Part shown: one piece after another, positions 1-64,000 of the stretch | How the letters are laid out: each line of letters starts with the position of its first letter | How positions within the stretch are numbered: the first letter of the stretch is position 1 | Source: Planctomycetota bacterium | GTDB taxonomy: Bacteria > Planctomycetota > UBA1135 | Direction: 5' to 3' | Assembly: GCA_004295085.1 (NCBI GenBank) | Contig: SHNF01000006.1 | Coordinates: forward strand, 287,675-351,674 | Length of the DNA: 64,000 nucleotides | Notes under the pieces: model-generated | What the model saw: only the letters and a program-made list of their open reading frames with translations | Database searches by the model: none | Told to the model about the DNA's origin: nothing | Made by a program: the position numbers and the translations under genes

Positions 1-552
1 GTCAGCTCCTCCACGGACCTGTTCGGCGGCGAAGTCAGCAGCAACGCCGCCACCTTCTTCGCCGAGGGCATCAAGGGCCGCGCCTACGAGGCCGCCAGCC
101 CCGTGGACCACAGGGCCCTGGACGGCGCCTACACGGTGGAGAAGCTCGTGGACGGAGCGATCGTGCGCGAGCAGGTGCCGCTGCGCAATGCCATGAACGA
201 GGTGCTGCGCGACGCCTACCTGGACGACAACCAGAAGGGCGTGGACTACTGGAACAAGATCGTGGAAAAGGCGGGCCTCGACTTCCGCTTCCGCCTGCCG
301 CACCGGCGCTTCAACCGCAGCATCGGCATCTACTCCGGCGCACGCTTCGACCTGGACGGCAATCCGATCCACGAGGCCGACTGGGACGCCAACAAGGACC
401 GCTGGCTGCCCAGCGCCGAGGACCGCGCCTACGTCAAGTCGCTCATGCGGCCGGCGCTCGCCCCCGGCCAGTTCGCCGGCTGGATCGCGCCGCCTCCCAA
501 GGGCATCAACGGCCAGCCCCTGGACTTCGAGTACGTGCGCCTGGGGTCGTAG
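1..552 (+). CDS. boxB: benzoyl-CoA oxygenase/epoxidase component B-like protein, C-terminal part (5' end outside window)
   Basis: Frame 1 is open from base 1 (VSSSTDLFGGEVSSNAATFFAEGIKGR...) into listed ORF 103..552. The strings SSNAAT, FRFRLPH and C-terminal NGQPLDFEYVRL agree with my memory of BoxB C-termini. Stop TAG at 550-552. Family call is from memory, not a search. Confidence 0.6.
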   Translation, partial: VSSSTDLFGGEVSSNAATFFAEGIKGRAYEAASPVDHRALDGAYTVEKLVDGAIVREQVPLRNAMNEVLRDAYLDDNQKGVDYWNKIVEKAGLDFRFRLPHRRFNRSIGIYSGARFDLDGNPIHEADWDANKDRWLPSAEDRAYVKSLMRPALAPGQFAGWIAPPPKGINGQPLDFEYVRLGS

Positions 553-556
553 CCAC

Positions 557-599
557 CCTTTCCGCGCGCTCGCTTGCGCAATTGCGCAAGCGCGAAAGG
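557..599. repeat. hairpin-forming inverted repeat containing a perfect 18-bp palindrome CTTGCGCAATTGCGCAAG (573-590), 5 nt after the boxB stop; possible terminator or operator
   Basis: CTTGCGCAA/TTGCGCAAG is self-complementary. The flanks CCTTTCCGCG (557-566) and CGCGAAAGG (591-599) are largely complementary. No T-tract follows. Confidence 0.6.
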
Positions 600-790
600 C
601 CATGAGGAGGCCGGAACACCCCCGCGGATGCTCGGGGCCCTCTCTGATGCCAGTTCCGCCGCGGTGGAGCTCGCCGCCTGCGTTAAGTAGGGGATCCGGG
701 GTGACTCCCCGCAGCCCGCGCGGCTGGCTCGCCCCGCGACCTGTGAGCCGAGAGGGCTCTCGGCTGCACGCCGGCCTTGCTCGCCCGTCA

Positions 791-814
791 TTGCACTGTT
801 GCGCAATCGTGCAA
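791..814. repeat. 24-bp near-palindrome TTGCAC-TG-TTGCGCAA-TC-GTGCAA sharing the TTGCGCAA core with 573-590
   Basis: Read directly. The outer arms TTGCAC/GTGCAA and the inner TTGCGCAA are self-complementary. It lies in the ~590-bp non-coding stretch between boxB and the next gene. Confidence 0.55.
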
Positions 815-1141
815 GGCCAGGCGCCGAAGAGCTTCCGCTGATGGCTGCCCGGGAGTTTCGCCAAGCTGGTTGCCACGCTCACTTGATCCCCTCATCGACC
901 TTCGGCTGCGCGCGGGACGGCGGTGCCGGTCTCGGGCGGTCCGGAGGCCCTCCTGAAGGCGGGCTGCCGGATCCGATGCAGCCGCACCCGCAAGGCTGAC
1001 CCGGCACATGCGCTGCGCGCATGGATCCTCGGCAGAGAGTGGTCGCGCACGAAGCGCAAAAAAGGTGTCTACGACCCCGGATTCGGCTATCTTGCTTTTT
1101 GTCCCCGCGCGCAACTCCATTCCCGGCGTACTGAAGACGCA

Positions 1142-2224
1142 GTGACGCGACACTCGTACTCATGGTGGGCCATCGTGTTCGGGGCCGCCCTAGCGGGCGC
1201 CGGCCGCGGCCAGGAGCCGGCTGGTGCAGGTGTGGCCGCCCCGCCGCCGGCCGCCGCCGGCGAGAACACGCTCTGGATCGGCCCGCCGGAAGGCGAGCAC
1301 TCCAAGCTGGTGCAGCTGCCCGGAGCGCTGGCGGAGCCGCGCCTGGGCTGGTGCGTGGCCTACCTGTGGCACCGGGCCGGCAAGGACTGGGAGCCCGGCG
1401 GATTGCACGCGGAGCTGGAGAAGTACGACAGCAACGACCCGGAGACGCAGCGCTGGAACATCCAGCTGTGGAAGGAGTGCGGCATGGACTTCGCCGCCGG
1501 CTGCTGGTTCGGCGTGCCGCAGCGCCGCGGCGCCGTCCTGCCCACGCGCACGACCGAGGCCTTCGAGTCGTACCTGCGCACCTGCGAGCAGGAGAAGTTC
1601 CGCTGGTGCGCGTGGATGGCCGACATTCCGGGCGGCTTGGAGCCGAACCTGGAGCAGGTGCGCAAGTGGGCCAAGTCACCGGCTTATTTCCGCTGGGGCA
1701 AGCCGGAGCGGCCGGTGCTGTTCATCTACGAGCGCACGTTGGACAAGCTCGGACGGCGCGAGAACGCGCGCGCGGCCCTGGACAAGCTGCGGCCGTACAA
1801 GGACGAGTTCTTCCTGGTGCTGGTGGGCGTCCCGGCGGCCGGGATCCCCAAACAGGAGCGGGGTCTGGGGCTGAGCTGGTACGGCCTGCCGTGGATGGAG
1901 CCGAAGTACCTGGCGGAACAGTACCGCATCGTGGCCGAGCGCCCCGACCTCGACCTGTTCGCGCTGCTGTTCCACAGCTTCGACAACCGCGCGACGCGCG
2001 CCGGGCAGAACGCGGGCACCTTGTGGCCGGAGGGCGGTCCCAGCCTGCCGTTCGCGGTCGGGCAGCTGGAGCTGGCGGTGACCAGCCTGCCGAACGCCCT
2101 GGGCGTGCCCTGGGATGAGCTCGGCGAGCGCAGCGCCTGGTGCCCGACCCGGGAGCTGGGCCGCCAGTACTACGACCTGCTGAAGGCCACGCTTCAGAAC
2201 TTCAAGGCTGCCGGCTCCAAGTAG
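1142..2224 (+). CDS. secreted hypothetical protein (Trp-rich, possibly glycoside-hydrolase-like; family not recognised)
   Basis: This is the C-terminal ~360 aa of listed ORF 923..2224. They have protein-like composition (ENTLWIGPPEGEHSKLVQL..., WNIQLWKECGMDF, PVLFIYERTLDKLG). An in-frame GTG at 1142 gives a signal-peptide-like N-terminus, VTRHSYSWWAIVFGAALAGAG. The start choice is uncertain. Confidence 0.6.
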   Translation: MTRHSYSWWAIVFGAALAGAGRGQEPAGAGVAAPPPAAAGENTLWIGPPEGEHSKLVQLPGALAEPRLGWCVAYLWHRAGKDWEPGGLHAELEKYDSNDPETQRWNIQLWKECGMDFAAGCWFGVPQRRGAVLPTRTTEAFESYLRTCEQEKFRWCAWMADIPGGLEPNLEQVRKWAKSPAYFRWGKPERPVLFIYERTLDKLGRRENARAALDKLRPYKDEFFLVLVGVPAAGIPKQERGLGLSWYGLPWMEPKYLAEQYRIVAERPDLDLFALLFHSFDNRATRAGQNAGTLWPEGGPSLPFAVGQLELAVTSLPNALGVPWDELGERSAWCPTRELGRQYYDLLKATLQNFKAAGSK

Positions 2225-2230
2225 GGCCGC

Positions 2231-4258
2231 TTACGTGCGCGCGGCCGCCGGCAGCGCCAGGCCCACGGCGCGCACCAGCTCCTCGGCGTTGTATGGCTTC
2301 TGCACGAAGCCGGCGAAGCCGCGGCTGGCGAACAGGTGCGAAGCGCTCTGCTCGGTGTAGCCGCTGCTCACCAGGATGCGGGTGTCGGGCGCCAGGCGCT
2401 GGATCTCCAGGAAGACGTCGCCGCCGCTGACTCCCGGCATGGTGAGGTCCAGGACCACGAGCTGGATCTCGGAGCCCACGCGGCGGAACACGGCCACGGC
2501 TTCGCGGCCATCGGCGGCGGTCAGCACCCGGTAGCCGGCGCGGCGCAGGATATCGGCGGCGAGGTGCAGCAGCTTCTCCTCGTCGTCGGCCACCAGGATC
2601 AGCTCGCCGCGGCCCGGCGCGGGCGCCGCCGGCTTGCCGGGGCGCGGCGGCGCGGCCACGGGCGCGGCCGGCAGGAAGACGCTGAACTCGGCGCCGCCGC
2701 CACTGCGGTTGCGCACCCGCACGCCGCCGCGGTGCGCGCGCGCGATGCCGGCCACGGCGGCCAGGCCCAGCCCGCGTCCGATCCCCTTGGTGCTGTAGAA
2801 GGGATCGAAGATGCGGGGAAGGACTTCGGGAGCGAGCCCGGGGCCGGTATCGAGGACGGACAGCACGGCGTAACGCCCGGGCGGCGCCGGCAGGGTCAGG
2901 GCGGCCGCCTCCTGCGGGTCCAGGTCCATGGCGGCGGTGCGCAGCAGGACGCTGCCCTCGCGGTCGCCGATGGATTCAGCGGCATTGAGCACCAGGTTCA
3001 TGACCACCTGGCGGATCTGGGACGCGTCGCACGACACCGCCGGCAGGGCGGGGGCCAGGTCCAGGCTCAGGCGCATCTTCTTGGACAGCGTGACCTGGAG
3101 CAGGTCCGCCATCTCGCGCACGACCTCGTTCCAGTCCAGGTGCTCCACGACCACCGGCCCCTTGCCGGAATAGGCCAGGAGCTGGCGCGAGAGCTGCGCC
3201 GCCTTGCGCGCGGCCGATTCCACGTTGGCCAGGCTGGCGCGCAGCGGCGAGTCCGGCTCCAGATCCGCCAGCGCCAGAGTGGCGCTGCCGAGGATGACCG
3301 TGAGCAGGTTGTTGAAATCGTGGGCCACGCCGCCGGCGATGAGCCCCATGCCCTCCAGGCGCTGCGTCTCCAGGAGCTTGCGTTCCACGCCGCGGCGCTC
3401 CTCCTCGGCGCGCCGGCGCTCCTGGGCGGAGAACATCAAGGCCGCCAGGTCGGCCAGCGAGCCGGCGAAGCCCTGTTCCTCCGTGGACCAGACGCGCGGG
3501 CGCCCGACGTGCTCGTGGCACAGGATGCCGATGACGCGCCCGTCGGCGCGGATCGGCGCGTCCAGCATGGACGTGATGCCGAGCGGACGCAGGTAGCTGT
3601 CGCGGAACTCGCTCGTGCGGGGATCGGATTCGGCGTCGTCGGTGGCGATGGCGCGGGCCTGGGCCAGGGCCGCGAAATAGCGCGGATAGTCCTTCGCGTA
3701 CAAGGTGGTCGCGCCCGCGGACTTGCCCTTGCCGCGCTCGTACAGCAGCGCGCACTGGATGGCGGAGCGGTCGTGGTTGTAGAGCCAGACGCTCACGCGC
3801 TCCACCTCCAGGCAGCGCGAGGCCGTCGCCGCCAGCTCCTCCAGGGCGGACAGGTGCGCGTTCGAGAACAGCTCCGGCGTCATGGCGAGCCGCAGCAGGG
3901 CCGCCTGCTGCTCCAGGAGCCGGTGCTCCCGGTGCAGCAGGTTCTGTTGGGATTGGTGCGCGCGCCGCGCGGATTCCTGGCCGTCGTGCATGGCCGCGAG
4001 CGGCGGCGCCAGCAAGGCCAGGCTGAGCGCCAGCAGGGCGGCGATGGCCAGGGAGATGGCCTCGGTGTACAGGTTGGCCGGATAGTCCGCACCGAAGGCG
4101 AACACCTGGACCAAGCTCACGGCGCGGCGCACGATCGCCAGGACGCAGACGGCGGCGAGCAGCATCCAGGGAAGGCGGGCGCTGATCCGGACCAGGCGCA
4201 GGGCCATTGCCGCCGCAAGGACATGCAGAATGCCGGAAACAATCAGCAGAACGGCCAC
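2231..4258 (-). CDS. hybrid sensor histidine kinase / response regulator with N-terminal membrane segments and a GAF-like domain
   Basis: Hydrophobic N-terminus, H-box VAHDFNNLLTVILG, ATPase motifs DTGPGLAPEVLPRIFDPFYSTK and GRGLGLA, and a C-terminal receiver (ILVADDEE..., VVLDLTMPGVSG, ILVSSGY). Confidence 0.95.
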   Translation of the reverse strand: MAVLLIVSGILHVLAAAMALRLVRISARLPWMLLAAVCVLAIVRRAVSLVQVFAFGADYPANLYTEAISLAIAALLALSLALLAPPLAAMHDGQESARRAHQSQQNLLHREHRLLEQQAALLRLAMTPELFSNAHLSALEELAATASRCLEVERVSVWLYNHDRSAIQCALLYERGKGKSAGATTLYAKDYPRYFAALAQARAIATDDAESDPRTSEFRDSYLRPLGITSMLDAPIRADGRVIGILCHEHVGRPRVWSTEEQGFAGSLADLAALMFSAQERRRAEEERRGVERKLLETQRLEGMGLIAGGVAHDFNNLLTVILGSATLALADLEPDSPLRASLANVESAARKAAQLSRQLLAYSGKGPVVVEHLDWNEVVREMADLLQVTLSKKMRLSLDLAPALPAVSCDASQIRQVVMNLVLNAAESIGDREGSVLLRTAAMDLDPQEAAALTLPAPPGRYAVLSVLDTGPGLAPEVLPRIFDPFYSTKGIGRGLGLAAVAGIARAHRGGVRVRNRSGGGAEFSVFLPAAPVAAPPRPGKPAAPAPGRGELILVADDEEKLLHLAADILRRAGYRVLTAADGREAVAVFRRVGSEIQLVVLDLTMPGVSGGDVFLEIQRLAPDTRILVSSGYTEQSASHLFASRGFAGFVQKPYNAEELVRAVGLALPAAART

Positions 4259-4302
4259 CGGGCGATTGTACGCCGGGCTCGGCGCCTAGAATCCTCCGCC
4301 CC

Positions 4303-5076
4303 ATGGACTGGACCTTGCTGGCGACGCGCCTGGCGCTGTACATCGCGCTGGGCTACTGGCTCGGTCTGCTGGTGCTCGGCCCGGCGCCGGTGGGGAAGTT
4401 CTTCTACCGCCTGGCGGGATGGACGGCGGCGCTGGCGGCCGCCGCTGCGGCAGCGCTGGCGCTGGCCGCCGGCTGGCCGGATGCGCCGGCGGAGCGCGTG
4501 CGCGTTCTGGCCGTCCTGGCCACGCTGCTGCCGGCGCCCTGGTACGCCAGCCACCGGCCGGCGCGCCGGCGCGCGGGAGTGCTGGCCGCGCTGGCCTGCG
4601 GCCTGGCGGCGCTCGCGGCCTCCGCCTACGGTCCGGACGGCCTGGGCGTCCTGCAGCTCCTCAGCGACGCCTGCGCCGCCGCCGTGGCCGGTGGAGTGTG
4701 CTTCGCCATGGTGTTCGGCCACGCCTACCTGACCGTGCCCAAGCTCCCGTTCCAGCACCTGCTGCGCGTGCATCGCTTCGCGACGCTGGCGCTGGCGGCG
4801 CGGCTGCTGCTCTCCGGGCTGGTGCTGGCCCTGGCCTGGCCGCGCCTGCACGCGGGGACCCAGCCGCTGTTCGATCCCTTCGACTGGCTGGACCTGAGCG
4901 TGCGCTTCCTGGTCGGCCTGCTCGTGCCGCTGCTGTTCGCCGGGATGGTGCACTCGGCGCTGCGCTGGAAGAGCAACCAGTCCGCCACCGGCATCCTGTA
5001 CGCGAGCACGGTCCTGGTGTGGATCGGCGAAGCCGTGGCCTTGCACCTGGGACGGCAATGGCGCGTGCCGCTGTGA
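4303..5076 (+). CDS. polytopic integral membrane protein, unknown function
   Basis: ATG at 4303 (MDWTLLATRLALYIALGYWLGLLVLG...) inside listed ORF 4207..5076. Several long hydrophobic segments. Divergent from the histidine kinase with a 44-bp spacer. Confidence 0.7.
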   Translation: MDWTLLATRLALYIALGYWLGLLVLGPAPVGKFFYRLAGWTAALAAAAAAALALAAGWPDAPAERVRVLAVLATLLPAPWYASHRPARRRAGVLAALACGLAALAASAYGPDGLGVLQLLSDACAAAVAGGVCFAMVFGHAYLTVPKLPFQHLLRVHRFATLALAARLLLSGLVLALAWPRLHAGTQPLFDPFDWLDLSVRFLVGLLVPLLFAGMVHSALRWKSNQSATGILYASTVLVWIGEAVALHLGRQWRVPL

Positions 5077-5576
5077 GCGCGGTCCCGCCGCGGGCCTGGC
5101 TCGAGGGGCCGTGCCCGCGCTGCCAGGCGGGCTGGCGCTGTCCCGCCGGCGACGCGCAGCGGCCGGCGTGCCGTGCCTGCGGCGCGCCGGCGAGCGCGCT
5201 GGCGCACGCGCTCGTGGACGCCGGCGGCGCGCTGCGCGGCTGCCTGCACTGCGGCCATGACCAGATGTACGCCGCGCGCGACTTCCCGCGGCGGCTGGGC
5301 CTGGCCGTGGTCATTGCAGCGGCGGCGCTGGCGCCGTTCACGTACTACATCAGCCTGGCGGCAGGCGCGCTGGTGGACGCCGGCCTGGTGTTCCTGGTGC
5401 GCAAGCGCGTGCACTGCTACCGCTGCGGCGCGGTGCACCACGGCTTCGCGCGGCCGCAGGTCTGGGCTCCGTTCCGGCTCGAGGTGGCCGACGTGCACCG
5501 CTTTGGCTCCAAGGCTTCGGTGGTGGCGGCGCTGCGGCCCGGAGCGGAACCGCCGGCGGCGCGGCGCCAGGACTAG
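5058..5576 (+). CDS. zinc-ribbon membrane protein (two CxxC pairs plus hydrophobic helices)
   Basis: Only the last ~172 aa of listed ORF 4419..5576 look protein-like: CPRC...CRAC, CLHC...CYRC, TM segment LGLAVVIAAAALAPFTYYISLAAGALV. ATG at 5058 (or GTG at 5073, overlapping the upstream TGA as GTGA) suggests translational coupling with 4303..5076. Confidence 0.6.
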   Translation: MARAAVSAVPPRAWLEGPCPRCQAGWRCPAGDAQRPACRACGAPASALAHALVDAGGALRGCLHCGHDQMYAARDFPRRLGLAVVIAAAALAPFTYYISLAAGALVDAGLVFLVRKRVHCYRCGAVHHGFARPQVWAPFRLEVADVHRFGSKASVVAALRPGAEPPAARRQD

Positions 5577-7579
5577 GGAGCGATCAGCGCCGACTCGATG
5601 TTGGACAAGCTGCCCTGCGTGGTGGGGCCCTGGAACGAGAAGGCCTGGAAGTACAAGGTGCGGTTGGCCATGGCCGCGGGCAGGGTCCAGAAGCTGCTGA
5701 AGGCTTCGCCCAGGCCGTCGGCGTTGTTGGGGCTGCCTCCGCCCGGCCACACCAGCGGATCGTCCAGGCCCGTGTTCCAGCCCCCGTCCGGCGCCCGTTC
5801 GCCGCCCGGCCCCAGCTGCGAGTAGTAGTAATACACCAGCTTGTTGGCGTTGCCGTAGCGGACGTGCTGGCGGATGCGTTCACCCACCTGGAAAGTGCCT
5901 TCCATCTCCAGGCTGAACGGGTGCGGCTGGATCACGTCGCTGGCCTCGTCGCTGTCGCGCACGAAGCCGTTGCGCACCTCCACCGCCTCGAAGTGGAGGC
6001 GCGTGCCGCTGCCCGGAGAGGGGAAGGGCACGTGGAAGCCGGCGACCGCCGTGCCGCCGCTCACGTCCGCGAGCACAGCGAAGGCCTCCAGGGGGCCGCT
6101 GCCCGTGAGCCGGCCGCTGATGTCCAGGTCGTAGCCTTCGCTGGAGACGCTGGGCGTGCTGTTGCGGCCGGCGTAGAAATACACGGTCGCGCCCTCCTTG
6201 ACGTTCTCCACGCGCACCGCCACCTCGGTGTCGGCGATCAGCGGTCCGTCCAGGCTGATCGCCGGCGGCGGCAGGCTGGTGTCCGGCGGCGTCCAGGCTT
6301 CGACGCGGCCGGCGCGGCCCAGGCCGCCCGGCGCCGCGTACGGCGCGCCGACGGCCAGCGACTCCACGCCCGCGCCGTTGATGTCGCCGGCCGCGGCCAC
6401 GCTCCAGCCCATCCGGCTGCCGGCGCTGCCGTGGATCGTGTGCAGCAGCAGCGCGCCGCCGGACGGCACGACGTCGTAGATCGAGACGACGCCGGCGCCG
6501 TCCTGGTACGGCGCGCCCACGGCCAGGTCCGCGTAGCCGTCGAAATTGGCGTCGCGGATCAGCGCCAGGGACGCGCCGAAGCGGTCACCGGCCGCCTGGC
6601 CGCGCACGGTCGTGAGCAGCAGGTGGGCCGGCGTCGTGTTCCAGATCAGGACCTGGCCGGTGCCGCCCGCGTCCGGCGCGCCGGCCGCGAAGTCGTTGGA
6701 GCCGTCGCCGCTGAGGTCGCGGCCGCTGGCAAGGCTCACGCCGAGGTGCGCGCCCGCCGCCTTCAAGGTCACACCGAACAGGGAACGGTGGCGGCCGCGC
6801 ACGTCCACGGCGCCGGACTCCGGACCGCCGTCGTCGGCGAAGGGCGCGCCGACTGCGAACTCGTGGCCGGGCGTGAGGTTGATCTGGCCGAGGTTGGCGA
6901 GCGAATAGCCGTAGAACTCGCCGGATGCGCGGCCGGCGAAGGGCGCGCCGGCCGAGGCCAGGCCGCTGCCGAGCCACTCGTAGCGGCGCACGCGGCCGCG
7001 GTTGCCGTTGCTGCCCAGCTCGCTCACCAGCAGCTCCTTGCGCCCGTCGCCGTTGAGGTCCACGCCGGCCAGGGCGCTCCCGAACAAGCTGCCGGGAGTG
7101 CGGCCCTGGGCATGGTCCAGGACCGTGCCATGGGCGCCGCTCACGACGTAGACCTTGCCGGCGAAGAAGCCGCCGCTGCCGCTACTGAAGTACGGCGCTC
7201 CCACGGCGAAATCGGTCACGCCGTCGCCGTCGTAGTCGCTCAGCGCCGCCACCGCGAAGCCGAGCAGCGCGCCCGCTTCCTCGCCCGCGAGCCGGTACAG
7301 AGGCGCGCCGTCCAGCCCGGACAAGGCCTGCACGCCGCCGCTGTTGTGGCCGTTCCAATCGGCGCCGTACACGCCCGCGACGAGGTCGTCCCGGCCGTCG
7401 CCGTCCACATCGCCGACGCCGGCGACCGCCTGGCCCATCTCGTCTCCGTCCGCCTCGCCGTTGGCGGCCCACCACTGCGTCCAGCCGCTCTGCGCGGCGA
7501 GCGCGCCCGGAGCGGACGCAAGCGCGCCAGCGACGCCGACAATGCCGAGGACGATGCGGGAAGGAAGGAGTGCGCGCAT
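5573..7579 (-). CDS. secreted FG-GAP (integrin-alpha-like) repeat protein
   Basis: ATG at 7579 gives the signal peptide MRALLPSRIVLGIVGVAGALASAPGALAAQ. Repeated FG-GAP/Ca-binding units are present (VGDVDGDGRDDLVAG, VDLNGDGRKELLV, RDLSGDGSNDFAAGAP, RDANFDGYADLAVGAP, GDINGAGVESLAVGAP). The upstream 102 codons of the track ORF are Arg/Gly/Ala junk. Confidence 0.9.
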   Translation of the reverse strand: MRALLPSRIVLGIVGVAGALASAPGALAAQSGWTQWWAANGEADGDEMGQAVAGVGDVDGDGRDDLVAGVYGADWNGHNSGGVQALSGLDGAPLYRLAGEEAGALLGFAVAALSDYDGDGVTDFAVGAPYFSSGSGGFFAGKVYVVSGAHGTVLDHAQGRTPGSLFGSALAGVDLNGDGRKELLVSELGSNGNRGRVRRYEWLGSGLASAGAPFAGRASGEFYGYSLANLGQINLTPGHEFAVGAPFADDGGPESGAVDVRGRHRSLFGVTLKAAGAHLGVSLASGRDLSGDGSNDFAAGAPDAGGTGQVLIWNTTPAHLLLTTVRGQAAGDRFGASLALIRDANFDGYADLAVGAPYQDGAGVVSIYDVVPSGGALLLHTIHGSAGSRMGWSVAAAGDINGAGVESLAVGAPYAAPGGLGRAGRVEAWTPPDTSLPPPAISLDGPLIADTEVAVRVENVKEGATVYFYAGRNSTPSVSSEGYDLDISGRLTGSGPLEAFAVLADVSGGTAVAGFHVPFPSPGSGTRLHFEAVEVRNGFVRDSDEASDVIQPHPFSLEMEGTFQVGERIRQHVRYGNANKLVYYYYSQLGPGGERAPDGGWNTGLDDPLVWPGGGSPNNADGLGEAFSSFWTLPAAMANRTLYFQAFSFQGPTTQGSLSNIESALIAP

Positions 7580-7718
7580 GCGGAAGAAAACCGGAGGGGA
7601 AGGGGCGCGGCGCCGCTGCAGCGCTGCCACCGCCTGCGGCAATCGTACTCGGGATGCGCCGGACCCGCATGCGTCCGATAGGATCTGGCTTCGGGCCACG
7701 GGGCCCGTGCTGCCCACG

Positions 7719-9287
7719 ATGCGTCCTCTCCGCCGCCGCGCCCCTCCCGGGCTGGCCCTCTTGCTCGCGGTCCCGGCCTGGCTGGCCGCAGCCGGGCCGG
7801 CGCCGGCGCGCCCGGTCCAGGATCCGCCGCCACCGGCCCAGGACACCAGCGGCCACGCGCAGCTGGAGGTCCGCGCCGTGCGCAAGGCCGATCAGTCGCC
7901 GGTGCCCGGCGTCGAGGTCTGGGTGCTGTACCGGACCGAGGAGATGACCGTGATCCGCGCCCGCCACCGCACCAACGACGAGGGGCGCACCGATCCGCCG
8001 GTCAAGATCCCGCCGGGGGCCACCATCGCCAGCATCGCGGTGCGTCCCACCATGGAGACGGCCCCAGCCCTGCGCGTCCTCAACCAGGTGGTCCGCACCC
8101 AGGAAAAGCTGGAGGAGAGCTTCGAACTGGAGCCGGCGGTCATGATCGCCGGCCAGGTCGTGGACGAACTGGGAGCCGGGGTCGCCGGGGTGAAGGTCTG
8201 CGGCTGGTTCCGAGAGCGCTGGGACGTGGAGACCTACCCCGTGCCGGAGCTCGACGTTTTCGCCGAGAGCAACGCCGACGGCTACTTCCTGCTGGGCGGC
8301 ATTCCGCAGGGCCACTTCACGCTGGACGTCGACGCCCCGGAGCGGGCGGCCGTGCGCCGGGCCGGCGGCCTGGTGCGCACCGGCCAGCGGCTCGAGGGCA
8401 TCGTCCTGCAACTGGCGCAGGCGCACAGCGTCTCCGGCCAGGTGCTCGCCGCCGACGGCAAGGCCGCGGCCAGTGCCTCGGTGCTGGCCGGCAAGCAGGG
8501 GCGCCAGAAGCGCCGGGACGAGAGCGGGATCGCGGACGTGTGGTACTACCCGTCCCGCCAGCTCATCGTGCCCTGCGACAGCGACGGCCTGTTCGAGCTG
8601 GAGCGGGTGCCGGTGGACGAGCGCTGGAACCTGCTGGTCAAGTGTCCGGGGCACCTCCCGCACGAGGACGTCCTCGAGCCCGGGCGCAGCTTCGTGGAGG
8701 TGAAGCTGGAGGCGGGCGGCGTGCTCTCCGGCGTGGTCGTGGACGCCGCCGGTGCGCCGCAGGCGCAAGCCGAGCTGCGCCTGCGCGGGGACGCCCGCCG
8801 CCGGCCGGACTCCGCCAAGGGCAAGCGCGAGACCGGCGCCGACGGACTGTTCCGCTTCGAGGGCCTGGAGCCGGGCGGAACCTACTTCCTGATGGTCCAT
8901 CGCCCGGGCGACGCCGTCCAGACGCTCGGCCCGTACACGCTGGAGGACGCTCCGGAGCAGATCCGCGTGGTGCTGCAGCCCGGCCGTTTCCTCGGCGGCG
9001 TGGTCCAGGACGCCTCCGGTGCCGCGGTCGCCGGGGCGGAGGTCAGCGTCGAGCCCGTGCTGGACGCAGCCCTGCTGGCGGCGCTGCGCGCGAGCGACGT
9101 GGCGGCGGCGGAGGTGCTGTTCGGCCTGAACCGCACCGTCACCACCGCCGACGGCCGCTTCCGCCTCGCCGACCTGGGGCCGGTGCGCTATCGCCTGCGC
9201 GCCACCGCTCCCTCCGGCGTCGCGGCGCTCCAGCAGGAGCTGGAAGCGGGCCGCGAGGACCTGGTCCTGAGCCTGCACGGGCGCTAG
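7719..9287 (+). CDS. secreted protein with repeated carboxypeptidase-regulatory-like (CarboxypepD_reg-type) beta-sandwich domains
   Basis: ATG at 7719 gives the signal peptide MRPLRRRAPPGLALLLAVPAWLAAAG. Four units of the pattern xGxVxDxxGxxxxGAxV...DGxFxLxxLxxGxY are present (IAGQVVDELGAGVAGVKV..NADGYFLLGGIPQGHFTL; VSGQVLAADGKAAA..DSDGLFELERVP; LSGVVVDAAGAP..GADGLFRFEGLEPGGTYFL; LGGVVQDASGAAVAGAEV..TADGRFRLADLGPVRYRL). Confidence 0.75.
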   Translation: MRPLRRRAPPGLALLLAVPAWLAAAGPAPARPVQDPPPPAQDTSGHAQLEVRAVRKADQSPVPGVEVWVLYRTEEMTVIRARHRTNDEGRTDPPVKIPPGATIASIAVRPTMETAPALRVLNQVVRTQEKLEESFELEPAVMIAGQVVDELGAGVAGVKVCGWFRERWDVETYPVPELDVFAESNADGYFLLGGIPQGHFTLDVDAPERAAVRRAGGLVRTGQRLEGIVLQLAQAHSVSGQVLAADGKAAASASVLAGKQGRQKRRDESGIADVWYYPSRQLIVPCDSDGLFELERVPVDERWNLLVKCPGHLPHEDVLEPGRSFVEVKLEAGGVLSGVVVDAAGAPQAQAELRLRGDARRRPDSAKGKRETGADGLFRFEGLEPGGTYFLMVHRPGDAVQTLGPYTLEDAPEQIRVVLQPGRFLGGVVQDASGAAVAGAEVSVEPVLDAALLAALRASDVAAAEVLFGLNRTVTTADGRFRLADLGPVRYRLRATAPSGVAALQQELEAGREDLVLSLHGR

Positions 9288-9291
9288 CAGC

Positions 9292-9900
9292 TTGCGCGGC
9301 GATCCGACGCCCCTGCTGCGCCGCCAGGATCGCCCCGTCGCCATCTTCTTCCTGCTGGTGCTGGCGGTCGCGCTGGCCGGCTGCCTCCTGCGCCGCAGCG
9401 GCGAGTTCCTGTTCTATTTCGCCGTGCTGCTGGTCCTGGCCACGGCCGTGCTGGCGGTGCACCGTCAGGTGCGCCTGCACGCGGCCACGCTGTGGTGCCT
9501 GAGCCTGTGGGGACTGCTGCACATGGCCGGCGGTCTGGTGTCGCTGCCGGGCGGCCGCGGCGTCCTCTACAACCTTTGGCTCGTGCCGGGCCGCATCAAG
9601 TACGACCAGGTCGTACACGCCTTCGGCTTCGGTGTGACCACCTGGGTGTGCTGGCAGGCGCTGGCGCGCATGCTGGGCGACCCGCGCCCCAGCATCGGGC
9701 GCCTGGCCCTGTGCGCAGCGGCCGGCATGGGCTTCGGCGCCCTCAACGAGGTCGTGGAATTCACCGCCACGCTCCTGGTTCCCGAGACCAACGTCGGCGG
9801 CTACGCCAACACGGGCTGGGACCTGGTGGCCAATCTGACCGGGTGTGTGGTCGCGGCGGTGTTGATATTCCGGCGGCGCCGGTCGGCCGCGGCGTCTTAA
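9292..9900 (+). CDS. integral membrane protein, unknown function
   Basis: Listed ORF with a non-ATG start 5 nt after the upstream stop. About five hydrophobic helices (VAIFFLLVLAVALAGCLL, FLFYFAVLLVLATAVLAV, LWCLSLWGLLHMAGG, ...). Confidence 0.7.
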   Translation: MRGDPTPLLRRQDRPVAIFFLLVLAVALAGCLLRRSGEFLFYFAVLLVLATAVLAVHRQVRLHAATLWCLSLWGLLHMAGGLVSLPGGRGVLYNLWLVPGRIKYDQVVHAFGFGVTTWVCWQALARMLGDPRPSIGRLALCAAAGMGFGALNEVVEFTATLLVPETNVGGYANTGWDLVANLTGCVVAAVLIFRRRRSAAAS

Positions 9901-9911
9901 TCTGCCCGGTG

Positions 9912-11999
9912 ATGCCCGCATCCCTCTCCGCGCCCCTGGCCGCGGCCTTCCTGGCCTGGCTCGCCCCGCAGGAGATCGGTTTCTCCGACCTGCTGCACGA
10001 GATGGCCGACCTCGAGCGCCTGGCGCGCTGGCCGCAGCCGCAATACCGCACGCTCCAGTTCTCCTCCTACGACCGCCGCTCGGTGGCGCCCGGGCGGCCG
10101 GACTGGTTCAGCAACGCCGACGGCTTCGGCGGCGAGCCGATCCCAGGTTTCGCCGAGGTGCTGGCGCCGCCCGCGGCCGAGCGGCCCGGCCGCTACCTCG
10201 TGTGCGACGTGGAGGGCCCGGGCGCGATCGTGCGCGGCTGGTCGGCGGGCATGCAGGGGGTGCTGACGGTCACCCTGGACGGGGCCGAGCAGCCGCTCTA
10301 CCAGGGCGACGCCTATACCTTCCTCGCGCGCCGCGCGCACTGGTTCCTCGAGCGCCACCGGGTCCCGGGCGACGCCGGCGACGCCTTCCAGCAGCAGGAC
10401 GCCGACTACCTGCCGGTGCCTTTCGCCAAGCGCCTGCGCATCACCTGGGAAGGCCGGCTGGACGAGCTGCACTTTTATCACCTGGAGGTGCGCCGCTACG
10501 CCCCCGGCGCCAAGGTGCTCAGCTTCGATCCCGCACGCGACCTGGCCGCCGCCCGGGACAAGCACTGGGACATTGTGGCCGGCATCCGCAATCCGCCCGC
10601 GCTGGTCACCGACTTCTCGCACCGCTGGGACGAGACCATCCGCCCGCGGGAGACCCTCCGCATCGTTCCTCCGGACGCCGCGCCGGCGGCGCTGCGCGCG
10701 CTGGAGCTGCGCGTGCAGGCCGCCGACCTCGACCGCGCCCTGCGCGGCGTGATCCTGCGCCTGCGCTTCGACGACGCGACTGCGCCGCAGGTGGAGGCTC
10801 CGGTCGGCGACTTCTTCGCGGCCGGACCAGGGCTCCATCCGCTCTCGAGCCTGCCGGTCTCGGTGCGGGCCGACGGGACGCTGCGCTGCCGCTGGCTCAT
10901 GCCGTACGAGAAGTCGCTGCGCATCGAGCTGGAGAACACCACGGCCGCGGAAGTGCGCGTGTCCGCCACGGCGGCGCTCTCGCCCTGGGACTGGGACGAG
11001 CGCTCGCTGCACTTCCACGCGCGCTGGCGTGCCGAGAACGGCATCACGCTCGCCGACGGCGAGCGCCGCGACCTGCCGTACCTGCGCGCGCGCGGCCGCG
11101 GCCGGCTGGTCGGCGTCGCCGCGATGCTGGTCAACCCGGCGCCGTGCCCGCATCCCGCGGGCTCCTGGTGGGGGGAGGGCGACGAGAAGATCTTCGTGGA
11201 CGGCGAGGAATTCCCCTCTTTCTTCGGCACCGGCTCCGAGGACTACTTCAACTACTCCTGGAGCCGTCCGGACCTGTTCGACCATCCCTACTGCGGCCAG
11301 CCGCTCGATTCCGGACCGGCCAACGCCGGCTACGTCGCCAACTACCGCTTCCACGTGCTCGACGACGTGCCCTTCGAGCAGTCGCTCGACTTCTTCATGG
11401 AGCTGTGGCCGCACACCACCGGCTATCCGATCAGCTACGCCCGCATCGCCTACTGGTACGCGCGCCCCGGCGGCGGACACGACATCGCGCCGCTGCAAGC
11501 CGGCGACTGCACCGTGCCGCCGCTGGCGCATTGGGAGCCCAGGGCCATCGGCGGAGCCTCCGGTTCGGACTTCTACTTGCTGCGTGACGCCGCCGCGGTG
11601 CAGGCGGACGGCAAGCTGGAGATGATGGTGGAGCCCCTGGCCGCGAGCGGCCAGCTGCTGCGCTGGAGCGCGGCGCCGCGCCAGCGCCTGCGCGTGCCGG
11701 TCACCATCCGTGAAGCCGGGCGGTACGCCGTGAACCTGGTGGCGTGCCAGTCTCCGGACGCCGGCCGGCTGCGCCTGGAGCTGGACGGCGCGCGCCTGAT
11801 CCTGGCCGACGGCGGAGGCGGCTCCCTGCAGCAGAGAGGCGCCGACACGGTGTCGCTGCGCATGGACGCCGCACGGCGCGTGCTCAGCCTCGGCTTCGAG
11901 CCGCTGCACCTGGAAGCGGGAACTTTCGACCTGATCCTGGAGTGCACGGAGGCCGGCAGCTTCGGGCTGGACTACGTGTGGGTGCAGGCTCGCCGCTGA
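9912..11999 (+). CDS. DUF2961 (GH172-type) family protein
   Basis: ATG at 9912 within listed ORF 9492..11999. The hallmark string WWGEGDEKIFVDGEEFPSFFGTGSEDYFNYSW matches my memory of the DUF2961 core motif, and the rest has protein-like composition. Confidence 0.85.
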   Translation: MPASLSAPLAAAFLAWLAPQEIGFSDLLHEMADLERLARWPQPQYRTLQFSSYDRRSVAPGRPDWFSNADGFGGEPIPGFAEVLAPPAAERPGRYLVCDVEGPGAIVRGWSAGMQGVLTVTLDGAEQPLYQGDAYTFLARRAHWFLERHRVPGDAGDAFQQQDADYLPVPFAKRLRITWEGRLDELHFYHLEVRRYAPGAKVLSFDPARDLAAARDKHWDIVAGIRNPPALVTDFSHRWDETIRPRETLRIVPPDAAPAALRALELRVQAADLDRALRGVILRLRFDDATAPQVEAPVGDFFAAGPGLHPLSSLPVSVRADGTLRCRWLMPYEKSLRIELENTTAAEVRVSATAALSPWDWDERSLHFHARWRAENGITLADGERRDLPYLRARGRGRLVGVAAMLVNPAPCPHPAGSWWGEGDEKIFVDGEEFPSFFGTGSEDYFNYSWSRPDLFDHPYCGQPLDSGPANAGYVANYRFHVLDDVPFEQSLDFFMELWPHTTGYPISYARIAYWYARPGGGHDIAPLQAGDCTVPPLAHWEPRAIGGASGSDFYLLRDAAAVQADGKLEMMVEPLAASGQLLRWSAAPRQRLRVPVTIREAGRYAVNLVACQSPDAGRLRLELDGARLILADGGGGSLQQRGADTVSLRMDAARRVLSLGFEPLHLEAGTFDLILECTEAGSFGLDYVWVQARR

Positions 12000-12040
12000 C
12001 GCGCCGTGCGCGACCGGACTGCTAGAATCGACTGCTCGCC

Positions 12041-12976
12041 ATGAAACCTGTCCTCCTTACCCTCTCCCTCATTGCCGGGGTGGCCCTGGCCGGGGGCGCC
12101 CGCGCCCAGGACCAGGCCGATCTCGTCAAGAAGCGCGACGAGAAGCTGGCCAAGCCGTTCGTCGCGCACGGCGGCTGGATCACGGACTACGACCAGGCGC
12201 GCGAGCAGGCGCAGAAGGAGGGCAAGCCCATCTTCGTCTACTTCACGCGCAGCTACGCGTATTGACCGCCCTGCGAAGCGCTGGAGAGTGGTGCACTCTC
12301 CACCCCGGAGTTCGCGGCGTTCACCAAGAAGGTCGTGCCGTTCCTGCACGTCACCACGCGCATCGAGGGCGTCAAGCATGACGGCCTGCTGTCCGAGAAG
12401 GGCGGCCGCGGCTTCCCGACGCTCATGTTCCTGGACGCCGAGGGCAGCATCCTGGCCCAGCAGGAGGACCGCGCGGTCACGGGCTTCGAGACCACTCTGG
12501 AGAACGTCAAGACTTACCTCGACCTGAAGACGCGCCAGGCCAAGGGCGAGAAAGGCCTGGAGCTGCCGCTCTTCATGGCCGAGCTCAAGCTCGGCCTCAT
12601 GAGCTACCAGGATGCCAAGTCCAAGGCCGAGACCTTCCAGAAGCTGAGCGAGGCGGAGAAGGCCCAGATCGCGGAGGCGTTGTTCGACCTGGAAGTGCGC
12701 CAGCTCATGGACGCCTTCAATCCGCGCTCGGAGGAGGGCAAGGCCGCGGCCGCGAAGCTGGTGGAATACGCCCAGGCCGGCAAGCAGCCGTCACCGGCGC
12801 TGCGCCTCAATTACTGGGGCCTGCTCAGCTACATCGCCACGGAAGTGAACAAGGACCCCGACCTCCTGGAGAAGTGCCTCACCAACCTGCGCGCCCTTCC
12901 GGAGAGCAAGGACTTCGAGGAACAGCTCCAGCAGATGGAGCAGAAGCTCCAGGAGATGCGCAAGGGCGAACCGTAA
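12041..12976 (+). CDS. periplasmic thioredoxin-fold protein with predicted selenocysteine (TGA 12263-12265) in a U-P-P-C redox motif, plus a C-terminal helical domain
   Basis: Listed ORFs 12041..12265 and 12335..12976 are in the same frame and are interrupted only by TGA. Read-through gives KPIFVYFTRSYAY-U-PPCEALESGALSTPEFAAFTKKVVPFLHV, which is the position of the first Cys of CxxC in thioredoxin-like proteins. Signal peptide MKPVLLTLSLIAGVALAGGARAQ. A SECIS-like hairpin follows. Confidence 0.7.
12282..12302 (+). promoter_or_regulatory. candidate bacterial SECIS hairpin
   Basis: Stem GGAGAGU (12283-12289) / ACUCUCC (12295-12301) is a perfect 7 bp (plus U12282-A12302). The loop is GGUGC. The stem starts 17 nt after the in-frame UGA. 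Confidence 0.55.
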
Positions 12977-12980
12977 GGCT

Positions 12981-14999
12981 CTAGCGCACTCCCAGGCCGT
13001 CCAGCCAGATCCGCAGCGGCGGGGCGCCCCAGGAATCGAAGCCGAGGGTCAGCCAGTTCAGTTGCCTGAGCCGGTTGCCCTCGGCCTTCCAGTTGCCGTC
13101 GCCTTCCAGCGGGATGACGAAGTAGTTCCAGCCGTCGCGGCCCTCGTTGTGGACCGGGCTGCTGAGGAAATCGCGTGCCGGGATGAAGCTGCGCGAGACA
13201 TCCGGCGTTTCGTACAGCGTCACGATCGGGTTGAGGTCCTGCCAGGCCGGGATGTTGGGGTTGCGGCAGCGCAGCCAGAAGACGATGGCCTTCTTCCCTT
13301 CCAGTGAGATGCCGGCCTTCAGGTTCCTCGGAAAGAGCAGGCTCAGGCGCATCCCCTGATAAGGATCCACGAGCGCGAAGAGGGAAGACCGGCCGGAGAT
13401 GCGGACCGCCTTGTCTTCGGTGAACTTGACCTGCGATGCGCCCGCCTCGTCCCGGAAGCCCCAGTCCTCTGCCGCGCTCTCGGTGCCGATCTCCTCCAGG
13501 TCCTCCACGACGTACGCGTCGCGCCAGGCCAGGTGCGCGAGCGCGCCATTGCTCACCGTGAGGCCGACGCGATAGAAGCCGGGCTGGCGGAAGACATGGG
13601 TCACTTTGGCCGCCTCGGAAGTCGTGCCGTCGCCGAAGTCCCAGCGGTAGTGCAGGGGCTTGCCGGCCGGGTCCTTGCTGCCACCGGCGTCGAAGAGGAT
13701 CTTCTGGCCGACCTGGATGGCGCCGTCATGCCCGGCGATGCGCGCTTGCGGCGGCGCCGTGATGGCGGAGTCAACCGGGTACTCGTTCAGGTTCGTGACG
13801 CCGCCGGCCTGGAACACGTCCCCGAGCTCGTTGCCGGCGAACCGGTTGGCGGCGATGTCCACCCAGTCGGCGTGCTGCGCGTAGATGCCCCAGCGGTTGT
13901 TCTCGATCTGATTGCCCTGGACGATCCAGTGGTAGGCCTTCCACTTCGCGCCCTGCGACTCCTGGTCGCCGATGAGCGCAATGCCGGCGCCGTGGTTGTC
14001 GTGCACGTGGTTGTCCTGCACGATGGTGTGGCTGGACGGCCCGAACATGAACACGATGCCGGCGTGACCGCCGTCGGGCAGGTGCGGTGAGTTGTGGAAG
14101 CCGTCGGGCCGGCCGTTGAAGGCCGCCTCGTTGCCGATGAGCGTGCTCTTGTCGCTGCCGCCCATCCAGAAGCCGTAGCTGCTGTGGTTGGCCTTGTTGC
14201 CGACCCAGGTGTTCCCAGGCGCCCAGCACTCGACGGCGTTGTTGTTGGCGAAGCTGCAGTCATTGTCCTCGAAGCGATTGCCGGTGCTGACCCAGCCGTT
14301 CAGGACGCGCACGAAGATGCCGTCGCCGCCGTGGGTGCAGTCGTTGCGGAGGAAGTGGTTGTAGTCGGAGCCGCTTTCGATCAGGACGGAGGTGGAGTCG
14401 CGCGCGTGCACTTCGCCCGGGCTGATGCGCAGGCCGTAGGACAGGTTGTTGCGCAGCACGCGGTTGCGGCAGGAGGCCCACAGCTTCAGGCAGGTGTTGG
14501 AACAGCGCGAGAAGTCGTTGTCCTCGATCAGGAAGTCGTCGCAGTTCTCGAGGCTGCAGGCGTCCCAGTTGTTGTTGGCGCGGTTGCGCCGCAAGGTGAA
14601 GTCGCGGCAGCGCGTGAGCACGATGCCGCCGCGCCGCCCGTTCTCGCCCCAGCCGAAGTCCGGGTCGTGGAAGTTGCCGGAGAAGTCGCAGTCCTCGACG
14701 CGCCAGCCCGCGGCGGCGTCGACCTGCAGGCCGGTCTCGAAGCCGTGCACGCGCAGGTTGCGAAGCTGCACGTTGTGGACGCCTGAGGCCGCGATGCCGG
14801 AGCCCCGGAACTGCTGCGGCGGCCCTTCGATGCTGCCGCGGACCAGGGCGCCCCTGCCGTCCAGCGTGACGTTGGAGGCGGCGATGCGGATGGGGCCGTA
14901 GATCCGTTTCGGGTCGAGCTGGGTGTCGCGTGTGATCTCCAGGGGCGCCTGGGCGCACAGGAGCACGGCGGGGAGGCAGGGGAGCATGGACGCCGCCAT
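12981..14999 (-). CDS. secreted right-handed beta-helix (pectate-lyase/NosD-like) protein with a PKD domain
   Basis: ATG at 14999 (MAASMLPCLPAVLLCAQAP). Parallel beta-helix repeats (NNNWDACSLENCDDFLIEDNDFSRCSNTCLKLW, VQDNHVHDNHGAGIALIG, IENNRWGIYAQHADWVDIAANRFAGN). PKD string LHYRWDFGDGTTSEAAKVTHVFRQPGFYRVGLTVSN. Confidence 0.85.
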   Translation of the reverse strand: MAASMLPCLPAVLLCAQAPLEITRDTQLDPKRIYGPIRIAASNVTLDGRGALVRGSIEGPPQQFRGSGIAASGVHNVQLRNLRVHGFETGLQVDAAAGWRVEDCDFSGNFHDPDFGWGENGRRGGIVLTRCRDFTLRRNRANNNWDACSLENCDDFLIEDNDFSRCSNTCLKLWASCRNRVLRNNLSYGLRISPGEVHARDSTSVLIESGSDYNHFLRNDCTHGGDGIFVRVLNGWVSTGNRFEDNDCSFANNNAVECWAPGNTWVGNKANHSSYGFWMGGSDKSTLIGNEAAFNGRPDGFHNSPHLPDGGHAGIVFMFGPSSHTIVQDNHVHDNHGAGIALIGDQESQGAKWKAYHWIVQGNQIENNRWGIYAQHADWVDIAANRFAGNELGDVFQAGGVTNLNEYPVDSAITAPPQARIAGHDGAIQVGQKILFDAGGSKDPAGKPLHYRWDFGDGTTSEAAKVTHVFRQPGFYRVGLTVSNGALAHLAWRDAYVVEDLEEIGTESAAEDWGFRDEAGASQVKFTEDKAVRISGRSSLFALVDPYQGMRLSLLFPRNLKAGISLEGKKAIVFWLRCRNPNIPAWQDLNPIVTLYETPDVSRSFIPARDFLSSPVHNEGRDGWNYFVIPLEGDGNWKAEGNRLRQLNWLTLGFDSWGAPPLRIWLDGLGVR

Positions 15000-15160
15000 T
15001 GTGTCCGCCGCAGGCCACCCCCAGGACTGGTGCCGTGGCGGGCTGGGGACCACGCAGGGCTGGGGAGCGCCGGCGCCAGCCCGCGCGCGCGGCTTTTGAT
15101 GGCTGCGCGCCGTCCTTGGTGTTTATAGTTTGTGTGGGCTGATCTTCCCCTCTTCCCCTT

Positions 15161-15703
15161 ATGGGAGTGCTCCACCCTCAAACCGGCCCCGCCGCGCCTG
15201 ACGGGGACGCGCAGTGGCACGACCTGGTGTCGTGGGCCGAGTCGAACCTGCGCGGCCAGATCGAGCGCAGCCTTCCGGCCGGAGGGCCGATCAGCGCGAC
15301 CACCGTCATCCATTCGGCCCTGCGCCGCACGGTGGAACGGCGCGCACGCCTGCGCCATGGCATGCAGCACGCCCAGGCGTTCCTGGCCGGCATCGCCAAG
15401 CGCGTGCGCAGCGAGAAATTCCGGCGCGAGCGCCGCCTGTGCCGCAGCCCGGAGGGCGCGGTGGTGGTGGCGCTGGCGGACGGCGAAGCCGCGGGCGCGC
15501 CGGCCGAGTCGCCGTTGTGGGGCCTGGTGCTGGAGCTGCCGCCGAACCTGCGCGAGCTGCTGGAGTCCCTGTACCGGGAGGGCCTGACGTTCCGGGAGTA
15601 CGCGGCGCGCAGCGGCAAGTCGGAGAAGCAGGTGGAACGGATGCACCAGCGCGCCCTGGAGCAGCTGCGGCGCCTGTCGCGGTCGGCGGAAGAGCCGGTC
15701 TGA
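15161..15703 (+). CDS. ECF-type RNA polymerase sigma factor (kinase-associated type)
   Basis: C-terminal region-4 HTH LPPNLRELLESLYREGLTFREYAARSGKSEKQVERMHQRALEQLRRL. The N-terminal part resembles the ECF variant family usually found next to Ser/Thr kinases. It ends 13 nt before the kinase gene. Confidence 0.65.
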   Translation: MGVLHPQTGPAAPDGDAQWHDLVSWAESNLRGQIERSLPAGGPISATTVIHSALRRTVERRARLRHGMQHAQAFLAGIAKRVRSEKFRRERRLCRSPEGAVVVALADGEAAGAPAESPLWGLVLELPPNLRELLESLYREGLTFREYAARSGKSEKQVERMHQRALEQLRRLSRSAEEPV

Positions 15704-15716
15704 GCCGCGCGGAGCC

Positions 15717-18700
15717 GTGAAGCAGGCCCCCGGAGCGAGCGCGGCGACCGACCCCGGATCCGACGGCGCGAGCGGGAGCCGCGTGGCCGCGGCCTTGCGC
15801 CGGCGCCTGGAACGCGGTCCGGCGGCGGCGCCGGAGGAGCACGGCGGCGATGCCGAGCTCTCCGAGCTGTACCGCGTGCAAGGCCAGCTGCTGGGCGCAG
15901 CCGCGGCCCGAGGCGAGCCGCCGGTGGACCCGGGCGCGCCGCTGCCGCATCCGGGCGAGTGCCTGCAGGAGCGCTACGAGGTGGGCGCGTTCCTGAGCAG
16001 CGGCGGCATGGGCCTGTTGTACGAGGCCCACGACCGCGAGACTGGCGCCAGCGTGGCCTTGAAGACGCCGCGGCCCGGCTGCACGCGCGAGGAGCTGCTG
16101 CGCTTCATCCGCGAGGCCAGCCTGACGCTCCCGCAGCATCCCTGCCTGGCGCGCACGCTGGACCGCTTCACGCGCGGCCGGCGGCCGTATCACGTGCAGG
16201 AGCGGGTGCCGGGACGCTCGCTGCAGGAGATCCTGCAGGCGCGGCTGGAAGGGCGGCGCCCGGCGCACGCCGCGGAGGCGCCCTGGTTCGCGCCGCAGCC
16301 GCTGGCCCTGCACACCGCCGTGCACGCGGTGGTGCAGGTGGCGCAGGCCCTGGAGCGCCTGCACCAGGCCGGCATCGTGCATCGCGACCTCAAGCCCGGC
16401 AACATCTTGTGGCACGCCGAGGGCCGGCCGGTGCTGGTGGACTACGGGCTGGCGCTGCCGCGCGGCGGCCCGCTGCTGACCGGGCCCGGCCAGGCTGCCG
16501 GCACGGTCCCGTACATGGCGCCGGAGCAGTGGCAGGGGCGCGCGGTGGACGCCCGCGCCGACGTGTACGCGCTGGGCGCGACCTTGTGGGCGCTGATCAC
16601 CGGCACCCTGGCCACGGGCATGCCCTGGGGCGGCCGCCTGCTGCGCGGCAGCGAGCCGGTGCCGCCGGTGCTGCTCGCCATCGTGCAGAAGGCCATGGAG
16701 CCCAATCCACGCCGCCGCTTCGGCTCGGCCGCGGAGCTGGCGGCCGCGCTCGGCGCCTGGCTGGAGGACCGCGAGCCGGCAGGCTTGCACCCGTTCAACA
16801 CGCGCCTGCGGCGCTGGGCGTACCGCCACCGCCTGGCGTTCGCCTTCTGCGCCGGGGCGCTGGCCTTCGGGACCATCGTCTACCTGGGCGAGGAGTTCGT
16901 GCGCAAGAGCCGGGCGGCCGTGACCGCCCTGGAGGCCAGCATCGCGGCTTCCGCCCAGCAGATCGCGGAGTTCGAGCAGGCGGACCGGAGCGGGCCGGCC
17001 ATGAACGCGCGCAGCGACTTCCTGCAGGACTGGTTCGCGGACCACCTGCCGGCCGATCCGGAGCTGGAGAGCGAGTCCGCGCGCAAGCTCGTGTCGTTCG
17101 CGTACAACCTCAACCTGCGCATCGGGCGCCAAGAGCAGCTCCTGGTGTACACGCAGGGCGGCGCCGCGCACTGGTGGCGGGATGCAGCCGACGCGGTGCA
17201 GTCCGCCGGCGCGCTGCTCGCCAACGGGCGCGCGCAGGCCAGCGTGGAGGCGCTGCAGCGGGCGGCGCAGCGCTTTCCCAGGTCCAATCTCGCGCCCCTG
17301 TTCCCGGCGGCGGCGGCCATCCTGCAGCACTTGCAGGCGTTCGAGCGCCTCCCCGCGCCGACGTCCGCGCCGCTGCTGCGGGCATCGGAGGGCGGCGGAG
17401 TGGCCTGGGTGGACGCCGAGGGCGCGCTGGCGCACGCGCGCGTGGCCGGGGGCGGCTTCGAGCGCGAGACCGTGAGCCCGGCCGGCGCCTGGCGGCACGG
17501 GACCTTGGGCGCCTACGCGCACCTGCGCCGCGACGGCGCCGACTTCGGCAGCATTCTGTCCTGGGAGACGCGCAACGGCTCCGCGGATCCGCCGCAGGGT
17601 CTCTATTACGTGCCGGTCGGCGGGCCGCCGCAGCGCATCCTGGCCTGGGACGCCTTCGACCGCGTGCGCTCGCCGTCGGCACTGGCCGTCGGCCAGTTGG
17701 ACGGCGACGCCGAGCCGGAGCTCGTGGTGGGCACGGCCTGGGGCAGCCGCAGCCTCCTGCTCCTGGACTGCATGGACGGCCGCTGGCACCATCGCATCCT
17801 GGATCAGCGCGGCGACGACGTGGAGAGCGTGCGCATCGCCCCGCAGGCGGACGGAGCGCAGATCTGGGTCGCGGTGTCCGTGTGGAGCCTGCGGAACCAG
17901 GGCCTGCGTTGCAAGGTGCTGCAGCTGGATCCAGCACTCGAGCGCGTGGAGACGGTGGACGCGCTCCCCCTCGGCGCGCTGCACAGCTGGGAGCCCGTGC
18001 GCGGCTGGGGCGAGGTCCACTCCGTGGCCGGCTTCCACAGCACCCGCGACGCCATCTTCTTCGGCGAGACCTACGCGCGCTGCCACTCCGGGGAATGCGT
18101 GCTGCTCGGCTCCAGCCCGGCGCTGGGCTTGCGCGTGGTGCGCAGCCTGTACAGCCTGCCCGGCGTCGAGGTGGCCGTGGGCGACACCGAGGCCCGGCCC
18201 GCGGACCTGGACGGTGACGGCCGCGACGAGATCCTGCTGCACTGGGTCTGGGAGCAGCGCCGCCACGCCATGCTGGTCTTCGGCTATGCCCGCGGCTCCA
18301 AGGTGGAGTTCATCGAGCTCCCGCTGCCCCAGGCCATGGCCGAGGCGCAGATCGGCGACCTGGACGGCGACGCCCGCCCCGACCTGTACTGGCTGGAGGG
18401 CGCCGACGTGTGCCTGCTGCGGGGCTTCGGCGCGCCGTCGCTGGCGCAGCCGGCCGCTCCGCTGCCGGCGCCGCAGCACCGGCGCCTGGTGCTGGTGCGC
18501 GGCGAAGCAGCGGCCTGCGCCGGCCAGCTCGACCCGCGCGCCGCCGGCGCGCGAGCCGGCGTCTTCCAGGCGCGCCTGCGTCTGGTGCGCAGTGACTTCG
18601 ACGCCAGCGCCGTCTGGGAGCTGCGCAACGCCGCCGGCCAGGCGCTGGCGCGCCTGCGGCTGGCGACCAGCGGTGGCGGCACCACTTACCGCCACGAGGC

Positions 18701-19256
18701 CTTCCTCCAGGTCCGCGACGCCGACGGCACGCTGCGCTCCGGCGGCTCCTTCGCGGTGGCTCCCGGAATGTGGCTGGCGCTCGCCATCGAGCCGGATGCG
18801 CGCGGCCGTTGGCGCCTGGGCCTGGCGCCGGACAGCGGCGCAGCCGGTCTGCAGCCGCTGCGAGCGGCTTTCACCGCGGAAGTGGACGCGGGCTGGAGCT
18901 GGGAATGGCGCCCGGAAGGCAACCAGGGCGTCGCCGAGCGCCGTGACTTCGGCGCCGTGCTGGCCCTGGACTGGATGGGGCCGGGGCAGCCACGCCCGGC
19001 GCTGACCAGCGCGGAGGCGCTGACGGCGGAGAGCGTGTGGCGGCGCATGGAAAGCGCCCGCACGGAACGCGATTTCGGCGCGTGGAAACAGGCGCGACGC
19101 GAGCTGGAGACGGTCGCGGGGCCGCCGCGGGCGGGTGCCGCCGACACGCAGGCACGGGTCCCGCTGGCGCGCTACTACCTGGAGGAATACGGCCGGCTGG
19201 GGCTCATCCTGCACGAGGACGCGGATCCGCACTGCCCGCTGGAAGCGGAGCCTTGA
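15717..19256 (+). CDS. membrane Ser/Thr protein kinase with a large extracytoplasmic domain containing FG-GAP-like units
   Basis: Kinase motifs GGMGLLYEA..VALK, HRDLKPGNIL, DYGLA, GTVPYMAPEQ. TM helix LAFAFCAGALAFGTIVYLG. C-terminal strings VGQLDGDAEPELVVG, ADLDGDGRDEILL, IGDLDGDARPDLYW. Confidence 0.9.
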   Translation: MKQAPGASAATDPGSDGASGSRVAAALRRRLERGPAAAPEEHGGDAELSELYRVQGQLLGAAAARGEPPVDPGAPLPHPGECLQERYEVGAFLSSGGMGLLYEAHDRETGASVALKTPRPGCTREELLRFIREASLTLPQHPCLARTLDRFTRGRRPYHVQERVPGRSLQEILQARLEGRRPAHAAEAPWFAPQPLALHTAVHAVVQVAQALERLHQAGIVHRDLKPGNILWHAEGRPVLVDYGLALPRGGPLLTGPGQAAGTVPYMAPEQWQGRAVDARADVYALGATLWALITGTLATGMPWGGRLLRGSEPVPPVLLAIVQKAMEPNPRRRFGSAAELAAALGAWLEDREPAGLHPFNTRLRRWAYRHRLAFAFCAGALAFGTIVYLGEEFVRKSRAAVTALEASIAASAQQIAEFEQADRSGPAMNARSDFLQDWFADHLPADPELESESARKLVSFAYNLNLRIGRQEQLLVYTQGGAAHWWRDAADAVQSAGALLANGRAQASVEALQRAAQRFPRSNLAPLFPAAAAILQHLQAFERLPAPTSAPLLRASEGGGVAWVDAEGALAHARVAGGGFERETVSPAGAWRHGTLGAYAHLRRDGADFGSILSWETRNGSADPPQGLYYVPVGGPPQRILAWDAFDRVRSPSALAVGQLDGDAEPELVVGTAWGSRSLLLLDCMDGRWHHRILDQRGDDVESVRIAPQADGAQIWVAVSVWSLRNQGLRCKVLQLDPALERVETVDALPLGALHSWEPVRGWGEVHSVAGFHSTRDAIFFGETYARCHSGECVLLGSSPALGLRVVRSLYSLPGVEVAVGDTEARPADLDGDGRDEILLHWVWEQRRHAMLVFGYARGSKVEFIELPLPQAMAEAQIGDLDGDARPDLYWLEGADVCLLRGFGAPSLAQPAAPLPAPQHRRLVLVRGEAAACAGQLDPRAAGARAGVFQARLRLVRSDFDASAVWELRNAAGQALARLRLATSGGGTTYRHEAFLQVRDADGTLRSGGSFAVAPGMWLALAIEPDARGRWRLGLAPDSGAAGLQPLRAAFTAEVDAGWSWEWRPEGNQGVAERRDFGAVLALDWMGPGQPRPALTSAEALTAESVWRRMESARTERDFGAWKQARRELETVAGPPRAGAADTQARVPLARYYLEEYGRLGLILHEDADPHCPLEAEP

Positions 19257-19668
19257 GCCGGCGCGCCCACTGGTGCACCAGGTACGCGGCCACCCACAGG
19301 GCCGAGGCGGTCCCGTGGGCCAGCACCCAGGCCTGCCGCCAGGCCTCGTCCACCGCGACCTGGATGGCGTAGCCGGAGATTGCCATGGGCGCGAAGCTGA
19401 ACAGCAGCAGCAGCCCGGAGCGGCGCCGCGGCGCTGCCCCGCTGCGCCAGCGCTCCAGCGCGTGGCGCTTCCACAAGGCGCCGGTGCTGAACACCAGGGC
19501 CGGCGCCAGCAGCACGTGCCAGTGCTGCACCAGCGGCTGCAGGGGATGGTGGACCACCGCGTAAGGATCCTCGGAGCGGACGCAGTACAGGAAGAACGCG
19601 TACGCGATGCCGGTGCCGCCCACCAACACATTGGCGAGGTGGTGCAGCCAGGCCTCGAGGCGGCTCAC
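19204..19668 (-). CDS. small 4-TM His-rich membrane protein, last gene of the ApbE/porin/FMN-binding operon
   Basis: GTG at 19668 overlaps the upstream stop (GTGA). VSRLEAWLHHLANVLVGGTGIAYAFFLY..., HHPLQPLVQHWHVLLAPALVF, LLLLFSFAPMAISGYAI, LWVAAYLVHQW. Only this part of listed ORF 19204..20109 is protein-like. Confidence 0.6.
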   Translation of the reverse strand: MSRLEAWLHHLANVLVGGTGIAYAFFLYCVRSEDPYAVVHHPLQPLVQHWHVLLAPALVFSTGALWKRHALERWRSGAAPRRRSGLLLLFSFAPMAISGYAIQVAVDEAWRQAWVLAHGTASALWVAAYLVHQWARRLKAPLPAGSADPRPRAG

Positions 19669-20204
19669 GGACGCTGCGGCTCCGGCTGCGGCCTGGGGTG
19701 CAAGGTCTGGTGCAGGGCCAGTACGCGGCGCACCGCTTCGGTGGTGGCCCGTGCCGTGAGACTGGCGCCGGTCACGCCCTGGATGCCGCGCTTCAGGTTC
19801 AGCTCCGCGTCGAGCGTGCGGCCCTGGAACTGGGCATACCAGCCGCCCTTGGGCATGTAGTCCAGCGGCTCGTCGAAGGACAGCACCTCCACGCGCTTGA
19901 CCCGGCCCTCCGGGTCCACCACGACCATGAGGGTCTCGGCCTGCGTGCGCAGCTTGTGCGTGTCGAAGTAAGCCATGCCCACGAGCTTGCCGTCCCTGCT
20001 GGCGCTGTACGCGGGGACCACCGCGCTGGCCACCGGGGCCTGCGCCAGCCGGCGCGCCTCCTCGAGCTGGCGCTCGGTGAGGTAGTGAGTCTTGCGCTCG
20101 ACCGTGCACTCCGGGAACGCCAGCTTCAGCGCCTCCTCGGTGGTGAGGAACACCTTGCCGCCGTTGCCGGAGGCCCAGGCCAGGAGCAGGCTGGCGAGCA
20201 GCAT
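19665..20204 (-). CDS. secreted FMN-binding domain protein (ApbE substrate type)
   Basis: Signal peptide MLLASLLLAWASG. FMN_bind-like C-terminus with the flavinylation-type motif GIQGVTGASLTARATTEAVRRV ([ST]GA[ST]). Confidence 0.8.
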   Translation of the reverse strand: MLLASLLLAWASGNGGKVFLTTEEALKLAFPECTVERKTHYLTERQLEEARRLAQAPVASAVVPAYSASRDGKLVGMAYFDTHKLRTQAETLMVVVDPEGRVKRVEVLSFDEPLDYMPKGGWYAQFQGRTLDAELNLKRGIQGVTGASLTARATTEAVRRVLALHQTLHPRPQPEPQRP

Positions 20205-21484
20205 CAGAAGATGTAGCCGAGAGCCACGTTGAACTGGTTCACGGCGCTGCCCGTGAGGTTCTCGATGTTCTGGTAGTCCGCCTTCAGGATGCCCTGGGGG
20301 AACGGCTGCCAGGCCAGGCCGTAGGTGACGATGTTGACGTCGTTGGCGCCGTCGGCGGAGTAGCCGGAGGGCACCTCCTTCTGCGTGTCGTAGGCTTCGA
20401 AGCGCACGAACGGCGTCAGGCTCATGCTGGAGCCCTCGGTCAGGCTCAGCACGTCATAGCCGAGCTCCAGGTAGTAGCCGGTCATCTCCTCGCCGATGCT
20501 GTCGTTGCCGGTCAGGCCCAGCGCCTGGTTGAGCTGCGCCGCGTCGTCCACGCGGGCCGTGGTCCCCAGGGCCCGGAACTGCAGCCCGCGCCAGTTCCAC
20601 TGCAGGTGTCCCTCGAGGATGCTGGTGCGCGCGCCGATGTCGCCGCCGGCCGCCGTCATCAGGTCCTGGCCGGAGCCGCCGGTGTACGCCGAAGCCCCGA
20701 GCAGCAGGCCGTTCACGCCGGTCCAGTCCACGCGGCCGACCGCGGCCACGTCCTCGATCTGCGAGCGCGAGCCGCCCTGGCGGCCGTCGCGCAGGCCGGC
20801 GGCCGTGAAGCCCTCGGCGTCCAGCCCGGCCACGACGTAGGCCCGGTAGCCGAAGTCGCCGAGCTGGCCGAACACGCCGGCGCCGTTCTCGCGCCAGGTG
20901 CTGGGCAGGATGACGCGCTCGATGCCGGGCCGGTTGGCGCTGAGGAAGGTGGTGGGCTCGTGCATCTCGTTCAGGAAGCCCATCGGGATGAGGACCAGGC
21001 CGGCACGGGCGTTGAGCGGCTCGCGCCACAGGTAGTCCAGATAAGCGAATTCGACCGCCACTTCTCCCTCGTCGGTGTTGGCGTGCTCGAACTCGATCTC
21101 GCTGTTGAACAGCCAGTGCTCGTCGAACTTGTAGCCGAAGTACAGGACCACACGCAGCAGGTCGAGGGTGTCGCTGCGGCCGGAGGGCGCGCCGGCGTCG
21201 GTGCGGCTGTCGAAGTGGCTGTACACCATTTCGCCGTAGCCGCCGATGGAGACGCCTTCCGCGGCGCGGTAGATCTTGGATGCCGCCGGGCCGAAGCCGA
21301 GCTGAGCCTGATCCGCCTGCGGCGCGGCGGCGGCGCCGATCTTCTGCTGCTCGAGCTCCTGCGACAGCAAGTCGATGCGCCGCTCCAGCTCCTCGAGCGT
21401 GGGCGGCTCCTGCGCGGGCTCCTGCGCGGGCAGGGCGCGCGCGCTCAGGCAGGAGAGGAGGAGGACCAGATGGGAACGCGTCAT
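20204..21484 (-). CDS. outer-membrane beta-barrel porin-like protein
   Basis: ATG at 21484 overlaps the apbE stop (ATGA). Signal peptide MTRSHLVLLLSCLSARALPAQ, a coiled-coil segment, alternating beta-strand pattern, and the C-terminal ...NVALGYIF ending in Phe that is typical of OMPs. Confidence 0.75.
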   Translation of the reverse strand: MTRSHLVLLLSCLSARALPAQEPAQEPPTLEELERRIDLLSQELEQQKIGAAAAPQADQAQLGFGPAASKIYRAAEGVSIGGYGEMVYSHFDSRTDAGAPSGRSDTLDLLRVVLYFGYKFDEHWLFNSEIEFEHANTDEGEVAVEFAYLDYLWREPLNARAGLVLIPMGFLNEMHEPTTFLSANRPGIERVILPSTWRENGAGVFGQLGDFGYRAYVVAGLDAEGFTAAGLRDGRQGGSRSQIEDVAAVGRVDWTGVNGLLLGASAYTGGSGQDLMTAAGGDIGARTSILEGHLQWNWRGLQFRALGTTARVDDAAQLNQALGLTGNDSIGEEMTGYYLELGYDVLSLTEGSSMSLTPFVRFEAYDTQKEVPSGYSADGANDVNIVTYGLAWQPFPQGILKADYQNIENLTGSAVNQFNVALGYIF

Positions 21485-22545
21485 TCGGGTGTGGGAGGGG
21501 GTCGGTCGAACCATTCCAGGTCCACGTCGGGGACCAGGGCTTGCACGCGGCCTTGCCAGCCGCTCGTGGCTCGGGCACGCAGCCGCGCGCCGCGCACTTC
21601 CAGGAACAAGGCCGCGCAGCCCGGATCGGTTCCGGCTCGCGCCAGCGCATCCTCGGGGCCGAGCACGAAGTAGCCGGTGGCAAGCGCGTCCGCCCAGCAC
21701 GCGCGCGGCGCCCACACGGTGACGCTGCCGAAGTCGGGCGCGGGCGCGCCGCTGCGCGGATCGAGGATGTGGCCGTAGCGCGCTCCGTCCACGGCGAAGC
21801 CGTGCTCGCTGTTGCCGCTGGTGGCCACGGAGCCGTGGTCGATGCGCAGGCGCAGCACGGGGCGGCCGCGCTCGCGCGGGTCGGACACGGCCAGGAAGAA
21901 CGGGCCGCGCCCGTACACCGCCACCTGGCCGCCAAGGTCGAGCAGCGCGCGCGTGGCGGCCGTGGCCGCCAGCGCTTCCAGCGCCCGGTCCAGGCCGGCG
22001 CCCTTGCCGAAGCCGCCCTCCTCCAGAAGCAACTCCGCGCGCGTGCGCGTGGCCGTGCCGGCCTCCAGGCGCAGGGCGTCGAGGCCGACGCCGCGCAGCG
22101 CTGCCTCCCGCTCGGCGGCGGCAGGCACGCGGCCGCCGCTGCGCAAGCCCCAGGCGGCCACCAGCGCGCCCACGCTGGGATCGAAGGCCCCGCCGGTGCG
22201 GATCCAGGCCGCGCGCGCGTCACACAACGCGCCGTAGGTGGCCGGGCTCAGGCGCACGGGCCGGCCCACCGGCGCGGCGTTGAGCGCCGACAGCTCGCTG
22301 TCGGGCCGCCACGTGGACAGGCGCGCCTCGGCGTCCTCCAGGGCGCGCACCGCGGTCTCGCTGGCCGCCAGCGCCTGCGCGCGGCCGGGCGCCTCCACCG
22401 ACAGCTCCAGCGTGGTTCCCATGAGGCCGAGGCGCCGCTCCACGGTGGCCGGGGCGGCCGCCGGCGCCGCGGGCGCCGCCGCGCACGCGGCCGCGAGCAG
22501 CCACGCGGCCGCCGCCGCTGAATCGCTAATGAGACTCAATCTCAT
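21481..22545 (-). CDS. apbE: FAD:protein FMN transferase (ApbE family), lipoprotein-like
   Basis: LLAAAC lipobox-like N-terminus. ApbE strings RRLGLMGTTLEL, GAFDPSVGALVAAWG, GGFGKGAGLDRA, VATSGNSEHGF..GARYGHILDPRSGAP. Confidence 0.9.
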   Translation of the reverse strand: MRLSLISDSAAAAAWLLAAACAAAPAAPAAAPATVERRLGLMGTTLELSVEAPGRAQALAASETAVRALEDAEARLSTWRPDSELSALNAAPVGRPVRLSPATYGALCDARAAWIRTGGAFDPSVGALVAAWGLRSGGRVPAAAEREAALRGVGLDALRLEAGTATRTRAELLLEEGGFGKGAGLDRALEALAATAATRALLDLGGQVAVYGRGPFFLAVSDPRERGRPVLRLRIDHGSVATSGNSEHGFAVDGARYGHILDPRSGAPAPDFGSVTVWAPRACWADALATGYFVLGPEDALARAGTDPGCAALFLEVRGARLRARATSGWQGRVQALVPDVDLEWFDRPPPTPE

Positions 22546-22616
22546 TTAGGAAGGAAAACGATAACGCCGCGCGCGCCGGGCGCAAGTGTTTTTCCACGCC
22601 GCTAGGATCCCGCTCC

Positions 22617-23816
22617 ATGATCGCCCGCTGGCTGGAGGCGCGGCGCGACGGGCGCGAGCAGCCGCCGCAGGAGATCGCCGCCTTCGTCCGCGGCGTGGTG
22701 GACGGCTCGGTCACGCGGGCGCAGGCCGCGGCCTGGCTGGCGTTCGTGCAGTGCCGCGGCATGAGTGCGGCCGAGACCGTGGCCCTGACCCTGGCCATGG
22801 CCGACTCGGGCGCGCGCCTGGAATGGACCGGCCTGACCGGCCCCTTCGTGGACAAGCACAGCACCGGCGGCGTCGGCGACAAGGTCTCGCTCGTGCTGGC
22901 GCCGCTGTGGGCGGCGCTGGGCCGCAAGGTCCCCATGCTGTCCGGCCGGGGCCTGGGGATCACCGGGGGCACCCTGGACAAGCTGGAGGCGATCCCCGGA
23001 TTCCGCACCGACCTCGACGCTGCGGCCCTGCGGCGCGCGCTGGGCGCCGCCGGCTGCTTCATCAGCGGGCAGACGTCCGAGCTGGCTCCGGCCGACCGCA
23101 TCCTGTACGCGCTGCGCAACGAGACACAGACGGTTCCCTCCATTCCGCTGATCACCGCCTCGATCCTCTCCAAGAAACTTGTGGAGGGAATCGAGCACCT
23201 GGTCCTGGACGTGAAGTGTGGCAGCGGCGCCTTCATGCAGACCGAGGCGGAGGCGCGCGCGCTGGCCGAGTCGCTGCAGCGCGTGGGGGCCGGCGCCGGC
23301 CTGCGCACGCAGGCGCACGTCACGGACATGTCGCAGCCCCTGGGCGAGGCCGTGGGCAACGCCCTGGAGGTGGAGGAGGCGGTCGCGTGCCTGCAGGGCG
23401 CCGGTCCCAGGGCCTTGCGCGCCCTGGTCGTCCAGCTCTCCGGCGCCGGCGCGGACGCGGAGCAGGCCCTGGACGGCGGCGCCGCGCTGGAGCGCTGGCG
23501 GCGGATGCTGCGCGCCCAGGACGGCGACCCGGATGCCCCCTTGCGCGGGGCGGGATGCCGGCGCGAGGTCCTGCTGGCGGAGAGCGCCGGGACCGTGACG
23601 CGTTGCGACGCCGGCGCGGTCGGCCGCGCCGCCTTCGTGCTGGGCGCCGGACGCGCGCGCGAGCAGGATCGCGTGCATCCGGGCGTCGGCGTCCTGGTGC
23701 ACGCCCATCGCGGCGATCGCGTGCAGCGCGGCCAGCCGCTGCTGACCCTGGTCCACGACCGCAAGGGACTGGAGGAGGCCCGGCGCCTGGCTCGCGACGC
23801 CGTCGCCATCGCCTGA
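22617..23816 (+). CDS. deoA: thymidine / pyrimidine-nucleoside phosphorylase
   Basis: Signature VDKHSTGGVGDKVSLVLAPL and SGRGLGITGGTLDKLEAIPGF. Overall N-terminal helical plus alpha/beta layout. Confidence 0.9.
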   Translation: MIARWLEARRDGREQPPQEIAAFVRGVVDGSVTRAQAAAWLAFVQCRGMSAAETVALTLAMADSGARLEWTGLTGPFVDKHSTGGVGDKVSLVLAPLWAALGRKVPMLSGRGLGITGGTLDKLEAIPGFRTDLDAAALRRALGAAGCFISGQTSELAPADRILYALRNETQTVPSIPLITASILSKKLVEGIEHLVLDVKCGSGAFMQTEAEARALAESLQRVGAGAGLRTQAHVTDMSQPLGEAVGNALEVEEAVACLQGAGPRALRALVVQLSGAGADAEQALDGGAALERWRRMLRAQDGDPDAPLRGAGCRREVLLAESAGTVTRCDAGAVGRAAFVLGAGRAREQDRVHPGVGVLVHAHRGDRVQRGQPLLTLVHDRKGLEEARRLARDAVAIA

Positions 23817-23868
23817 TCCGCGGCGCTTCCAGCGGCCGGTTGCAGATCCTGCCGCGTCTCCCGGTATC

Positions 23869-24285
23869 ATGGGCGCGGCGATGGGCTCGCGACGGCCGCT
23901 TCGATGCCGGGCAGCCGCGGTGATGGCCTTGCTGGCGGTGCTGCTGGCTCCCGGTTGCGCCCTGGCGGTGGGCGCGGCCGCCGGGGCGGCTGCGGTGTAC
24001 GTCACCCGCGACGACGAGGTGGAGATGTACTTCGACGAGAGCTTCACCACGGTGTTCGGGGCCGCCCGGGCCGAGCTGGCGCAGCGCGGCGGCGTGAGCG
24101 CCGCCGACCTGGAGAGCGGCCATCTCGAGGGCGAGGTGGAAGGCGCCACGGTCAAGATCTGGATCACCTCCGTGACCCGGGACACGCGCAAGTGCCGGGT
24201 CCAGGCGCGCGCCAACGCCGGCATCTCCCCGGACCTGGACACGGCGCAATCCGTTGCGCAGGGCCTCGCCGAGCGCCTTGACTGA
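23869..24285 (+). CDS. small lipoprotein, unknown function
   Basis: Lipobox LLAPGC after a basic/hydrophobic N-terminus. Protein-like composition (YVTRDDEVEMYFDESFTTVFGAARAELAQRG...). Confidence 0.65.
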   Translation: MGAAMGSRRPLRCRAAAVMALLAVLLAPGCALAVGAAAGAAAVYVTRDDEVEMYFDESFTTVFGAARAELAQRGGVSAADLESGHLEGEVEGATVKIWITSVTRDTRKCRVQARANAGISPDLDTAQSVAQGLAERLD

Positions 24286-25066
24286 CGGGGCGCGCGTCGC
24301 CGTGGTGGCGGCGGTGCCGGAGCTGCTCGCCGCAGCGGCGCAACTCGCAGCGCGGTTGCGCCTGCCGCTGGAGCCGCCGCCTTCCGGGGAGCCGGCGGGC
24401 GCCGAGTTCCACCTGGTCCTCACGCCGCAGCGCCTGGAGCTGCGCGAGACCGCGGCGCGGGGACGGCCCGTGTTCGTGGACTTCGTGGCCGCCGCGGCGG
24501 CGCGCGGGCGGCATGCCCGCGGCGAGGCGGTGGTGCGCGCCGTGGGTCCGAGTCACGGGTCCGATGCACCGGCGGTGCTGGACGCCACCGCCGGGCTGGG
24601 CCGCGACGCCTTGCTGCTTGCGGCCTCCGGCTGCCGGGTGCTCGCCTGCGAGCGGTCGCCGGTGATCGCGGCGCTGCTGGAGGACGGCATGCGCCGGGCG
24701 CGCGCGCATGCGGCGACCGGCGCCTGGCTCGAGCAGCGCCTGCGCCTGCACCCCGGACCGGCCGAGGACGTCCTGGAGCAGGAGCGCTTCGACGTGATCT
24801 ACCTGGATCCCATGCACCCGCAGCGGCACAGGTCGGCGCTGGCGAAGAAGGAGATGCGCTGGTTCCGCCGCCTGGTGGGTGGCGATCCGGACGCGACCGG
24901 TCTGTTCGACCGGGCGCGGGCGGCGGCGCGCCGGCGCGTGGTCGTGAAGCGGCCCGTGCACGGCGCCCCCCTGGCGCCCGGGGTCTCGTTTGCGCTCCGC
25001 GGGCGCAGCACCCGCTTCGACGTGTACCTGGCGCAGGCCCAGGACACGGAAGTGGTTCTGTCCTAG
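24254..25066 (+). CDS. rsmJ: 16S rRNA (guanine1516-N2)-methyltransferase RsmJ
   Basis: LVLTPQRLELRE, VLDATAGLGRDALLLAASGCRV, VIAALLEDG, VIYLDPMHPQRHRSALAKKEMRWFRRLVG, RRVVVKRP..FDVY match my memory of E. coli RsmJ. The true start may be the TTG near 24278 rather than 24254, which overlaps the upstream gene. Confidence 0.85.
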   Translation: MRRASPSALTDGARVAVVAAVPELLAAAAQLAARLRLPLEPPPSGEPAGAEFHLVLTPQRLELRETAARGRPVFVDFVAAAAARGRHARGEAVVRAVGPSHGSDAPAVLDATAGLGRDALLLAASGCRVLACERSPVIAALLEDGMRRARAHAATGAWLEQRLRLHPGPAEDVLEQERFDVIYLDPMHPQRHRSALAKKEMRWFRRLVGGDPDATGLFDRARAAARRRVVVKRPVHGAPLAPGVSFALRGRSTRFDVYLAQAQDTEVVLS

Positions 25067-25095
25067 AATGCAGGGTCCGGCGACGCCCAGCAAGC

Positions 25096-26065
<970 letters not shown>

Positions 26066-26085
<20 letters not shown>

Positions 26086-27415
26086 CCGCGTCCAGGCGGC
26101 GCAGGATCTCCGGCAGCCATTCGCGCTGCTCGGGCTTCATCACGCAGGCGCGCAGGCAGGTGATCTCTCCGGCGTCCCAGTCGCGCACCGGCGCCGCCGC
26201 TTCCAGCATCGCGCGGGGAAACGCGGACAGGGCCAGATGCAGATCGCGTTGCGCGGCGGCGTCGAAGACCTGGCGCGCGCGCGCGGAGGCGGCGCGCGCG
26301 GAGGCAGCGCGCACGGCCCAGACCACGATGTCCAGCTCCGGGACCAGGAGCGGCGCAAAGCGCCGGTCTTGCTCCAGCGCCTGGTGCAGGGCCAGCGCGG
26401 CGCTGCGGCCGGCTTCCAGGCCGCGCGCGAACGTGCCACCGCGCTGCAGGGGCAGCAGGCGCAGCGTGGTCCACAAGGCCACGGCCGCAGCGCCCGGGCG
26501 CGAGCACTCCAGCGAGATCTCGCCGAGGTGCAGGTCCGGCGAGCTGAAGTACGTGTACGGCGAGTCGTGACGATAGAAGCGCCCGACCGCCGGGTCTGCG
26601 AACAGCACGCAACCACAGCCGTACGGCTGCAGCCCGTGCTTGTGCGGATCCAGCACGATGGAATCGGCGGCGCCGATGCGATCGTAGGCGCGGCGCGCCG
26701 GCGCGTCCAGGTTGCCCGCCAGGATGAAGTAGCCGCCGTAGGCCGCGTCCACGTGCAGGCGGAAGTCGTGGCGCCGGCGCAGGTCCAGGATCTCGGGCAG
26801 CGGATCCACCGCCCCGGCCGCGGTGGTCCCCAGCGTCGCCACCACGGTACCGATCCCGCCCGCAGCCAGCTCCTGCTCCAGCGCGGCCGCGTCCATGCGA
26901 CCATGACCGTCCACCGCGATCGTGCGGAACGGCACGCCGAGCACCGCGGACAGGCGCGCGTGCGTGTAGTGGGCCTGGGCCGAAGCGGCGACCGCGGCGC
27001 CGGGGCGCAGCTCGCGCGCGACCCACAGAGCCTCGAAGTTGGCCATCGTTCCACCCCCGCACAGGTGGCCGAGGTGCGTCTCCCAGCCGAACATGCGCGC
27101 GATCGCCGCCACCGCCTCCTTCTCCATGGCCGAGCTGGCGCGGCCGCCGTCCAGGGCGTGGTTGTTGGGGTTGATCCACAGGGACAGCGCATACGCCAGC
27201 CGTGCCACCGGGTGCGGCGGCTTGAGCATCTGCCCCACGTACAGCGGATGGTGGTAGGGATAGTTGTCGGTCATGCGCTTCGCCGCCGCGAGCAAGGCCG
27301 CGCGCGCCGCCTCGCGGTCCAGGCGCGGCGGCGCCGGCGGCAGGCCGTCAAAGCCGCGCTCCAGCGTGCGCAAGGCCTCCGCGAGCAGCTCCAGGCTGTC
27401 GTGATCGAAGCTCAT
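26066..27415 (-). CDS. group II pyridoxal-phosphate-dependent decarboxylase family protein
   Basis: HLCGGGTMANFEALWVAR, HVDAAYGGYF, and the PLP-lysine string DSIVLDPHKHGLQPYGCGCVLF. Confidence 0.85.
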
Positions 27416-27474
27416 GGCGCGGGTGAGCTTACCGGGGCCGGCGCAACCGGCCGAGCGGCGCGTAGACTGCGTGC

Positions 27475-28911
27475 ATGGACGTCCATGAGTTCCGGGAGGC
27501 GGGGCACCGCGCGGTGGACGCCATGGCGGATTACCTGGCCGGCATCGAGGAGCGGCGCGTGTTTCCCGCGGTCACTCCGGCCGAGATGGAAGCGCTGTTC
27601 GACGCGCCGCTGCCGCGCGCAGGCATGCCGCTGGCGCAGGTGCTGGAGCAGGTGGAAGCCAGGCTCATGCCCAACTGCACGCACGTGGGCCATCCGGGAT
27701 ACCTGGGTCTGATCACCCCTTCGCCCGCGCCGGCGGGAGTGCTGGGCGACTTCATCGCCGCGGCGCTCAACCAGAACATCGGCGCCTACAGCATCGGGCC
27801 GGCGGCGGTCAGCCTGGAGCGGCGCGTGGTGCGCTGGCTGGCCGACCTCGTCGGCTTCGGGCCCGAGGCCGGCGGGCACCTGACCAGCGGCGGCATGCTG
27901 GCCAACCTGACCGGCCTCAAGCTGGCGCGCGACGCGGTTTCCGGCAATCGCGTGCAGCACGAAGGCGTGCGCGGCCCCAGCGGCGTGTACGTGTCCGAGG
28001 AGCGCCACGTGTCGGTGGACAAGTCCCTGGACGCGATCGGGCTGGGACGCGACAGTCTGCGCGCGCTGCCGACCGACGACGCCTACCAACTGCGCCTGGA
28101 CGCGCTGGAGCAGGCGATCACGCAGGATCGCCGGCGCGGGGTCCGTCCGCTGGCGGTGGTGGCGATGGCGGGCACGACCAACACCGGCTCGGTGGACGAT
28201 CTGGCCGCCATCCGCGGGATCTGCGACCGCGAGAGTCTATGGATGCACGTGGACGCGGCCTACGGCGGCGGAATGCTGCTGTCCAGGGCGCATCCCGGCG
28301 TCCTGGACGGCATCGAGCGCGCCGACTCGGTCACGATCGATCCGCACAAGTGGTTCTACGCGCCGCTGGACGCGGGCGCCATCCTGGTGCGCGACGGCGC
28401 GCAGCTCACGCGCTCGTTCGGGATCAAGCCGCCGTACCTGACCGACGAGCTGGACGCCGCCGGCGAGCGCTTCCAGTACTACGTGCACAGCCTGGAGCAG
28501 TCGCGCCGCTTGCGCGGGCTGAAGGTGTGGATGAGCTTCCAGCGCTACGGCAGCCGCCAGATCGGGCGCTGGATCGACGACAACGTGGCCGTGGCGCGGC
28601 GCCTGCACGATCTGGCCGCCGCCAGCCCGGACTTCCGCTCGGCCACGCCGCCGCGCATGTCCGGCGTGTGCCTCCGATACGAGTGCGGGCTGGACGAGCG
28701 GCGCTCGGCCGCGCTGCATGCGCGCGTGGCCCAGCGCATGGAGACGCTCGGCCGCTTCTGGTTCTCGACCACGGTCATGAAGGGCGTCACCTTCTTCCGC
28801 GTCAACGTCGTCAACTTCCGCACCCGCCCCGAGCACATGGACGAGCTGTTCGCGCTGCTGCGCGCGGAGTGCGTGCGCGCTCACGACGCGCTGGCCGCCG
28901 CACGCCCGTAG
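27475..28911 (+). CDS. group II pyridoxal-phosphate-dependent decarboxylase (aromatic-amino-acid / diaminobutyrate decarboxylase-like)
   Basis: HPGYLGLITPSPAPAGVLGDF, HLTSGGMLANLTGLKLAR, MHVDAAYGGGMLLS, DSVTIDPHKWFYAPLDAGAILV. Confidence 0.85.
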   Translation: MDVHEFREAGHRAVDAMADYLAGIEERRVFPAVTPAEMEALFDAPLPRAGMPLAQVLEQVEARLMPNCTHVGHPGYLGLITPSPAPAGVLGDFIAAALNQNIGAYSIGPAAVSLERRVVRWLADLVGFGPEAGGHLTSGGMLANLTGLKLARDAVSGNRVQHEGVRGPSGVYVSEERHVSVDKSLDAIGLGRDSLRALPTDDAYQLRLDALEQAITQDRRRGVRPLAVVAMAGTTNTGSVDDLAAIRGICDRESLWMHVDAAYGGGMLLSRAHPGVLDGIERADSVTIDPHKWFYAPLDAGAILVRDGAQLTRSFGIKPPYLTDELDAAGERFQYYVHSLEQSRRLRGLKVWMSFQRYGSRQIGRWIDDNVAVARRLHDLAAASPDFRSATPPRMSGVCLRYECGLDERRSAALHARVAQRMETLGRFWFSTTVMKGVTFFRVNVVNFRTRPEHMDELFALLRAECVRAHDALAAARP

Positions 28912-28934
28912 CGCGCGCCCGGAGCGTGCGTCCG

Positions 28935-29612
28935 CTAGCCGAAGCGGTCGGCCTGCGGGTCCCAGAACGGGCCGTGCAGCCCGATCCCGGCGAAGATGCG
29001 CCGCATCTCGTCCGGGCCTGGGCGGCGCGCCTCCGGGCTGAGGCGGTTCTCGTACCAGGCCAGCGCCAGCCGCCATAGCTGCTCCAGGCTCACCAGCGGG
29101 CGCCTGGGCCGGCCGCGGGCCGCGCACCACTGATCCACCATGTCTTCCGACCGGAAGAAGGACATCGTGCTTCAGGTGTAGACGATGTCGTCCCACCAGT
29201 GGGCCGCGGGCACGGCGAAGTGGATGACGCAGGGCACGGGCTCCGGCCCGTCCCGGCCCACGCGGATGCTCAGCGGCTCCAGGCTCTGCTCGCAGCGCGA
29301 GGACACCTGGCCCGCAGCGTGCAGGGCGGCGGGAACGCCCAGCGCATCCCAGGCGCAGTTGGCGAAGTACTCCTTGTCTCCGACCCGCACGCGGTGCTGG
29401 GTCTCGACCCCCGAGAACGGCGGCGCCATGCGGATGCTCTCGCCGTCGTCCTGGAGCACGAGCACGCGCCTGGCGTAGAGCCGCTGGTAGGCCGCGCGGA
29501 TCTCCGCCGCGCTCCTGCCGAGCGCGCGGGACATCTGCGTCACGCTCGGCGCGACCGCGTTCGCGGCGATGTGCCGGTAGATCGCCAGCCGGAGCTCGGT
29601 GTCCGCATCCAC
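28935..29612 (-). CDS. alkylmercury-lyase (MerB)-like protein with predicted selenocysteine (TGA, complement of 29172-29174) at the catalytic-Cys position
   Basis: Listed ORFs 29172..29732 and 28935..29165 are in the same frame, separated by TGA-AGC-ACG. YFANCAWDAL aligns with MerB YAWCALDTL (C96/D99). QVSSRCEQSLEPLSIRV aligns with RVSSHCAATGAPVSLTV. YT-U-STMSFFRSEDMVDQW aligns with SF-C-CHVHFFASVPTAEDW (C159). The GTG start at 29612 gives 225 aa, which is MerB-like in size; the upstream ATGs at 29711/29732 would overlap the divergent gene. Confidence 0.7.
29140..29165 (-). promoter_or_regulatory. candidate bacterial SECIS hairpin
   Basis: mRNA AUGU-CCUU-CUUCC-GGUC-GGAAG-ACAU. The lower stem is 4 bp, there is a 4-nt 5' bulge, the upper stem is 5 bp, and the apical loop is GGUC. 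It begins 6 nt after the in-frame UGA, with the loop about 19 nt downstream. Confidence 0.55.
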
Positions 29613-29616
29613 GCCC

Positions 29617-29637
29617 GGATTGTAGGCGGATTGTAGG
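29617..29637. repeat. tandem direct repeat GGATTGTAGG-C-GGATTGTAGG (11-nt period) in the divergent spacer; reads as two TACAAT boxes on the minus strand
   Basis: Read directly. It is unusually AT-rich for this DNA. It lies 5 nt upstream of the proposed GTG (29612) of the MerB-like gene and 43 nt upstream of the ATG (29680) of the methyltransferase gene. Confidence 0.8.
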
Positions 29638-29679
29638 AGTCGGAGGCAACCTGGGCGCGCCGGCGGCGGCCCATGGCCT

Positions 29680-30528
29680 ATGCTGGCACGCGTGGCGGCC
29701 GCGATCACCATCCTGGATGGCCCGGTCGGCACGGAGCTGGCCGCGCGCGGCGTGCCGACGCCGCTGCCGCAGTGGAGCGCGTGGGCGCTGGCGCATCGGC
29801 CGGAAGCGGTGGCGGCGATCCACCGCGACTACGCCGCCGCCGGGGCCACCGTGCACACCGCCAACACATTTCGCACGCAGCGTCGCATCTTTCCGGAAGA
29901 CTGGGAGCGCCTGGCGCGCCTGGCGGTGGCGATCGCGCGCGCATCGGTCCCGCCGCCGCAGCGCGTGGCCGGCAGCATGGCGCCGCTGGAGGACTGCTAC
30001 TCGCCCTGGCTCAGCCCGCCCGACCCCCGGCCCGCGCACCGCGCGCTGGCGCGCGTGCTGGCCGACTGCGGCGTCGATCTGCTGCTGTGCGAGACCTTTC
30101 CGCACGTGGGCGAAGCCCTGATCGCGCTCGAGGAAGCGGTGGCGGCCGGCGTCCCGTCCTGGGTCAGCTTCACCGCCGGTCCCAATGCCGACCTCCTGAC
30201 GCCGGACGAGGTGCACGCAGCGGCGCGGTCGGCCCGGGAGCGCGGCGCGGCTGCGGTGCTGGTGAACTGCGTGCCCGCCGCGCGCACCCTGGAGTTCGTG
30301 CAGGCGCTGGCCGGCGCCGGCCTGCCGTTCGGCGCCTACGCCAACGCCGGCGCGGCCGACGAGCGGATCGGCTGGAAGCCCGAGCCGCTGGCCGCCGAGC
30401 GCTACGCGCGCCTGGCGGCGCAGTGGGTGGCCGCCGGAGCCAGCATCGTCGGCGGCTGCTGCGGCACCGGGCCGGAGCACGTCGCCGCGCTCAGAAGCAG
30501 TGCGTCATGCCGTTGCTCAGCGCGGTGA
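29680..30528 (+). CDS. homocysteine S-methyltransferase family protein
   Basis: ILDGPVGTEL, HRDYAAAGATVHTANTF, LLLCETFP, VLVNC and the C-terminal zinc-site string IVGGCCGTGPEHV. Confidence 0.85.
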   Translation: MLARVAAAITILDGPVGTELAARGVPTPLPQWSAWALAHRPEAVAAIHRDYAAAGATVHTANTFRTQRRIFPEDWERLARLAVAIARASVPPPQRVAGSMAPLEDCYSPWLSPPDPRPAHRALARVLADCGVDLLLCETFPHVGEALIALEEAVAAGVPSWVSFTAGPNADLLTPDEVHAAARSARERGAAAVLVNCVPAARTLEFVQALAGAGLPFGAYANAGAADERIGWKPEPLAAERYARLAAQWVAAGASIVGGCCGTGPEHVAALRSSASCRCSAR

Positions 30529-31600
30529 CGTTGGCCGGGCTGAACGGACCGTTGGTCTCGACCGCCTGCACGTACAGGCGCGCCGGCGGGTTGAAGGGAA
30601 GGTTGAGGAAGCCCACCCCGTTCGGCATCGCGATCGGCTGCGCGGTGGCCATGTCGGCCAGGCTGACCAGCAGCGTCCCCTGGCCGCCGAGCACGCCGCG
30701 GTCCTGCGGCAGCGTGCTCAGGACCAGCCAGTAGCTGCGCCCGGCCTGCGGCGCCGTCACCTGCCAGGTCGCCGGACGCCCCTGCTCGATCGGCAAGGTG
30801 GTGATCAGCTCGAGCGTGTCCAGCGGCCGCGGGTAGGCCGGATCCTGCGAGCGGTAGCGCATGCCGTTGGGCAGCGGCCCGTACATCTTCATGCCGAAGC
30901 GCGCGCTGGGGAAGAAGCCGAAGGAGCGGCAGCCGAGGTAGCCGCCCGGGCGCGCGAAGGTGGCCACGGTGTCGTAGGTGAGATAGCCGCCGGTGCGCAG
31001 GGACGGACCGGTGACCGGCTGGTGCACCACGATGCTCCAGCCGAACAGCATGGACGTGCTGGCGGTCCCGAAGCTCTGCGCCAGCGTGGCCGGGCACTCG
31101 AAGCCGCCGCTGAGGTCCACGCGCAGCGTCCAGCAGCGCGTGTCGCCGGTGGGCGAGCCCAGCGGCACGCCGGTGATCAGGTAGCCGCAGTTGGCCGCCG
31201 GCCACGCGGGCGGCCCACTGCACAAGGCCATCTCGTCATAGAAGCGGATGGTCAGGGTCCCGGAGTTCCCGGTCGCATCCGGCTCGGCCGAGCAGTAGGG
31301 CAGGTCGAAGCCGTTGATCTGGTCCTGGCCGCAGGGATTGCGGTCCAGCAGTCCGCCCTCGTCCACCCATTCCTCCCCGGGATTGGGCGTGGCGAAGTAC
31401 ACCGTGTGCAGCATGTTGTTGAACAGCACCGAGGGCCCCGAGCGCGCGCCGTTCGGCGCGTCCGGCGGCAGCAGCGTGCCGTCCGCGACGCGATACACGC
31501 CGGCGAAGCGCGCCGGCACGGCGCGCTCCAGGGACGGGGCCTGCGCCGACGCGGCCGCGGACAGGCTGGCCAGGAACGCGATGCTGCAGAAAAAGCGCAC
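30491..31600 (-). CDS. secreted hypothetical protein (Cys-containing, unknown family)
   Basis: GTG at 31600 is preceded by GGAGG 9 nt upstream and gives the signal peptide VRFFCSIAFLASLSAAASAQA. Composition is protein-like. The C-terminal module is shared with other secreted proteins in the window. Confidence 0.6.
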   Translation of the reverse strand: MRFFCSIAFLASLSAAASAQAPSLERAVPARFAGVYRVADGTLLPPDAPNGARSGPSVLFNNMLHTVYFATPNPGEEWVDEGGLLDRNPCGQDQINGFDLPYCSAEPDATGNSGTLTIRFYDEMALCSGPPAWPAANCGYLITGVPLGSPTGDTRCWTLRVDLSGGFECPATLAQSFGTASTSMLFGWSIVVHQPVTGPSLRTGGYLTYDTVATFARPGGYLGCRSFGFFPSARFGMKMYGPLPNGMRYRSQDPAYPRPLDTLELITTLPIEQGRPATWQVTAPQAGRSYWLVLSTLPQDRGVLGGQGTLLVSLADMATAQPIAMPNGVGFLNLPFNPPARLYVQAVETNGPFSPANVTALSNGMTHCF

Positions 31601-31798
31601 GATGGAGGTCCTCCGGAGGGAACAAGCGGGATGCAACGATGCTACCAGCGTGCCCAACGCCGGCGCCGCCGCAGGTCCCGCAGGCCCTTGCGGATAGGTT
31701 TCCGGTCTGGAACCTCTGGGACGCAGGTTTCACGCGCGGCAGCTATCCGCCATGGCTCACAAGGCGAGCCTCCGGCCGGTGCAGTCCGCGCGGCCGCG

Positions 31799-32569
31799 TC
31801 ACTGCGGCTTGCGCGGCGGCAGCCACAGCTCGAGCAGGCTGCCGAGTGCCGCCACAGCGAAGGCCAGGGCATAGGCGCCGCCCGCGAGCACGATCAGCCA
31901 CACCGCGGCGGCGGAGGAACGCGCCAGCCACCAGCCGGCGACATCCAGCAGGACGCTGGCGCCGCCGAGCAGGAAGATCCCGGAGCGCAGGCCGCGCGGC
32001 CAGCGCGTCAGCACGAACAGGCCGCACACCACCAGGGTGACCAGCGGGATGGTCTGGGCGTGCGCGTGGGTGCTGACCGTGAGTATGCCGACGGGAACGG
32101 GATCCAGCTGCTTGCTGAAGGCAACCTTGGACACGGAGTCCCAGGAGTCCAGCGGCAGGCGCTCGCCGATGCCATCGCCCTCGGTCGCGTTGCGCGCGTG
32201 GCAGGACAAGCAGTTGCGGTCCAGGATCTCGGCGGGGGAATTGTCGCCCAGCTCCAGGCTGTCGTACTCCTCGCTCAGCTTGGCTCCGGCCAGCCACTTG
32301 CGCAGGGTCTCGCGCTCGGCCGCGACCGGGAGGTACTGCTCGCCGTGGGCGCCGGTGACCGCGCGGATCAGGGGCGCCTCGGCCCGGACGCCGTGGTAGG
32401 CGCCCATCAGGTCGGTCATGCTGAGGCCGGCCTGCTCGTCCTTCCTGGAATGGTGGTCGAAGACGTAGCGGACCGAGGCGGCGTAGCCGCCGGCCAGCGT
32501 CAGGAGCAGCGCCGTCAGCCCGAGCCGCAGGGCCAGCGAGAGCTCGTGCAGGCGCGGCAACCGGTCCAA
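31799..32569 (-). CDS. membrane protein with one CxxCH heme-c-type motif
   Basis: N-terminal TM (LALRLGLTALLLTLAGGYAA), soluble segment with NCLSCHARN, and three C-terminal TM helices. It lies 4 nt downstream of the oxidoreductase gene. Confidence 0.6.
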   Translation of the reverse strand: MDRLPRLHELSLALRLGLTALLLTLAGGYAASVRYVFDHHSRKDEQAGLSMTDLMGAYHGVRAEAPLIRAVTGAHGEQYLPVAAERETLRKWLAGAKLSEEYDSLELGDNSPAEILDRNCLSCHARNATEGDGIGERLPLDSWDSVSKVAFSKQLDPVPVGILTVSTHAHAQTIPLVTLVVCGLFVLTRWPRGLRSGIFLLGGASVLLDVAGWWLARSSAAAVWLIVLAGGAYALAFAVAALGSLLELWLPPRKPQ

Positions 32570-32573
32570 GGGA

Positions 32574-33806
32574 TCACTCCAGCCGGAAAAGGTCTTCGCT
32601 CAGCGCCTGTTCCTTGCCGCTGGTCACGGCCGCGTGCGCCTGGATGCCGATGACGGCGGCGCGCAGGCCGTCCTCGGCGCTGGCGGCCGGGGGTTTGTCC
32701 TCCAGCACGCACTTGAGGAAGTCCTCGAGCGCGTAGTAAAGGGGCGGGTTGGGCAGGCCGATGCCCTCCTTGAGCTTGCCCTGCGCGGCCAGCTTGGTGG
32801 CGTCGGCGATCAAGGTGATGCCCTCGTCGTTGTGGAAGCGCTCCTTGGAAGCGTACACCTCCCAGCCCTGCGTGGGCGCGTCGGCCTCCTTGAACATCCA
32901 GCCGAAGGTCTCGGCCATGCGGATCGTGGACTGGCTGCCGCGGAACAGCTCGTACTGGCCCTCGTACGAGGAGCACAGCGAGGCCTGGAAGCGCAGCGGC
33001 GGGCCGTCCGGGTAGTCCAGGTCGAGCTCGACGCTGTCGGGGATCGTGCGCCCGTCCTCCCACAGGCGCACGGCGCCGCTGCCGCGCACGGCGCGCGGCG
33101 TCTGGTTGAGGAACCAGTTGACCACGTCCACCTGGTGCGAGGCGACCTCGCCCGGCAGGCCGGTGCTGACCGCCGCGTCCAGGCGCCAGTTCATGTCGGC
33201 CTCGGTCCCGACCTGCCACGAGGTCTTCTGGTTCCAGGCGGCGCGCAGCGCCACTACGCGGTCCAGGGAACCGGCGCGCGCGAAGGAGCGGGCCAGCTTG
33301 TACACCGGGTTGCTGCGCGCCTGCAGGCCGACAGCGAACCGGGTCTTCGCGCCGCGCGCGGCCCGGGCCAGCTCCTTGCAATCGGCGACGCTGTGGCACA
33401 GCGGCGCCTCGCAGTACACGTGCTTGCCCGCGCTCATGGCTTCCAGGGCCGCGACCTTGTGCTGGTGCGTGGACGTGGAGACGATCACGGCCTGCACGTC
33501 GGCGCGCTTGGCCAGCAGCTCGGACAGGCTGGTGAAGCCCTCCGCGTCCTTGGCGCGGCGCTGGCCGGCGCGCATGCGGCCCTCGTTGACGTCGCACACG
33601 GCCACGACCTGCGCCTGCGCGAACTTGGCCAGCTCGCCCAGGATCGCGCGGCCCTGCCGGCCGACGCCCACGACGGCCAGCTTCGCCGGGTCGGCCGCGC
33701 GCGGCGGCCAAGGCTGCAGCAGGGGCGCGAAGGCGAAGGCGCCTCCGGTGGTGGCGACCAGGAAGTCGCGGCGATCGGGCTCAGACATGGGCTGGGTCGG
33801 GGACAA
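32574..33806 (-). CDS. Gfo/Idh/MocA family oxidoreductase with a Tat-type signal
   Basis: RRDFLVATTGGAFAFA, Rossmann motif LAVVGVGRQGRA, and the family string AGKHVYCEAPL. Confidence 0.9.
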   Translation of the reverse strand: MSPTQPMSEPDRRDFLVATTGGAFAFAPLLQPWPPRAADPAKLAVVGVGRQGRAILGELAKFAQAQVVAVCDVNEGRMRAGQRRAKDAEGFTSLSELLAKRADVQAVIVSTSTHQHKVAALEAMSAGKHVYCEAPLCHSVADCKELARAARGAKTRFAVGLQARSNPVYKLARSFARAGSLDRVVALRAAWNQKTSWQVGTEADMNWRLDAAVSTGLPGEVASHQVDVVNWFLNQTPRAVRGSGAVRLWEDGRTIPDSVELDLDYPDGPPLRFQASLCSSYEGQYELFRGSQSTIRMAETFGWMFKEADAPTQGWEVYASKERFHNDEGITLIADATKLAAQGKLKEGIGLPNPPLYYALEDFLKCVLEDKPPAASAEDGLRAAVIGIQAHAAVTSGKEQALSEDLFRLE

Positions 33807-34599
33807 GGAGGGTCCAGGTTAGCGGCGCTGCCGGCGGAACCGCGCCGAGCACGAGCAGCGCGGTGGACCACGCGTCGGCCAGGGCCGCGCTGGTCGCGGT
33901 GCACGCGGCCAGGGCCATTCCCTGGACCGGCGCGGCGCGGCGCGGATCGAGCACGTGCCCGTGGCGGCGGCCGTCGCGCTCGGCCGTGCGCCCGTGCGGC
34001 GCGCTCACGCCCAGCGCCGCGTCGCGCAGCGCGACGTCGGGACCGCCACGGATGCGCACCTTCCAGGCCTCGGCCCCAGGCGGGGCGCCCAGCGCCAGCA
34101 CCGAGCTGGTGCCGCCGTGCAGGAGCGCGCTGGCGACGCCGGCGGCGCGCAGGGCCTCGGCGGCGCGGTCCAGCGCCCAGCCCTTGCCCACGGCGCCGAA
34201 GTCGAGCTGCATGCCGGCCGGGATGCGCACCGTATGCGCCGCCTCGTCCACCAGCACGCGCTCGAAGCCGGCGCGCGCCGCGCCGCCCGCGTGCGGCCCC
34301 CGGAAGCCCCAGTTCTCCATGAGCGCGCCGACGCCGGGATCGAAGGCGCCGCGCGTCGCGGCGTGCACCCGGGCGCACAGCTGCAGCAGCTCCAGGAACT
34401 CGTCGTCCACGCGCACCGCGGTTCCGGCGCCGGCGTTCACGCGCGCCGTCAGGCTGTCACGGCGGAACGCGCTGAGACGCTGCTCGGTCTCGCGGATCGC
34501 GTCCAGCGCCGCCTCGCCGCCGGCGCGCGCCCGCGGCCCGTCGCCGGCAAGGACCAGCTCGAAGCGCGTGGCCATCGCCGCCAGAGCGAGGCGCTGCAA
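33781..34599 (-). CDS. apbE: FAD:protein FMN transferase (ApbE family), second copy, no obvious signal peptide
   Basis: AAMATRFELVL, GAFDPGVGALMENWG, DFGAVGKGWALDRA, GVSAPHGR...GRRHGHVLDPRRAAP. It overlaps the downstream gene start by 26 nt. Confidence 0.85.
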   Translation of the reverse strand: MQRLALAAMATRFELVLAGDGPRARAGGEAALDAIRETEQRLSAFRRDSLTARVNAGAGTAVRVDDEFLELLQLCARVHAATRGAFDPGVGALMENWGFRGPHAGGAARAGFERVLVDEAAHTVRIPAGMQLDFGAVGKGWALDRAAEALRAAGVASALLHGGTSSVLALGAPPGAEAWKVRIRGGPDVALRDAALGVSAPHGRTAERDGRRHGHVLDPRRAAPVQGMALAACTATSAALADAWSTALLVLGAVPPAAPLTWTLLVPDPAHV

Positions 34600-34612
34600 G
34601 GCGGCTGGGCGG

Positions 34613-35932
34613 CTAGGCGGTGGTCACGCGCATGCGGTCGGGATCGAACTCGAAGGCGTGCCCTTCCCACATGGAGCGCGTGCCCAGGTCCACCGCCACC
34701 ATCACCTTGGTGGCCAGGTCGATGTTGCCGGGCGGCGTCTCGCGGCTGCGCATGCACTGCAGCCAGCGCACGCGCATCTCGTCCTGGTCGGCGACGTCCG
34801 GGCAGCGCACTTCCTGGGGATCCATCTCGTCGGCGTAGATGCGCTCCGGACTGAGCCGGCAGTTGCCGCCGCCGAGGTCCAGGGTGCCCTTGTGGCCGCG
34901 GATGTTGGTCGGCAGCCCGATCTCGTTGGCGGTGCTGCCGGCGATCAGCATGATGTGCTTGGGGTCGTCGAACTGCACGGTCATGTTCACCTGGTCGTGG
35001 TTCTCCATGGCCAGGTCCACGAAGTGATCGCCGTGGGCGCTGACGCGCCGCGGCCAGCCCAGGTTCGCGGTCCAGAACAGCGGCGTCATCATGTGCACCA
35101 GCAGGTCGCCGACGATCCCGGTGCTCCAGTCCTTGTAGCGGCGCCAGCGGTGGAACACGAGCGTGTCGAAGGGGATGCGCTTGGCGGGGCCGCACCAGGC
35201 CTCCCAGTCCAGGTTGGGGCCGGGCACCACTTCCGGATCCACGGCGTAGTAGTTCCACTCCCCGTCCTTGCTGTTGCGGCAGTAGCTGGTCTGCGAGGAC
35301 ACTACCGTGCCCAGCGCGCCCTGCTCCAGCAGCTTCTTGGCCTCGCCGTACTTGCCCAGCATGATGTGCTGGGTGCCGACGTTGAACACGCGGTCGTGGT
35401 CGAGCACGACCTTGCGCAGCTCCAGCGCCTCCGGCAGGCGCAAGGTCATGGGCTTCTCGCAGTACACGTCCTTGCCGGCGCGCAGCGCGTCGGCGGCCAT
35501 CTGCGCGTGCCAGTGCTCGGGCGAGGCGATGAGGACGCCATGGATGTCCGGGCGCTTGAGCAGTTCGCGGTAGTCGCGGAAGGCGAGCACCTCGCCCAGC
35601 TCCGGCTGGCCTTCCGCGCACGTGCGCTGGGCGTGGTCCAGGTGCGGCTTGCACACGTCGGCCACGGCCACCACCGCCACCTTCTCGCGCCCGGCCTGGG
35701 CCAGTCGGATGAAGGCGCGGCAGTGCTCCGTCCCCATGCCGCCCGTGCCGATGACGCCGATACGGATGGGCTCGTCCGGACCGGGTGGAGCCGCGGGGTA
35801 GTACTTGGGTCCGACGTGCAGGCGCCGGGAGTTGGCGTTCGGCGGCAGTGCACAGGCGCCGAGCACGGCGCCCGCGCCGGCGGCGGCGAGGAACTGGCGG
35901 CGGGAGGATTGATCGCGGCGTCGGGGGGCCAT
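34613..35932 (-). CDS. Gfo/Idh/MocA family oxidoreductase with a Tat-type signal
   Basis: ATG at 35932 with GGAGA 7 nt upstream. SRRQFLAAAGAGAVLGA, IRIGVIGTGGMGTEH, LIASPEHWHAQMAADALRAGKDVYCEKPM. Confidence 0.9.
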   Translation of the reverse strand: MAPRRRDQSSRRQFLAAAGAGAVLGACALPPNANSRRLHVGPKYYPAAPPGPDEPIRIGVIGTGGMGTEHCRAFIRLAQAGREKVAVVAVADVCKPHLDHAQRTCAEGQPELGEVLAFRDYRELLKRPDIHGVLIASPEHWHAQMAADALRAGKDVYCEKPMTLRLPEALELRKVVLDHDRVFNVGTQHIMLGKYGEAKKLLEQGALGTVVSSQTSYCRNSKDGEWNYYAVDPEVVPGPNLDWEAWCGPAKRIPFDTLVFHRWRRYKDWSTGIVGDLLVHMMTPLFWTANLGWPRRVSAHGDHFVDLAMENHDQVNMTVQFDDPKHIMLIAGSTANEIGLPTNIRGHKGTLDLGGGNCRLSPERIYADEMDPQEVRCPDVADQDEMRVRWLQCMRSRETPPGNIDLATKVMVAVDLGTRSMWEGHAFEFDPDRMRVTTA

Positions 35933-36067
35933 TTGGATTCTCCATGAGGCAGGGAAGGAACCCTGGGGTCCCCAGATGATAGCCACGATCCGATGCCGCC
36001 GCAGCCGGCCGAACCTGGCCCCAGCGGCGGTCGCCAAGCCCGCCGCGCGTGCTCCGCGGCGTTCCGC

Positions 36068-36970
36068 CTACAGGATCGGCTGGCTGTTCAGGTTGGACAG
36101 CTCGCCCAGCGCGGCGGCCTGGATCCAGGCGTGGCGGCCGGAGCCAGCGGCCGGCACGTTGACCACGAGCGAGGCGGCACCGGCGGCGTCCGCAAAGGCG
36201 CTGCCGATCAGAGCGGGCTGGCCCAGCTCCAGGGTGACGCCGAGCTGAGGCACGAACGTCGCTCCCGTTCCGGTGAGGCTGCGCGCGAAGAACACGCGCC
36301 GGCCCGGATCGGCTCCCGTGACGCTGAGCGTGGCCGGCTGGCCGCCCGCCAGCGGAGTCACGTCGAGCCGCATCTCGTAGGTCTCCACGTCGAGCCGCGG
36401 CAGCCGGTTGACGTTCGGCGCCGTGTTGTTGCTGTAGAAGTAGCCCAGCCGCGAGATCCCGGCGCTCTCATCCTGCACGCGGAACAGCCAGCCGTGATTG
36501 GGAAACACACCGCTCGCCTGCTCGCGCACGATGGCGGTGGCGTCCCAGCTCACCCAGCCGGTATGGAAGATGTCACCTGCCTCGGCCCTGGACCAGGCGC
36601 GCGGGTCGTAGCCGGGCTGGTTGTTCCAGGTCACGATCGCCTCCGTCCAAGGCGCGGTGACGGCGTGCAGCTCGCAGTCGATGCCGCCGGCGGCCTGTTC
36701 CGTCGCGTACTGGTAAGCCGAGAACCTGGCGGATCGCACGAGCAAGGGGTCGGTGGGGAGGCCGGACAGATTGAACTGGACCAGGGTGCGGATGTTCCCC
36801 AGGCCCCAGAACTCGCCGCGGCCGAACCAGAGATCCTGGGTCCCGAAGCTGCTGTCGGGATTGATGTCGCGGACGAAGCTGTCCTGGGTCGGATTGAGGG
36901 TCACGAGGGTCTGCGCCGCAACGGCGGGGCAGAAGGCGGCGGCAAGCAAGAGACCGGTGAACGGACGCAT
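36068..36970 (-). CDS. secreted protein with a DNRLRE-like N-terminal domain
   Basis: Signal peptide MRPFTGLLLAAAFCPAVAAQ. The pattern NPTQDSFVRD...RTLVQFNLSGLP...ARFSAYQY...HAVTAPWTEAIVTWNNQPG is typical of that domain as I remember it. Confidence 0.6.
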   Translation of the reverse strand: MRPFTGLLLAAAFCPAVAAQTLVTLNPTQDSFVRDINPDSSFGTQDLWFGRGEFWGLGNIRTLVQFNLSGLPTDPLLVRSARFSAYQYATEQAAGGIDCELHAVTAPWTEAIVTWNNQPGYDPRAWSRAEAGDIFHTGWVSWDATAIVREQASGVFPNHGWLFRVQDESAGISRLGYFYSNNTAPNVNRLPRLDVETYEMRLDVTPLAGGQPATLSVTGADPGRRVFFARSLTGTGATFVPQLGVTLELGQPALIGSAFADAAGAASLVVNVPAAGSGRHAWIQAAALGELSNLNSQPIL

Positions 36971-37094
36971 GGTAGGAATGGCACGAGGGTCAGGCGAACA
37001 AGCAGCATGACGAAGGAGGCTCTCCGTGAGCGGGCGGCGTGTTCGCTCCCGAATCCCGGAGAGCCATGGTGATCAGCTCATCCCTCTGGTCAGT

Positions 37095-37874
37095 CTAGGG
37101 GACGGTGTCGAAGGGCTCGGAAGACGAGCTCGGCTCCGGCGCGTTCAGGAACAGCTTCAGGAAGCGCGCCCGGCAGAACTTCTCCGCATTGAGGATGCGG
37201 ATCGTCACCTCCGGCAGTGAGCCGGTGGAGTAGCCCGTCAGTTCCTTGACCTCGAGCACTTCGAAGGACACGGTGCCGAGGTTGGCGCCCTTGAGGCTGC
37301 CCTGGAGCGGGTCGTAATTGATGCTGACGTCGCCGTCGTAGACGACGGCACAGACCCTGCGGCCCACCAGCATGTCGAGCCCGGTGGCGCGCAGCGGCGT
37401 CACGAGCGGAATGTTGTCCAGCAGGACTTCGGGACTGTCTCCCGTGCCGAGTCCGGGCCCGACGTTGTGCGGGTACTCGATCCGGTTGTTGCCGAGGTAG
37501 TTCTCCAGGCCGTCCGAAGTGGGGCCGGCGGCGTCCCAGGAATCCGGGATCACCTTCACGGCGAACCAGCCTTCGTCCCCGACCGTGCCCGAATGCAGCT
37601 TGATGATGTCGCCGGGATTGGCGTCGAAGAAGCGCAGCTCGCTGCGCACGGCGAGGTCCGCAATGTCGTCGTTGACCTCTTTCTCCGAGAAGAAGTTCGG
37701 CGGGTTGCCGTTGTCGATGGCGTCCTCATCGAGGATGAGGAACAGCGGGTGCGCATTGGCAGCCGCGATGTCCAGGGACTGAGCCGGAGGCGCCGTCAGG
37801 AACACGCCGGCCGTTCCGGCCCCCATGGCCAGAGCGGCGAGGAACAGGCGCGGATGGATTCTGGGCACGAACAT
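37095..37874 (-). CDS. secreted hypothetical protein
   Basis: Signal peptide MFVPRIHPRLFLAALAMGAGTAGVFLTAPPAQS. Acidic, protein-like composition. Lower GC than the flanks. Confidence 0.6.
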   Translation of the reverse strand: MFVPRIHPRLFLAALAMGAGTAGVFLTAPPAQSLDIAAANAHPLFLILDEDAIDNGNPPNFFSEKEVNDDIADLAVRSELRFFDANPGDIIKLHSGTVGDEGWFAVKVIPDSWDAAGPTSDGLENYLGNNRIEYPHNVGPGLGTGDSPEVLLDNIPLVTPLRATGLDMLVGRRVCAVVYDGDVSINYDPLQGSLKGANLGTVSFEVLEVKELTGYSTGSLPEVTIRILNAEKFCRARFLKLFLNAPEPSSSSEPFDTVP

Positions 37875-38059
37875 GATGCATCTCCCAAGGCAAGTGGTTT
37901 CTGGGTTGTCAGGCGCTTGAGATCAGGCCGGAAGGTGTGCTTCGCCGGCGGAGAGCTCGGGCTGCCTGCGTCCTTCCCTTGTGGAATGCGGGCGGCGCTC
38001 CTTGCGCATTCGCGCACTCTTTTTCGCAGCTCTCCACGATGTCCGGGCGCGCGCTCCGA

Positions 38060-38086
38060 GAGTCCGCTGCAGAGAGGAGCGGACTC
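38060..38086 (-). terminator. 9-bp stem hairpin just downstream of the CHAT gene stop; possible terminator
   Basis: GAGTCCGCT (38060-38068) / AGCGGACTC (38078-38086) with a 9-nt loop, 8 nt after the stop at 38094-38096. No U-tract follows. Confidence 0.35.
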
Positions 38087-38093
38087 GGCGGGA

Positions 38094-41000
38094 TCAGCGC
38101 GGGTCGCCGAAGTAACGGAATGCCGCCCAGTAGTACGGGTCCGGCAGGGCGCTCCGGACGCGGCGCTTGGCCTCGCGCAGGGCTTCCGGTTTTCTCAGCC
38201 GCGCATGCCCGAAGAGGCCGTCGTAGAAGGCGCACATCAAGTGGACGGTGACGTCGCTGTCCACCTGCCACGTGCTTGCCACGACCGCAGGAACGCCGGC
38301 GCAGTGGAATCCGATGGGCAGGCTGAGGTCGGAGTAGAGTCCAGCGCCGCCCGTTCCGCTCTCACATGCGGACAAGACCGCGAGCTCGCAGCCCAGCAGC
38401 TTTCTCGGCCAGTGCTCCAGCACGTCCTGGAGCCGCAGAAAGCCATGTTCCTCCTCTCCGGAGCCTCCGGGAACACTGAGAGCCAGGCCGGCGCTGTAGG
38501 GACGCAGGCTGTCCCCGATGCGCCCATGAGCGGCGATGTGGACGATCCGCTTGCCTTCCGCCCGGGCCAGGACATTCGCGGCCGTCGCCTGGTCCTGCAC
38601 GAGGAGCTCGGCCTGGGCCCCGAACTGCGCGAGGATGCTGCGGATGATCTCCACCTCGTGGCCGGTCTCCGGAAGAGGTGGCAGCCCTGCCGGATTGGCT
38701 CGGATGCTGGCCAGGACCTCGCCCGCTTCCATGTCGCCTGCGTGGGCACGCAGAGTTATCTCCTCGCGATCCAACCGGCTGATCGCGGGGAAGCTGGGAT
38801 CGCCGACCAGCAAGGCCGACCAGGAATCCAGGCTCGGGTCCCTGCGCTCCAGGCTGCGGAGGTACTTCAGGACGGATCCAGACGGCAGGTAGGCGACCAC
38901 CGGGACCCGGTCCAGGAGGAACCGGCAGTCGGCCCAGCGAGCACCCGCTTCTGTGACCAGGGCCTCGAACGGCAGCCTGTCGAGCGGTCCGTCCGGTACC
39001 AGATAGAGCGTCTGGACGCCTTGGCTCCGTGACTGGATGGCGGGAGGGATCAGCGTGCGGTAGAGAGCATGCAGCTCGCGGATGAGCTCCGATTCCAGCG
39101 CTTGTGCCGGCGCAACGAAGGGCTCCGCGGACGGGTCCGCAGGGCTTCTGCTCACCGCGTTCATGGTCGTGGCAATCCGGGACGCGAGCTCGGTCATGGC
39201 CTCCGCGCCCTCCGTCACCGGATGGGCCTCGATGCCGCCGCTCCCGGCGGGTGGCACGAGGAACAGGATCAATTCGGTATCGGACCAGGCAAAATAGAGC
39301 AGAAGCTCGTCCTCGCCCAGCAGGGCCTGGAGCTCGACGGCGCCGGCCGGATGTCCTTCGGCGATCATCCTTCTCCAGCGGCTGGAGGCTGCGCGCTCGG
39401 CCATCCACTCATCACGTACGGCGAGGGCCAGCTCCCGGCTCCCTGCCTGGATCTCGGATTGGACGGCGTGGGTTTGCCCGTCCTTGGAAGCCAGCAGGTC
39501 CGTGACGCGCTGGTGCGCTTCGGCCTTCCTCTGCCGGGCCGCCTCGGCCAGGGCTTCGAAGGTCCGGACGTCCTCCTGCTGCCCCGCGACCCGGACTTCC
39601 ACGTCGCCGAGGGCCCCGCTGAGCAGATCGAGGACGAGACGAGCGCGCCCGCGTTCCTGCGCCTCCAGCGCCGTCCCGGGCATCGACAAGGCGCAATAGG
39701 TCCGGCTCAGCGCATCGGCGATCGACTCGAGGCCGTGGTACCTTCCGAATGCCGCACGATCCTGGAGGTCGGCGAGGCCGCTGCGAGCGTGCTCCGCGTA
39801 CGTGAGAGCGGATTCCAGCAAGTCCCGCGCCCGCGGCCAGTCTTCGAGTCCCATGGCCGCTATCCCGAGGAGGAAGTCATCCAAAGCCAGGAAGGGATGG
39901 TCTTCTCCGAAAAAGGCTCGATCGGAGTCTCGCACCGTGTTCAGCCGCTCGCTCGCTGGTTCGTACTTGCCCTCCAGCAGCAGGAGCTCGCAGATCCTGA
40001 AGAGGACCGTTGTGGCGCTTCGTGGGTCGAGACCCTCACGATAGAGCGCGTAGGCGCTCTCGAGCTCGCTTTCGGCGAGGTCTAGGGCGCCGGCCCGGAA
40101 ATGAACTCCGGCGTTCGTGACGTGGAAGTTCGCCAGTCGCATCCAGTGCTCGCGGTCCCCGACCAGGGAATCCAGGGCCGCTCTGGCCAGATCCGCATAC
40201 GACCTGGCAACCTCGACCGATCCCAGCCGCGCGTGAATGTCCGAGAGCGAGCGCAGCACCTCGAAGACCCTCCGCGGGTCCTCCCGGGCGCTCTCGTAGA
40301 CCCGCAGCGAGTCCACTGCATAGTGAAGCGCGGGCTCGAGCAGGTCCTTGTTCCTGCAGGCGCCCGCCAGGTCGTTCAACGCGTCTGCATAGCGTGGATG
40401 ACGGCGTCCGAGGACCTCCTCGTACTGGACTCGCACCGTCTCCAGGAGCTGCATCGCCTGGTCCAGATCGGCACCGGCCAGGAGGAGCACCTTGGCGCGG
40501 AGGTGCAGCAGGTCCGTCGTCTGTGGATCGTCCGGGCCGAGGATCCGGCTGCGGATCTCCTGGGCCTGCCGGCACGCATCCAGCAAGCTTGCAACCTCGC
40601 CGCTCTCCGCTCGCGTCGGGCCGATCAGGCGCGGAAGGCTCGCGACCACGCCGGCCCGCAAGCGCTCGCTTTCAAGGAAGGATGCCTGCTGATCCGGCGT
40701 TGCGGCGGCGAGCCGGACGGCAAGCTGTTCGGCGCGCCGCGCGTCGCCGATCTCCCACCATTCCGAACCGTCCTGGAGGCCTGCCGTCGCGCCGGCCTGT
40801 TCCTCGACCTCGGCGAAGAGCCGCTGCGCCTCCTCGCGCGCTGCCGAGAACTCACCGCTGCGGATCCGGCTCCCCAGTGCGGCCACCCGCTGTCGGATCA
40901 CGGAGCGGTCCAGCAGGATGCCGAACTTCGGCTCCCGCTCCTCCGTGACGCGGAGCTCGTGGACCCTGGCTGCACACCGGAAGATCTTCTCCAAGGCCTT

Positions 41001-41744
41001 CTGGAGCTCGGAAGCATTCGCGCTGGACCGCATGAGCTTCAGCACCTTCTCGGTCGAGTCCTCCTCGATCGGTGCGCGCGAGACCAGCGCAACAAGGAAG
41101 CTCTTCTCGGGAAGCTCGCGTCCACCGGGAACCTGGCAGGAGTAGAAGGAGGTGCGACCTTCGGAGACCTTGCGGAACCGCCGGTCGATGGTCTCCACGG
41201 CATCCGGCTCCAGGGTGGCCAGGAACACCCAGAGGTGAGCGTCGTCCACGGTGGACAAGGCCAAGGGCAGCTCCTGCCCCGGCGCGACGACGAGCGCCTC
41301 CAGCTCGCCGTCCGCGGGCTCGCCGCTGGCGCGCCGGGTGGAGTCGCCCAGCACGCTGAAGTGAATGGTCCCGAGCGACGGCGCTGGTTCCTCGCCGGTT
41401 CCGACGGCCCGGTAAATCGCGAAGCCGGCTCCGGCAAAGAGCAGGAGCTGTGCCGCCAGGCGCAAAAGGCCGGGGATCCGCCGCGGTCGGGCCGGCGGGC
41501 GCCCGCGGCCGGGGAGCGGCGCCGCAGCCGGCGCGCCTTCCATTCCAGGACGGCGCACGAATTCCGCAGCGAGTGCGCACGCCAGCCCACGGCACTGCGC
41601 GCAGGCGGCCAGGTGGCGCCGGATGAGCCCCTCTTCCTCCTGCATCAGGTCTCCCGAGAAATAGGCGACGAGGGCGTCGATCGTGGGACAGGGTCCGTGC
41701 ACTGCCTCGGGCTCGGGAGCTTCCTCGCGCCGTTCGCTCGTCAT
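38094..41744 (-). CDS. membrane anti-sigma factor (zinc HxxxCxxC type) fused to TPR-like repeats and a C-terminal CHAT (caspase-fold) protease domain
   Basis: ATG at 41744. CPTIDALVAYFSGDL...RRHLAACAQCR (H-x3-C-x2-C). TM LLRLAAQLLLFAGAGFAIY. Long helical-repeat region. CHAT strings LYLVPDGPLDRLPFEAL, IVHIAAHGR, CELAVLSACESGTGG, GVPAVVASTWQVDSD, PYYWAAFRYFGDP. Confidence 0.9.
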   Translation of the reverse strand: MTSERREEAPEPEAVHGPCPTIDALVAYFSGDLMQEEEGLIRRHLAACAQCRGLACALAAEFVRRPGMEGAPAAAPLPGRGRPPARPRRIPGLLRLAAQLLLFAGAGFAIYRAVGTGEEPAPSLGTIHFSVLGDSTRRASGEPADGELEALVVAPGQELPLALSTVDDAHLWVFLATLEPDAVETIDRRFRKVSEGRTSFYSCQVPGGRELPEKSFLVALVSRAPIEEDSTEKVLKLMRSSANASELQKALEKIFRCAARVHELRVTEEREPKFGILLDRSVIRQRVAALGSRIRSGEFSAAREEAQRLFAEVEEQAGATAGLQDGSEWWEIGDARRAEQLAVRLAAATPDQQASFLESERLRAGVVASLPRLIGPTRAESGEVASLLDACRQAQEIRSRILGPDDPQTTDLLHLRAKVLLLAGADLDQAMQLLETVRVQYEEVLGRRHPRYADALNDLAGACRNKDLLEPALHYAVDSLRVYESAREDPRRVFEVLRSLSDIHARLGSVEVARSYADLARAALDSLVGDREHWMRLANFHVTNAGVHFRAGALDLAESELESAYALYREGLDPRSATTVLFRICELLLLEGKYEPASERLNTVRDSDRAFFGEDHPFLALDDFLLGIAAMGLEDWPRARDLLESALTYAEHARSGLADLQDRAAFGRYHGLESIADALSRTYCALSMPGTALEAQERGRARLVLDLLSGALGDVEVRVAGQQEDVRTFEALAEAARQRKAEAHQRVTDLLASKDGQTHAVQSEIQAGSRELALAVRDEWMAERAASSRWRRMIAEGHPAGAVELQALLGEDELLLYFAWSDTELILFLVPPAGSGGIEAHPVTEGAEAMTELASRIATTMNAVSRSPADPSAEPFVAPAQALESELIRELHALYRTLIPPAIQSRSQGVQTLYLVPDGPLDRLPFEALVTEAGARWADCRFLLDRVPVVAYLPSGSVLKYLRSLERRDPSLDSWSALLVGDPSFPAISRLDREEITLRAHAGDMEAGEVLASIRANPAGLPPLPETGHEVEIIRSILAQFGAQAELLVQDQATAANVLARAEGKRIVHIAAHGRIGDSLRPYSAGLALSVPGGSGEEEHGFLRLQDVLEHWPRKLLGCELAVLSACESGTGGAGLYSDLSLPIGFHCAGVPAVVASTWQVDSDVTVHLMCAFYDGLFGHARLRKPEALREAKRRVRSALPDPYYWAAFRYFGDPR

Positions 41745-41769
41745 GGCCGGTACCAAGGGAGCCGCACTC

Positions 41770-42777
41770 CTACACCGGAGAATCCTGAGTGCACTTGTCC
41801 TCCTCCTTGTCCTTGAGGTAGCGGAGCGCCCAGCGACAGAATCGTCGAATCGGCTGGTACAGGCCCTGGCTGCTCTCGGAAAGGTCCAGATCGAACTCCT
41901 GGCAGGCAACGACATAGTCGCCCGGGGGGAGCGCTTTCAGGAGCTCGGCCTTCACGGCCTCGCCCAGGGCTTCCTGGCAGCGCGTCTTGCGCCGGGAGAA
42001 AGTCCCGGGATCGATGCCGAGCCTGGCGGCCAGGACCTGCTGCGGCCGCCTCGAGAGCACCCAATAGCAGTATGACTTCACATCCTCGAGCCGCAGCGCC
42101 TCCTTGTGCACCGTGCGCACCATGGCGTCGTACACGAGACTCCCGAGGTGCCTGGCGTCGATCTGCTCCTCTGCCGCAGCGGCCGAAGGCAGCACCAGCG
42201 GCCACGCATTGGCGAGGCCCAGGTCGCCTTCACGGGCTTCGCGTGAGCGTCCTCTGGCCCGGCCCCTAGACGACCACTCGTTCCAGACAAACCCGGCCAG
42301 CCACTTCTCGACGGGCGCCTTGGCCTCGTAGGTGAAGAAGGCCGGCGTCCGGCTCCTCCGGAACGCCCCGAAAGTCAGGGTCTCGACGGTTTCTTGCGCC
42401 AGGTCCTCTGCCTCGGCCCGGCGGGCCCCGAGATACTGATACAGCTGGACGATGCGCTGGGCATGGAGCCGCCGAAATGACTCCATGGCTTCCTCCCGGT
42501 CACCGTGCTGGGACGCAATGAGAAGGACGAGGTCCGCGCGGGGCGTCATGGCAAGGAGGTCCTTGAGCCGCTGCGTCGTGGGCGCGATGCCGGCCCTTAC
42601 TAGTCGCTCCTCGAGCGCCTCGATTGCGGCTTCCACGAAGATTTCCTCCGGCAGGCGCCGCAAGCCGTACTTCTCGACCCCCTCCCGGAAGGCCGCCGCC
42701 AGATCCCCCGCCAGCGCCTCCGCGTGGGTGGCGGACGAGGATTCCGGGTAGCCCTTCATGCGTTGAAACGGCGTCAT
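41770..42777 (-). CDS. atypical ECF-like sigma factor with N- and C-terminal extensions
   Basis: Region-2-like RLHAQRIVQLYQYLGARRAEAEDLAQETVETLTFGAF. Region-4 HTH WVLSRRPQQVLAARLGIDPGTFSRRKTRCQEALGEAV. At 335 aa it is much longer than ordinary ECF sigmas. It sits 25 nt upstream of the anti-sigma gene. Confidence 0.65.
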   Translation of the reverse strand: MTPFQRMKGYPESSSATHAEALAGDLAAAFREGVEKYGLRRLPEEIFVEAAIEALEERLVRAGIAPTTQRLKDLLAMTPRADLVLLIASQHGDREEAMESFRRLHAQRIVQLYQYLGARRAEAEDLAQETVETLTFGAFRRSRTPAFFTYEAKAPVEKWLAGFVWNEWSSRGRARGRSREAREGDLGLANAWPLVLPSAAAAEEQIDARHLGSLVYDAMVRTVHKEALRLEDVKSYCYWVLSRRPQQVLAARLGIDPGTFSRRKTRCQEALGEAVKAELLKALPPGDYVVACQEFDLDLSESSQGLYQPIRRFCRWALRYLKDKEEDKCTQDSPV

Positions 42778-43151
42778 TCTAGCTCGGTCGGAGGCTCAGC
42801 GAGCCTTCCAGCGCGCCGAAGGGCGGCGGCTGCAGCTTCCAACCCAGCCCCAGCCGCGCGCGGAGCTGGAAAAAGCGGCTCGAACCTGCAAGGAGCGCCG
42901 GCCTCATTCCACAAGAGTGGGAAGCAGGAAGTCCGTGGCGCCGGCTGGCCGCGTGATCCTCCAGCTCCTCCTTTCACCTCCAGCCCCTGTTCACCCCGAA
43001 ACCGACCTGACTGAGGAGATGTTCCGCTTCCCCGCTGCCATGGACCTCCAGGAACGGAGGCAAGGACGCGGGCCCTGGCCGTAGGATGTGCGGCCGATTT
43101 TCGCGCGTACCTCACAACCCTGGAACTGCGGTGCCCGATAGGAGACTCCTG

Positions 43152-44873
43152 ATGCTGCGTTTCGTCGCCTGCTGCTGCCTGTTCCTGGCCCCGGCCGGGT
43201 CTCTGCTCGCGCAGAACGCCCGGGAGCCTGCCCAGGTGCCGGATTTCGGCGGACAGCCGACCGGCGCTGCCTACGCGACTGGCGTGGAAGATGGCTACGC
43301 GGTCGCCGCTCATACTTATCCGGATACTCCCGGCGTGACCGTCGCCTTCCTGGATGAGCGTGGAGAGCCGTGGTCGCAGCCGGTCGTTCGCTACTCCGAT
43401 CCGAATTGCATCGGGCTGTGTCCGACGATCATGGTCATCGAGGAGATCGTCTTCGTCTGCTGGATCGAGCGGGTTACCAACGGCTCCGTCCAGGTCGATG
43501 CCCTTTACTACGACGTGACGGAAGAGAATGGTGAAGTCTGGAGAGGCCCGGAGCAGATGGCCGGAGACCCGACCATGGCGAGCGAGTCTGTCCTGGATTT
43601 CGCCGTGACGCGCGGGGCCGACCAGAACGGGCGGAGCTACATCTACGTCCTGGCGCTGCTGGAGGTCCAGGGCGCCCCGAACGACGAATTGGTGCTCTTC
43701 GCTGCGAATGCCGAGGGCGGTCCCTTCTCTCCGCCGGTGCACGTCCCCGACCGGATGCCGCAGGCCGCCGACGTGGACCAGATCGCCCTCTCCGCTTCCC
43801 CGGGCCGGATTCACGTGGCCTGGACGGACGACCGGGCGGCAACCGCGCCGGCCAACGATCTCTACTACAGGAGCCTGCTGGCCGGCACGCCGAACTTCGC
43901 CCCCGAGCAGAGATTGACGCTCCACAGTCAGGTGTTCGATGGCGATCTCCTCCTGGCCGCGGAGCGTGACCGTGTAGCGGCCGCCTGGCTGGCAACGCTC
44001 CCGTCCGCGAACCAGATCCTGCGGGCGATCGCCTCGGATGATGGCGGCAGCACCTTCGGAGCCGCGCAGATCGTTGGCGGCTACGCGCCGCCCGGGGACG
44101 ACGTCGACGATCCCAGCCTGGCGGTCGGTAGGACGGACAGGTCCGCCATGCTCGCCTGGTCCGATGATCGAACGGGTCAGGACATGGTCTACGCGGCCGC
44201 GCTGGCCCAGGGCTCCTCGCAGTGGAGTGCCGACAGTCTTGTCTTCGACCGCCCGGCTTCCAGGCCGACTGTGGCTCCCTCGAATCTCCCCGGCGGTCCG
44301 GTCCTGGCCACCGCCGTCGCCCCCGATGGTTATTTCGGGTTCTTCTCCTTCGACCAGACCCGTTCGTGGACCTCGGCCTTCCCGCTGGCCCCGATGGACC
44401 TTGGATTCGAATCCCTCGTGTCCCTCGCGCACGACAGCCGGTACAACGACTTCACGATTTCCTGGCTCGCATTGGCAGGCGGACAGCTGCATCAGTACGT
44501 CGGCGGTGTCCGGCCGCAGACGTTGAACATCGACGGCGCGATCTCCCAGGGTGCTCCCGCCTCCTTCGAGGTGATCTACTTTCCCACGTACGAAGCGGGA
44601 CTCGCCTTTCAAGTGCTGATCTCCGGCGGGTACGGGACTCTGCGTCTGCCCGGAGATGGCAGGTACGTCGGACTGCGGAACGACATCCTGTTCCGGAGCT
44701 TCCTCCTTCGCCCGGAGTTGCGGGGCGTCCTCGATTCCACCGGAGCGGGCCGGACCCAGCCGATCCAGATTCCCCTCCCCGCCGGAACACGGCTCTATCT
44801 GGTCGCGGTGAGCGGGAACGCGGCGGGTTTCGGCTCGATCACCGACGTGCTGCAGACCACCGTGGGTCCCTGA
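43152..44873 (+). CDS. secreted BNR/sialidase-like beta-propeller protein
   Basis: ATG at 43152 with GGAG 8 nt upstream. Signal peptide MLRFVACCCLFLAPAGSLLAQ. Asp-box-like strings ASDDGGSTFG and TEENGEVWRG. Repeated VAW/LAW..DDR strands. Confidence 0.65.
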   Translation: MLRFVACCCLFLAPAGSLLAQNAREPAQVPDFGGQPTGAAYATGVEDGYAVAAHTYPDTPGVTVAFLDERGEPWSQPVVRYSDPNCIGLCPTIMVIEEIVFVCWIERVTNGSVQVDALYYDVTEENGEVWRGPEQMAGDPTMASESVLDFAVTRGADQNGRSYIYVLALLEVQGAPNDELVLFAANAEGGPFSPPVHVPDRMPQAADVDQIALSASPGRIHVAWTDDRAATAPANDLYYRSLLAGTPNFAPEQRLTLHSQVFDGDLLLAAERDRVAAAWLATLPSANQILRAIASDDGGSTFGAAQIVGGYAPPGDDVDDPSLAVGRTDRSAMLAWSDDRTGQDMVYAAALAQGSSQWSADSLVFDRPASRPTVAPSNLPGGPVLATAVAPDGYFGFFSFDQTRSWTSAFPLAPMDLGFESLVSLAHDSRYNDFTISWLALAGGQLHQYVGGVRPQTLNIDGAISQGAPASFEVIYFPTYEAGLAFQVLISGGYGTLRLPGDGRYVGLRNDILFRSFLLRPELRGVLDSTGAGRTQPIQIPLPAGTRLYLVAVSGNAAGFGSITDVLQTTVGP

Positions 44874-44964
44874 GACCGGACCAGCCTGCTGCCGGCGAGG
44901 TCGCAGTGCATGACGGCCGCCGCATTGCCGCAGCGGCGCTCCAGTGCCATGATAGAGCTCAGCG

Positions 44965-46551
44965 ATGGGTACGCTCGCGCACACGGAGACGCGCGCCGCG
45001 GAGCCGGCACAGCGCATGGACATCGAGATCTACGTTCCGGCCACCGGTGAACTGGAGCGCACCAAGGAAGCGACGGCGATCACCAGCCTGCCGGATGTGA
45101 TGGCGCGGGCGCGGGCGGCGCAGGCAGGCTGGGCGCAGCGCAGCCTCCGCGAGCGCGCGGCGGTGCTGCTGCGCGTCGCCGAAGTCCTCTACCGGAGCGC
45201 GGACGGGCTCGCGGAGGCGCTGCAGCGCTACAACGGCAAGAGCGCGGAGGAGGCGCTGCTGTCGGAGGTCTATCCGGCCGCCGCCAACTTCCGCTATTTC
45301 GCCAGGGCATCGGCCCGGCATCTGCGCCCGCGCCGCCTGCGCCTGGGCGCGCTGCCGCTGGCGTACTCGCGCGTGCGCTACGAGCCGCTGGGCGTGGTCG
45401 GCGTCATCGCGCCCTGGAACTACCCGTTCCTGCTCGCCACGCTGGACCTGCCGGCGGCGCTCATGGCCGGCAATGCCTGCGTGATCAAGGTCAGCGAGCA
45501 CGCCGCCGCCACGGGCGAGAGGATCGAGCAGGTGCTGGCCGAGGCGCGGATGCCGGCGCACCTGGTGCAGGTGATCTACGGATTCGGCGATCTCGGCGCC
45601 GCCCTGATCGAGTCCGGCATCGACAAGCTGTGCTTCATCGGCAGCTCGCGCGTGGGCCGGCTGGTGTACGCCGCCGCCGCGCAGCGCATGATCCCGGTCA
45701 CCCTCGAGCTCGGCGGCAAGGACGCGGCCCTGCTGCTCGAGGACGCCGACCTCGAGGACGCCGCCGACGGCATCCTGTGGGCGGGCCTCGCCAACTGCGG
45801 GCAGGCCTGCGCCAGCGTCGAGCTCGTGTACGTGCCGGATGCGCTGCGCGCGGACTTCATCGCCCGGCTGCAGCGCAAGCTGGCGGCGCTGCCCGAGGAG
45901 TCGCTGGGCGCCATGAACGTGCCGTTCCAGAAGCAGCTGGTCCTGGAGCAGCTGCGCGACGCCCGGGAGCGGGGCGCCCGCGTCGTCGCCGAGCGTGCGC
46001 GCCGCGGCGACCATCCCTTCCTGCTGCCGATCACCTTTCTCAGCGACGTGCCGGACGACGCGCTGCTGCTGCGCGAGGAAACCTTCGGGCCGGTGCTCGC
46101 GATCCAGGGATATCGCAGCCTGGAAGAGGCGCTGCGCCGCATCAACGCCAGCCCGTTCGGCCTCACCAGCAGCATCTGGACGGCGGACCGCCGCCGCGGC
46201 CAGGAGCTGGCGCACCGCCTGCAATCGGGCACGGTCACGATCAACGAGCACATGATCACGCCCGGCATGCCGGAAGCGCCCTGGGGCGGCTGGAAGGCCA
46301 GCGGGCTCGGCGTCTCGCACTCGGTGCTGTCCCTGCCCGCCTTCTGCCGCCTCCAGTACGTCTTCCACGACCGCGGGCTGCTGCGCTACAAGTTCTGGCG
46401 CTTCCCCTACAGCGCAGGCAAGGCGCGCTGGCTGCGCCGCTTCCTGGCCTCGCAGCTGGATCCGAGCCCGTGGCGGCGCTTCACCTCCCTGCTGGCCGCG
46501 GCGCCGCGGCTGCTGCTGCGGCGCAACCAGCCGCTCAGCGGTCCGGACTGA
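44965..46551 (+). CDS. NAD(P)-dependent aldehyde dehydrogenase family protein
   Basis: GVIAPWNYPF, VIKVSEH, the catalytic region ELGGKDAALLLEDADL...GLANCGQACASVELVYV, EETFGPVLAI and PFGLTSSIWT. The start could also be the ATG at 45016. Confidence 0.95.
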   Translation: MGTLAHTETRAAEPAQRMDIEIYVPATGELERTKEATAITSLPDVMARARAAQAGWAQRSLRERAAVLLRVAEVLYRSADGLAEALQRYNGKSAEEALLSEVYPAAANFRYFARASARHLRPRRLRLGALPLAYSRVRYEPLGVVGVIAPWNYPFLLATLDLPAALMAGNACVIKVSEHAAATGERIEQVLAEARMPAHLVQVIYGFGDLGAALIESGIDKLCFIGSSRVGRLVYAAAAQRMIPVTLELGGKDAALLLEDADLEDAADGILWAGLANCGQACASVELVYVPDALRADFIARLQRKLAALPEESLGAMNVPFQKQLVLEQLRDARERGARVVAERARRGDHPFLLPITFLSDVPDDALLLREETFGPVLAIQGYRSLEEALRRINASPFGLTSSIWTADRRRGQELAHRLQSGTVTINEHMITPGMPEAPWGGWKASGLGVSHSVLSLPAFCRLQYVFHDRGLLRYKFWRFPYSAGKARWLRRFLASQLDPSPWRRFTSLLAAAPRLLLRRNQPLSGPD

Positions 46552-47146
46552 GCCGCGCCACGGCCTGCGGCCGCGGGAAAGTGCGCAGCAGGCGGTCGCC
46601 CAGATGCGTGGTCACGCCGTACCAGGCGCGCTCGTTCTGGTAGTGGTGCAGCCGGTGGATGCGGCGGACGTTGCGGAACCAGCGCGTGCGCGGCCGGTAG
46701 GGGACATGGCACAGGAAGTGCGTCCATTCATAGACGACCCCGAGCGCACTGACGCCGGCAAGCAGCGTCAGGCGCAGCTCCCAGGCGGGGAGCAGCAGCG
46801 ACAGCGCGGCATAGGCGCCGAGCGCAGCCACGATGCCGCGCACCGGCAGGAAGGCCAGCTCCACGTCCGCGGGCTGGCGGTGATGGCGGCGGTGGCGGGC
46901 CCCGAACGCGGCGTACAGGCGCCGGCCCAGCCACGTCCGCGGCGTGGAGTGCAGCACGTACACGTGCACGCCCCACTCCATGAACGGCCAGTACAGCAGC
47001 ACCCCGGCGCTGACGGCAAGGTCTCCGCCGCTCCACTGGCCCAGGGCCAGGCGCGCGCCCAGCGTGACGGCGAGCGCCGACAGGACGATCTGGGGGCTCG
47101 CATGCGCGGCATACGCACGTGCGGCGGCGGCGAGCGAAAGGCTCAT
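46535..47146 (-). CDS. fatty acid hydroxylase superfamily membrane protein
   Basis: Histidine boxes HVYVLH, HRRHH, HRLHH within a hydrophobic protein. The start overlaps the stop of the upstream GntR gene (ATGA at 47143-47146). Confidence 0.8.
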   Translation of the reverse strand: MSLSLAAAARAYAAHASPQIVLSALAVTLGARLALGQWSGGDLAVSAGVLLYWPFMEWGVHVYVLHSTPRTWLGRRLYAAFGARHRRHHRQPADVELAFLPVRGIVAALGAYAALSLLLPAWELRLTLLAGVSALGVVYEWTHFLCHVPYRPRTRWFRNVRRIHRLHHYQNERAWYGVTTHLGDRLLRTFPRPQAVARLSPDR

Positions 47147-47901
47147 GGCTTCTCCGCCTTGCTGCTCCCCAGCCGTTCCAGGGCCGCCAGCATGCGCAGC
47201 AGCTTGCCGGTGCCCTTCTCGATGAGCGCGCAGGCGGCGGAGGCCGCGCCGGCGCCGTCGCCGCGCTCCACGGCCCGCGCGATCGCGCGGTAGTCGTCGA
47301 GCGCGCGCAGCTCATCGGCCATCACGTTGACCAGGACGCCGCGGATCGGGTCGTAGGCGCGCCGCAGCGTGTTCAAGGCCAGCTGATAGGCGAGGTTGCA
47401 GGAGCCCCGCACCAGGATCTCGAAGAAGCGCAGCGCCAGGTCCTGCAGGGCCTCGAGGTCGTCGCCCGCGGCCTCCATCGCGCCGACCGCGTGCCGGAGG
47501 CCGGCGCGCTCCGCGGCGCCGGCGCGCTCCGCGCAGCGCCGCGCCATGTCCGGCACCAGCACCGCGCGCATCTCCAGCACGCCGCGCCCGGCCTCCACGT
47601 CGATGCCGCCGTCGGGGCGCAGCAACAGGTGCGCGAGCAGCTCCAGGCCGCCGCTCTGGCGGTAGTCGAGCACGCGCGTGACGCCGCCGTGGCGGATTTG
47701 GATCAGGCGCGCCTGCGCCAGGCGCTGCAGGGCCTCGCGCACGGCACCGCGGCTCACGCCCAGGATCTCGGTCAGCTCGCGTTCGGAAGGCAGGGGCGCG
47801 CCGGGCGCCATGTCGCCCTGCACGATGCCGCGGGTGAGTTGCTGGAACACTTCGTCGGCCAAGGACTTGCGATTGACAGGCTGGAGCGGCATGAGCGGCA
47901 T
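47143..47901 (-). CDS. GntR family transcriptional regulator with an FCD-type C-terminal domain
   Basis: Winged HTH LPSERELTEILGVSRGAVREALQRLAQARLIQIRHGGVTRV, followed by an all-helical ligand domain. Confidence 0.9.
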   Translation of the reverse strand: MPLMPLQPVNRKSLADEVFQQLTRGIVQGDMAPGAPLPSERELTEILGVSRGAVREALQRLAQARLIQIRHGGVTRVLDYRQSGGLELLAHLLLRPDGGIDVEAGRGVLEMRAVLVPDMARRCAERAGAAERAGLRHAVGAMEAAGDDLEALQDLALRFFEILVRGSCNLAYQLALNTLRRAYDPIRGVLVNVMADELRALDDYRAIARAVERGDGAGAASAACALIEKGTGKLLRMLAALERLGSSKAEKP

Positions 47902-48051
47902 GCAAGGAGCATCTTGACACCGGCCACAGAACTGGTCAACTGATCTTACCAGTCGGCCGGCCTTTCTCCCCCCGGGAGAGTGTTTGCGGTTGGGACCTCT
48001 TCACCCGTCCCGCGGCGAGGAGCCGGCCGGCTTGGTCTAGTCTGCAGCCCG

Positions 48052-48870
48052 ATGGACGACTGCGTCCTCCTGTACGCCGTGCCGGCCTTCCTCCTGCTGC
48101 TGGCGGTGGAGGTCTGGTACGACCGCAGGCTCGGGACCTTGCACTACGAGCCCAAGGACACCGCCGCGAGCCTGGGCTTGGGCGTCGGCAGCCTCGTCGC
48201 CATGTCGCTGTCCAAGCTGGCCTCGCTGCCCCTCTACCTGTGGGTGTACGAGCACCGGCTGTTCGAGGTGCCGCTGGCCTGGTGGTCGCTGGCGCTGCTC
48301 ATCCTCGCCGACGATCACGCCTACTACTGGTATCACCGCGCGATGCACGAGGTCCCGGTGCTGTGGGCCGCGCACGTGCCGCATCACTCCTCCCAGCGCT
48401 TCCATCTCGCCACCGCCTTGCGCCAGCCTTGGCTCACCGGCTGGTTCCACTGGCTGTTCTGGCTGCCGCTGCCCTGGCTCGGCTTCCACCCTGCCTGGGT
48501 TTACTTCGCGCAGGCGGTGAACCTCATCTACCAGTTCTGGATCCACACGCCCTTCATCCGGAAGCTCGGCCCGATCGAGTGGGTGTTCAACACACCGTCG
48601 CACCATCGCGTGCACCACGGATCCAATCCGCAGTATCTCGATCGCAATCACGGCGGCATCCTGATCGTCTGGGACCGCATGTTCGGCACCTTCACGCCCG
48701 AAACCGAGACCGTGTGCTACGGCATCACCAAGCCGGTGCACACGCACAACCCGCTGCGGCTGGTCACGGATGAGTACCGCGACCTGTTCCGAACGGCTAC
48801 GCATTCGCGCTCGCTCGGCGACGCTGTTGGCGTGTTCTTGCGGCCTCGGAGGCGCAAGGTTTCCGTGTGA
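48052..48870 (+). CDS. sterol desaturase / alkylglycerol-monooxygenase-like fatty acid hydroxylase family membrane protein
   Basis: ATG at 48052. Histidine boxes HAYYWYHRAMHE, AAHVPHHSS, HHRVHHGSN and WDRMFGTF. Confidence 0.85.
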   Translation: MDDCVLLYAVPAFLLLLAVEVWYDRRLGTLHYEPKDTAASLGLGVGSLVAMSLSKLASLPLYLWVYEHRLFEVPLAWWSLALLILADDHAYYWYHRAMHEVPVLWAAHVPHHSSQRFHLATALRQPWLTGWFHWLFWLPLPWLGFHPAWVYFAQAVNLIYQFWIHTPFIRKLGPIEWVFNTPSHHRVHHGSNPQYLDRNHGGILIVWDRMFGTFTPETETVCYGITKPVHTHNPLRLVTDEYRDLFRTATHSRSLGDAVGVFLRPRRRKVSV

Positions 48871-48912
48871 CGGCGCAACGAGGACCGGCTAGCCTCAGCG
48901 TCTCGCGTTCCG

Positions 48913-49371
48913 GTGAACGCGTGCAGGTCCAAAGGAGTCCCGAGGAAGCACCTAACTCTGGTCGTGCCAGGAGTCGCCACTTTCGGCCTGCTGGCCGTCG
49001 TCGTCATGTCCTTCCTGACGCCATTCGCTGGAACGGCAGCTCCGCCAGTTGCCGCTCAGGAGGGCGTGCGCAGCGGGCTTTTCACGCTCACCGGTGGCCA
49101 GGACACAGTGCTGACCGTGCCCGGCGGCTTCCGCTACGTCCTGCTCGAAACCTGGCGTGCTGAGGACCCGAGCTTTGCGCCGAATCCCTACGTGCGCCGC
49201 ACGAACGGCGCCGTGGAGCAGATCATCGCCATCTTCGACCCCGGAGCTCCGCTTTCCGGCATCCCCAACTTCGAATTCCGCTCCGGCTTCGCGCTTGAGG
49301 AAGGAGAATCCTTGCTGGCGGAAGGGCTCGCCGGCTACCGGGTTGGGGTCAGCGGTGTTCTGGAGCGGTGA
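48913..49371 (+). CDS. hypothetical protein with an N-terminal TM/signal segment
   Basis: Listed ORF with a GTG start. Hydrophobic VVPGVATFGLLAVVVMSFLTPFAG, then a protein-like domain. No family recognised. Confidence 0.45.
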   Translation: MNACRSKGVPRKHLTLVVPGVATFGLLAVVVMSFLTPFAGTAAPPVAAQEGVRSGLFTLTGGQDTVLTVPGGFRYVLLETWRAEDPSFAPNPYVRRTNGAVEQIIAIFDPGAPLSGIPNFEFRSGFALEEGESLLAEGLAGYRVGVSGVLER

Positions 49372-50221
49372 AGAAGTCCAGCAAATAGCGGTTCACCTCG
49401 TCGGGTGCGTCCCAGTGCACCCAGTGGCTGGCGTCGGGCAGGCGCTGGACACGCAGGTCGGGGATCCAGCGTTCCATGTTCTCGGTCAACTCGAGGCCGA
49501 GATAGCGGTCCTGTTCGCCCCAGATCAGGAGCGCCGGAACGCCTACGTGGGATGAGCCCTTCGGCCGGCGCCGGAACATGCCCCGCACGGCCGCGCGATA
49601 GTAGTTGAGGGATGCAGTGAGCGCCCCGGGCTGAGCGAGGGCCTCCACGTACAGGCGGATGTCCTCGTCGGTGAATGCGTGCGGGCGCACCGGGTCCCTG
49701 CGCAGGAGCCGCCGCAGGCGCGCGAAGCCCCGCCAGCGGATGGCAGCCTCGGGCAGCCAGGGGAGCTGGAAGAAGAAGATGTACCAGGAGCGGCGCAACT
49801 GCCGCAGCCTGCGCAGCTCGCGCGCCATGGCCGCCGGGTGTGGTGAATTCAGGACCGCCAGGCGCGCGACGCGCTCCGGATGCGCGGCGGCCAGGGCCCA
49901 GGCCACCGCGCCGCCCCAGTCATGGCCGGCGAGCCGGGCCTGGCCGGCGCCAAAGTGCTCGATCAGGCCGAGCCCGTCGTTGACCAGGGCTTCGATACGG
50001 TAGCTGCGGGCTCCCTTCGGCTTTTCGGACAGGTTGTAGCCGCGCAGGTCCGGAGCGACCACGTGGAAGCCCGATTGCGCCAGCGCCGGGATTTGGAGCT
50101 TCCGGGAGTACCAGAAGTCCGGGAAGCCGTGCAGGAGCAGCAGTAGCGGGCCGTCGCCGGCCTCCACCCAGTGCAGGCGCAGGCCGTTGACCCGGCCCTC
50201 GCCGTGGCGCCATCCGCTCAC
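49349..50221 (-). CDS. alpha/beta hydrolase (epoxide-hydrolase-like)
   Basis: LLLLHGFPDFWY, the nucleophile elbow LAGHDWGGAVAW, and the C-terminal HWVHWDAPDEV. Confidence 0.9.
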   Translation of the reverse strand: MSGWRHGEGRVNGLRLHWVEAGDGPLLLLLHGFPDFWYSRKLQIPALAQSGFHVVAPDLRGYNLSEKPKGARSYRIEALVNDGLGLIEHFGAGQARLAGHDWGGAVAWALAAAHPERVARLAVLNSPHPAAMARELRRLRQLRRSWYIFFFQLPWLPEAAIRWRGFARLRRLLRRDPVRPHAFTDEDIRLYVEALAQPGALTASLNYYRAAVRGMFRRRPKGSSHVGVPALLIWGEQDRYLGLELTENMERWIPDLRVQRLPDASHWVHWDAPDEVNRYLLDFFTAPEHR

Positions 50222-50239
50222 GCGCCGGCCTGCAGCCGG

Positions 50240-50479
50240 CTACTGCTCGATCTTGAATTCGTCGCCGCAGGAGCGCGCGCCGGAGCAGCCGCTCTTGGTT
50301 TCCGTTGCAGCCGCGTCCTGGCTTTCGCCGGCGGCAGGCTGCACCGTGGCCTCGTTCTGGTCGCTGTGGCTGGTCGTGGCCGCCGGTTCCTCCGCATCGC
50401 AGTCTCCGCAGGGCCAGCAGGAGATCAGGCAAGGGCTCGCAAGCAGCAGGCCGAGGGTCAACAGGCGGCGGGTTTTCAT
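50240..50479 (-). CDS. small Cys-rich secreted or lipoprotein-like peptide (79 aa)
   Basis: ATG at 50479. MKTRRLLTLGLLLASPCLISCWPCGDCDAEEP..., an acidic low-complexity middle, and the C-terminal SGCSGARSCGDEFKIEQ. Coding status is uncertain. Confidence 0.4.
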   Translation of the reverse strand: MKTRRLLTLGLLLASPCLISCWPCGDCDAEEPAATTSHSDQNEATVQPAAGESQDAAATETKSGCSGARSCGDEFKIEQ

Positions 50480-50558
50480 GGCGATGGCTCCAGGGCTCCA
50501 GCGAACGCGGGATGTTTGCCCAGACAGTGTAGCGGCGGCGGGCACAATCTGCGGCCTC

Positions 50559-51308
50559 ATGCCGGCGGATCACTGGCCAGACCTGCGCCATCCACGCACC
50601 GGCTTCCAGGCCGGGGACTCGCCCTGGTTCCAGTGGAGCAGCGAGCGCATGGTCGAGCTGACGGCGCTGGACGCCCTTTCGCTTCGTGTCCCGGCAGCTC
50701 CCGCCGCCGCCCGCGCGCGTGCTGGAGGTCGGCAGCGGCGGCGGCTGGCTGGCTCTCGAGCTGGCCCGCTGCGGCTACGACGTGCTCGGAGTGGAGCCCG
50801 AAGCGGAGGCCGTGGCGCTGGCGCGGTGCGTGGCGGCGGGCGAGCCGCGCCGGCCCGCCTACCTGTGCGCAGCGATCGAGGACCGGCCGCCGGAGCCGCT
50901 GGACGCCGCCGTCTTCCACTTGTCCCTGCACCACGTGCGCGACCTGGCCGGCACACTGCGCAAGCTCGCGGGCGCGCTGCGGCCGGGAGGGCGCCTGGTG
51001 TGCGTGGAGTGCCCCAGCCTTCCGCGCCTACGCCCGCCGTCCTGGCCGAATCCTGGATGGCGCAATTCCGCGAGCACGAGCTGCACGGGCACGAAGCGAT
51101 GACGGCGGGCCTGCACCAGTTCTTCGCGCAGCGGCACTTCTCCTGGGCGCCGTACCTGTTCGTGAGCGCCGGCAACCGTCTCCCGGACGTGGACGGCGCC
51201 GCGCGCGCACGCCGGCTCACGCAGCTCAGGGAGACCGAGGCCGATGCCATCGCCTCCGGCCGCATCCAGGCCGTGCAGTTCCGCTACGCCGGCGTGCCGG
51301 TGGATTGA
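50559..51308 (+). pseudogene. class I SAM-dependent methyltransferase split over two reading frames (two frame changes): pseudogene or assembly errors
   Basis: Frame 0 reads MPADHWPDLRHPRTGFQAGDSPWFQWSSERMVELTALDAL (50559-~50680). Frame 1 reads ...ARVLEVGSGGGWLALELARCGYDVLGVEPE...LRPGGRLVCVE (50686-~51020; motif I and post-I). Frame 0 resumes with AVLAESWMAQFREHELHGHEAMTAGLHQFF...AVQFRYAGVPVD (to 51308). Both junctions lie at short C/T runs. Confidence 0.5.
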
Positions 51309-51325
51309 CGCTACGCTGGCGCGCG

Positions 51326-51817
51326 ATGCGTCCCGTTCTGCTGCTCCTCGTCGTGCTGCTTTCCGCCTGCGCCTCGCGCTCCAGCGACGTGAGCCTCGAG
51401 CCCGCCGGCTCCGAGCTGGCCGCCCTGACCTGGCTGTCGGGCTCCTGGGCCGGAGAGGCCGGCGGCATCCTGACCGAGGAACACTGGACCGCGCCGATGG
51501 GGGGCTCGATGCTGGGCATGGCGCGCAGCTCGCAGGGCGGGCGCCAGGTCTTCTTCGAGTACGCGCGCATCGAGGCGCGCTCCGGCAACATCTACTACCT
51601 CGCCAGCCCGCTCGGGCGCGAGCCGGTGCCCTTCCGGCTGGCCGAGAGCGAGCCGCAGCGGGCCGTGTTCGAGAATCCGGAGCACGACTTCCCCCAGCGC
51701 GTTCTGTACTGGCGCGAAGCCGACGGCAGCCTGCGCGCGCGCATCGAGGGCGTGGAGAACGGACAGGCGCGGCAGGAGGACTGGCACTACGTCCCCGCGC
51801 GCCTGTTCCGCCGGTAG
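51326..51817 (+). CDS. lipoprotein, DUF6265-like
   Basis: ATG at 51326 within listed ORF 50171..51817. Lipobox VLLSAC. WLSGSWAGE, EEHWTAP, FFEYARIE, FENPEHDFPQRVLYWRE match my memory of that family. Confidence 0.65.
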   Translation: MRPVLLLLVVLLSACASRSSDVSLEPAGSELAALTWLSGSWAGEAGGILTEEHWTAPMGGSMLGMARSSQGGRQVFFEYARIEARSGNIYYLASPLGREPVPFRLAESEPQRAVFENPEHDFPQRVLYWREADGSLRARIEGVENGQARQEDWHYVPARLFRR

Positions 51818-51858
51818 TGAGCGGGCGGCGCGAACGGTTCGCTCTGCCGCTGGCCGTG

Positions 51859-53427
51859 ATGCCGCCGGATACATTGGACCGGATGTCCACGGGCACCCCC
51901 CAGGCATTCACGATCTCTGTCGTCACAGTCCTCCTTGCTGGTGTCGCCTCAGCGGCGCAGCGCCGCGCGGGCGACGTCAACGGCGACGGTTACGACGAAC
52001 TGATCATCGCGGTTCCCTACGAGGACCTGGGTTTCTTCCAGGCGGGGGCCGTCCATGCCCTGTTCGGCTCCGCGACCGGCCTCGGCACCGCCGGTGGCGG
52101 CTTCGGCAGCCAGGACACGCCCGGACTCCCCGATCAGGGAGAGAGCGATGACACTTTCGGGGACGCGCTCGCGGTGGGGGACCTCAACGGGGACGGCTAC
52201 GGCGACCTCGCCGTGGGGGTGCCGTTCGAAGACCTGAGCCATGCCGATGACGGAGCCGTGCACGTCTTCTACGGCTCCGCGGCCGGCTTCACATTGTCCG
52301 GCAATCAATTCTGGAGCCAGGACAGTCCGGGTGTGCCGGGTGTCGCCGCCGGCGGCGCCTTCGGCGGAGGGCTCGCGGCCGGCGACTTCAACGGCGACGG
52401 CTTCGGTGATCTGGTGATCGGCGCGCCTTACGAGACGGTCGCGGGCTTTCCATCCGCGGGCAGCATCACGGTGCTGTACGGCTCTGCTGCGGGTCTCGGC
52501 ACGGTGGGTGCCACTAGCTTCAATCTGCAGGAGCTGACCGGCATCCTGGATTCCTACTTCTACCTGGGAGAGATTCTCGAAGCCGGAGATTTCGACGGCG
52601 ACGGGCGCGATGACCTCGCGGTGGGAGTGCCGAATGCCGATGTCGGCGCAACCGGATTCACCGCCGGCGAGATCGCGGTCCTGATGAGCGGCTCCGGCGG
52701 GCTCACGCTGGCGTCGGTGCAGATCTGGCACCAGGACAGTCCCGGCATGGCCGACGTGGCCGAGAGCTCGGACTTCTTCGGCAACGCTCTGGCCGCAGGC
52801 GACTTCGACGGCGACGGGGACGACGATCTCGCAGTGGGCGTGCAGTGGGAGGACCTGAACTATCCCATCCTGTATGCGGGAGCCGTGAACATGCTGTACG
52901 GCGGCCCGGGCGGCCTGGTCGCGAGCGCGCAGTTCTGGCACCAGGACATCGGCTCCATCCAGGAGACGGCTGAGGCATACGATCGTTTCGGCACCAGCCT
53001 GGGTGCCGGAGACTTCGATGGCGATGGCCGGGACGATCTTGCCGTGGGAGTCCCGGAGGAGAGCTTCAGCGGCAAGCGCGCCGCCGGAATCGTGCAGGTG
53101 CTCTACGGTGGCTTGGGCGGACTTTCGGACGCTGGAAATCAGCTCTGGAGCCAGGACCGCCCCGGCATTCTGGAGCAGGCCGAGGACCGTGACCGCTTCG
53201 GCTCGACCCTGCTTGCCGGCGATTTCAACGGCGACGGCTGGGAGGATCTCGTGGTGGCCGCGCCGCAGGAGAATCTGAGCGGCGCCACCGGCGCCGGGCT
53301 CGTGCATGTGCTCTACGGCGGCGCCATCGGACTTTCATCGCTCGGTAACCAGCTTTGGAGCCAGGCCAGCCCGGGCGTCCCGGACACGCCGGAAGCTCTC
53401 GACGGTTTCGGCGCCGCGCTGGATTGA
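51859..53427 (+). CDS. secreted FG-GAP repeat protein
   Basis: ATG at 51859 (or 51883, MSTGTPQAFTISVVTVLLAGVASAAQ). About seven units of the type FG.ALA.GDFNGDGYGDLAVGVP.E....GAV.VLYGS.GL. Confidence 0.9.
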   Translation: MPPDTLDRMSTGTPQAFTISVVTVLLAGVASAAQRRAGDVNGDGYDELIIAVPYEDLGFFQAGAVHALFGSATGLGTAGGGFGSQDTPGLPDQGESDDTFGDALAVGDLNGDGYGDLAVGVPFEDLSHADDGAVHVFYGSAAGFTLSGNQFWSQDSPGVPGVAAGGAFGGGLAAGDFNGDGFGDLVIGAPYETVAGFPSAGSITVLYGSAAGLGTVGATSFNLQELTGILDSYFYLGEILEAGDFDGDGRDDLAVGVPNADVGATGFTAGEIAVLMSGSGGLTLASVQIWHQDSPGMADVAESSDFFGNALAAGDFDGDGDDDLAVGVQWEDLNYPILYAGAVNMLYGGPGGLVASAQFWHQDIGSIQETAEAYDRFGTSLGAGDFDGDGRDDLAVGVPEESFSGKRAAGIVQVLYGGLGGLSDAGNQLWSQDRPGILEQAEDRDRFGSTLLAGDFNGDGWEDLVVAAPQENLSGATGAGLVHVLYGGAIGLSSLGNQLWSQASPGVPDTPEALDGFGAALD

Positions 53428-53479
53428 CGGGGTCAGATGCAACCATTCCGGCGGCTCGGATGGTTGCATCCGACCGCAT

Positions 53480-54706
53480 TCAACGCATCGCCGGGGGTAC
53501 GTAGCTCTCCAGCTCCGGATTGGCGGGATCCACGCTGCAGCCGGTTTCGGCCGAAAGGTAGGACGCCATCAGGAGCCGCATGACCTCGACGCCGTCGGCG
53601 AAGCCGAGCTCGGGCGGCGTGCCGTCGCGGAAGGCCGTGACGAAGTGGCGGTTCTCGCCCTGGTAGCCGTAGAGCGCGGTCTCGTCGGGCGCGATCGGCA
53701 TCAGGCCCTGCTCGGCGTTCTGCTTCTCGACCAGGTCCTCGCCCGCGGGGCCGGTGACGCGGCGCGAGAGGAAGACTTCCAGGCCGGTGCGGGACAGGTC
53801 GGCGCGCAGGGAGTACTCGGGGCCGAGCAGCTCGAAGGTGTGCTTGAGGCCGGCACTGACGTAAGACCAGGAGGAGGACGTCTCGGTGAGGATCTCCTGT
53901 CCGGCGGCGGTGCGCCAGATGACGGTGGCGCGCGCGAAGTCCTCGGTCTTCTCCTTTGCCATGTCCACGGCGCCGTCCGTGCGCTCGCGCAGCTCCTTGG
54001 CGAAGCGCAGCTGCGCCCATTTCAGGCGCGCGGTGGTGGCGAGCACCGCGGTGGGAGTGAGCGAGCTGCGCGGCGCGCCGGGCTCGGTGAGCAGCCAGCG
54101 CGCGGCCTCGAGGCTGTGGCACATCATGTCCAGGAGCGTGCCGCCGCCGCTGCGCCGCCCTTGCCAGAACCAGGGCATGTGCGGGCCGCCGTGCTCCTCC
54201 GCGGCGCGTGCAATGTAGGGGCGGCCGGCCAGCGGCACGGCGCGCCGCCAGATGACTTCCTTGCCGCGGCGCAGGTGCGGCGCGAACACCATGTCCTCCA
54301 GGTAGCCGGTGGGAACGCCGATGGCGGCGGCGATGGCGGCCAGGCGCCGAGCTTCGGCCAGGGTCCGGCCGAGAGGCTTCTCGCAGGCGATGCCGCGCAG
54401 CGGGGCGGCGCGGCGGGCGTTGCCGCGCGCGACGGCTTCCAGCACCGGGATGCGGGTGTCGTTGGGCGTGCACAGCCACAGCGCGTCCAGCGCCGGGTCG
54501 GCGGCCATGGACTCGGCGTCGGCGAAGACCCGGGGCGCGCCGACGTCGACTTCGCGAGCGAGGTCCGCCGCCTCCTGCGCCACCTTGCGGGTGCGGCTGG
54601 CGACGCCGGCCACTTCCACGCCGCGCACGGCGGTGAGCGAGTGGATGTGGAAGCGGGTGATGAAGCCGCCGCCCACGAAGCCGACGCGCAGGGAGGTTTC
54701 TGTCAT
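53480..54706 (-). CDS. Gfo/Idh/MocA family oxidoreductase (cytoplasmic)
   Basis: LRVGFVGGGFITRFH, GIACEKPL, and the C-terminal alpha/beta dimerisation domain. Confidence 0.9.
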   Translation of the reverse strand: MTETSLRVGFVGGGFITRFHIHSLTAVRGVEVAGVASRTRKVAQEAADLAREVDVGAPRVFADAESMAADPALDALWLCTPNDTRIPVLEAVARGNARRAAPLRGIACEKPLGRTLAEARRLAAIAAAIGVPTGYLEDMVFAPHLRRGKEVIWRRAVPLAGRPYIARAAEEHGGPHMPWFWQGRRSGGGTLLDMMCHSLEAARWLLTEPGAPRSSLTPTAVLATTARLKWAQLRFAKELRERTDGAVDMAKEKTEDFARATVIWRTAAGQEILTETSSSWSYVSAGLKHTFELLGPEYSLRADLSRTGLEVFLSRRVTGPAGEDLVEKQNAEQGLMPIAPDETALYGYQGENRHFVTAFRDGTPPELGFADGVEVMRLLMASYLSAETGCSVDPANPELESYVPPAMR

Positions 54707-54760
54707 CCGGTGACCGGGCGGCGCATCCTACGTGCGCCGCAGGACCGTAGAATCCCGGCG

Positions 54761-55408
54761 ATGACGGGGCTGCCGTCCGCGGACCGGAGCCACCCCACGC
54801 GGGAAGTCACCCTTTCCATCGTGGGGCGCGCGCAGCAGGGGGACGCGCAGGCCGCGGATGACCTGGTGCGGCGCATGACCGGGCGCGTCTACGGCCTGAT
54901 CCTGTTGTACATGGGGCCGCAGGTGCACCGGCGCTGCGAGCCGGAGGACGTGCTCCAGGAGGTCTGGATCGAGGCGCTGGGCCACCTGGACAGCTTCGAC
55001 TGCGCCCGCGGCAGCTCCTTCGGGGCCTGGATCGGCACCATCGTGCGGCGCAAGCTGGGCCGCATCGCCGACGGCAAGCCGCTGCCCGAAGTCGCGGCGG
55101 GGCTGGCCGGCTCGGCGTCCACGCGCGCCAGCGTGTCGCAGATCCTGCACGGGCGCGACGCGACCACCCCGCCGCAGGCGGCGTCGCAGCGCGAGATGGT
55201 GCAGCGCCTGGTGGCCGCCGTGGCGGCGCTGCCGGGCGAGCAGCGCGAAGCCGCCGCCGCCTACTGGCTGGAGGAGTGCAGCGCCCAGGAGGTGGCGGAT
55301 CGCCTGGGGAAGTCGCGCGCCGCGGTGTACATGCTGCTCATGCGCGTGAGCCGCCTGCTGGCCGCCGAGCTGGAGGACGCCGGACTCAGCGATCCGGCGC
55401 GCTGGTGA
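54761..55408 (+). CDS. ECF-type RNA polymerase sigma factor
   Basis: ATG at 54761 within listed ORF 53306..55408. Region 2 PEDVLQEVWIEALGHLDSFD..SFGAWIGTIVRRKL. Region 4 LPGEQREAAAAYWLEECSAQEVADRLGKSRAAVYMLLMRVSRLL. Confidence 0.85.
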   Translation: MTGLPSADRSHPTREVTLSIVGRAQQGDAQAADDLVRRMTGRVYGLILLYMGPQVHRRCEPEDVLQEVWIEALGHLDSFDCARGSSFGAWIGTIVRRKLGRIADGKPLPEVAAGLAGSASTRASVSQILHGRDATTPPQAASQREMVQRLVAAVAALPGEQREAAAAYWLEECSAQEVADRLGKSRAAVYMLLMRVSRLLAAELEDAGLSDPARW

Positions 55409-55411
55409 GGC

Positions 55412-57955
55412 GTGGATCCCGAGCCCGCGGAGGGGGCCGGCGCGCTGCTGGAGCAGATCCTGGAGGGCGGCATCGCCGACGTGGACGCGTTCCTGGCCGC
55501 CCAGCCGGCGGGGCTGGCGGCGCAGGTGCGCCAGGCGCTGCTCGACTTCCGGCGCCTGGACGGCGGCTTCGGCCCCGGCCTGCGCGGCCCGAGCGCCGCC
55601 GGCGGGGCGGTGCTCGGCGATTTCCGGCTGCTGCGCCAGCTCGGCCGGGGCGGCATGGGCGAGGTGTGGGAGGCCGAGCAGCTGTCGCTGCGCCGGCGCG
55701 TGGCCCTCAAGCTCCTGCGCCCGGAGCAGGTGGCGCTGCCGCAGCGCCTGGCGCGTTTCCGGCGCGAGGCCGAGGCCGGGGCGCGCCTGCGCCATCCGCA
55801 CATCGTGGCCGTGTACGCGGTTGGGGAGCAGGAGGGCGTGCACTACATCGCCGAGGAACTGGTGCCGGGCGGGCGCACGCTCGCCGACGAGCTGGCGGAG
55901 CAGCGCCGCCTGGCGCACGTGTCCGGCGACCACTACGAGCGGCTCGCGCGCCGCCTGCTCGGCATCGCCGAGGCCCTGGTCTACGCGCACGCGCACGGCG
56001 TGCTGCACCGCGACGTCAAGCCTTCCAACATCCTGATGGAGGAGGACGGCCGCCTCAAGATCGGAGATTTCGGCCTGGCGCGCCTGCTGGACGATCCGTC
56101 CCTGTCGCGCACCGGCGAGGTCTCGGGCACGCCGTTCTACATGTCCCCGGAACAGACGCGCGGGCGCCCTCAGGACGTCGGCCCCGGCAGCGACGTGTTC
56201 TCGCTGGGCGCGACCCTGTACGAGGCGCTCACGCTGGCGCGCCCCTTCGACGGCGACACCAGCCACGAGATCCTGGAGAAAATCCGCACGCTCGATCCGC
56301 CGGATCCGCGCCGCTTGCGCGCGCGCGTGCCCGCCGACCTGGCGGTGATCTGCCTGCACGCGCTGGAGAAGGACCCGCGGCGTCGCTACCCCGGCATGGC
56401 GGACCTGGCGGCGGACCTGCAGCGCTTCCTGGCGCACCAGCCGATCCGGGCGCGCCCCCCCGGACCGGTCAGCCGCGCAGCGCGCTGGATGCGGCGGCAC
56501 CCGGTGGTCGCGGTCGGCGGCTCCATCGCCGCGGCCGCGTTCGTGCTGGTGACGGCGCTCCTGCTCGAGAACCGGTCCGCGCGCCGCGCCGCCGAGCAGG
56601 CGGCGGCCGACGCCAGCGTCGAGGCCGAGACCGCGGAGAAGGTCGCCTCCGTGCTGGAGGACCTGTTCCTCAACGCCGCGCCGGGCAAGGTGCCGCAGCA
56701 GGTGAGCGCCGCCGAGCTGCTGGCGCGCGGCGTCGGCGACGTGGAGAAGCTGGCGGCGGAGCCGCGGGTGTACGCGCGCCTGCTGAGCACGCTCAGCCAC
56801 GTGTACTGGGGCATGGAGGCGCTGGAACCGGCGGAGGCGCTGGCGCTGAAGGCGGAGGCGGCCACGCGCTCGGCCCCCGGACCCGGCAGTCCGGAGCACG
56901 GCCAGGCTCTGCTCGACCTCGCGCACGTGCGCCACGCGCAGGACCGCCTGGAGGAAGCCGAAGCCCTGGGGCGCGAGGCGCGCGGCATCCTGCTGCGCAG
57001 CGTCGGCGCCGCCGACCGGCGCAGCGCCCGCGCCGCCAACTTCCTGGGCCAGGTGTTGATCAGCCTGGGACGCGTGCAGGAAGCCGAACAGGTGCTGCGC
57101 GCGCAGGTGGACCTGCCGGCGCGGCAGCTGCCGCCAGCGTGGATCGAGTGGTGCGTGGCGCGCAGCGCGCTCGGCAGCGTCTACCTGGACGCCGGGCGCC
57201 TGCTCGAGGCCGAGCCGCTGCTGCGCGAAGCGCTGGCGGTGGCCGCGGAGCGCCGCGGCCCCGAGGACGACTTCGTCATGGAGCTGCGCCGCGAGCTGGC
57301 CATGCTGGAGCTGCGCCAGGGGCTCGCCGAGCAGGCCGTGCCCGCCCTGGAGGCGGTGCTGGCCTGGAAGGAGCGCCTGTACGGGCGCGACGCGCTCACG
57401 ACCCTGGCCCTGGCCGCCGACCTGGCCGCCGGCTACAGCGCGCTGGGGCGCGCGGACGAGGCCGCCGCCGCCTACCGGCGCGCACTGGACGACCACCTGC
57501 GCGTGCTCGGCCGCGAGCACCGCGAGAGCCTGCGCCTGACCATCAATTACGTCAGCTTCTGCCTCAGCCACGACGACCTGGACAGCGCGCGGGAGCTGCT
57601 GGCGGATCTGCCGGAGCGGGTGGACGCAGCGTATCCGGACGACGTCTCCACGATCTGGCACGTGCGCTTCCAGGTGGCCTACGTGCTCCTGCTCGACCAG
57701 CCCGACGAGGGCCTGCGCCGGTTCGAGGAGCTCCTGCCGCAGATGCGCGCGAAGCTGGGCGCCCACCACGAGATCGTGGTGCGCGCCGCCTGCCTGCTGG
57801 CCACCGAGTACGCGGACCGCGGCCGCGGCGGCGCGGCCGAGGCGCTGCTGGTGGAGACCCTGGAGGCGGCGCGCGCGCAGCGCGGGAAGGACGACCGGCT
57901 CACGCGCTCGGTCGCCGAGATCCTGGCGGAGCTGCGCGGCGCGGCGGTCGAGTAG
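55412..57955 (+). CDS. membrane Ser/Thr protein kinase with a C-terminal TPR-repeat domain
   Basis: GRGGMGEVWEA..VALK, HRDVKPSNIL, GDFGLAR, GTPFYMSPEQ. TM VAVGGSIAAAAFVLVTALLL. TPR-like repeats to the end. It starts 3 nt after the sigma gene stop. Confidence 0.9.
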   Translation: MDPEPAEGAGALLEQILEGGIADVDAFLAAQPAGLAAQVRQALLDFRRLDGGFGPGLRGPSAAGGAVLGDFRLLRQLGRGGMGEVWEAEQLSLRRRVALKLLRPEQVALPQRLARFRREAEAGARLRHPHIVAVYAVGEQEGVHYIAEELVPGGRTLADELAEQRRLAHVSGDHYERLARRLLGIAEALVYAHAHGVLHRDVKPSNILMEEDGRLKIGDFGLARLLDDPSLSRTGEVSGTPFYMSPEQTRGRPQDVGPGSDVFSLGATLYEALTLARPFDGDTSHEILEKIRTLDPPDPRRLRARVPADLAVICLHALEKDPRRRYPGMADLAADLQRFLAHQPIRARPPGPVSRAARWMRRHPVVAVGGSIAAAAFVLVTALLLENRSARRAAEQAAADASVEAETAEKVASVLEDLFLNAAPGKVPQQVSAAELLARGVGDVEKLAAEPRVYARLLSTLSHVYWGMEALEPAEALALKAEAATRSAPGPGSPEHGQALLDLAHVRHAQDRLEEAEALGREARGILLRSVGAADRRSARAANFLGQVLISLGRVQEAEQVLRAQVDLPARQLPPAWIEWCVARSALGSVYLDAGRLLEAEPLLREALAVAAERRGPEDDFVMELRRELAMLELRQGLAEQAVPALEAVLAWKERLYGRDALTTLALAADLAAGYSALGRADEAAAAYRRALDDHLRVLGREHRESLRLTINYVSFCLSHDDLDSARELLADLPERVDAAYPDDVSTIWHVRFQVAYVLLLDQPDEGLRRFEELLPQMRAKLGAHHEIVVRAACLLATEYADRGRGGAAEALLVETLEAARAQRGKDDRLTRSVAEILAELRGAAVE

Positions 57956-57976
57956 GCCTGGCGGTCGAGTAGGCCT
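57943..57976. repeat. perfect 17-bp tandem duplication GGCGGTCGAGTAGGCCT x2 at a convergent gene junction
   Basis: Copy 1 (57943-57959) contains the kinase stop TAG (57953-57955). Copy 2 (57960-57976) reaches the stop of the convergent peptidase gene (57975-57977). Confidence 0.9.
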
Positions 57977-60119
57977 AGCCCTCCAGCCGGACCCCCAGCT
58001 CGCGCACCAGGAAGCCCCACAGGTCGGCCCATTCGGCGATGGACTTGCTGATCGGCTTGCCGGCGCCGTGGCCGGCGCGCGTGTCGATGCGGATCAGGAC
58101 CGGCTCCGGCCCGCCCTGGGCCGCCTGCAGCGCCGCCGCGAACTTGAAGGAGTGCGCCGGCACCACCCGATCATCATGATCGGCGGTGGTGATCAGCGTG
58201 GCCGGGTAATGCGCGCCCGGCTTCAGGTTGTGCAGAGGCGAGTACGCGTACAGGCTGGCGAACTGCTCCGGATCGTCGCTGGTGCCGTAGTCGCTGGCCC
58301 AGGCCCAGCCGATGGTGAACCTGTGATAGCGCAGCATGTCGAGCACGCCGACCCCCGGCAGCGCCGCGCCGAACAGGTCGGGCCGCTGCGTGATGCAGGC
58401 GCCGACCAGCAGCCCGCCGTTGCTGCGCCCGCCGATCGCCAGCTTGTCCGGCGCCGTCCACTTCTCCGCAACCAGCCATTCGGCCGCGGCGATGAAGTCG
58501 TCGAAAACGTTCTGCTTGTTATGGACCGTGCCGGCCTGGTGCCATTCCTCGCCGAACTCGCCGCCGCCGCGCAGGTTCGCCACAGCGAGCAGGCCGCCCA
58601 TCTCCAGCCACACCGCGTTGGGCACGCTGAACGTGGGTGTGATGGCGACGTTGAAGCCGCCGTAGCCGTACAGATAGGTTGGATTGCGCCCGTTCCTCTG
58701 CAGTCCTTTCTTGTGCACAAGGTACATCGGCACCCTGGTCCCGTCCTTGCTCGTGTACCACACCTGCTCGGTCACGTACTCCGCGGCATCGAAGTCCAGC
58801 TCCGGCGTGCGGAAAGGCCCGTCGGCGCGGGTATCGAGGTTGGCGGTGAAGATGCGCTCCGGGGCCGTGAACGAGGCGTAGGAGTAGAAGATCTGCGGGT
58901 CCGCGTGCCGCCCGGAGATGCCGGTGACCGTGACCGGCTCGGTGAAGGCGAACCAGCGCGTCATGCCGCCGTCCAGGTCGTGCAAGGTGACCCGGCTGTG
59001 GGCATCCTGCAGCCAGTGGCACAGCAGCATGCCGCCGCACAGGCGGACGCCGCGCAAGGTGTCCGCCGACTGCGGCACGATCTCCTTCCAGTGCGCCGGC
59101 TCCGGGTGATTCGCGTCCACGGCGATGACGCGCCCGCGCGGGGCGGCATTGTCGCTGCGGAAGTACAAGGTCGAGCCCTCGGTGCCCGCCAGCTCGTAGG
59201 ACGCGTCGAACTCGTTGAGGAGCGGAGTGAGCGCCGCCGGCGTCTGCACCGGCGCCATCCACCAGCGCGAGCGCGGATCCGTGCCCTCTCCCACCTGCAC
59301 CAGCAGCCGCTGGCCGTCGTCGCTCACGTACGGCTGGAACTCCCACTTCGGGTGCTCCGGATCCTTCCACACCAGCACGTCGCGCTCCTGCGGCTGGCCC
59401 AGCGCATGGAAGTACAGCTCCTGATTCTCATTGACCGCGGTCAGCCTGTCGCCGCCGGGCGGCGCCGGGTAGCGCGCATAGAAGAAGCCGGACCCGTCCT
59501 GCTTCCAGGCCACGCCGACGAACTTGATCCAGGTGAGATGGTCGCCGGTGGGCTGGCCCGTATCCGCGTCCAGCACGTACCAGTCGGTCCAGTCGCTGCC
59601 GCCGTCGGCCAGCGCGTAGGCCACGTAGCGCCCGTCCTCGCTCGGCTCCCACGGGCCGAGCGCAATGGTTCCGTCCGCCGACAGCGCGTTGGGATCGAGC
59701 AGCACCCGCGCCGGGGCTCCGGGATCCTCCACGTACAGCACCGACTGGTTCTGCAGGCCGTCGTTGCGCGTGTAGAACAGCCGTTCCCCGCGTTTCTGCG
59801 GCAGCCCGAAGCGCTCGTAGTCCCACAGCGCGGTCAATCGCGCGCGGATGGCGTCGCGCTCCGGGATCGCCTCGAGATACGCGCCGGTGAGCGCGTTCTC
59901 AGCCTCGATCCAGGCGCGCGTCTCCGGCGCGTCCGGGTCCTCCAGCGGCCGGTAAGCATCCGCCACGCGCACGCCGTGGTACACGTCCACCGTGTCGTTG
60001 CGCGGCGCCTCCGGGTAGGCCGGCCGGGAGGCGTTGCGATCGGGCGCGAGCGCGCAGGCGGCCAGGACCGCCGCCAGCGTCACCGCGACAGCCGGGAAAC
60101 GGAGTGAGGAGGGTCGCAA
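57975..60119 (-). CDS. prolyl oligopeptidase (S9A family serine peptidase), secreted
   Basis: Signal peptide. N-terminal beta-propeller region (YHGVRVADAYRPLED). Catalytic domain with GGRSNGGLLVG, ADHDDRVVPAHSFKF, RAGHGAGKP. Confidence 0.95.
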   Translation of the reverse strand: MRPSSLRFPAVAVTLAAVLAACALAPDRNASRPAYPEAPRNDTVDVYHGVRVADAYRPLEDPDAPETRAWIEAENALTGAYLEAIPERDAIRARLTALWDYERFGLPQKRGERLFYTRNDGLQNQSVLYVEDPGAPARVLLDPNALSADGTIALGPWEPSEDGRYVAYALADGGSDWTDWYVLDADTGQPTGDHLTWIKFVGVAWKQDGSGFFYARYPAPPGGDRLTAVNENQELYFHALGQPQERDVLVWKDPEHPKWEFQPYVSDDGQRLLVQVGEGTDPRSRWWMAPVQTPAALTPLLNEFDASYELAGTEGSTLYFRSDNAAPRGRVIAVDANHPEPAHWKEIVPQSADTLRGVRLCGGMLLCHWLQDAHSRVTLHDLDGGMTRWFAFTEPVTVTGISGRHADPQIFYSYASFTAPERIFTANLDTRADGPFRTPELDFDAAEYVTEQVWYTSKDGTRVPMYLVHKKGLQRNGRNPTYLYGYGGFNVAITPTFSVPNAVWLEMGGLLAVANLRGGGEFGEEWHQAGTVHNKQNVFDDFIAAAEWLVAEKWTAPDKLAIGGRSNGGLLVGACITQRPDLFGAALPGVGVLDMLRYHRFTIGWAWASDYGTSDDPEQFASLYAYSPLHNLKPGAHYPATLITTADHDDRVVPAHSFKFAAALQAAQGGPEPVLIRIDTRAGHGAGKPISKSIAEWADLWGFLVRELGVRLEG

Positions 60120-60147
60120 GACCCGGAATCCTAGCGATCCCCGGCGG

Positions 60148-60501
60148 CTAGGCGGTGCTGGATCGAGCGTGCCAGCGCTTCTTCCAGCGGTCGAACATCT
60201 CCTTGCCCTTCTTCTTGGTGCGCCGCAGCCACAGCCGCACCCGATAGGGGAGCTTGCGCTCGCCGCTGTTGATCCAGCGCCGCACGCTGTTGCTGGACAT
60301 GCTGAGCAGGGTCAAGCCCACGAAATAGAAGGGGATCCCGGTGACCACGGGCACCAGCCAGCCGAGGAAGCCGAGCGCGATGAAGAAAATCCCGAGCACG
60401 ATGTAGAGGGCGCGCCGCCACACCGGCAGCTTCTTGCGGCGCGGAGCCAGCAGCTCGGGCAGATCTTCCTCGCGGGGCGGGCCGGGGGCCATCTCTTGCA
60501 T
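60148..60501 (-). CDS. small two-TM membrane protein (PGPGW-like)
   Basis: ALYIVLGIFFIALGFLGWLVPVVTGIPFYFVGLTLL, followed by a Lys/Arg-rich tail. Confidence 0.6.
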   Translation of the reverse strand: MQEMAPGPPREEDLPELLAPRRKKLPVWRRALYIVLGIFFIALGFLGWLVPVVTGIPFYFVGLTLLSMSSNSVRRWINSGERKLPYRVRLWLRRTKKKGKEMFDRWKKRWHARSSTA

Positions 60502-60691
60502 CTACGCCGAGCCCGCCTCGGCTGTCCCGAATCTCCACCCGTCGAAACCGCTGCCCGGAAGCCTTGTCGCTACCGTGAGGAGGCTCCCATGGCCGAGCCT
60601 CTCACCGCCAACGCCGCCCGCCGCGGATCTCAGGCCCGTTCCCGCGCCGCGACATGCTCGCCTCCACCGCGGGCTGCGCTACCTTGACCCG

Positions 60692-62326
60692 ATGCTGGGC
60701 CGCCGGTGGATGCTCTGCTGCGTGCTGGCGGCGGCCGGCTGCTCGGAACCCCAAGTGCGCCCGCTCCCGCCGCCGCCCCTGACCATCCCGGAACGGACGC
60801 AGTACATGGCCACCAGCTCGCACGCCGACGTGCTGGCCTTCCTGGACGCGCTGGCGGCGGCCGGCGACCCGCGGGTGGTGCGCAGTTCCTTCGGAACGAC
60901 GCCGGAAGGCCGCGACCAGCCGCTCATGATCGTCGCCGACCCGCCGCTGCACAGCGCCGCGGAGGCGCGCAAGTCCGGCAGGATCCGCGTGTTCGTGATG
61001 GCGAACATCCACGCCGGCGAGGTGGAGGGCAAGGAGGCCTGCCTGGAGCTGCTGCGCGACCTGGTCTACAACGACGGGCGGCCGCCGTATCCGCTCGAGA
61101 AGGTCGTGTTCCTGTGCGCGCCGATCTACAACGCCGACGGCAACGAGCGCGTGGGGCCCAAGAACCGGCCGCTGCAGAACGGACCGCGCGCGATGGGCGT
61201 GCGCGAGACCGCCAAGGGCCTGGACCTCAACCGCGACTACCTGAAGCTTGAGAACCTGGAGACGCGGAGCCTGGTGCGCCTCCTCAACGAGTGGGATCCG
61301 CACGTGGTCGTGGACCTGCACACCACCAACGGCAGCGCGCACGGCTACGAGCTGACCTACGCCCCGGCGCTGACGCCCTCGGCGCATCCGCTCCTGCTCG
61401 GCGCCAGCGAGCGCGACTGGCTCCCGACCCTGCGCAAGCGCATGCGCGAGCGCCATGGCTTCGAGACCTTCGACTACGGCAACTTCATCCCGGCCGACCA
61501 GAGCGACTGGTTCACCGACGATCCGCAGCGGAGCGTGCGCGGCTGGGAGACCTTCGACCACCGGCCGCGCTTCGGCAACAACTACGTAGGCCTGCGCAAC
61601 CGCATCGCCATCCTGAGCGAAGCGTACTCGTACGCCGACTTCCAGACCCGCATCGCCGCCACCAAGGCCTTCGTGCTGGAGATCCTGCGGCTGGCGGCCG
61701 AGCGCGGCGAGCAGACGCTGCGCCTGCTGCAGCGCCTGGACAACGACACGGCGGTCCTGGCCGGCAACGGCCAGCTCGTGCAGGCCACTTCCGTGCATCT
61801 GGTGGACCGCGGCGGCCCGGAGGAACTGCTCCTGCGCGGCTTCGAGACGGTCCAGGATCCGGCGACCGGCGCGGAGTGCCGGGTGGCCTCCGGCCCGCGC
61901 ACCGCCATCCAGGTGCCCTGTTTCGTCAAGTACGCGCCTGCCGGCACGCGCACCGCCCCGCGCGCCTACCTGCTGCCGCCGGACCAGGCCGGCATCATCG
62001 ATCTGGTGCGCGCCCACGGCATCCGTGTGGACGTGCTGGAGCACGAGCAAGCCTGCCCCGTCGAAGTGCACCGCGTGCGCGCCGCGCGCGCCGCCGAGCG
62101 CGCGTTCCAGGGACATCGCGGCCGCAGCGTGGACTGGGAGCTGCGCACCGAAGAGCGCCGCTTCCCCGTGGGCTCGTTTCACGTGCCCATGAACCAGCCC
62201 CTGGCGCGGCTGGTCTTCCACGTGCTGGATCCGCAGGCCGACGACGGCTTGGTGCACTGGAATTTCTTCGACGCGGTCCTGGATCGCGGCACCGGAGCCG
62301 AGGTACCCGTGTACGGGTTGCGGTGA
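60692..62326 (+). CDS. M14 family zinc carboxypeptidase, lipoprotein
   Basis: ATG at 60692. Lipobox LAAAGC. Zinc/substrate motifs ANIHAGEVEGKE, LDLNRDY, VVDLHTTNGS. Confidence 0.85.
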   Translation: MLGRRWMLCCVLAAAGCSEPQVRPLPPPPLTIPERTQYMATSSHADVLAFLDALAAAGDPRVVRSSFGTTPEGRDQPLMIVADPPLHSAAEARKSGRIRVFVMANIHAGEVEGKEACLELLRDLVYNDGRPPYPLEKVVFLCAPIYNADGNERVGPKNRPLQNGPRAMGVRETAKGLDLNRDYLKLENLETRSLVRLLNEWDPHVVVDLHTTNGSAHGYELTYAPALTPSAHPLLLGASERDWLPTLRKRMRERHGFETFDYGNFIPADQSDWFTDDPQRSVRGWETFDHRPRFGNNYVGLRNRIAILSEAYSYADFQTRIAATKAFVLEILRLAAERGEQTLRLLQRLDNDTAVLAGNGQLVQATSVHLVDRGGPEELLLRGFETVQDPATGAECRVASGPRTAIQVPCFVKYAPAGTRTAPRAYLLPPDQAGIIDLVRAHGIRVDVLEHEQACPVEVHRVRAARAAERAFQGHRGRSVDWELRTEERRFPVGSFHVPMNQPLARLVFHVLDPQADDGLVHWNFFDAVLDRGTGAEVPVYGLR

Positions 62327-62693
62327 CGCCATGCGCGCCAGGACCGTGAACGGAGCGAGCCGGCCCGGGGCCTCCCGGCCGGAGCACGCGCCGGGACTCT
62401 TGCGGCGGGAATGCGCCTGCGGCGGCTCGATGGCACTCTCTTGTTCGTGCACGGCCCGCGCCTGAAGTTCTGCACGGATTCCGACCTGCTGCTGGACGGA
62501 CGGGAGCGCCTGTTCGCGCCGGCGCGATGGCACGACAGGCGCAGGTTGGCGCGAAGAGAGGCGTGACCAGGGGGTGGTCGAATGCACGATCAGCGTTCCC
62601 GTGGCCAGGAACCGCCTGTCCATGGGCTCCAGGGACACGACGCTGCGCCTCGGCGTGGAATTCACGCCGTGAGCGGACTGCGCGGGCAGCGCC

Positions 62694-64000
62694 TTACTTC
62701 TTCGGCCGCAGGCGCTTGACCCAGCCGCGGGCGACGCAGGCCTCGCCGACGCGCTCCAGGGCCACCAGGTAGGCGGCCAGCCGCGGGTGCACCTTCTCGC
62801 GCCGGGCGGTGGCCTGCATGGCCTGGAAAGCGTTGGTGATGCGCTGGTCGAGGCGCTGGTGCACGTCCTCCAGGCTCCAGGCGTAGTTGGCGCTGTTCTG
62901 CACCTGCTCGAAGTAGGAGACGGTCACTCCGCCGCCGTTGGCGAGGATGTCGGGCAGCACGAACACGCCCTTGTCGTGCAGGATGAGGTCGGCGTCCGGC
63001 GTGGTGGGGCCGTTGGCCAGCTCGCACACGACCTTGGCCTTGACGCGGGAGGCGTTGCGCCCCGTGATCACTCCTTCCATGGCGGCCGGATACAGCACGT
63101 CCACCGGCAGCTCGAGCAGGTCGGGGTTGGAGATCGGCTCGGTATTGGGGGTGCCGGTCACGGAGCCGGTCTTGCGCTTCTGCTCCGCGGCCGCGCGCGG
63201 GTCGATGCCCTTGGGGTTGTAGGCGCCGCCGTGCGTGTCGCTCACCGCCACCAGCGTGCCGCCGCCGAGGATCGCGCGGTGCAGGTGGGAAACGAAGCTG
63301 CCGGCGTTGCCGAAGCCCTGCACCGCGTAGCGCAGGCCATTGGCGCGCGGCCCCAGCTCCCGCACGGCCTCCCGCACCGCGTACACGCCGCCGCGGCTGG
63401 TGGCGTCGTCGCGGCCCAGCGATCCGCCGACGGTCAAGGGCTTGCCGGTGATGACGCCCGGCTCGTGCCGGCCGCGGATGACCTCGAACTCGTCCATCAT
63501 CCAGGCCATGATGCGCGGGTCGGTGTAGACGTCGGGCGCCGGCACGTCCTGGTGGTCGCCGACGATGCGGGCCATGGCCCGCATCTCGGCGCGCGCGAGG
63601 CGCTCCTTCTCGCCGTCCGAAAGCTGCTTGGGATCGCAGATGACGCCGCCCTTGCCGCCGCCGAGCGGCAGATCCATGATCGCCGTCTTCCAGGTCATCC
63701 ACGCGGCCAGCGCCCGCACCGTGTCGATGGTCTCGGCCGGGTGCCAGCGCAGCCCGCCCTTCGCCGGCCCGCGCGCGTGGTTGTGCTGCACGCGGAAGCC
63801 GTGGAAGACGCGCACGGAACCGTCGTCCAAGCTGACCGGCAGCGTGAAGTGCATCTCCACCTGCGGCCAGCGCAGCAGCTCGGCGAGTGGCGCGTCCAGC
63901 CCGAGGCGCGCTGCGGCCTCGTCGATCTGGCGCTGGGCGATGGCAAAGGGATTGGCCGATTCCGCCGGCCTGGCCGGGCCGGAGGGCTTGGTCGCAGTCG
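62694..64000 (-). CDS. gdhA: glutamate dehydrogenase (Glu/Leu/Phe/Val dehydrogenase family); N-terminus probably beyond the window end
   Basis: [60 protein letters not shown]. The frame stays open upstream of the listed Met at 63860 (…[36 protein letters not shown]) to base 64000. Confidence 0.9.

Follow-up and report, generated by a model that had tools for sequence, protein, structure and literature searches.

An in-frame UGA very probably read as selenocysteine in a predicted exported thioredoxin-fold protein of Planctomycetota

Does the TGA at positions 12263 to 12265 of this locus end a short gene, or does it encode selenocysteine (Sec) within a longer one? The original prediction for the window, i.e., the whole 64-kb stretch of DNA analyzed here, was that it encodes Sec. 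Our analyses support that reading through the conservation of a TGA/Cys column, compensatory changes in a hairpin that follows it, and a match of the product to the Thioredoxin_7 family. We consider it very likely, judging from sequence comparisons, that positions 12041 to 12976 form one gene for an exported selenoprotein with Sec at TGA 12263.

One reading frame across a conserved TGA

Two open reading frames on the plus strand, at 12041 to 12265 and 12335 to 12976, had been described as sharing a frame and as being parted by the TGA alone, and we found this to be correct. Between the ATG at 12041 and the TAA at 12974 to 12976, the TGA is the sole stop, giving a single gene of 311 codons plus the TAA in a window with a GC content of 71.6%. 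Third-position GC content in this candidate selenoprotein gene is 0.97 before the TGA and 0.92 after it. Reading through it yields the 311-residue product that had been proposed, ...IFVYFTRSYAY-U-PPCEALESGALS..., in which the putative Sec is residue 75; the product around it reads ...GKPIFVYFTRSYAY-U-PPCEALESGALSTPEF..., and the peptide that spans it is SYAY-U-PPCEALESGALSTPEFAAFTK. The residue would open a U-P-P-C redox motif (TGA CCG CCC TGC, 12263 to 12274), the motif of the family being UPPC or UGPC. Public annotation presents the gene differently. The entry with 100% identity, P0001 (EYC70_06245), is a 213-aa "hypothetical protein" that starts at the GTG at 12335, 23 codons after the TGA.

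We retrieved 78 relatives from a search of 5.8 billion proteins; wherever an organism was named, it belonged to Planctomycetota. Eight of these relatives (310 to 353 aa) align over the whole N-terminal domain and carry the motif FTRSYaxCxxC, whose first Cys falls exactly in the TGA column. Most of the others are 190 to 260 aa long and start just past that column (PCEALESG..., MLESG..., or MEGG...), the form expected from gene callers that stop at a TGA.

We also scanned one genome per GTDB species and obtained 46 related loci, 44 of them in Planctomycetota records and the other two in records labelled only as uncultured bacteria. Together with their tandem paralogues and the window, they provided 51 gene copies. 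The codon in the column of the first Cys of CxxC is TGA in 50 of the 51 and TGG in the remaining one (L035), and it is never TAA or TAG. As the patterns used for the scan ([PT]FLHVTT[RHK]I and EKG[GF][RG]GFP[TS]) favored the Sec-type subfamily, this 50:1 ratio is not the Sec:Cys ratio of the whole family. An alignment of homologues over this column had been suggested as a check, and its outcome agrees with the prediction: the full-length forms have Cys there, and 50 of the 51 copies have TGA. Homologues that end at this point or bear an unrelated residue would have spoken against Sec; what we found was Cys, or TGA embedded in conserved coding sequence.

Upstream of the TGA, all copies have a signal peptide and the conserved block GGWxTDYDEAR...GKxIFxYFTRSYaP, and each homologue contains exactly one stop in frame 0. 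On both sides of the TGA, column entropy follows a codon period (position 3 > 1 > 2) in one and the same frame, and this periodicity also covers the 23 codons that lead from the TGA to the GTG annotated as the start. The conserved upstream block, the codon periodicity and the single stop per sequence thus indicate translation through the TGA. We considered a global reassignment of TGA as an explanation and rejected it: of the 38 window ORFs whose base composition is of the coding type, more than 20 end normally in TGA.

Predicted export, fold and function of the product

The N terminus of the 311-residue precursor was read by eye as a Sec-type signal peptide, MKPVLLTLSLIAGVALAGGARA followed by QD (12041 to 12106), with a hydrophobic core and then A-x-A. 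The homologues have equivalent, conserved N termini ahead of the TGA, in agreement with the periplasmic location that had been predicted. With this signal peptide, the precursor would be exported to the periplasm.

With Cys substituted at the stop, residues 46 to 133 (12176 to 12439) matched the Pfam family Thioredoxin_7 (PF13899) over profile positions 2 to 83 of 83, well above the gathering threshold (E = 9.8e-12; 45.3 bits for a cut-off of 27), which bears out the assignment of the protein to the thioredoxin fold. In sequence searches of the PDB, the best match was to DsbH (2ju5; E = 5.6e-5), followed by DsbD-gamma. The first Cys of the CMWC motif of DsbH aligns with the TGA; TGA-P-P-C occupies the C-x-x-C site of the fold, as had been claimed.

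For structural comparisons, we used the AlphaFold2 model of a Cys homologue, P0003, which is 37% identical to the window protein. This model (pLDDT 92.8) has a thioredoxin fold in which IFAYFTR forms strand beta-1. Its Cys78, the residue aligned to the TGA, lies immediately before helix alpha-1. The second Cys falls within the opening turn of this helix, and beta-3 is preceded by a conserved Pro; P126 is invariant in a broad alignment of homologues. Foldseek searches with the model retrieved DsbH, with an rmsd of 2.7 Å over 104 columns, and also DsbD-gamma, AGR2/AGR3 and ERp19. Beyond the thioredoxin fold, the model has eight helices between residues 149 and 310. By comparison with it, the window protein is predicted to have an all-helical C-terminal domain at approximately residues 147 to 311 (about 165 aa; 12479 to 12973), a region outside any Pfam family, with no Pfam match at E ≤ 0.1.

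In the mechanism that we propose, the UGA and the SECIS-type hairpin downstream of it would lead to the insertion of Sec rather than to termination. In the folded window protein, Sec would be an exposed nucleophile at the N terminus of alpha-1, with Cys78 of the U-P-P-C motif as its resolving partner. Given the Thioredoxin_7 domain and this motif with a Sec nucleophile, the protein is most likely a thiol-disulfide (selenenylsulfide) oxidoreductase. It would probably act as a reductase resembling DsbH or DsbD-gamma, while the helical C-terminal domain plausibly binds substrates or partners.

The downstream hairpin and competing readings of the TGA

A SECIS-type hairpin, UGGAGAGU-GGUGC-ACUCUCCA (12282 to 12302), overlies the codons for L-E-S-G-A-L-S. 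The perfect 7-bp stem that had been noticed 17 nt past the TGA is present as described, with GGAGAGT (12283 to 12289) pairing with ACTCTCC (12295 to 12301) around the loop GGTGC (12290 to 12294), and it can be extended by a U12282-A12302 pair and by a G-C pair that closes the loop. Published criteria for bacterial SECIS elements are a loop of 3 to 9 nt, a stem of 4 to 16 bp, a G in the first two loop positions, a spacing of 16 to 37 nt between UGA and loop, and a minimum free energy of at most -7.5 kcal/mol (PMC13188914). We applied them with an implementation of our own that allows no bulges. The window hairpin passes (-12.8 kcal/mol, 9 bp, spacing of 24 to 25 nt, loop G-GUG-C), a favorable result for the proposed comparison with a SECIS model. 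Rfam holds no fitting bacterial SECIS model; it gave no match over the whole window at gathering thresholds and, for positions 12200 to 12400 at E ≤ 10, only a chance miRNA match on the opposite strand.

Taken by itself, such a hairpin is not unusual in this DNA. RNAfold on the single sequence gave a z score of -2.26, with 5 of 200 shuffled sequences folding equally well. Among the 927 TGA trinucleotides of the window, 18% precede a hairpin that satisfies the bacterial SECIS criteria, and 3% precede one at or below about -13 kcal/mol. The significance of the hairpin must therefore come from comparative data. The original prediction had called the motif and hairpin the standard signature of Sec decoding. 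The signature is indeed there, but at 72% GC, with an 18% background, it carries far less weight in a single sequence than that wording implies.

Over 51 nt, the 50 TGA copies form a gap-free alignment with the hairpin in a fixed register, and 46 of them pass the SECIS criteria; the four that fail have a stem mismatch, which our bulge-free script disallows. In the helix columns, 20 to 27 and 33 to 40, 91.3% of the cells of the 50 sequences are paired, compared with 38 to 66% when the partner strand is slid, and none of 500 shuffles reached the observed covariation score. At pair 27-33, 36 sequences have C-G and nine have U-A, and none is changed on one side only; both columns fall on third-codon positions (AGC...xCG versus AGU...xCA). 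Double switches from G-C to A-U are found at pair 26-34 in five sequences and at pair 24-36 in three. Third-position entropy is 0.14 to 0.99 within the hairpin compared with 1.4 to 2.0 on its flanks. In 45 of the 50 copies, the codon in the loop reads NGU (GGU in 33, CGU in 8, AGU in 4), such that the loop G-U is retained even though the encoded residue varies between Gly, Ser and Arg. In the window, the top of the hairpin is AGT-GGT-GCA, made of codons that are rare in the window genes, where GGT accounts for 4% of Gly codons, AGT for 2.5% of Ser codons and T for 4.7% of third positions overall.

Part of this conservation is at the protein level, since the hairpin overlaps the conserved peptide LESGxLS. 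Genes for Cys forms, which encode similar peptides (LEKGPLS, LENGLLS), served as controls, and in them the hairpin is absent or weaker. In the same register, their folding energies range from -1.4 to -10.2 kcal/mol, compared with an average of -12.8 kcal/mol (SD, 2.5) among Sec forms; these controls are few (n = 5), and the one at -10.2 kcal/mol has a differing structure. Taken together, the data indicate that the hairpin is under selection at the RNA level.

A second gene in the window bears on whether the source genome decodes UGA as Sec. This MerB-like gene, on the minus strand from an ATG at approximately 29711 to a TAG at 28937 to 28935, has a TGA (29174 to 29172) inside its MerB domain and a hairpin, UCUUCC-GGUC-GGAAGA. 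At the aligned column, TGA is found in 77 of the 80 metagenomic relatives, all of which share the conserved GGUC-loop hairpin. It indirectly backs Sec decoding in this genome, and the occurrence of two conserved UGA genes within 64 kb hints at an unusually large selenoproteome in the lineage. A relaxed scan of the window gave no further in-frame TGA candidates; the TGA at +55406, considered as a third case, merely ends an ECF sigma factor gene, which a Ser/Thr kinase gene follows in the same frame. The genes for the Sec machinery were also sought. A Pfam scan of the 38 coding-type ORFs of the window detected no SelA, SelB or SelD. ARAGORN found no tRNA of any kind, and hence no tRNA-Sec, in the 64-kb window, and the tRNAs that it reported in the 46 related loci were those for Met, Pro and Val only. 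Complete sets of selA, selB and selD have been described for several Planctomycetes (PMC4807772), which likewise bears indirectly on the source genome.

The UGA might be read through independently of any SECIS element, by a near-cognate tRNA for Trp, Cys or Arg, with the hairpin merely slowing termination. Downstream structures can promote stop-codon read-through in general, and L035 has kept the hairpin although it has TGG in the column. Moreover, the Sec machinery of the source genome is as yet putative. We nevertheless regard this explanation as very unlikely. The column is that of the catalytic first Cys of CxxC in the homologues, where Trp or Arg would kill the redox site, and the loop G-U is constant in 45 of 50 copies across changes of the encoded residue, which fits recognition by SelB and not a generic roadblock. 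Both the spacing and the loop agree with the bacterial SECIS model, and the unrelated MerB-like gene has a like arrangement of UGA and GGU loop. In our reading, the insertion of Sec would be SelB-dependent.

The other alternatives deny translation through the TGA. If it were a true stop, the locus would encode a 74-aa secreted peptide and, from the GTG at 12335, a separate 213-aa protein, or else be a pseudogene, and most family members are indeed represented in public gene calls by truncated ORFs of this kind. However, the starts chosen by gene callers vary from species to species and are not conserved, and in-frame, codon-periodic purifying selection acts on the 23 codons that separate GTG 12335 from the TGA. 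Judging from the homologue model, dividing the gene in this way would sever the thioredoxin fold between beta-1 and alpha-1 and leave the larger part devoid of a signal peptide, as the original prediction had argued in describing a stub that ends inside the fold. A pseudogene would not hold one specific stop, and no other, across 50 species. We therefore view a true stop as extremely improbable. An error of sequencing or assembly, with TGC or TGT as the true codon, could be suspected inasmuch as the sequence matches the record of a metagenome-assembled genome. Its likelihood is close to nil, since the identical TGA occurs in 50 independent assemblies from many projects, and the SECIS-type hairpin goes with the TGA forms, not with the Cys forms. 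Conservation of the TGA combined with translation through it thus effectively rules out an error in sequencing, a pseudogene and a pair of separate genes, and leaves Sec as the preferred reading of the codon.

A family largely hidden by annotation and its relation to known systems

When a profile was run against 1.84 billion cluster representatives, 1188 members were retrieved at E ≤ 1e-3, of which 572 remained at E ≤ 1e-30. At 50% identity, the family comprises no fewer than about 570 clusters. Among the 150 best representatives, the match begins at residue 1 to 4 of the protein in 122, and only 28 proteins are full length, a ratio of approximately 4:1 between truncated, presumed Sec forms and full-length ones. 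Paralogues are frequent, often two or three per genome. An all-against-all BLAST of the ORFs flanking the related loci revealed no conserved neighbor gene or redox partner. Only tandem paralogues and an antisense shadow ORF recur in these flanks.

Hundreds of family entries thus stand in databases as N-terminally truncated "hypothetical proteins" devoid of the catalytic domain and the signal peptide; once the Sec codon is recognized, a complete thioredoxin-fold enzyme reappears in the annotation. The mechanism itself is a textbook case, as a UxxC motif in a thioredoxin fold followed by a GGU-loop hairpin leaves the understanding of Sec decoding unchanged, and a specialist's surprise should be modest. 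The value of the finding lies in the corrected annotation and in a pointer to periplasmic selenium-dependent redox chemistry in Planctomycetota, a phylum with sparse selenoproteome data. On a more speculative reading, a selenium-dependent redox pathway of the periplasm, wholly concealed by present annotation, could have this family at its core.

Of the 119 families of prokaryotic selenoproteins in a 2026 review, many have a UxxC motif in a thioredoxin fold (PMC13188914, Table 1), and the kind of protein described here is therefore well known. As in those bacterial selenoproteins, Sec would replace the first Cys of CxxC in a thiol-disulfide oxidoreductase with Cys homologues, and the SECIS hairpin lies within the coding sequence just past the UGA. 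The window family differs from them by its additional helical C-terminal domain of about 165 aa, and it was recovered only from Planctomycetota records and the two records of uncultured bacteria. It also departs from the published rule that Cys forms dominate in selenoprotein families, given the ratio of about 4:1 in favor of presumed Sec forms among the best 150 representatives. The family is apparently absent from selenoprotein catalogues while belonging to the well-known thioredoxin-fold UxxC class, and it would add one more to the list of approximately 119, with a seemingly dominant Sec form. That it represents an undescribed selenoprotein family, found here only in Planctomycetota, in which Sec and not Cys is the predominant state, is a tentative proposal about which we are more doubtful than confident.

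None of the curated NCBIfam selenoprotein models reached its own cut-off with the window protein. TsoB (NF045694) scored 29.6 bits against 805 and VPGUxxT (NF041383) 22.1 against 275, and SaoT (NF040730), HUIPC (NF047660) and GOS_C (NF045500) gave no match at E ≤ 1. The Trx7/PDZ selenoprotein (NF041199) similarly has a domain of the Thioredoxin_7 type, but its motif is CxxU, with Sec in second place, and it carries a PDZ domain, whereas the window protein has UxxC and no PDZ match in Pfam; the score was 25.5 bits over only 36 residues, for a cut-off of 300. The "thiol:disulfide interchange" selenoprotein of Geobacter (WP_011366075.1), defined by PF13098 and not by the PF13899 of the window protein, may belong to a separate family. 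The window protein, with its UxxC motif, scored 24.1 bits with PF13098, below the cut-off of 27, although several Cys homologues carry precomputed PF13098 matches.

The catalytic domain finds its best sequence and structure matches in DsbH, a periplasmic disulfide reductase of Chlamydia, and in DsbD-gamma. Like the predicted window protein, both are periplasmic and have CxxC at the corresponding site, and both are reductases; they differ in having Cys instead of Sec and in lacking the helical C-terminal domain. The window protein scored 43.4 bits with the DsbH model (NF043050), far below the cut-off of 190, and is thus not an orthologue. The succession of a thioredoxin domain and a helical, TPR-like domain recalls the "chaperedoxin" YbbN/CnoX (3qdn), which was the top Foldseek match (E = 9e-5). 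With a TM-score of 0.23 to 0.25 and an rmsd of 22 Å, the likeness is limited to architecture, and CnoX is a cytoplasmic protein devoid of CxxC. The family may thus consist of exported Thioredoxin_7 proteins with a chaperedoxin-like helical domain.

Family copies within genomes and their neighbours

Single genomes often hold several copies of the Thioredoxin_7 family, whose members are predicted to be exported selenoproteins, either in tandem or dispersed. Four loci carry two copies each, namely, L001 (at 1955 and 3172), L013 (3223 and 4202), L021 (941 and 1962) and L037 (2057 and 3166), and two separate loci were found in each of the genomes MAG J029 (L002 and L020) and MO_035.B4 (L010 and L015). 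Every paralogue has its own TGA and its own hairpin. No conserved neighbourhood was found among the Sec-form loci of the family. The Cys-form loci L047 and L048, which encode the homologues P0003 and P0035, have the same neighbouring genes in part, namely, those for a Bax1-I family membrane protein, ArgR and N-acetyl-gamma-glutamyl-phosphate reductase.

Departures from the redox motif

Among the family copies examined, a single one, L035, has TGG (Trp) in place of TGA at the Sec column (positions 41-43; JACNIZ010000090.1, Planctomycetota MAG NIOZ-UU23). Its hairpin is intact despite this change, with a perfect GGAAAGU-GGUUC-ACUUUCC, and the gene is truncated by the contig end. The TGG could have arisen by recent mutation or through an error in sequencing, or this copy could be inactive. 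The redox motif is entirely lost in P0185 and P0213, two full-length representatives from the family profile search that read …TRSDAEAPAC… and …TRSYAPAKPA… at this site. Such loss, which is limited to a few full-length members, suggests that they are non-catalytic derivatives of the family.

Sigma factor-kinase gene pairs

A large Ser/Thr protein kinase gene directly follows an ECF-type sigma-70 gene twice in the window, both times on the plus strand (15143-15703 and 15588-19256; 54800-55408 and 55409-57955). Both kinases have TPR or FG-GAP repeats. The TGA at 55406, in the same frame as the kinase ORF, mimics a read-through candidate; it is only the stop codon of the sigma gene, and the candidate was rejected.

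A candidate MerB-like selenoprotein

A second candidate selenoprotein gene lies at 28935-29711 on the minus strand, with an in-frame TGA (29174-29172) inside its alkylmercury lyase (MerB) domain (PF03243), in the context ...WWDDIVYT-U-STMSFFRSEDMVDQWC..., and a hairpin at 29158-29143. TGA occupies the aligned column in 77 of 80 metagenomic relatives, in which the hairpin CUCUUCC-GGUC-GGAAGAG is conserved; that of the window copy is too weak to pass the -7.5 kcal/mol test. The protein scored below the cut-offs of both the MerB model (67.5 versus 193 bits) and the model of SaoL, a known selenoprotein (50 versus 140 bits). Its motif is T-U-x-T, whereas that of SaoL is CU. On these comparisons, it may belong to a distinct MerB-like selenoprotein subfamily.

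Follow-up and report, generated by a model that had tools for sequence, protein, structure and literature searches.

The organomercurial lyase MerB carries a canonical catalytic triad, Cys96-Asp99-Cys159, of which Cys159 is strictly conserved and essential according to Christakis et al. 2021 (PMC8261052), whose table lists zero MerB in Acidobacteria and one in Gemmatimonadetes. A MerB-like protein with selenocysteine (Sec) in place of this cysteine has been described in SaoL, the 'selenocysteine-assisted organometallic lyase' (NCBIfam NF040728), in which Sec occupies the Cys159 equivalent while the Cys96 and Asp99 equivalents are kept (Haft & Gwadz 2022, bioRxiv 10.1101/2022.07.06.499078). These authors proposed a Sec-assisted organometallic chemistry for a rare system of anaerobes. 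The concept of Sec in MerB is thus not new since the publication of SaoL in 2022. A catalogue of prokaryotic selenoproteins of May 2026 (PMC13188914) includes SaoL only, and the family described below is absent from it.

Here we analyse a locus in a 64-kb window (the whole stretch of DNA under study), which we consider, with a probability of roughly 80%, to be a single gene whose 225-residue product is a selenoprotein with the fold of MerB (alkylmercury lyase), UGA 147 being decoded as Sec. The first-pass annotation had left undecided whether Sec-containing MerB-like proteins were already catalogued; SaoL has Sec at the same catalytic position, but the present family is distinct from it and far larger.

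One reading frame divided by a conserved TGA

On the minus strand, a single 225-codon frame runs from 29612 to 28935 and contains one in-frame TGA at 29174-29172. Sequence and translation agree with the initial description of an ORF (29172..29732) ending in TGA, with the frame open through TGA-AGC-ACG-ATG into 28935..29165. The GTG start at 29612, which gives the read-through product its 225 codons, is backed by homologues and gene callers; a database protein of 146 aa, 99% identical to the window protein (P0001), starts at the same GTG. The parts of the gene are as follows.

29175..29612, minus strand: CDS part 1, codons 1-146, beginning at the GTG start, with a winged-helix-like domain at the N-terminus and the MerB core
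29355-29357, minus strand: predicted catalytic C86, aligned with MerB C96 and invariant in the Sec MerB-like family
29346-29348, minus strand: D89, aligned with MerB D99 and invariant in the Sec MerB-like family
29172..29174, minus strand: in-frame TGA, codon 147, predicted to be read as selenocysteine, equivalent to MerB Cys159
29140..29165, minus strand: bacterial SECIS hairpin at nt 10-35 from the U of UGA (folding and RNAalifold)
28938..29171, minus strand: CDS part 2, codons 148-225, the remaining MerB core and a conserved C-terminal extension of ~40 aa
28935..28937, minus strand: true stop codon TAG, from sequence and translation

Sec MerB-like proteins also share a conserved C163 and, in the C-terminal extension, the pattern ..RLxxxxRRPxPxEMxxIFxxxGLxGxFWDP. 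A second candidate selenoprotein lies in the same 64-kb window, a Thioredoxin_7 gene with a U-P-P-C motif.

GenBank splits the window gene in two, TAH38234.1 and TAH38233.1, the latter being part 2 of the CDS presented as a separate hypothetical protein of 76 aa. Among the 120 closest database proteins, 119 end precisely at ..DIV[YF]T, and the sole full-length one has W at the Sec column, that is, a TGA read in code 4. Database matches to the C-terminal half are only orphan ORFs of 75-80 aa, and NCBIfam release 20 has no model for the family. Databases systematically mis-annotate the family as two proteins, of 146 aa and 76 aa, leaving the first half, named "organomercurial lyase" or hypothetical protein, without its nucleophile and the second an orphan.

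Relatives were found in at least 586 species genomes, of which the best 80, from at least 10 phyla, were checked for the TGA. The hosts are soil and water metagenome-assembled genomes, mostly of Acidobacteriota and Gemmatimonadota, with Verrucomicrobiota, Chloroflexota, Planctomycetota and others. With the window gene included (81 genes), TGA was found at the Sec column in all 81, always preceded by Thr and followed by 74-86 conserved in-frame codons (about 78). At the terminal stops of the same genes TGA was used 39 times, TAG 23 and TAA 19, a difference from the internal position for which P is about 2e-26 if the sequences were independent. In the half beyond the TGA, codons vary synonymously and the encoded amino acids stay conserved, and purifying selection acts on the protein sequence of both halves of the gene. 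It is this comparison across genes, and not the window alone, which takes the case beyond chance.

The bare presence of a stop codon, and nothing more, would suggest a pseudogene, an error of sequencing or ORFs juxtaposed by chance. The same TGA occurs in four independent assemblies of the organism (L081-L084) and in 80 other species, so it is no read artefact, and together with the purifying selection this refutes all three.

Relationship to MerB and to Cys-containing relatives

The read-through product matched the Pfam MerB family (PF03243) with 105.6 bits against a cutoff of 27 (E = 2.4e-30); the match, at residues 66-188, covers the whole 126-position profile with the TGA inside. A full-length resemblance to MerB had been noted at first, and phmmer alignment against the MerB and MerB2 PDB sequences bore it out at each of the motifs: ANCAWD is paired with AWC96ALD99, VSSRCEQSLEPLSIRV with VSSHC117AATGAPVSLTV, and YT-[TGA]-STMSFF with SF-C159-(C/S)HVHFF. 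The triad columns are therefore all paired, and an alignment with PRK13239 spans residues 5-192. The C96 and D99 columns of the canonical triad are kept whereas the C159 column is the UGA, and the three positions, C86, D89 and U147, are invariant in the Sec clade. Judging from these residues, catalytic function may be preserved in spite of the change at the C159 column. The NCBIfam equivalog cutoffs for MerB were missed (NF009710 / NF033555, 67.4 bits against 193 and 52.7 against 200), and with scores this far below them an organomercurial lyase activity is no more than putative.

The fold was examined on an AF2 model (pLDDT 96.6, pTM 0.92) of P0002, a homologue that shares 59% identity with the window protein and has W at the Sec column. 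Strong Foldseek matches of this model were only to MerB and MerB2 (E 1e-8 to 3e-11, TM 0.6-0.7), and its 11 best PDB matches were all one or the other. The segment after the TGA is a confident part of one domain, the chain being continuous across residues 143-153.

Among the proteins retrieved, 44 are Cys forms with C in the Sec column of the alignment. Full-length relatives carry T-C where the Sec forms have T-U; they are 31-43% identical over residues 1-218 and occur intermingled with the Sec forms. The 'alkylmercury lyase family proteins' of 220-240 aa with Cys (P0391-P0394, P0409, P0436, P0507) have the same length and architecture and share the C-terminal extension, here as ..WY..R..P.WR....EA...F...GLT..FW. 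In contrast to the Sec forms, they have frequently lost the Asp (NCIWG, SCAWC, NCAFC; CAWC, CIWG), so that catalysis is not universally conserved in the wider superfamily. Going by database names, none of the Cys forms is experimentally characterised.

A SECIS-like hairpin and the decoding of the UGA

A bulged hairpin with a GGUC loop had been noticed six nt after the TGA, and folding confirmed it with an MFE of -12.1 kcal/mol. Taken alone, the window hairpin outdoes its shuffles only modestly (z = -1.77). Across the family, the conserved helix pairs nt 16-22 with nt 27-33 from the U of UGA (29142-29159) around the apical loop GGUC at nt 23-26 (29149-29152), and RNAalifold on the 81 sequences recovered the same 7-bp helix. 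Paired bases fill 98.4% of helix cells, compared with 46-71% in slid controls. Compensatory changes were found from C-G to A-U in three loci (L007, L027, L044) and from U-A to C-G in 6-7 sequences; stem positions being mostly invariant, covariation rests on these two pairs. Freezing of synonymous sites is confined to the hairpin (TTC 81/81, CGG 78/80, TCG 78/80), and the FFRSEE stretch, which in Sec forms doubles as SECIS, is relaxed in Cys forms. Loop variants across the family at nt 23-26 are GGUC, GGAG, GGGA or GUUC. The frozen sites, the compensatory changes, and a loop and spacing near those of E. coli fdhF thus uphold the fdhF-like SECIS reading of the first-pass annotation. Rfam reported no SECIS family, only noise, in the whole window (gathering) or in 28900-29300 (E <= 10). 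Since Rfam, as far as we know, has no general model of bacterial SECIS elements, this null result was taken as uninformative.

The machinery for Sec was sought around the genes. No tRNA-Sec was found in the 64-kb window (ARAGORN: no tRNA), tblastn with SelA, SelB and SelD of E. coli gave no match in the window or in any related locus, and nine other window ORFs comparable in size to SelA/B/D showed no Pfam match to Sec machinery. In the window, and in the flanks of all but one of the 80 related loci, no selA, selB, selD or tRNA-Sec was found, so that we infer Sec decoding in the source genome. In the exception, L058, a tRNA-Sec lies ~500 nt from the Sec MerB-like gene; this tRNA and the U-P-P-C candidate in the window lend indirect support to Sec decoding.

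The UGA could instead be read as a standard amino acid (Trp, Cys or Gly), as in some pipelines that place W there under code 4 (P0002, P0247, P0255). We find this hardly credible: UGA is a frequent ordinary stop in the window and ends 39 of the 81 same genes in related genomes, so the code is not reassigned, and both the conserved hairpin with its G-first loop, a SelB-type signal, and the tRNA-Sec adjoining the gene in L058 argue for Sec.

Alternatively, the gene may be truly split, with a 146-aa protein ending at the UGA and a 76-aa protein starting at the downstream AUG, whether or not the two pieces assemble. That AUG, three codons past the UGA, is kept in 80 of the 81 genes and would permit re-initiation, and all gene callers, like GenBank, give two ORFs. 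Nevertheless, such a split would delete exactly the catalytic nucleophile, and it does not account for a stop that is TGA in 81/81 genes when only 48% of ordinary ends of the same genes are TGA. Cys-form relatives run on through the Sec column, the modelled chain is unbroken there, and an fdhF-like SECIS under RNA-level constraint stands at the right distance. We thus regard the split gene as very unlikely. Under the favoured reading of a single selenoprotein gene, the SECIS hairpin within the coding sequence would direct Sec insertion at codon 147, presumably by binding SelB carrying Sec-tRNA(Sec).

Possible function and comparison with known systems

All-against-all ORF clustering of the 81 loci revealed no conserved neighbourhood. 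The most recurrent neighbour cluster was present in 5/81 loci, and clusters above this number were only antisense shadows of the Sec MerB-like gene. By Pfam, five neighbourhoods contained unrelated housekeeping genes, the four from related loci all differing. MerA, MerR, MerT and MerP were not found among the neighbours, either in the 81 clustered loci or in the five neighbourhoods searched by Pfam. The family is stand-alone and chromosomal, and the absence of a conserved neighbourhood means that context gives no functional clue.

By analogy with MerB, Sec147 at the Cys159 position would rebuild the catalytic triad with Cys86 and Asp89. An organometallic substrate would be coordinated through its metal or metalloid atom by the selenolate and the Cys86 thiolate, and Asp89 would protonate the leaving carbon, resulting in protonolysis of the carbon-metal bond. 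Against this, a Hg-Se bond would probably make product release harder than in MerB. The proposal of a Sec-for-Cys replacement at the catalytic nucleophile of a carbon-metal lyase fold is supported by the PF03243 match, the C159 alignment, the 81/81 TGA and the SECIS. What the analysis shows is that the gene is continuous, belongs to the MerB family, has its UGA at the Cys159 position, keeps a conserved SECIS, has Cys homologues and encodes the MerB fold; the incorporation of Sec, the lyase activity and its substrate are presumed. Organomercurials are the default guess for this substrate. The lack of a mer operon makes it equally possible that the substrate is a different organometal or organometalloid, or that the role is a mer-independent housekeeping detoxification.

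A MerB-fold selenoprotein may also act otherwise than as a carbon-metal lyase, in binding, trafficking, chaperoning or sequestration of soft metals, metalloids or Se, in redox chemistry, or as a winged helix-turn-helix (wHTH) sensor-regulator. Several observations point this way. There is no conserved operon partner and no MerA; residues 5-67 show weak wHTH matches (HVO_A0114, LexA_DNA_bind, and GntR in some homologues), and Foldseek gave weak matches to the N-domains of DtxR/MntR. One of the Cys forms is listed at NCBI as a GntR family regulator, and several Cys-form relatives are without the Asp. However, C86, D89 and U147 never vary within the Sec clade, MerB, itself an enzyme, has a homologous N-terminal domain (PRK13239, residues 5-192), and Sec is in general usually kept for catalysis and not for passive binding. 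We therefore consider a non-lyase role unlikely, and rank the regulator low among such roles because the wHTH-like N-domain is homologous to MerB's own N-terminal domain.

The family could tentatively be seen as a widespread, mer-operon-independent and Se-dependent demethylase for methylmercury or another organometal(loid), a possibility that we consider rather unlikely. If true, it would link the Se and Hg cycles at the enzyme level and explain some of the 'merB-independent' demethylation that lacks an explanation. Phyla dominant in soil and sediment (Acidobacteriota, Gemmatimonadota, Verrucomicrobiota, Chloroflexota) are at present scored as without merB, owing to truncation of the gene at the Sec codon; surveys demanding the catalytic Cys159 are expected to discard such proteins. 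The predicted Sec-assisted organometallic chemistry would also extend to abundant soil lineages, most of which are taken to be aerobic.

Compared with canonical MerB (EC 4.99.1.2; PDB 3F0P/3F2F, MerB2 5C17), the Sec MerB-like protein has the same fold and a homologous N-terminal domain, and it keeps the C117-equivalent Cys (SSRCEQ here, SSHCAA in MerB) and the FF motif after the nucleophile. Unlike MerB, it has Sec in place of Cys159, no Cys160, an identity of ~20%, a C-terminal extension and no merA/merR/merT/merP context.

The SECIS is nearly of the E. coli fdhF type, which is likewise a coding-region hairpin right after the UGA with an apical GGUC loop, at nt 22-25 in fdhF and nt 23-26 here. 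The CA/UG closing pairs of fdhF are also present in three family members. The stem sequence, CUUCUUCC/GGAAGA(A/G), is unlike that of fdhF, and no conserved bulged U was clearly identified in comparison with it. Given this similarity, heterologous expression may work and permit a Sec-versus-Cys comparison on carbon-metal cleavage.

With SaoL, the family has in common the MerB fold (PF03243), Sec at the Cys159 equivalent, truncation at the UGA in databases and a chromosomal location away from a mer plasmid. The SaoL model (NF040728) nevertheless failed on the window protein, with 50.4 bits against a cutoff of 140 and a match limited to residues 7-118. The metal-site dipeptide is C-U in SaoL and T-U here, and ~78 residues with an extra conserved C-terminal segment follow the Sec, compared with ~50 in SaoL. 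The nine-gene SAO locus of SaoL (ABC transporter SaoABP, SaoC, SaoE and others) does not surround the Sec MerB-like genes. The hosts differ, being strictly anaerobic Firmicutes, spirochaetes and deltaproteobacteria for SaoL and the soil and water phyla listed above for the present family, and SaoL was reported in about 52 genomes whereas relatives of the present protein were found in at least 586 species genomes (best 80 inspected). The Sec MerB-like family is thus uncatalogued and separate from SaoL.

A MerB-like reading frame continuing through a conserved TGA

The window (G+C 71.5%) carries on its minus strand the MerB-like frame for which the first-pass annotation proposed selenocysteine (Sec) in place of a catalytic Cys:

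29612-28935, minus strand: MerB-like read-through frame, GTG start at 29612, TGA at 29174-29172 (codon 147), TAG at 28937-28935, 225 codons in total

Past the TGA the frame stays open (AGC ACG ATG ...) as far as the TAG, as had been described; current GenBank splits the gene into TAH38234.1 and TAH38233.1. The read-through product, with the TGA written as Cys, was recovered by the Pfam MerB profile (PF03243, 105.6 bits for a cutoff of 27, E = 2.4e-30) from residue 66 to residue 188, which takes the match across the TGA. It did not reach the NCBIfam equivalog cutoffs for canonical MerB. Phmmer against PDB sequences retrieved MerB2 5C17 (E = 4e-7), MerB 3F2G and 1S6L, among others, and its residue-level alignments reproduced all three motif matches claimed from sequence: ANCAWD with AWC96ALD99, SSRCEQ with SSHC117AA and YT-[TGA]-STMSFF with SF-C159-(C/S)HVHFF. 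The TGA column thus corresponds to MerB Cys159, and the equivalents of Cys96 and Asp99 are invariant in the Sec family. An AlphaFold2 model of P0002, a full-length database relative, computed from a 58-sequence alignment, was of high quality (mean pLDDT 96.6, pTM 0.92). Its only significant Foldseek matches in the PDB were MerB/MerB2 (11 chains, E 3e-11 to 5e-8, TM 0.5-0.7), followed by weak matches to winged-helix N-domains.

Relatives of the window protein numbered 4010 among the roughly 5.8 billion proteins searched. Among the best 120 (59-99% identical), 119 are proteins of about 146 aa ending exactly at ..WWxDIV[YF]T; family members bear the label "MAG TPA: organomercurial lyase", 146 aa. 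The remaining one, P0002 (225 aa), has W at the TGA position, which is what code-4 gene calling makes of a TGA. With the 78-residue part past the TGA as query, the only matches were orphan "hypothetical proteins" of 75-80 aa. When each GTDB species was represented by a single genome, at least 586 of the genomes scanned encoded a relative whose match to residues 1-225 extends across the stop. The TGA column was checked in the best 80, from Acidobacteriota (about 25 loci), Gemmatimonadota (18), Verrucomicrobiota (11), Chloroflexota (10), Eisenbacteria (5) and, for the rest, Calditrichota, Planctomycetota, Ignavibacteria and others. TGA was present in 80/80, followed by 74-86 in-frame codons strongly conserved as protein. 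By contrast, these 81 genes (window gene included) end in a mixture of stops (TGA 39, TAG 23, TAA 19), which serves as an internal control; an ordinary stop would not be expected to give TGA in 81/81. The TGA is also identical in four independent assemblies of the window's organism. These data exclude a pseudogene, a sequencing error and chance.

Some metagenome pipelines render the Sec codon as Trp (P0002, P0247, P0255, P0280), apparently through code-4 calling on short contigs, and such full-length forms could be mistaken for true variants. Several database members (P0250, P0415, P0416, P0296) carry frameshifts near the Sec region, being either assembly errors or decaying copies. An extra Cys lies 15 residues before Sec (..WLFHCxVPAA..) in 64% of Sec forms (column of window F132 / C128), where the window lineage has ..PCVIHFAVPAA.. 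instead; the two sub-branches thus place their additional Cys differently.

The hairpin downstream of the UGA and the Cys homologues

The hairpin reported six nt past the TGA, with a GGUC loop, is present as described. When the 81 genes were aligned by codon, synonymous sites proved free to vary nearly throughout; F130, for example, has TTC 38 / TTT 20, while R171 uses five codons and S126 six. Codons F152-E156 are frozen (TTC 73/73, TTC 81/81, CGG 78/80, TCG 78/80, GAA 71/81), and this stretch coincides with the hairpin CUUCUUCC-GGUC-GGAAGA(A/G). RNAalifold independently returned a 7-bp helix pairing nt 16-22 with 27-33 around a loop at nt 23-26, counted from the U of UGA. Standard pairs occupy 98.4% of cells in this structure; shifting the 3′ partners by 1-3 columns lowers the share to 46-71%. 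At the pair closing the loop, C-G is replaced by A-U in three sequences, each assigned to a different taxon (L007, L027, L044), and at the outermost pair six to seven sequences have C-G in place of U-A. Every loop variant (GGUC, GGAG, GGGA, GUUC) begins with G. The proposed resemblance to the fdhF type is borne out: the Escherichia coli fdhF SECIS, the hairpin directing Sec insertion, read from the K-12 genome, also has a GGUC loop, at nt 22-25 after the U of UGA140. Alone, the window hairpin gave only z = -1.77 against shuffles, and no Rfam family matched it. It is the comparative data, which are strong, that make the case for a SECIS.

Residue 148, when Ser, is always encoded by AGC (38/38), and the base following UGA is never U in Sec-form genes. 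Met150 (29163-29165, minus strand; codon alignment column 168) is AUG in 80/81 Sec-form genes, and the Cys forms carry I, M, L or V at this position. The pattern may stem from the context of decoding or from a Met lying close to the Se site. Since an AUG stands there, gene callers open a 76-aa ORF at this position.

With P0002 as query, 1885 relatives were retrieved from 1.84 billion cluster representatives. The best 150 include 73 truncated at the site, 24 full-length proteins (220-240 aa) in which the column holds Cys, and 3 in which it holds W; T-C stands there in an alignment of 20 full-length sequences. About ten Cys forms are closer to a Sec form than to any other Cys form in the sample, suggesting repeated Sec/Cys exchange. 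The Cys forms are named "alkylmercury lyase family protein", with no characterised member apparent from source names.

The conserved AUG three codons past the UGA lends some plausibility to a split gene, with separate products on either side. This is contradicted by the exclusive use of TGA at the site, by the SECIS and by the Cys forms, which are continuous through it. The locus is one continuous gene of the MerB family and fold, with UGA at the Cys159 position, a conserved fdhF-like SECIS and Cys homologues.

Genomic context and Sec decoding

Features near the gene, elsewhere in the window and in a related locus

29680-30528, plus strand: homocysteine/selenocysteine S-methyltransferase family gene (PF02574), divergent, 67 bp from the MerB-like start
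27475-28911: PLP-dependent decarboxylase, convergent neighbour of the MerB-like gene
12041-12976, plus strand: second candidate selenoprotein, Thioredoxin_7 with signal peptide (PF13899, E = 1e-11)
L058 (Chloroflexia MAG) 7172-7267, minus strand: tRNA-Sec gene (ARAGORN; Rfam RF01852, 58.6 bits, gathering score 47)

Clustering of neighbours within 5 kb at the 81 loci revealed no conserved neighbourhood (no ORF family in more than 5 loci), and five Pfam-annotated neighbourhoods were unrelated to one another. Among the loci examined, pairing with the PF02574 gene is limited to this organism's contigs. No MerA, MerR, MerT, MerP or SAO genes occur at the window locus, and no selA, selB, selD or tRNA-Sec within the 64-kb window. 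Sec machinery near the MerB-like gene was seen in 1/80 loci, L058, where the tRNA-Sec lies about 500 nt downstream. The Thioredoxin_7 candidate has an in-frame TGA (12263-12265) within a U-P-P-C redox motif and, about 20 nt past it, a hairpin GGAGAGUGG-UGC-ACUCUCC (only z = -0.7 against shuffles). This candidate and the L058 tRNA-Sec lend indirect support to Sec decoding. A third in-frame TGA (55406, plus strand; ..LSDPARW-TGA-GVDPEPAEG..), with coding-like GC3 on both sides, may represent two adjacent genes sharing a frame.

Possible function and comparison with SaoL

The conserved TGA, the SECIS and the Cys homologues support replacement of the catalytic Cys by Sec, which we infer to be inserted at the UGA in a SelB-dependent manner. 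By analogy with the MerB reaction, an organometallic substrate would be bound through its metal(loid) by the Sec147 selenolate and Cys86 thiolate, Asp89 would then protonate the leaving carbon, and C163, another conserved Cys (in W-C), could aid product release. Organomercurials are the default guess for the substrate. Since MerA is absent, the chromosomal context is stand-alone and Cys has changed to Sec, the substrate could instead be a different organometal(loid), or the role a detoxification independent of mer. The main rival, a non-lyase role in metal binding or sensing, seems to us rather improbable.

A Sec-containing MerB-like protein is already known as a concept through SaoL, which has a C-U motif with Sec aligned to MerB Cys159 and is the marker of the SAO locus, a set of nine genes in about 52 strictly anaerobic species (Haft & Gwadz, bioRxiv 10.1101/2022.07.06.499078). 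In a May 2026 review, SaoL is the sole MerB entry in the table of prokaryotic selenoprotein families (PMC13188914). NCBIfam release 20 holds no model specific to the present family, and in a mer gene census MerB is essentially missing from Acidobacteria and Gemmatimonadetes (Christakis et al. 2021, PMC8261052). Within the literature searchable here the family is uncatalogued, and papers beyond it are possible. Identity with SaoL is ruled out: the window protein scores 50.4 bits with the SaoL model NF040728 (cutoff 140), has T-U instead of C-U and a longer C-terminal part, and its gene is without the SAO neighbourhood. The hosts of the family are also different taxa, and its relatives occur in at least 10 times more species, with the TGA inspected in the best 80. 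The first-pass description of the locus is confirmed as accurate in all points, and the data support its interpretation as a real feature, a new and large branch of the MerB superfamily that contains Sec and whose concept was anticipated by SaoL.

Follow-up and report, generated by a model that had tools for sequence, protein, structure and literature searches.

In the window, the whole 64,000-nt stretch of DNA analysed here, two adjacent genes had been described as a sigma factor and a membrane anti-sigma factor fused to TPR repeats and a CHAT protease. The question raised by this locus is whether the fusion represents a new kind of proteolytic switch for the release of a sigma factor or a variant of a known signalling pair.

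Domain architecture of the gene pair

Open reading frame calls confirmed the layout given in the preliminary description. The gene for a divergent ECF-like sigma factor of 335 aa (41770..42777, minus strand) lies upstream and is separated by exactly 25 nt from the TPR-CHAT anti-sigma gene (38094..41744, minus strand), in which the ATG at 41744 gives a DdvA-like, single-pass membrane protein of 1216 aa ending at 38094. The public gene call of the latter (P0001, 1220 aa) places the start 12 nt before this ATG, a difference that is immaterial.

The 335-aa protein had no Pfam match at default thresholds. The NCBIfam sigma70-ECF model gave an E-value of 2.7e-4, below cutoff, and the Pfam region 2 and region 4 models reached only about 0.03–0.16; these two matches lie in the expected order, region 2 (aa 104–134) before region 4 (about aa 210–260), and strings typical of ECF factors are present (GDxxA...AEDLxQET, WL and a region 4.2 helix-turn-helix). 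PDB sequence searches with the protein and with its family profile returned no match. The AF2 model (pLDDT 79.9) matched nearly exclusively ECF sigma factors in Foldseek (9m9e_F, 5uxx_C, 1or7_A and 8z6g_B), including the sigma/anti-sigma complexes 1or7, 5uxx and 8z6g, with probabilities up to 1.0, a best E-value of 7.8e-3 and low TM-scores. Among the 55 best-ranked profile relatives, Sigma70_r4 was found in 40 and Sigma70_r2 in 8, and in one member of the wider group (P0113) a zf-HC2 anti-sigma factor comes next. The sequence scores are weak, but the model, its fold matches and the profile relatives support the original assignment, and the protein is, as modelled, a very divergent ECF-like sigma factor with extensions at both ends. 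It comprises an N-terminal helical extension (~aa 1–79; 42541..42777), sigma-2 (~aa 80–175; 42253..42540), a disordered linker (aa 176–204), sigma-4 (~aa 205–282; 41932..42165) and a C-terminal helical extension with a conserved RxFCRW motif (aa 283–335; 41773..41931), with all coordinates on the minus strand. Both extensions are kept in the orthologues; their lengths, previously put at about 90 and 55 residues, were revised to ~78 aa at the N-terminus, as sigma-2 canonically starts at around aa 80, and to ~50 aa at the C-terminus.

The 1216-aa protein begins with a cytoplasmic anti-sigma domain (aa 17–65; 41550..41696, minus strand). In a Pfam scan of the whole protein zf-HC2 scored 20.8 bits, below the gathering score, whereas the N-terminal 114 aa scanned alone scored 24.3 bits against a gathering score of 22.2. 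The zinc-ligand motif consists of C19 and H44-x3-C48-x2-C51, the helices predicted by AF2 span aa 22–29, 35–47 and 49–63, and the family profile weakly matched RsiW (5wuq_C, E 0.015). The CHCC ligands are kept in 3 of 10 family members; the other seven have a zinc-free version with the same helices, which rules out zinc or redox control as a family-wide feature.

The lone hydrophobic helix of the protein (aa 92–111) falls within the assigned transmembrane segment, oriented N-in/C-out (aa 91–114; 41403..41474, minus strand); AF2 places a helix at model residues 75–98, and the position is hydrophobic in all orthologues. An Arg-rich stretch (RGRPPARPRR) lies N-terminal to the helix and a positive-inside signature is seen in all orthologues, so that an extracytoplasmic TPR-CHAT part is predicted by the positive-inside rule. 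The zinc anti-sigma motif, the single transmembrane helix and the extracytoplasmic topology proposed earlier are therefore upheld. The periplasmic juxtamembrane region that follows (aa 115–279; 40908..41402, minus strand) is conserved within the TPR-CHAT family and consists of a low-confidence, possibly disordered linker (~aa 115–168) and a family-specific beta-rich domain (~aa 169–264). In the AF2 model, pLDDT was below 50 at model residues 50–153, and the strands E153-206 and E242-248 were predicted at moderate confidence.

The TPR superhelix (aa 280–808; 39321..40907, minus strand) was identified from four stretches matching Pfam TPR_12 (E 2.6e-17), from PDB matches that include the kinesin-light-chain TPR and from paired helices with pLDDT mostly above 85; its most conserved segment is HPRYxxxLNDLAGxCR (aa 449–464). 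The CHAT caspase-fold protease domain (aa 813–1216; 38097..39308, minus strand) matched Pfam CHAT at aa 890–1214 with an E-value of 1.1e-51, the full profile being covered (positions 3–289 of 289). The catalytic His1073 (codon 38526..38528) lies in HIAAHG and Cys1127 (codon 38364..38366) in LSACESG, both on the minus strand, as first noted from the motif strings. When homologues were compared, this dyad and its flanks (HxAxHGR and VLSAC) proved invariant in each of the six family members whose sequence extends that far, at an overall identity of only 29–40 %. The AF2 model of the whole protein (pLDDT 74.4, pTM 0.69) runs in the order three-helix bundle, transmembrane helix, linker, TPR superhelix and CHAT.

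Comparison with DdvS/DdvA and other known systems

It had been stated that no characterised example of such a fusion was known. This was wrong: the DdvS/DdvA pair of M. xanthus (MXAN_7289/MXAN_7288), described in 2018, has the same architecture, and the structure of DdvA was determined in 2024 with cryo-EM and NMR (PDB 8rot, 8rw5; PMC6061681, PMC11506125). DdvA joins a ZAS anti-sigma domain, a transmembrane helix and a periplasmic TPR-CHAT part, and its partner is the ECF sigma factor DdvS (PMC6061681, PMC11506125). Signal-induced CHAT self-cleavage in trans has been proposed as the site-1 step, after which RseP cuts; deletion of ddvA turns the regulon on, and the degradation of truncated DdvA depends on RseP (PMC11506125). 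CHAT activity or self-cleavage of DdvA has never been observed and its trigger is unknown; the dyad H862/C907 is in a resting geometry with an incomplete CHAT active site, and dyad mutants have no phenotype in unstimulated cells (PMC11506125).

In a Foldseek search of the PDB with the whole 1216-aa model, Csx29 (8eey_B) ranked first by E-value (1.2e-13), and the DdvA structures 8rw5 (8.4e-13) and 8rot ranked second and third. Normalised to target length, the TM-scores of 8rw5 (0.51) and 8rot (0.46) were the highest among full-length TPR-CHAT matches, over ~1000 aligned columns. The CHAT-only family profile had a single significant match in the PDB, DdvA (8rot_B, E 2.6e-8), whereas the craspase CHAT domains were not significant (E ≥ 0.25). 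In the profile alignment H1073 and C1127 fall on the HG and ACE motifs of DdvA residues 829–947, the stretch holding H862/C907. Whole-protein sequence searches gave no match linking the 1216-aa protein to DdvA, and identity is about 15 %, so an independent fusion could explain the common architecture.

The likeness extends to gene order, the sigma gene coming first and the anti-sigma gene second, with translational coupling in most orthologues of the window pair, and to domain order: a CHCC anti-sigma domain of ~70 aa and a single transmembrane helix come first, then a juxtamembrane segment with little order, and finally helical repeats that lead into the C-terminal CHAT domain and its His-Cys dyad. 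The two proteins differ in length (991 aa for DdvA) and in scaffold, which is all-helical in DdvA where the window protein has its beta-rich juxtamembrane domain. The CHAT domain of DdvA has 290 aa and lacks a three-helix motif (PMC11506125), compared with ~400 aa and a full Pfam profile in the window protein. In contrast to DdvS/DdvA, the sigma factor has 335 aa with conserved extensions, most members of the anti-sigma family lack zinc ligands, and a conserved BNR-like secreted protein is found near the pair instead of CBASS or CRISPR-Cas. DdvA-like proteins have been reported only in Myxococcota and one Comamonas (PMC11506125), and the labelled members of the window family, all Planctomycetota MAGs, fall beyond that range. 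The pair is thus a distant, probably planctomycete DdvS/DdvA-type variant with other neighbours and not a new kind of switch.

The earlier analogy was with the type III-E craspase, which shares the TPR-CHAT fold and a caspase-like protease ultimately controlling an ECF sigma factor (RpoE). Csx29 is soluble and cytoplasmic, is switched on by the RNA-guided Cas7-11 complex and cuts a separate protein, Csx30, whereas the window protease is predicted to be periplasmic, is membrane-tethered and fused to the anti-sigma factor, and has no cas genes beside it; DdvA is the closer counterpart. The classical class I pairs controlled by RIP (RseA/sigma-E, RsiW/sigma-W and MucA/AlgU) likewise have an anti-sigma domain of three or four helices in the cytoplasm (zinc optional), a single transmembrane helix and an extracytoplasmic sensor; the sigma model matches the sigma-E/RseA and AlgU/MucA complexes, and the anti-sigma profile has its weak match to RsiW. 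In these systems the site-1 protease (DegS, PrsW, AlgW) is separate and the extracytoplasmic domains are small, whereas here the protease domain lies within the anti-sigma factor. Human, yeast and worm separases were also among the top Foldseek matches (E 1e-7 to 6e-12) and likewise join helical repeats to a CHAT/caspase-fold protease; they are eukaryotic, cytoplasmic or nuclear and controlled by securin and phosphorylation, with no membrane anchor or sigma factor link.

Gene family and neighbouring genes

The family is small, with about ten loci, and every organism-labelled one is from a Planctomycetota MAG. In a survey of co-occurrence, the sigma and TPR-CHAT genes were paired in every related locus found (the window, L001, L003, L004, L005, L007, L011 and L012). 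The sigma family was found only beside this TPR-CHAT family, and the sequence present on the partial contigs L009 and L010 is consistent with this. A 4-nt overlap between the two genes in six of these loci suggests translational coupling in the orthologues. No Cas genes, other defence genes or CRISPR array were found within the window, in agreement with the earlier statement on Cas genes.

The adjacent secreted proteins had been proposed as part of the likely regulon. On the divergent side (43152..44873, plus strand) a secreted protein of 574 aa is encoded from the ATG at 43152, a start that agrees with the N-termini of orthologues; a signal peptide is present, and weak signals point to a BNR/sialidase-like beta-propeller. 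Homologues of 569–601 aa are encoded at the equivalent divergent position of L001, L003, L004, L005, L011 and L012; the position holds an unaligned 642-aa ORF in L007 and partial unaligned genes in L009 and L010. BNR_2 matched three of the seven members of this divergent-gene family (best E 8.6e-6), the window protein itself being unmatched. The divergent gene is the module's conserved third member, and it is a candidate target of the sigma factor or may encode a periplasmic partner.

On the other side, the region given earlier as 36068–37874 contains two ORFs, 36068..36970 and 37095..37874, rather than one. The second (minus strand), 219 nt downstream of the anti-sigma gene, encodes a secreted 259-aa protein with a signal-peptide-like N-terminus and no match in Pfam or NCBIfam. 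A homologue comes after the CHAT gene in L001 and in L004, whereas L005, L011 and L012 have none at that place, which would fit a lineage-specific accessory gene, possibly an operon member. The DNRLRE/CBM96 gene was not seen beside the module in other loci, and the divergent intergenic regions yielded no shared or ECF-type promoter motif. The regulon proposal is half supported, the divergent gene being kept in every locus that extends far enough. What is new is limited to a small family, its labelled members all Planctomycetota MAGs, with an extended, divergent sigma factor, no nearby defence genes and a divergent BNR-like secreted protein.

Proposed mechanism and alternatives

The preliminary description proposed a self-contained proteolytic switch, which is the proposal already made for DdvA (PMC11506125); in the present pair the binding of sigma, the proteolytic steps and the regulon are all inferred. 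We favour, with a probability of roughly 0.6, a DdvS/DdvA-type signalling pair in which CHAT self-cleavage releases the sigma factor. At rest, the cytoplasmic three-helix anti-sigma domain would keep the 335-aa sigma factor at the inner membrane; in the window protein this domain would bind zinc through C19, H44, C48 and C51, and the bulky periplasmic TPR-CHAT part would shield the transmembrane helix from a site-2 intramembrane protease. The cue would be periplasmic, most probably a protein recognized by the TPR superhelix, and would switch on the resting CHAT domain. CHAT would then cut the juxtamembrane region, a candidate cleavage site by its likeness to the DdvA linker (PMC11506125), either in cis or, within a dimer, in trans. 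With the steric block gone, the anti-sigma factor would be cut in the membrane and its anti-sigma domain degraded in the cytoplasm. The freed sigma factor would transcribe the operon that encodes it and, as the most plausible further target, the divergent secreted-protein gene with weak BNR-type matches.

A less probable but possible reading is that CHAT leaves its own chain uncut and that its substrate or activating ligand is another periplasmic protein, with the BNR-like protein as first candidate; either a conventional, separate site-1 protease would then take off the periplasmic domain, or binding alone would pass on the signal. The divergent gene is retained while all other neighbours vary, as expected of a functional partner, although this would be explained equally well if the gene were the sigma factor's main target. 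TPR domains usually bind proteins, and known CHAT proteases such as separase and craspase, among the top fold matches beside DdvA, cleave other proteins; the larger, full-profile CHAT domain of the window protein may be a complete stand-alone protease, compared with the 290-aa domain and incomplete active site of DdvA (PMC11506125). No interaction or cleavage motif was identified, however, and the juxtamembrane stretch, which is modelled poorly and may be flexible, suits self-cleavage as well.

It is unlikely that CHAT is catalytically silent, with the TPR-CHAT part acting as a sensor and steric shield against the site-2 protease and release depending on an unrelated protease or zinc-site oxidation. 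The resting geometry of the DdvA dyad and the wild-type behaviour of its mutants (PMC11506125) would agree with this, as would the CHCC site of the window protein, which is of the redox-sensitive ZAS kind. Against it, the invariance of the dyad and its flanks at such low overall identity argues for selection on catalysis, and the loss of zinc ligands in most members means that redox release is not the common mechanism of the family.

Finally, the missing Pfam family and PDB sequence matches and the modest Foldseek scores would allow the 335-aa protein to be another helix-turn-helix regulator or adaptor beside a membrane-anchored TPR-CHAT protease whose zinc motif has a different role, but this is very improbable given fold matches nearly all to sigma factors, region 2 and region 4 matches in the right order with ECF strings, the Sigma70 domains of the profile-linked relatives and the recognizable anti-sigma domain of the downstream partner.

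Gene pair and the extended sigma-like protein

The pair of open reading frames outlined in the preliminary description was confirmed. A gene for a 335-aa ECF-like protein lies on the minus strand at 41770..42777 and is followed, after a 25-nt gap, by a 1216-aa ORF on the same strand, with its ATG at 41744 and its end at 38094. An alternative start for the second gene at 41915, giving a protein of 1273 aa, was rejected on the grounds that it overlaps the sigma gene by 146 nt and that the N-termini of orthologues fit the start at 41744.

The 335-aa protein fell under every curated family cutoff applied. A Pfam scan gave no match, the NCBIfam sigma70-ECF model reached an E-value of 2.7e-4, which is under its cutoff, and Sigma70_r2 and r4_2 reached 0.03–0.16 at best in the protein and its orthologues. 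Nothing was matched when PDB sequences were searched with the protein or with its family profile. The AF2 model (pLDDT 79.9) matched sigma factors almost exclusively among PDB folds, with ECF sigmas first, sigma/anti-sigma complexes included, and probabilities of up to 1.0; the E-values of these fold matches were modest because the two domains are freely oriented. A five-member profile of the family was also searched against 1.84 billion representative proteins and recovered 159 at E <= 1e-3. Among the best 55 of these 159 relatives, Sigma70_r4 was found in 40 and Sigma70_r2 in eight. Fold and transitive profile links together support the prediction of a sigma-2/sigma-4 core.

The canonical ECF opening, ADLVLLIASQHGDREEAM...AEDLAQET, begins near aa 80 of the protein. 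The N-terminal extension is ~78 aa long and is modelled by AF2 as three helices, and the C-terminal extension is ~50 aa long, with two helices and a conserved RxFCRW motif. Both extensions are kept in the orthologues and modelled with high confidence, and are therefore no start-codon artefacts. Their existence thus stands as first described, with the lengths revised from about 90 and 55 aa. In comparison with the minimal ECF (group 4) layout, the protein adds conserved N- and C-terminal helical domains.

A wider sigma-70 family group (database proteins P0113–P0255 and the loci L013 and L014, recovered from other contigs) is ~300 aa in length with an N-terminal extension in common, comprises 159 representatives at E <= 1e-3 and is apparently undescribed. 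Most of its matches begin at sigma-profile position ~15–20. Behind the P0113 gene lies one for a zf-HC2 anti-sigma of 330 aa, an arrangement that adds to the support for the sigma assignment; a TPR_12 protein of 1161 aa is encoded close by.

Domains, topology and conservation of the TPR-CHAT protein

The domains proposed for the 1216-aa protein were all matched by profiles. Pfam CHAT covered its full profile at aa 890–1214 (E 1.1e-51) and TPR_12 was found at E 2.6e-17, while zf-HC2 was slightly under threshold on the whole protein and, with the search confined to aa 1–114, passed its gathering score of 22.2 at 24.3 bits. The zinc motif, single transmembrane helix, TPR repeats and CHAT His and Cys strings were located as originally quoted, with the motif residues at C19, H44-x3-C48-x2-C51, H1073 (HIAAHG) and C1127 (LSACESG). 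The sole hydrophobic helix spans aa 92–111; it is a helix in the AF2 model, and one such segment is present in all orthologues. The Arg-rich stretch RGRPPARPRR lies N-terminal to it, and by the positive-inside rule the TPR-CHAT part is therefore predicted to be periplasmic, in agreement with the extracytoplasmic placement suggested earlier.

An AF2 model covering aa 17–1216 (pLDDT 74.4, pTM 0.69) was built from an alignment from which the CHAT orthologues of L004 and L005 were left out. It has a three-helix bundle at the N-terminus and, after the transmembrane helix, a low-confidence and possibly disordered stretch at about aa 115–168. A beta-rich juxtamembrane domain follows at about aa 169–264, with moderate confidence, then a TPR superhelix at about aa 280–808, mostly with pLDDT above 85, and the CHAT domain at aa 813–1216.

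The catalytic dyad, His1073 and Cys1127, and its flanking motifs were found to be invariant in every CHAT family member that extends to them. The zinc site showed a different pattern. CHCC ligands are present in three of ten family members, namely the window protein and its two closest relatives (L001 and L003), whereas the other seven (L004, L005, L007, L009, L010, L011 and L012) have the same helices in a zinc-free anti-sigma domain. Helices 1–2 of this domain are conserved as xLDTxxAYFxGxLLxEEE. Zinc and zinc-free forms within one orthologous family offer a natural series on what the zinc site adds.

The closest orthologue, at 7744..11259 of L001, is split into two ORFs of 683 and 462 aa lying 75 nt apart, which could reflect a pseudogene or frameshift, or else a misassembly. 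The contig L002 has the same first part as this split gene.

Distribution and gene neighbourhood

Searches for the sigma family gave five clusters in 5.8 billion proteins and, at E <= 1e-30, seven representatives in 1.84 billion; in 185,579 reference genomes it was present in three species, each a Planctomycetota MAG. A scan of JGI metagenome contigs for the sigma gave no locus. In L001, L003 (the same contig as L006), L004 (the same contig as L008), L005, L007, L011 and L012, the sigma gene is directly followed by a gene for a transmembrane TPR-CHAT protein of 1197–1238 aa, and the short contigs L009 and L010 are consistent with this pairing as far as they extend. The survey of co-occurrence suggested at the outset thus found the two genes paired in every locus recovered. 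They overlap by 4 nt in L004, L005, L009, L010, L011 and L012, against the 25-nt gap in the window.

A divergent upstream gene for a secreted protein was present in every locus long enough to include it, the window copy lying at 43152..44873 on the plus strand. Six loci encode a protein of 569–601 aa there; the ORF at that position in L007, of 642 aa, is unaligned. BNR/sialidase-like signals were weak, with BNR_2 found in three of the seven divergent secreted proteins (best E 8.6e-6), and a PDB search with the profile of the BNR-like protein returned noise only. The 259-aa secreted protein encoded at 37095..37874 (minus strand) has a homologue after the CHAT gene in two other loci only. The remaining neighbours vary by locus, with no evident connection to the pair, and those of the window are metabolic, including oxidoreductases, ApbE, an aldehyde dehydrogenase, a GntR regulator and fatty-acid hydroxylases.

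To assess a link with defence, PADLOC was applied to the module and its neighbours and gave no hits, and no CRISPR-like arrays or cas genes were found in the window. Pfam assigned the window neighbours to metabolic and other non-defence genes, kinases and peptidases among them. The reported absence of Cas genes was therefore upheld for the window, and a CRISPR-associated, craspase-like role was rejected for the lack of cas genes, arrays and PADLOC hits there.

A shared ECF-type promoter was sought by k-mer enrichment in eight divergent intergenic regions, and none was found above shuffled controls. An (A/G)ACTCC-like string spotted by eye in some loci was unsupported by this enrichment. A scan for sigma-70 promoters and terminators across the module likewise gave nothing over shuffles.

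The overall G+C content of the window is ~72%. Third-position G+C was 0.82–0.84 in the three module genes (38094..44873) compared with 0.89–0.96 in flanking genes, and overall G+C was 4–6 points lower in the 36–44 kb stretch, which suggests that codon bias is relaxed, that expression is low or that the genes were acquired later.

Several other genes were recorded around the module. Downstream on the same strand, 36068..36970 encodes a secreted 300-aa protein with a DNRLRE/CBM96 carbohydrate-binding-type domain (NCBIfam 1.5e-26, Pfam 1.4e-18), which was not seen beside the module in other loci. Two very large Ser/Thr protein kinases are encoded on the plus strand at 15588..19253 and 55409..57952, one with FG-GAP and the other with TPR_12 repeats. 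The window also encodes an FG-GAP protein (5576..7891), a DUF2961 protein and a beta-helix/PKD protein, and this gene content fits a planctomycete-like genome. In L011, two genes come after the module at 9611..13005, one for a conventional ECF sigma of 210 aa and one for a Ser/Thr kinase of 887 aa with TPRs; they may form a second signalling pair beside the first.

Relation to DdvS/DdvA and proposed mechanism

The preliminary description knew of no characterised example of this fusion. One exists in the Myxococcus xanthus pair DdvS/DdvA (MXAN_7289/7288), reported in 2018: DdvS is an ECF sigma, and DdvA a membrane anti-sigma with TPRs and a CHAT module in its ~900-residue extracytoplasmic part (PMC6061681). 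The structure published in 2024 shows an arrow-shaped dimer, its anti-sigma domain built of three helices with a CHCC zinc site; in the periplasmic TPR-CHAT part the His-Cys dyad is in a resting state, and each CHAT site faces the linker of the partner (PMC11506125). Its authors proposed that signal-induced CHAT self-cleavage in trans provides the site-1 step, followed by cleavage by RseP and sigma release (PMC11506125), which is the mechanism first suggested for the window pair. DdvA was described as the only characterised anti-sigma with TPR-CHAT, and DdvA-like proteins were reported in Myxococcota and one Comamonas only (PMC11506125). DdvA controls a neighbouring antiphage island (CBASS and type III-B CRISPR-Cas), and only a subset of DdvA-like pairs lies near defence systems (PMC11506125), so that a defence neighbourhood does not strictly define the group.

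A Foldseek search of the PDB with the anti-sigma model returned Csx29 of the type III-E craspase first (E 1.2e-13), then DdvA entry 8rw5 (E 8.4e-13; TM 0.51, target-length normalised; ~1000 aligned columns at 16% identity), DdvA entry 8rot and separases. In PDB sequence searches, DdvA was seen only after the profile was limited to the CHAT domain. This CHAT-only family profile had DdvA as its sole significant match (E 2.6e-8), the craspase CHAT domains being not significant at E >= 0.25, and it aligned His1073 and Cys1127 on the HG and ACE motifs of DdvA within residues 829–947, which hold the published dyad H862/C907. Whole-protein phmmer and the whole-family anti-sigma profile found kinesin-light-chain TPRs and a weak match to RsiW, with no DdvA, and a myxobacterial TPR-CHAT protein (P0029), chosen to link the family to DdvA, matched nothing in the PDB. 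The likeness is compatible with either distant homology or an independent anti-sigma/TPR-CHAT fusion.

Like DdvA, the window protein has an anti-sigma domain predicted to be cytoplasmic, a single transmembrane helix and TPR followed by CHAT with a His-Cys dyad, and is encoded downstream of a sigma. Unlike the DdvA locus, no defence genes stand beside the module. The CHAT domain of DdvA is without the three-helix motif (PMC11506125). The CHAT domain of the window protein is ~110 aa longer and covers the full Pfam profile; it may therefore be the more complete of the two, and the extra length hints that the three-helix motif may be present. Csx29 is soluble and cytoplasmic and acts with Cas7-11/gRAMP and Csx30/Csx31, in contrast to the membrane anchor, predicted periplasmic location and absence of cas genes here.

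The observation and domain reading of the preliminary description are thus correct, and its claim to conceptual novelty fails, as the overall design is that of DdvS/DdvA. What is new is a very distant lineage, which shares ~15% identity with DdvA and in which every labelled member belongs to Planctomycetota. Also new are its atypically extended sigma, the longer CHAT domain, a juxtamembrane domain specific to the family, a zinc site that is often lost, the lack of a defence-gene link and a fixed secreted partner gene.

From the observed anatomy, conservation and similarity, we infer a course for sigma binding, proteolysis, cue and regulon. As the architecture and the DdvA analogy suggest, the cytoplasmic anti-sigma domain would keep the sigma bound at the membrane, and the periplasmic TPR-CHAT part would sense a cue and shield the transmembrane helix from a site-2 protease. 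Activated CHAT would cut the juxtamembrane region and so remove the periplasmic mass, intramembrane and cytoplasmic proteolysis would release the sigma, and the freed sigma would drive transcription of its own operon and probably also of the divergent BNR-like gene.

In the main rival, CHAT would have the secreted protein, instead of itself, as its target or its switch. The co-conservation of that protein with the pair speaks for this, and the DdvA precedent speaks for self-cleavage, the CHAT protease step of DdvA being proposed, not observed (PMC11506125). A catalytically silent CHAT would also fit the resting dyad of DdvA, and is less likely in view of the invariant dyad and flanking motifs. 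That the 335-aa partner is a non-sigma protein, as its subthreshold profile scores might suggest, is less likely given its fold matches.

Returning to a protease-gated release of the sigma, a fuller joint reading would make the secreted BNR-like protein, extended sigma and anti-sigma-TPR-CHAT protein a self-contained periplasmic module that arose independently of DdvS/DdvA and is unrelated to phage defence. The BNR-like beta-propeller would be a co-sensor or substrate of a fully competent CHAT, and the sigma extensions would provide a second control layer. We give this combination roughly one chance in four; if true, it would add to the caspase-like anti-sigma factors a second class that works by a distinct mechanism.

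The family provides a second, very distant lineage of the caspase-bearing anti-sigma design, in another phylum, and shows that the design can exist apart from antiphage defence. Comparison of the two lineages can identify which features are conserved in both, and the always-present secreted neighbour is a candidate for the missing signal, substrate or target. As the organisms are uncultured, the value of the family is comparative and for heterologous reconstitution, and it adds no new principle.

Two unrelated proteins from uncultured organisms outside the family, P0003 (1331 aa) and P0036 (1127 aa), were also found to carry an H-x3-C-x2-C motif, a transmembrane helix and TPR-CHAT. The anti-sigma/TPR-CHAT fusion therefore recurs sporadically, beyond DdvA and the window family. 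Their genes lie 4–5 nt behind, or overlap, a small unannotated gene (261 aa; 115 aa partial).
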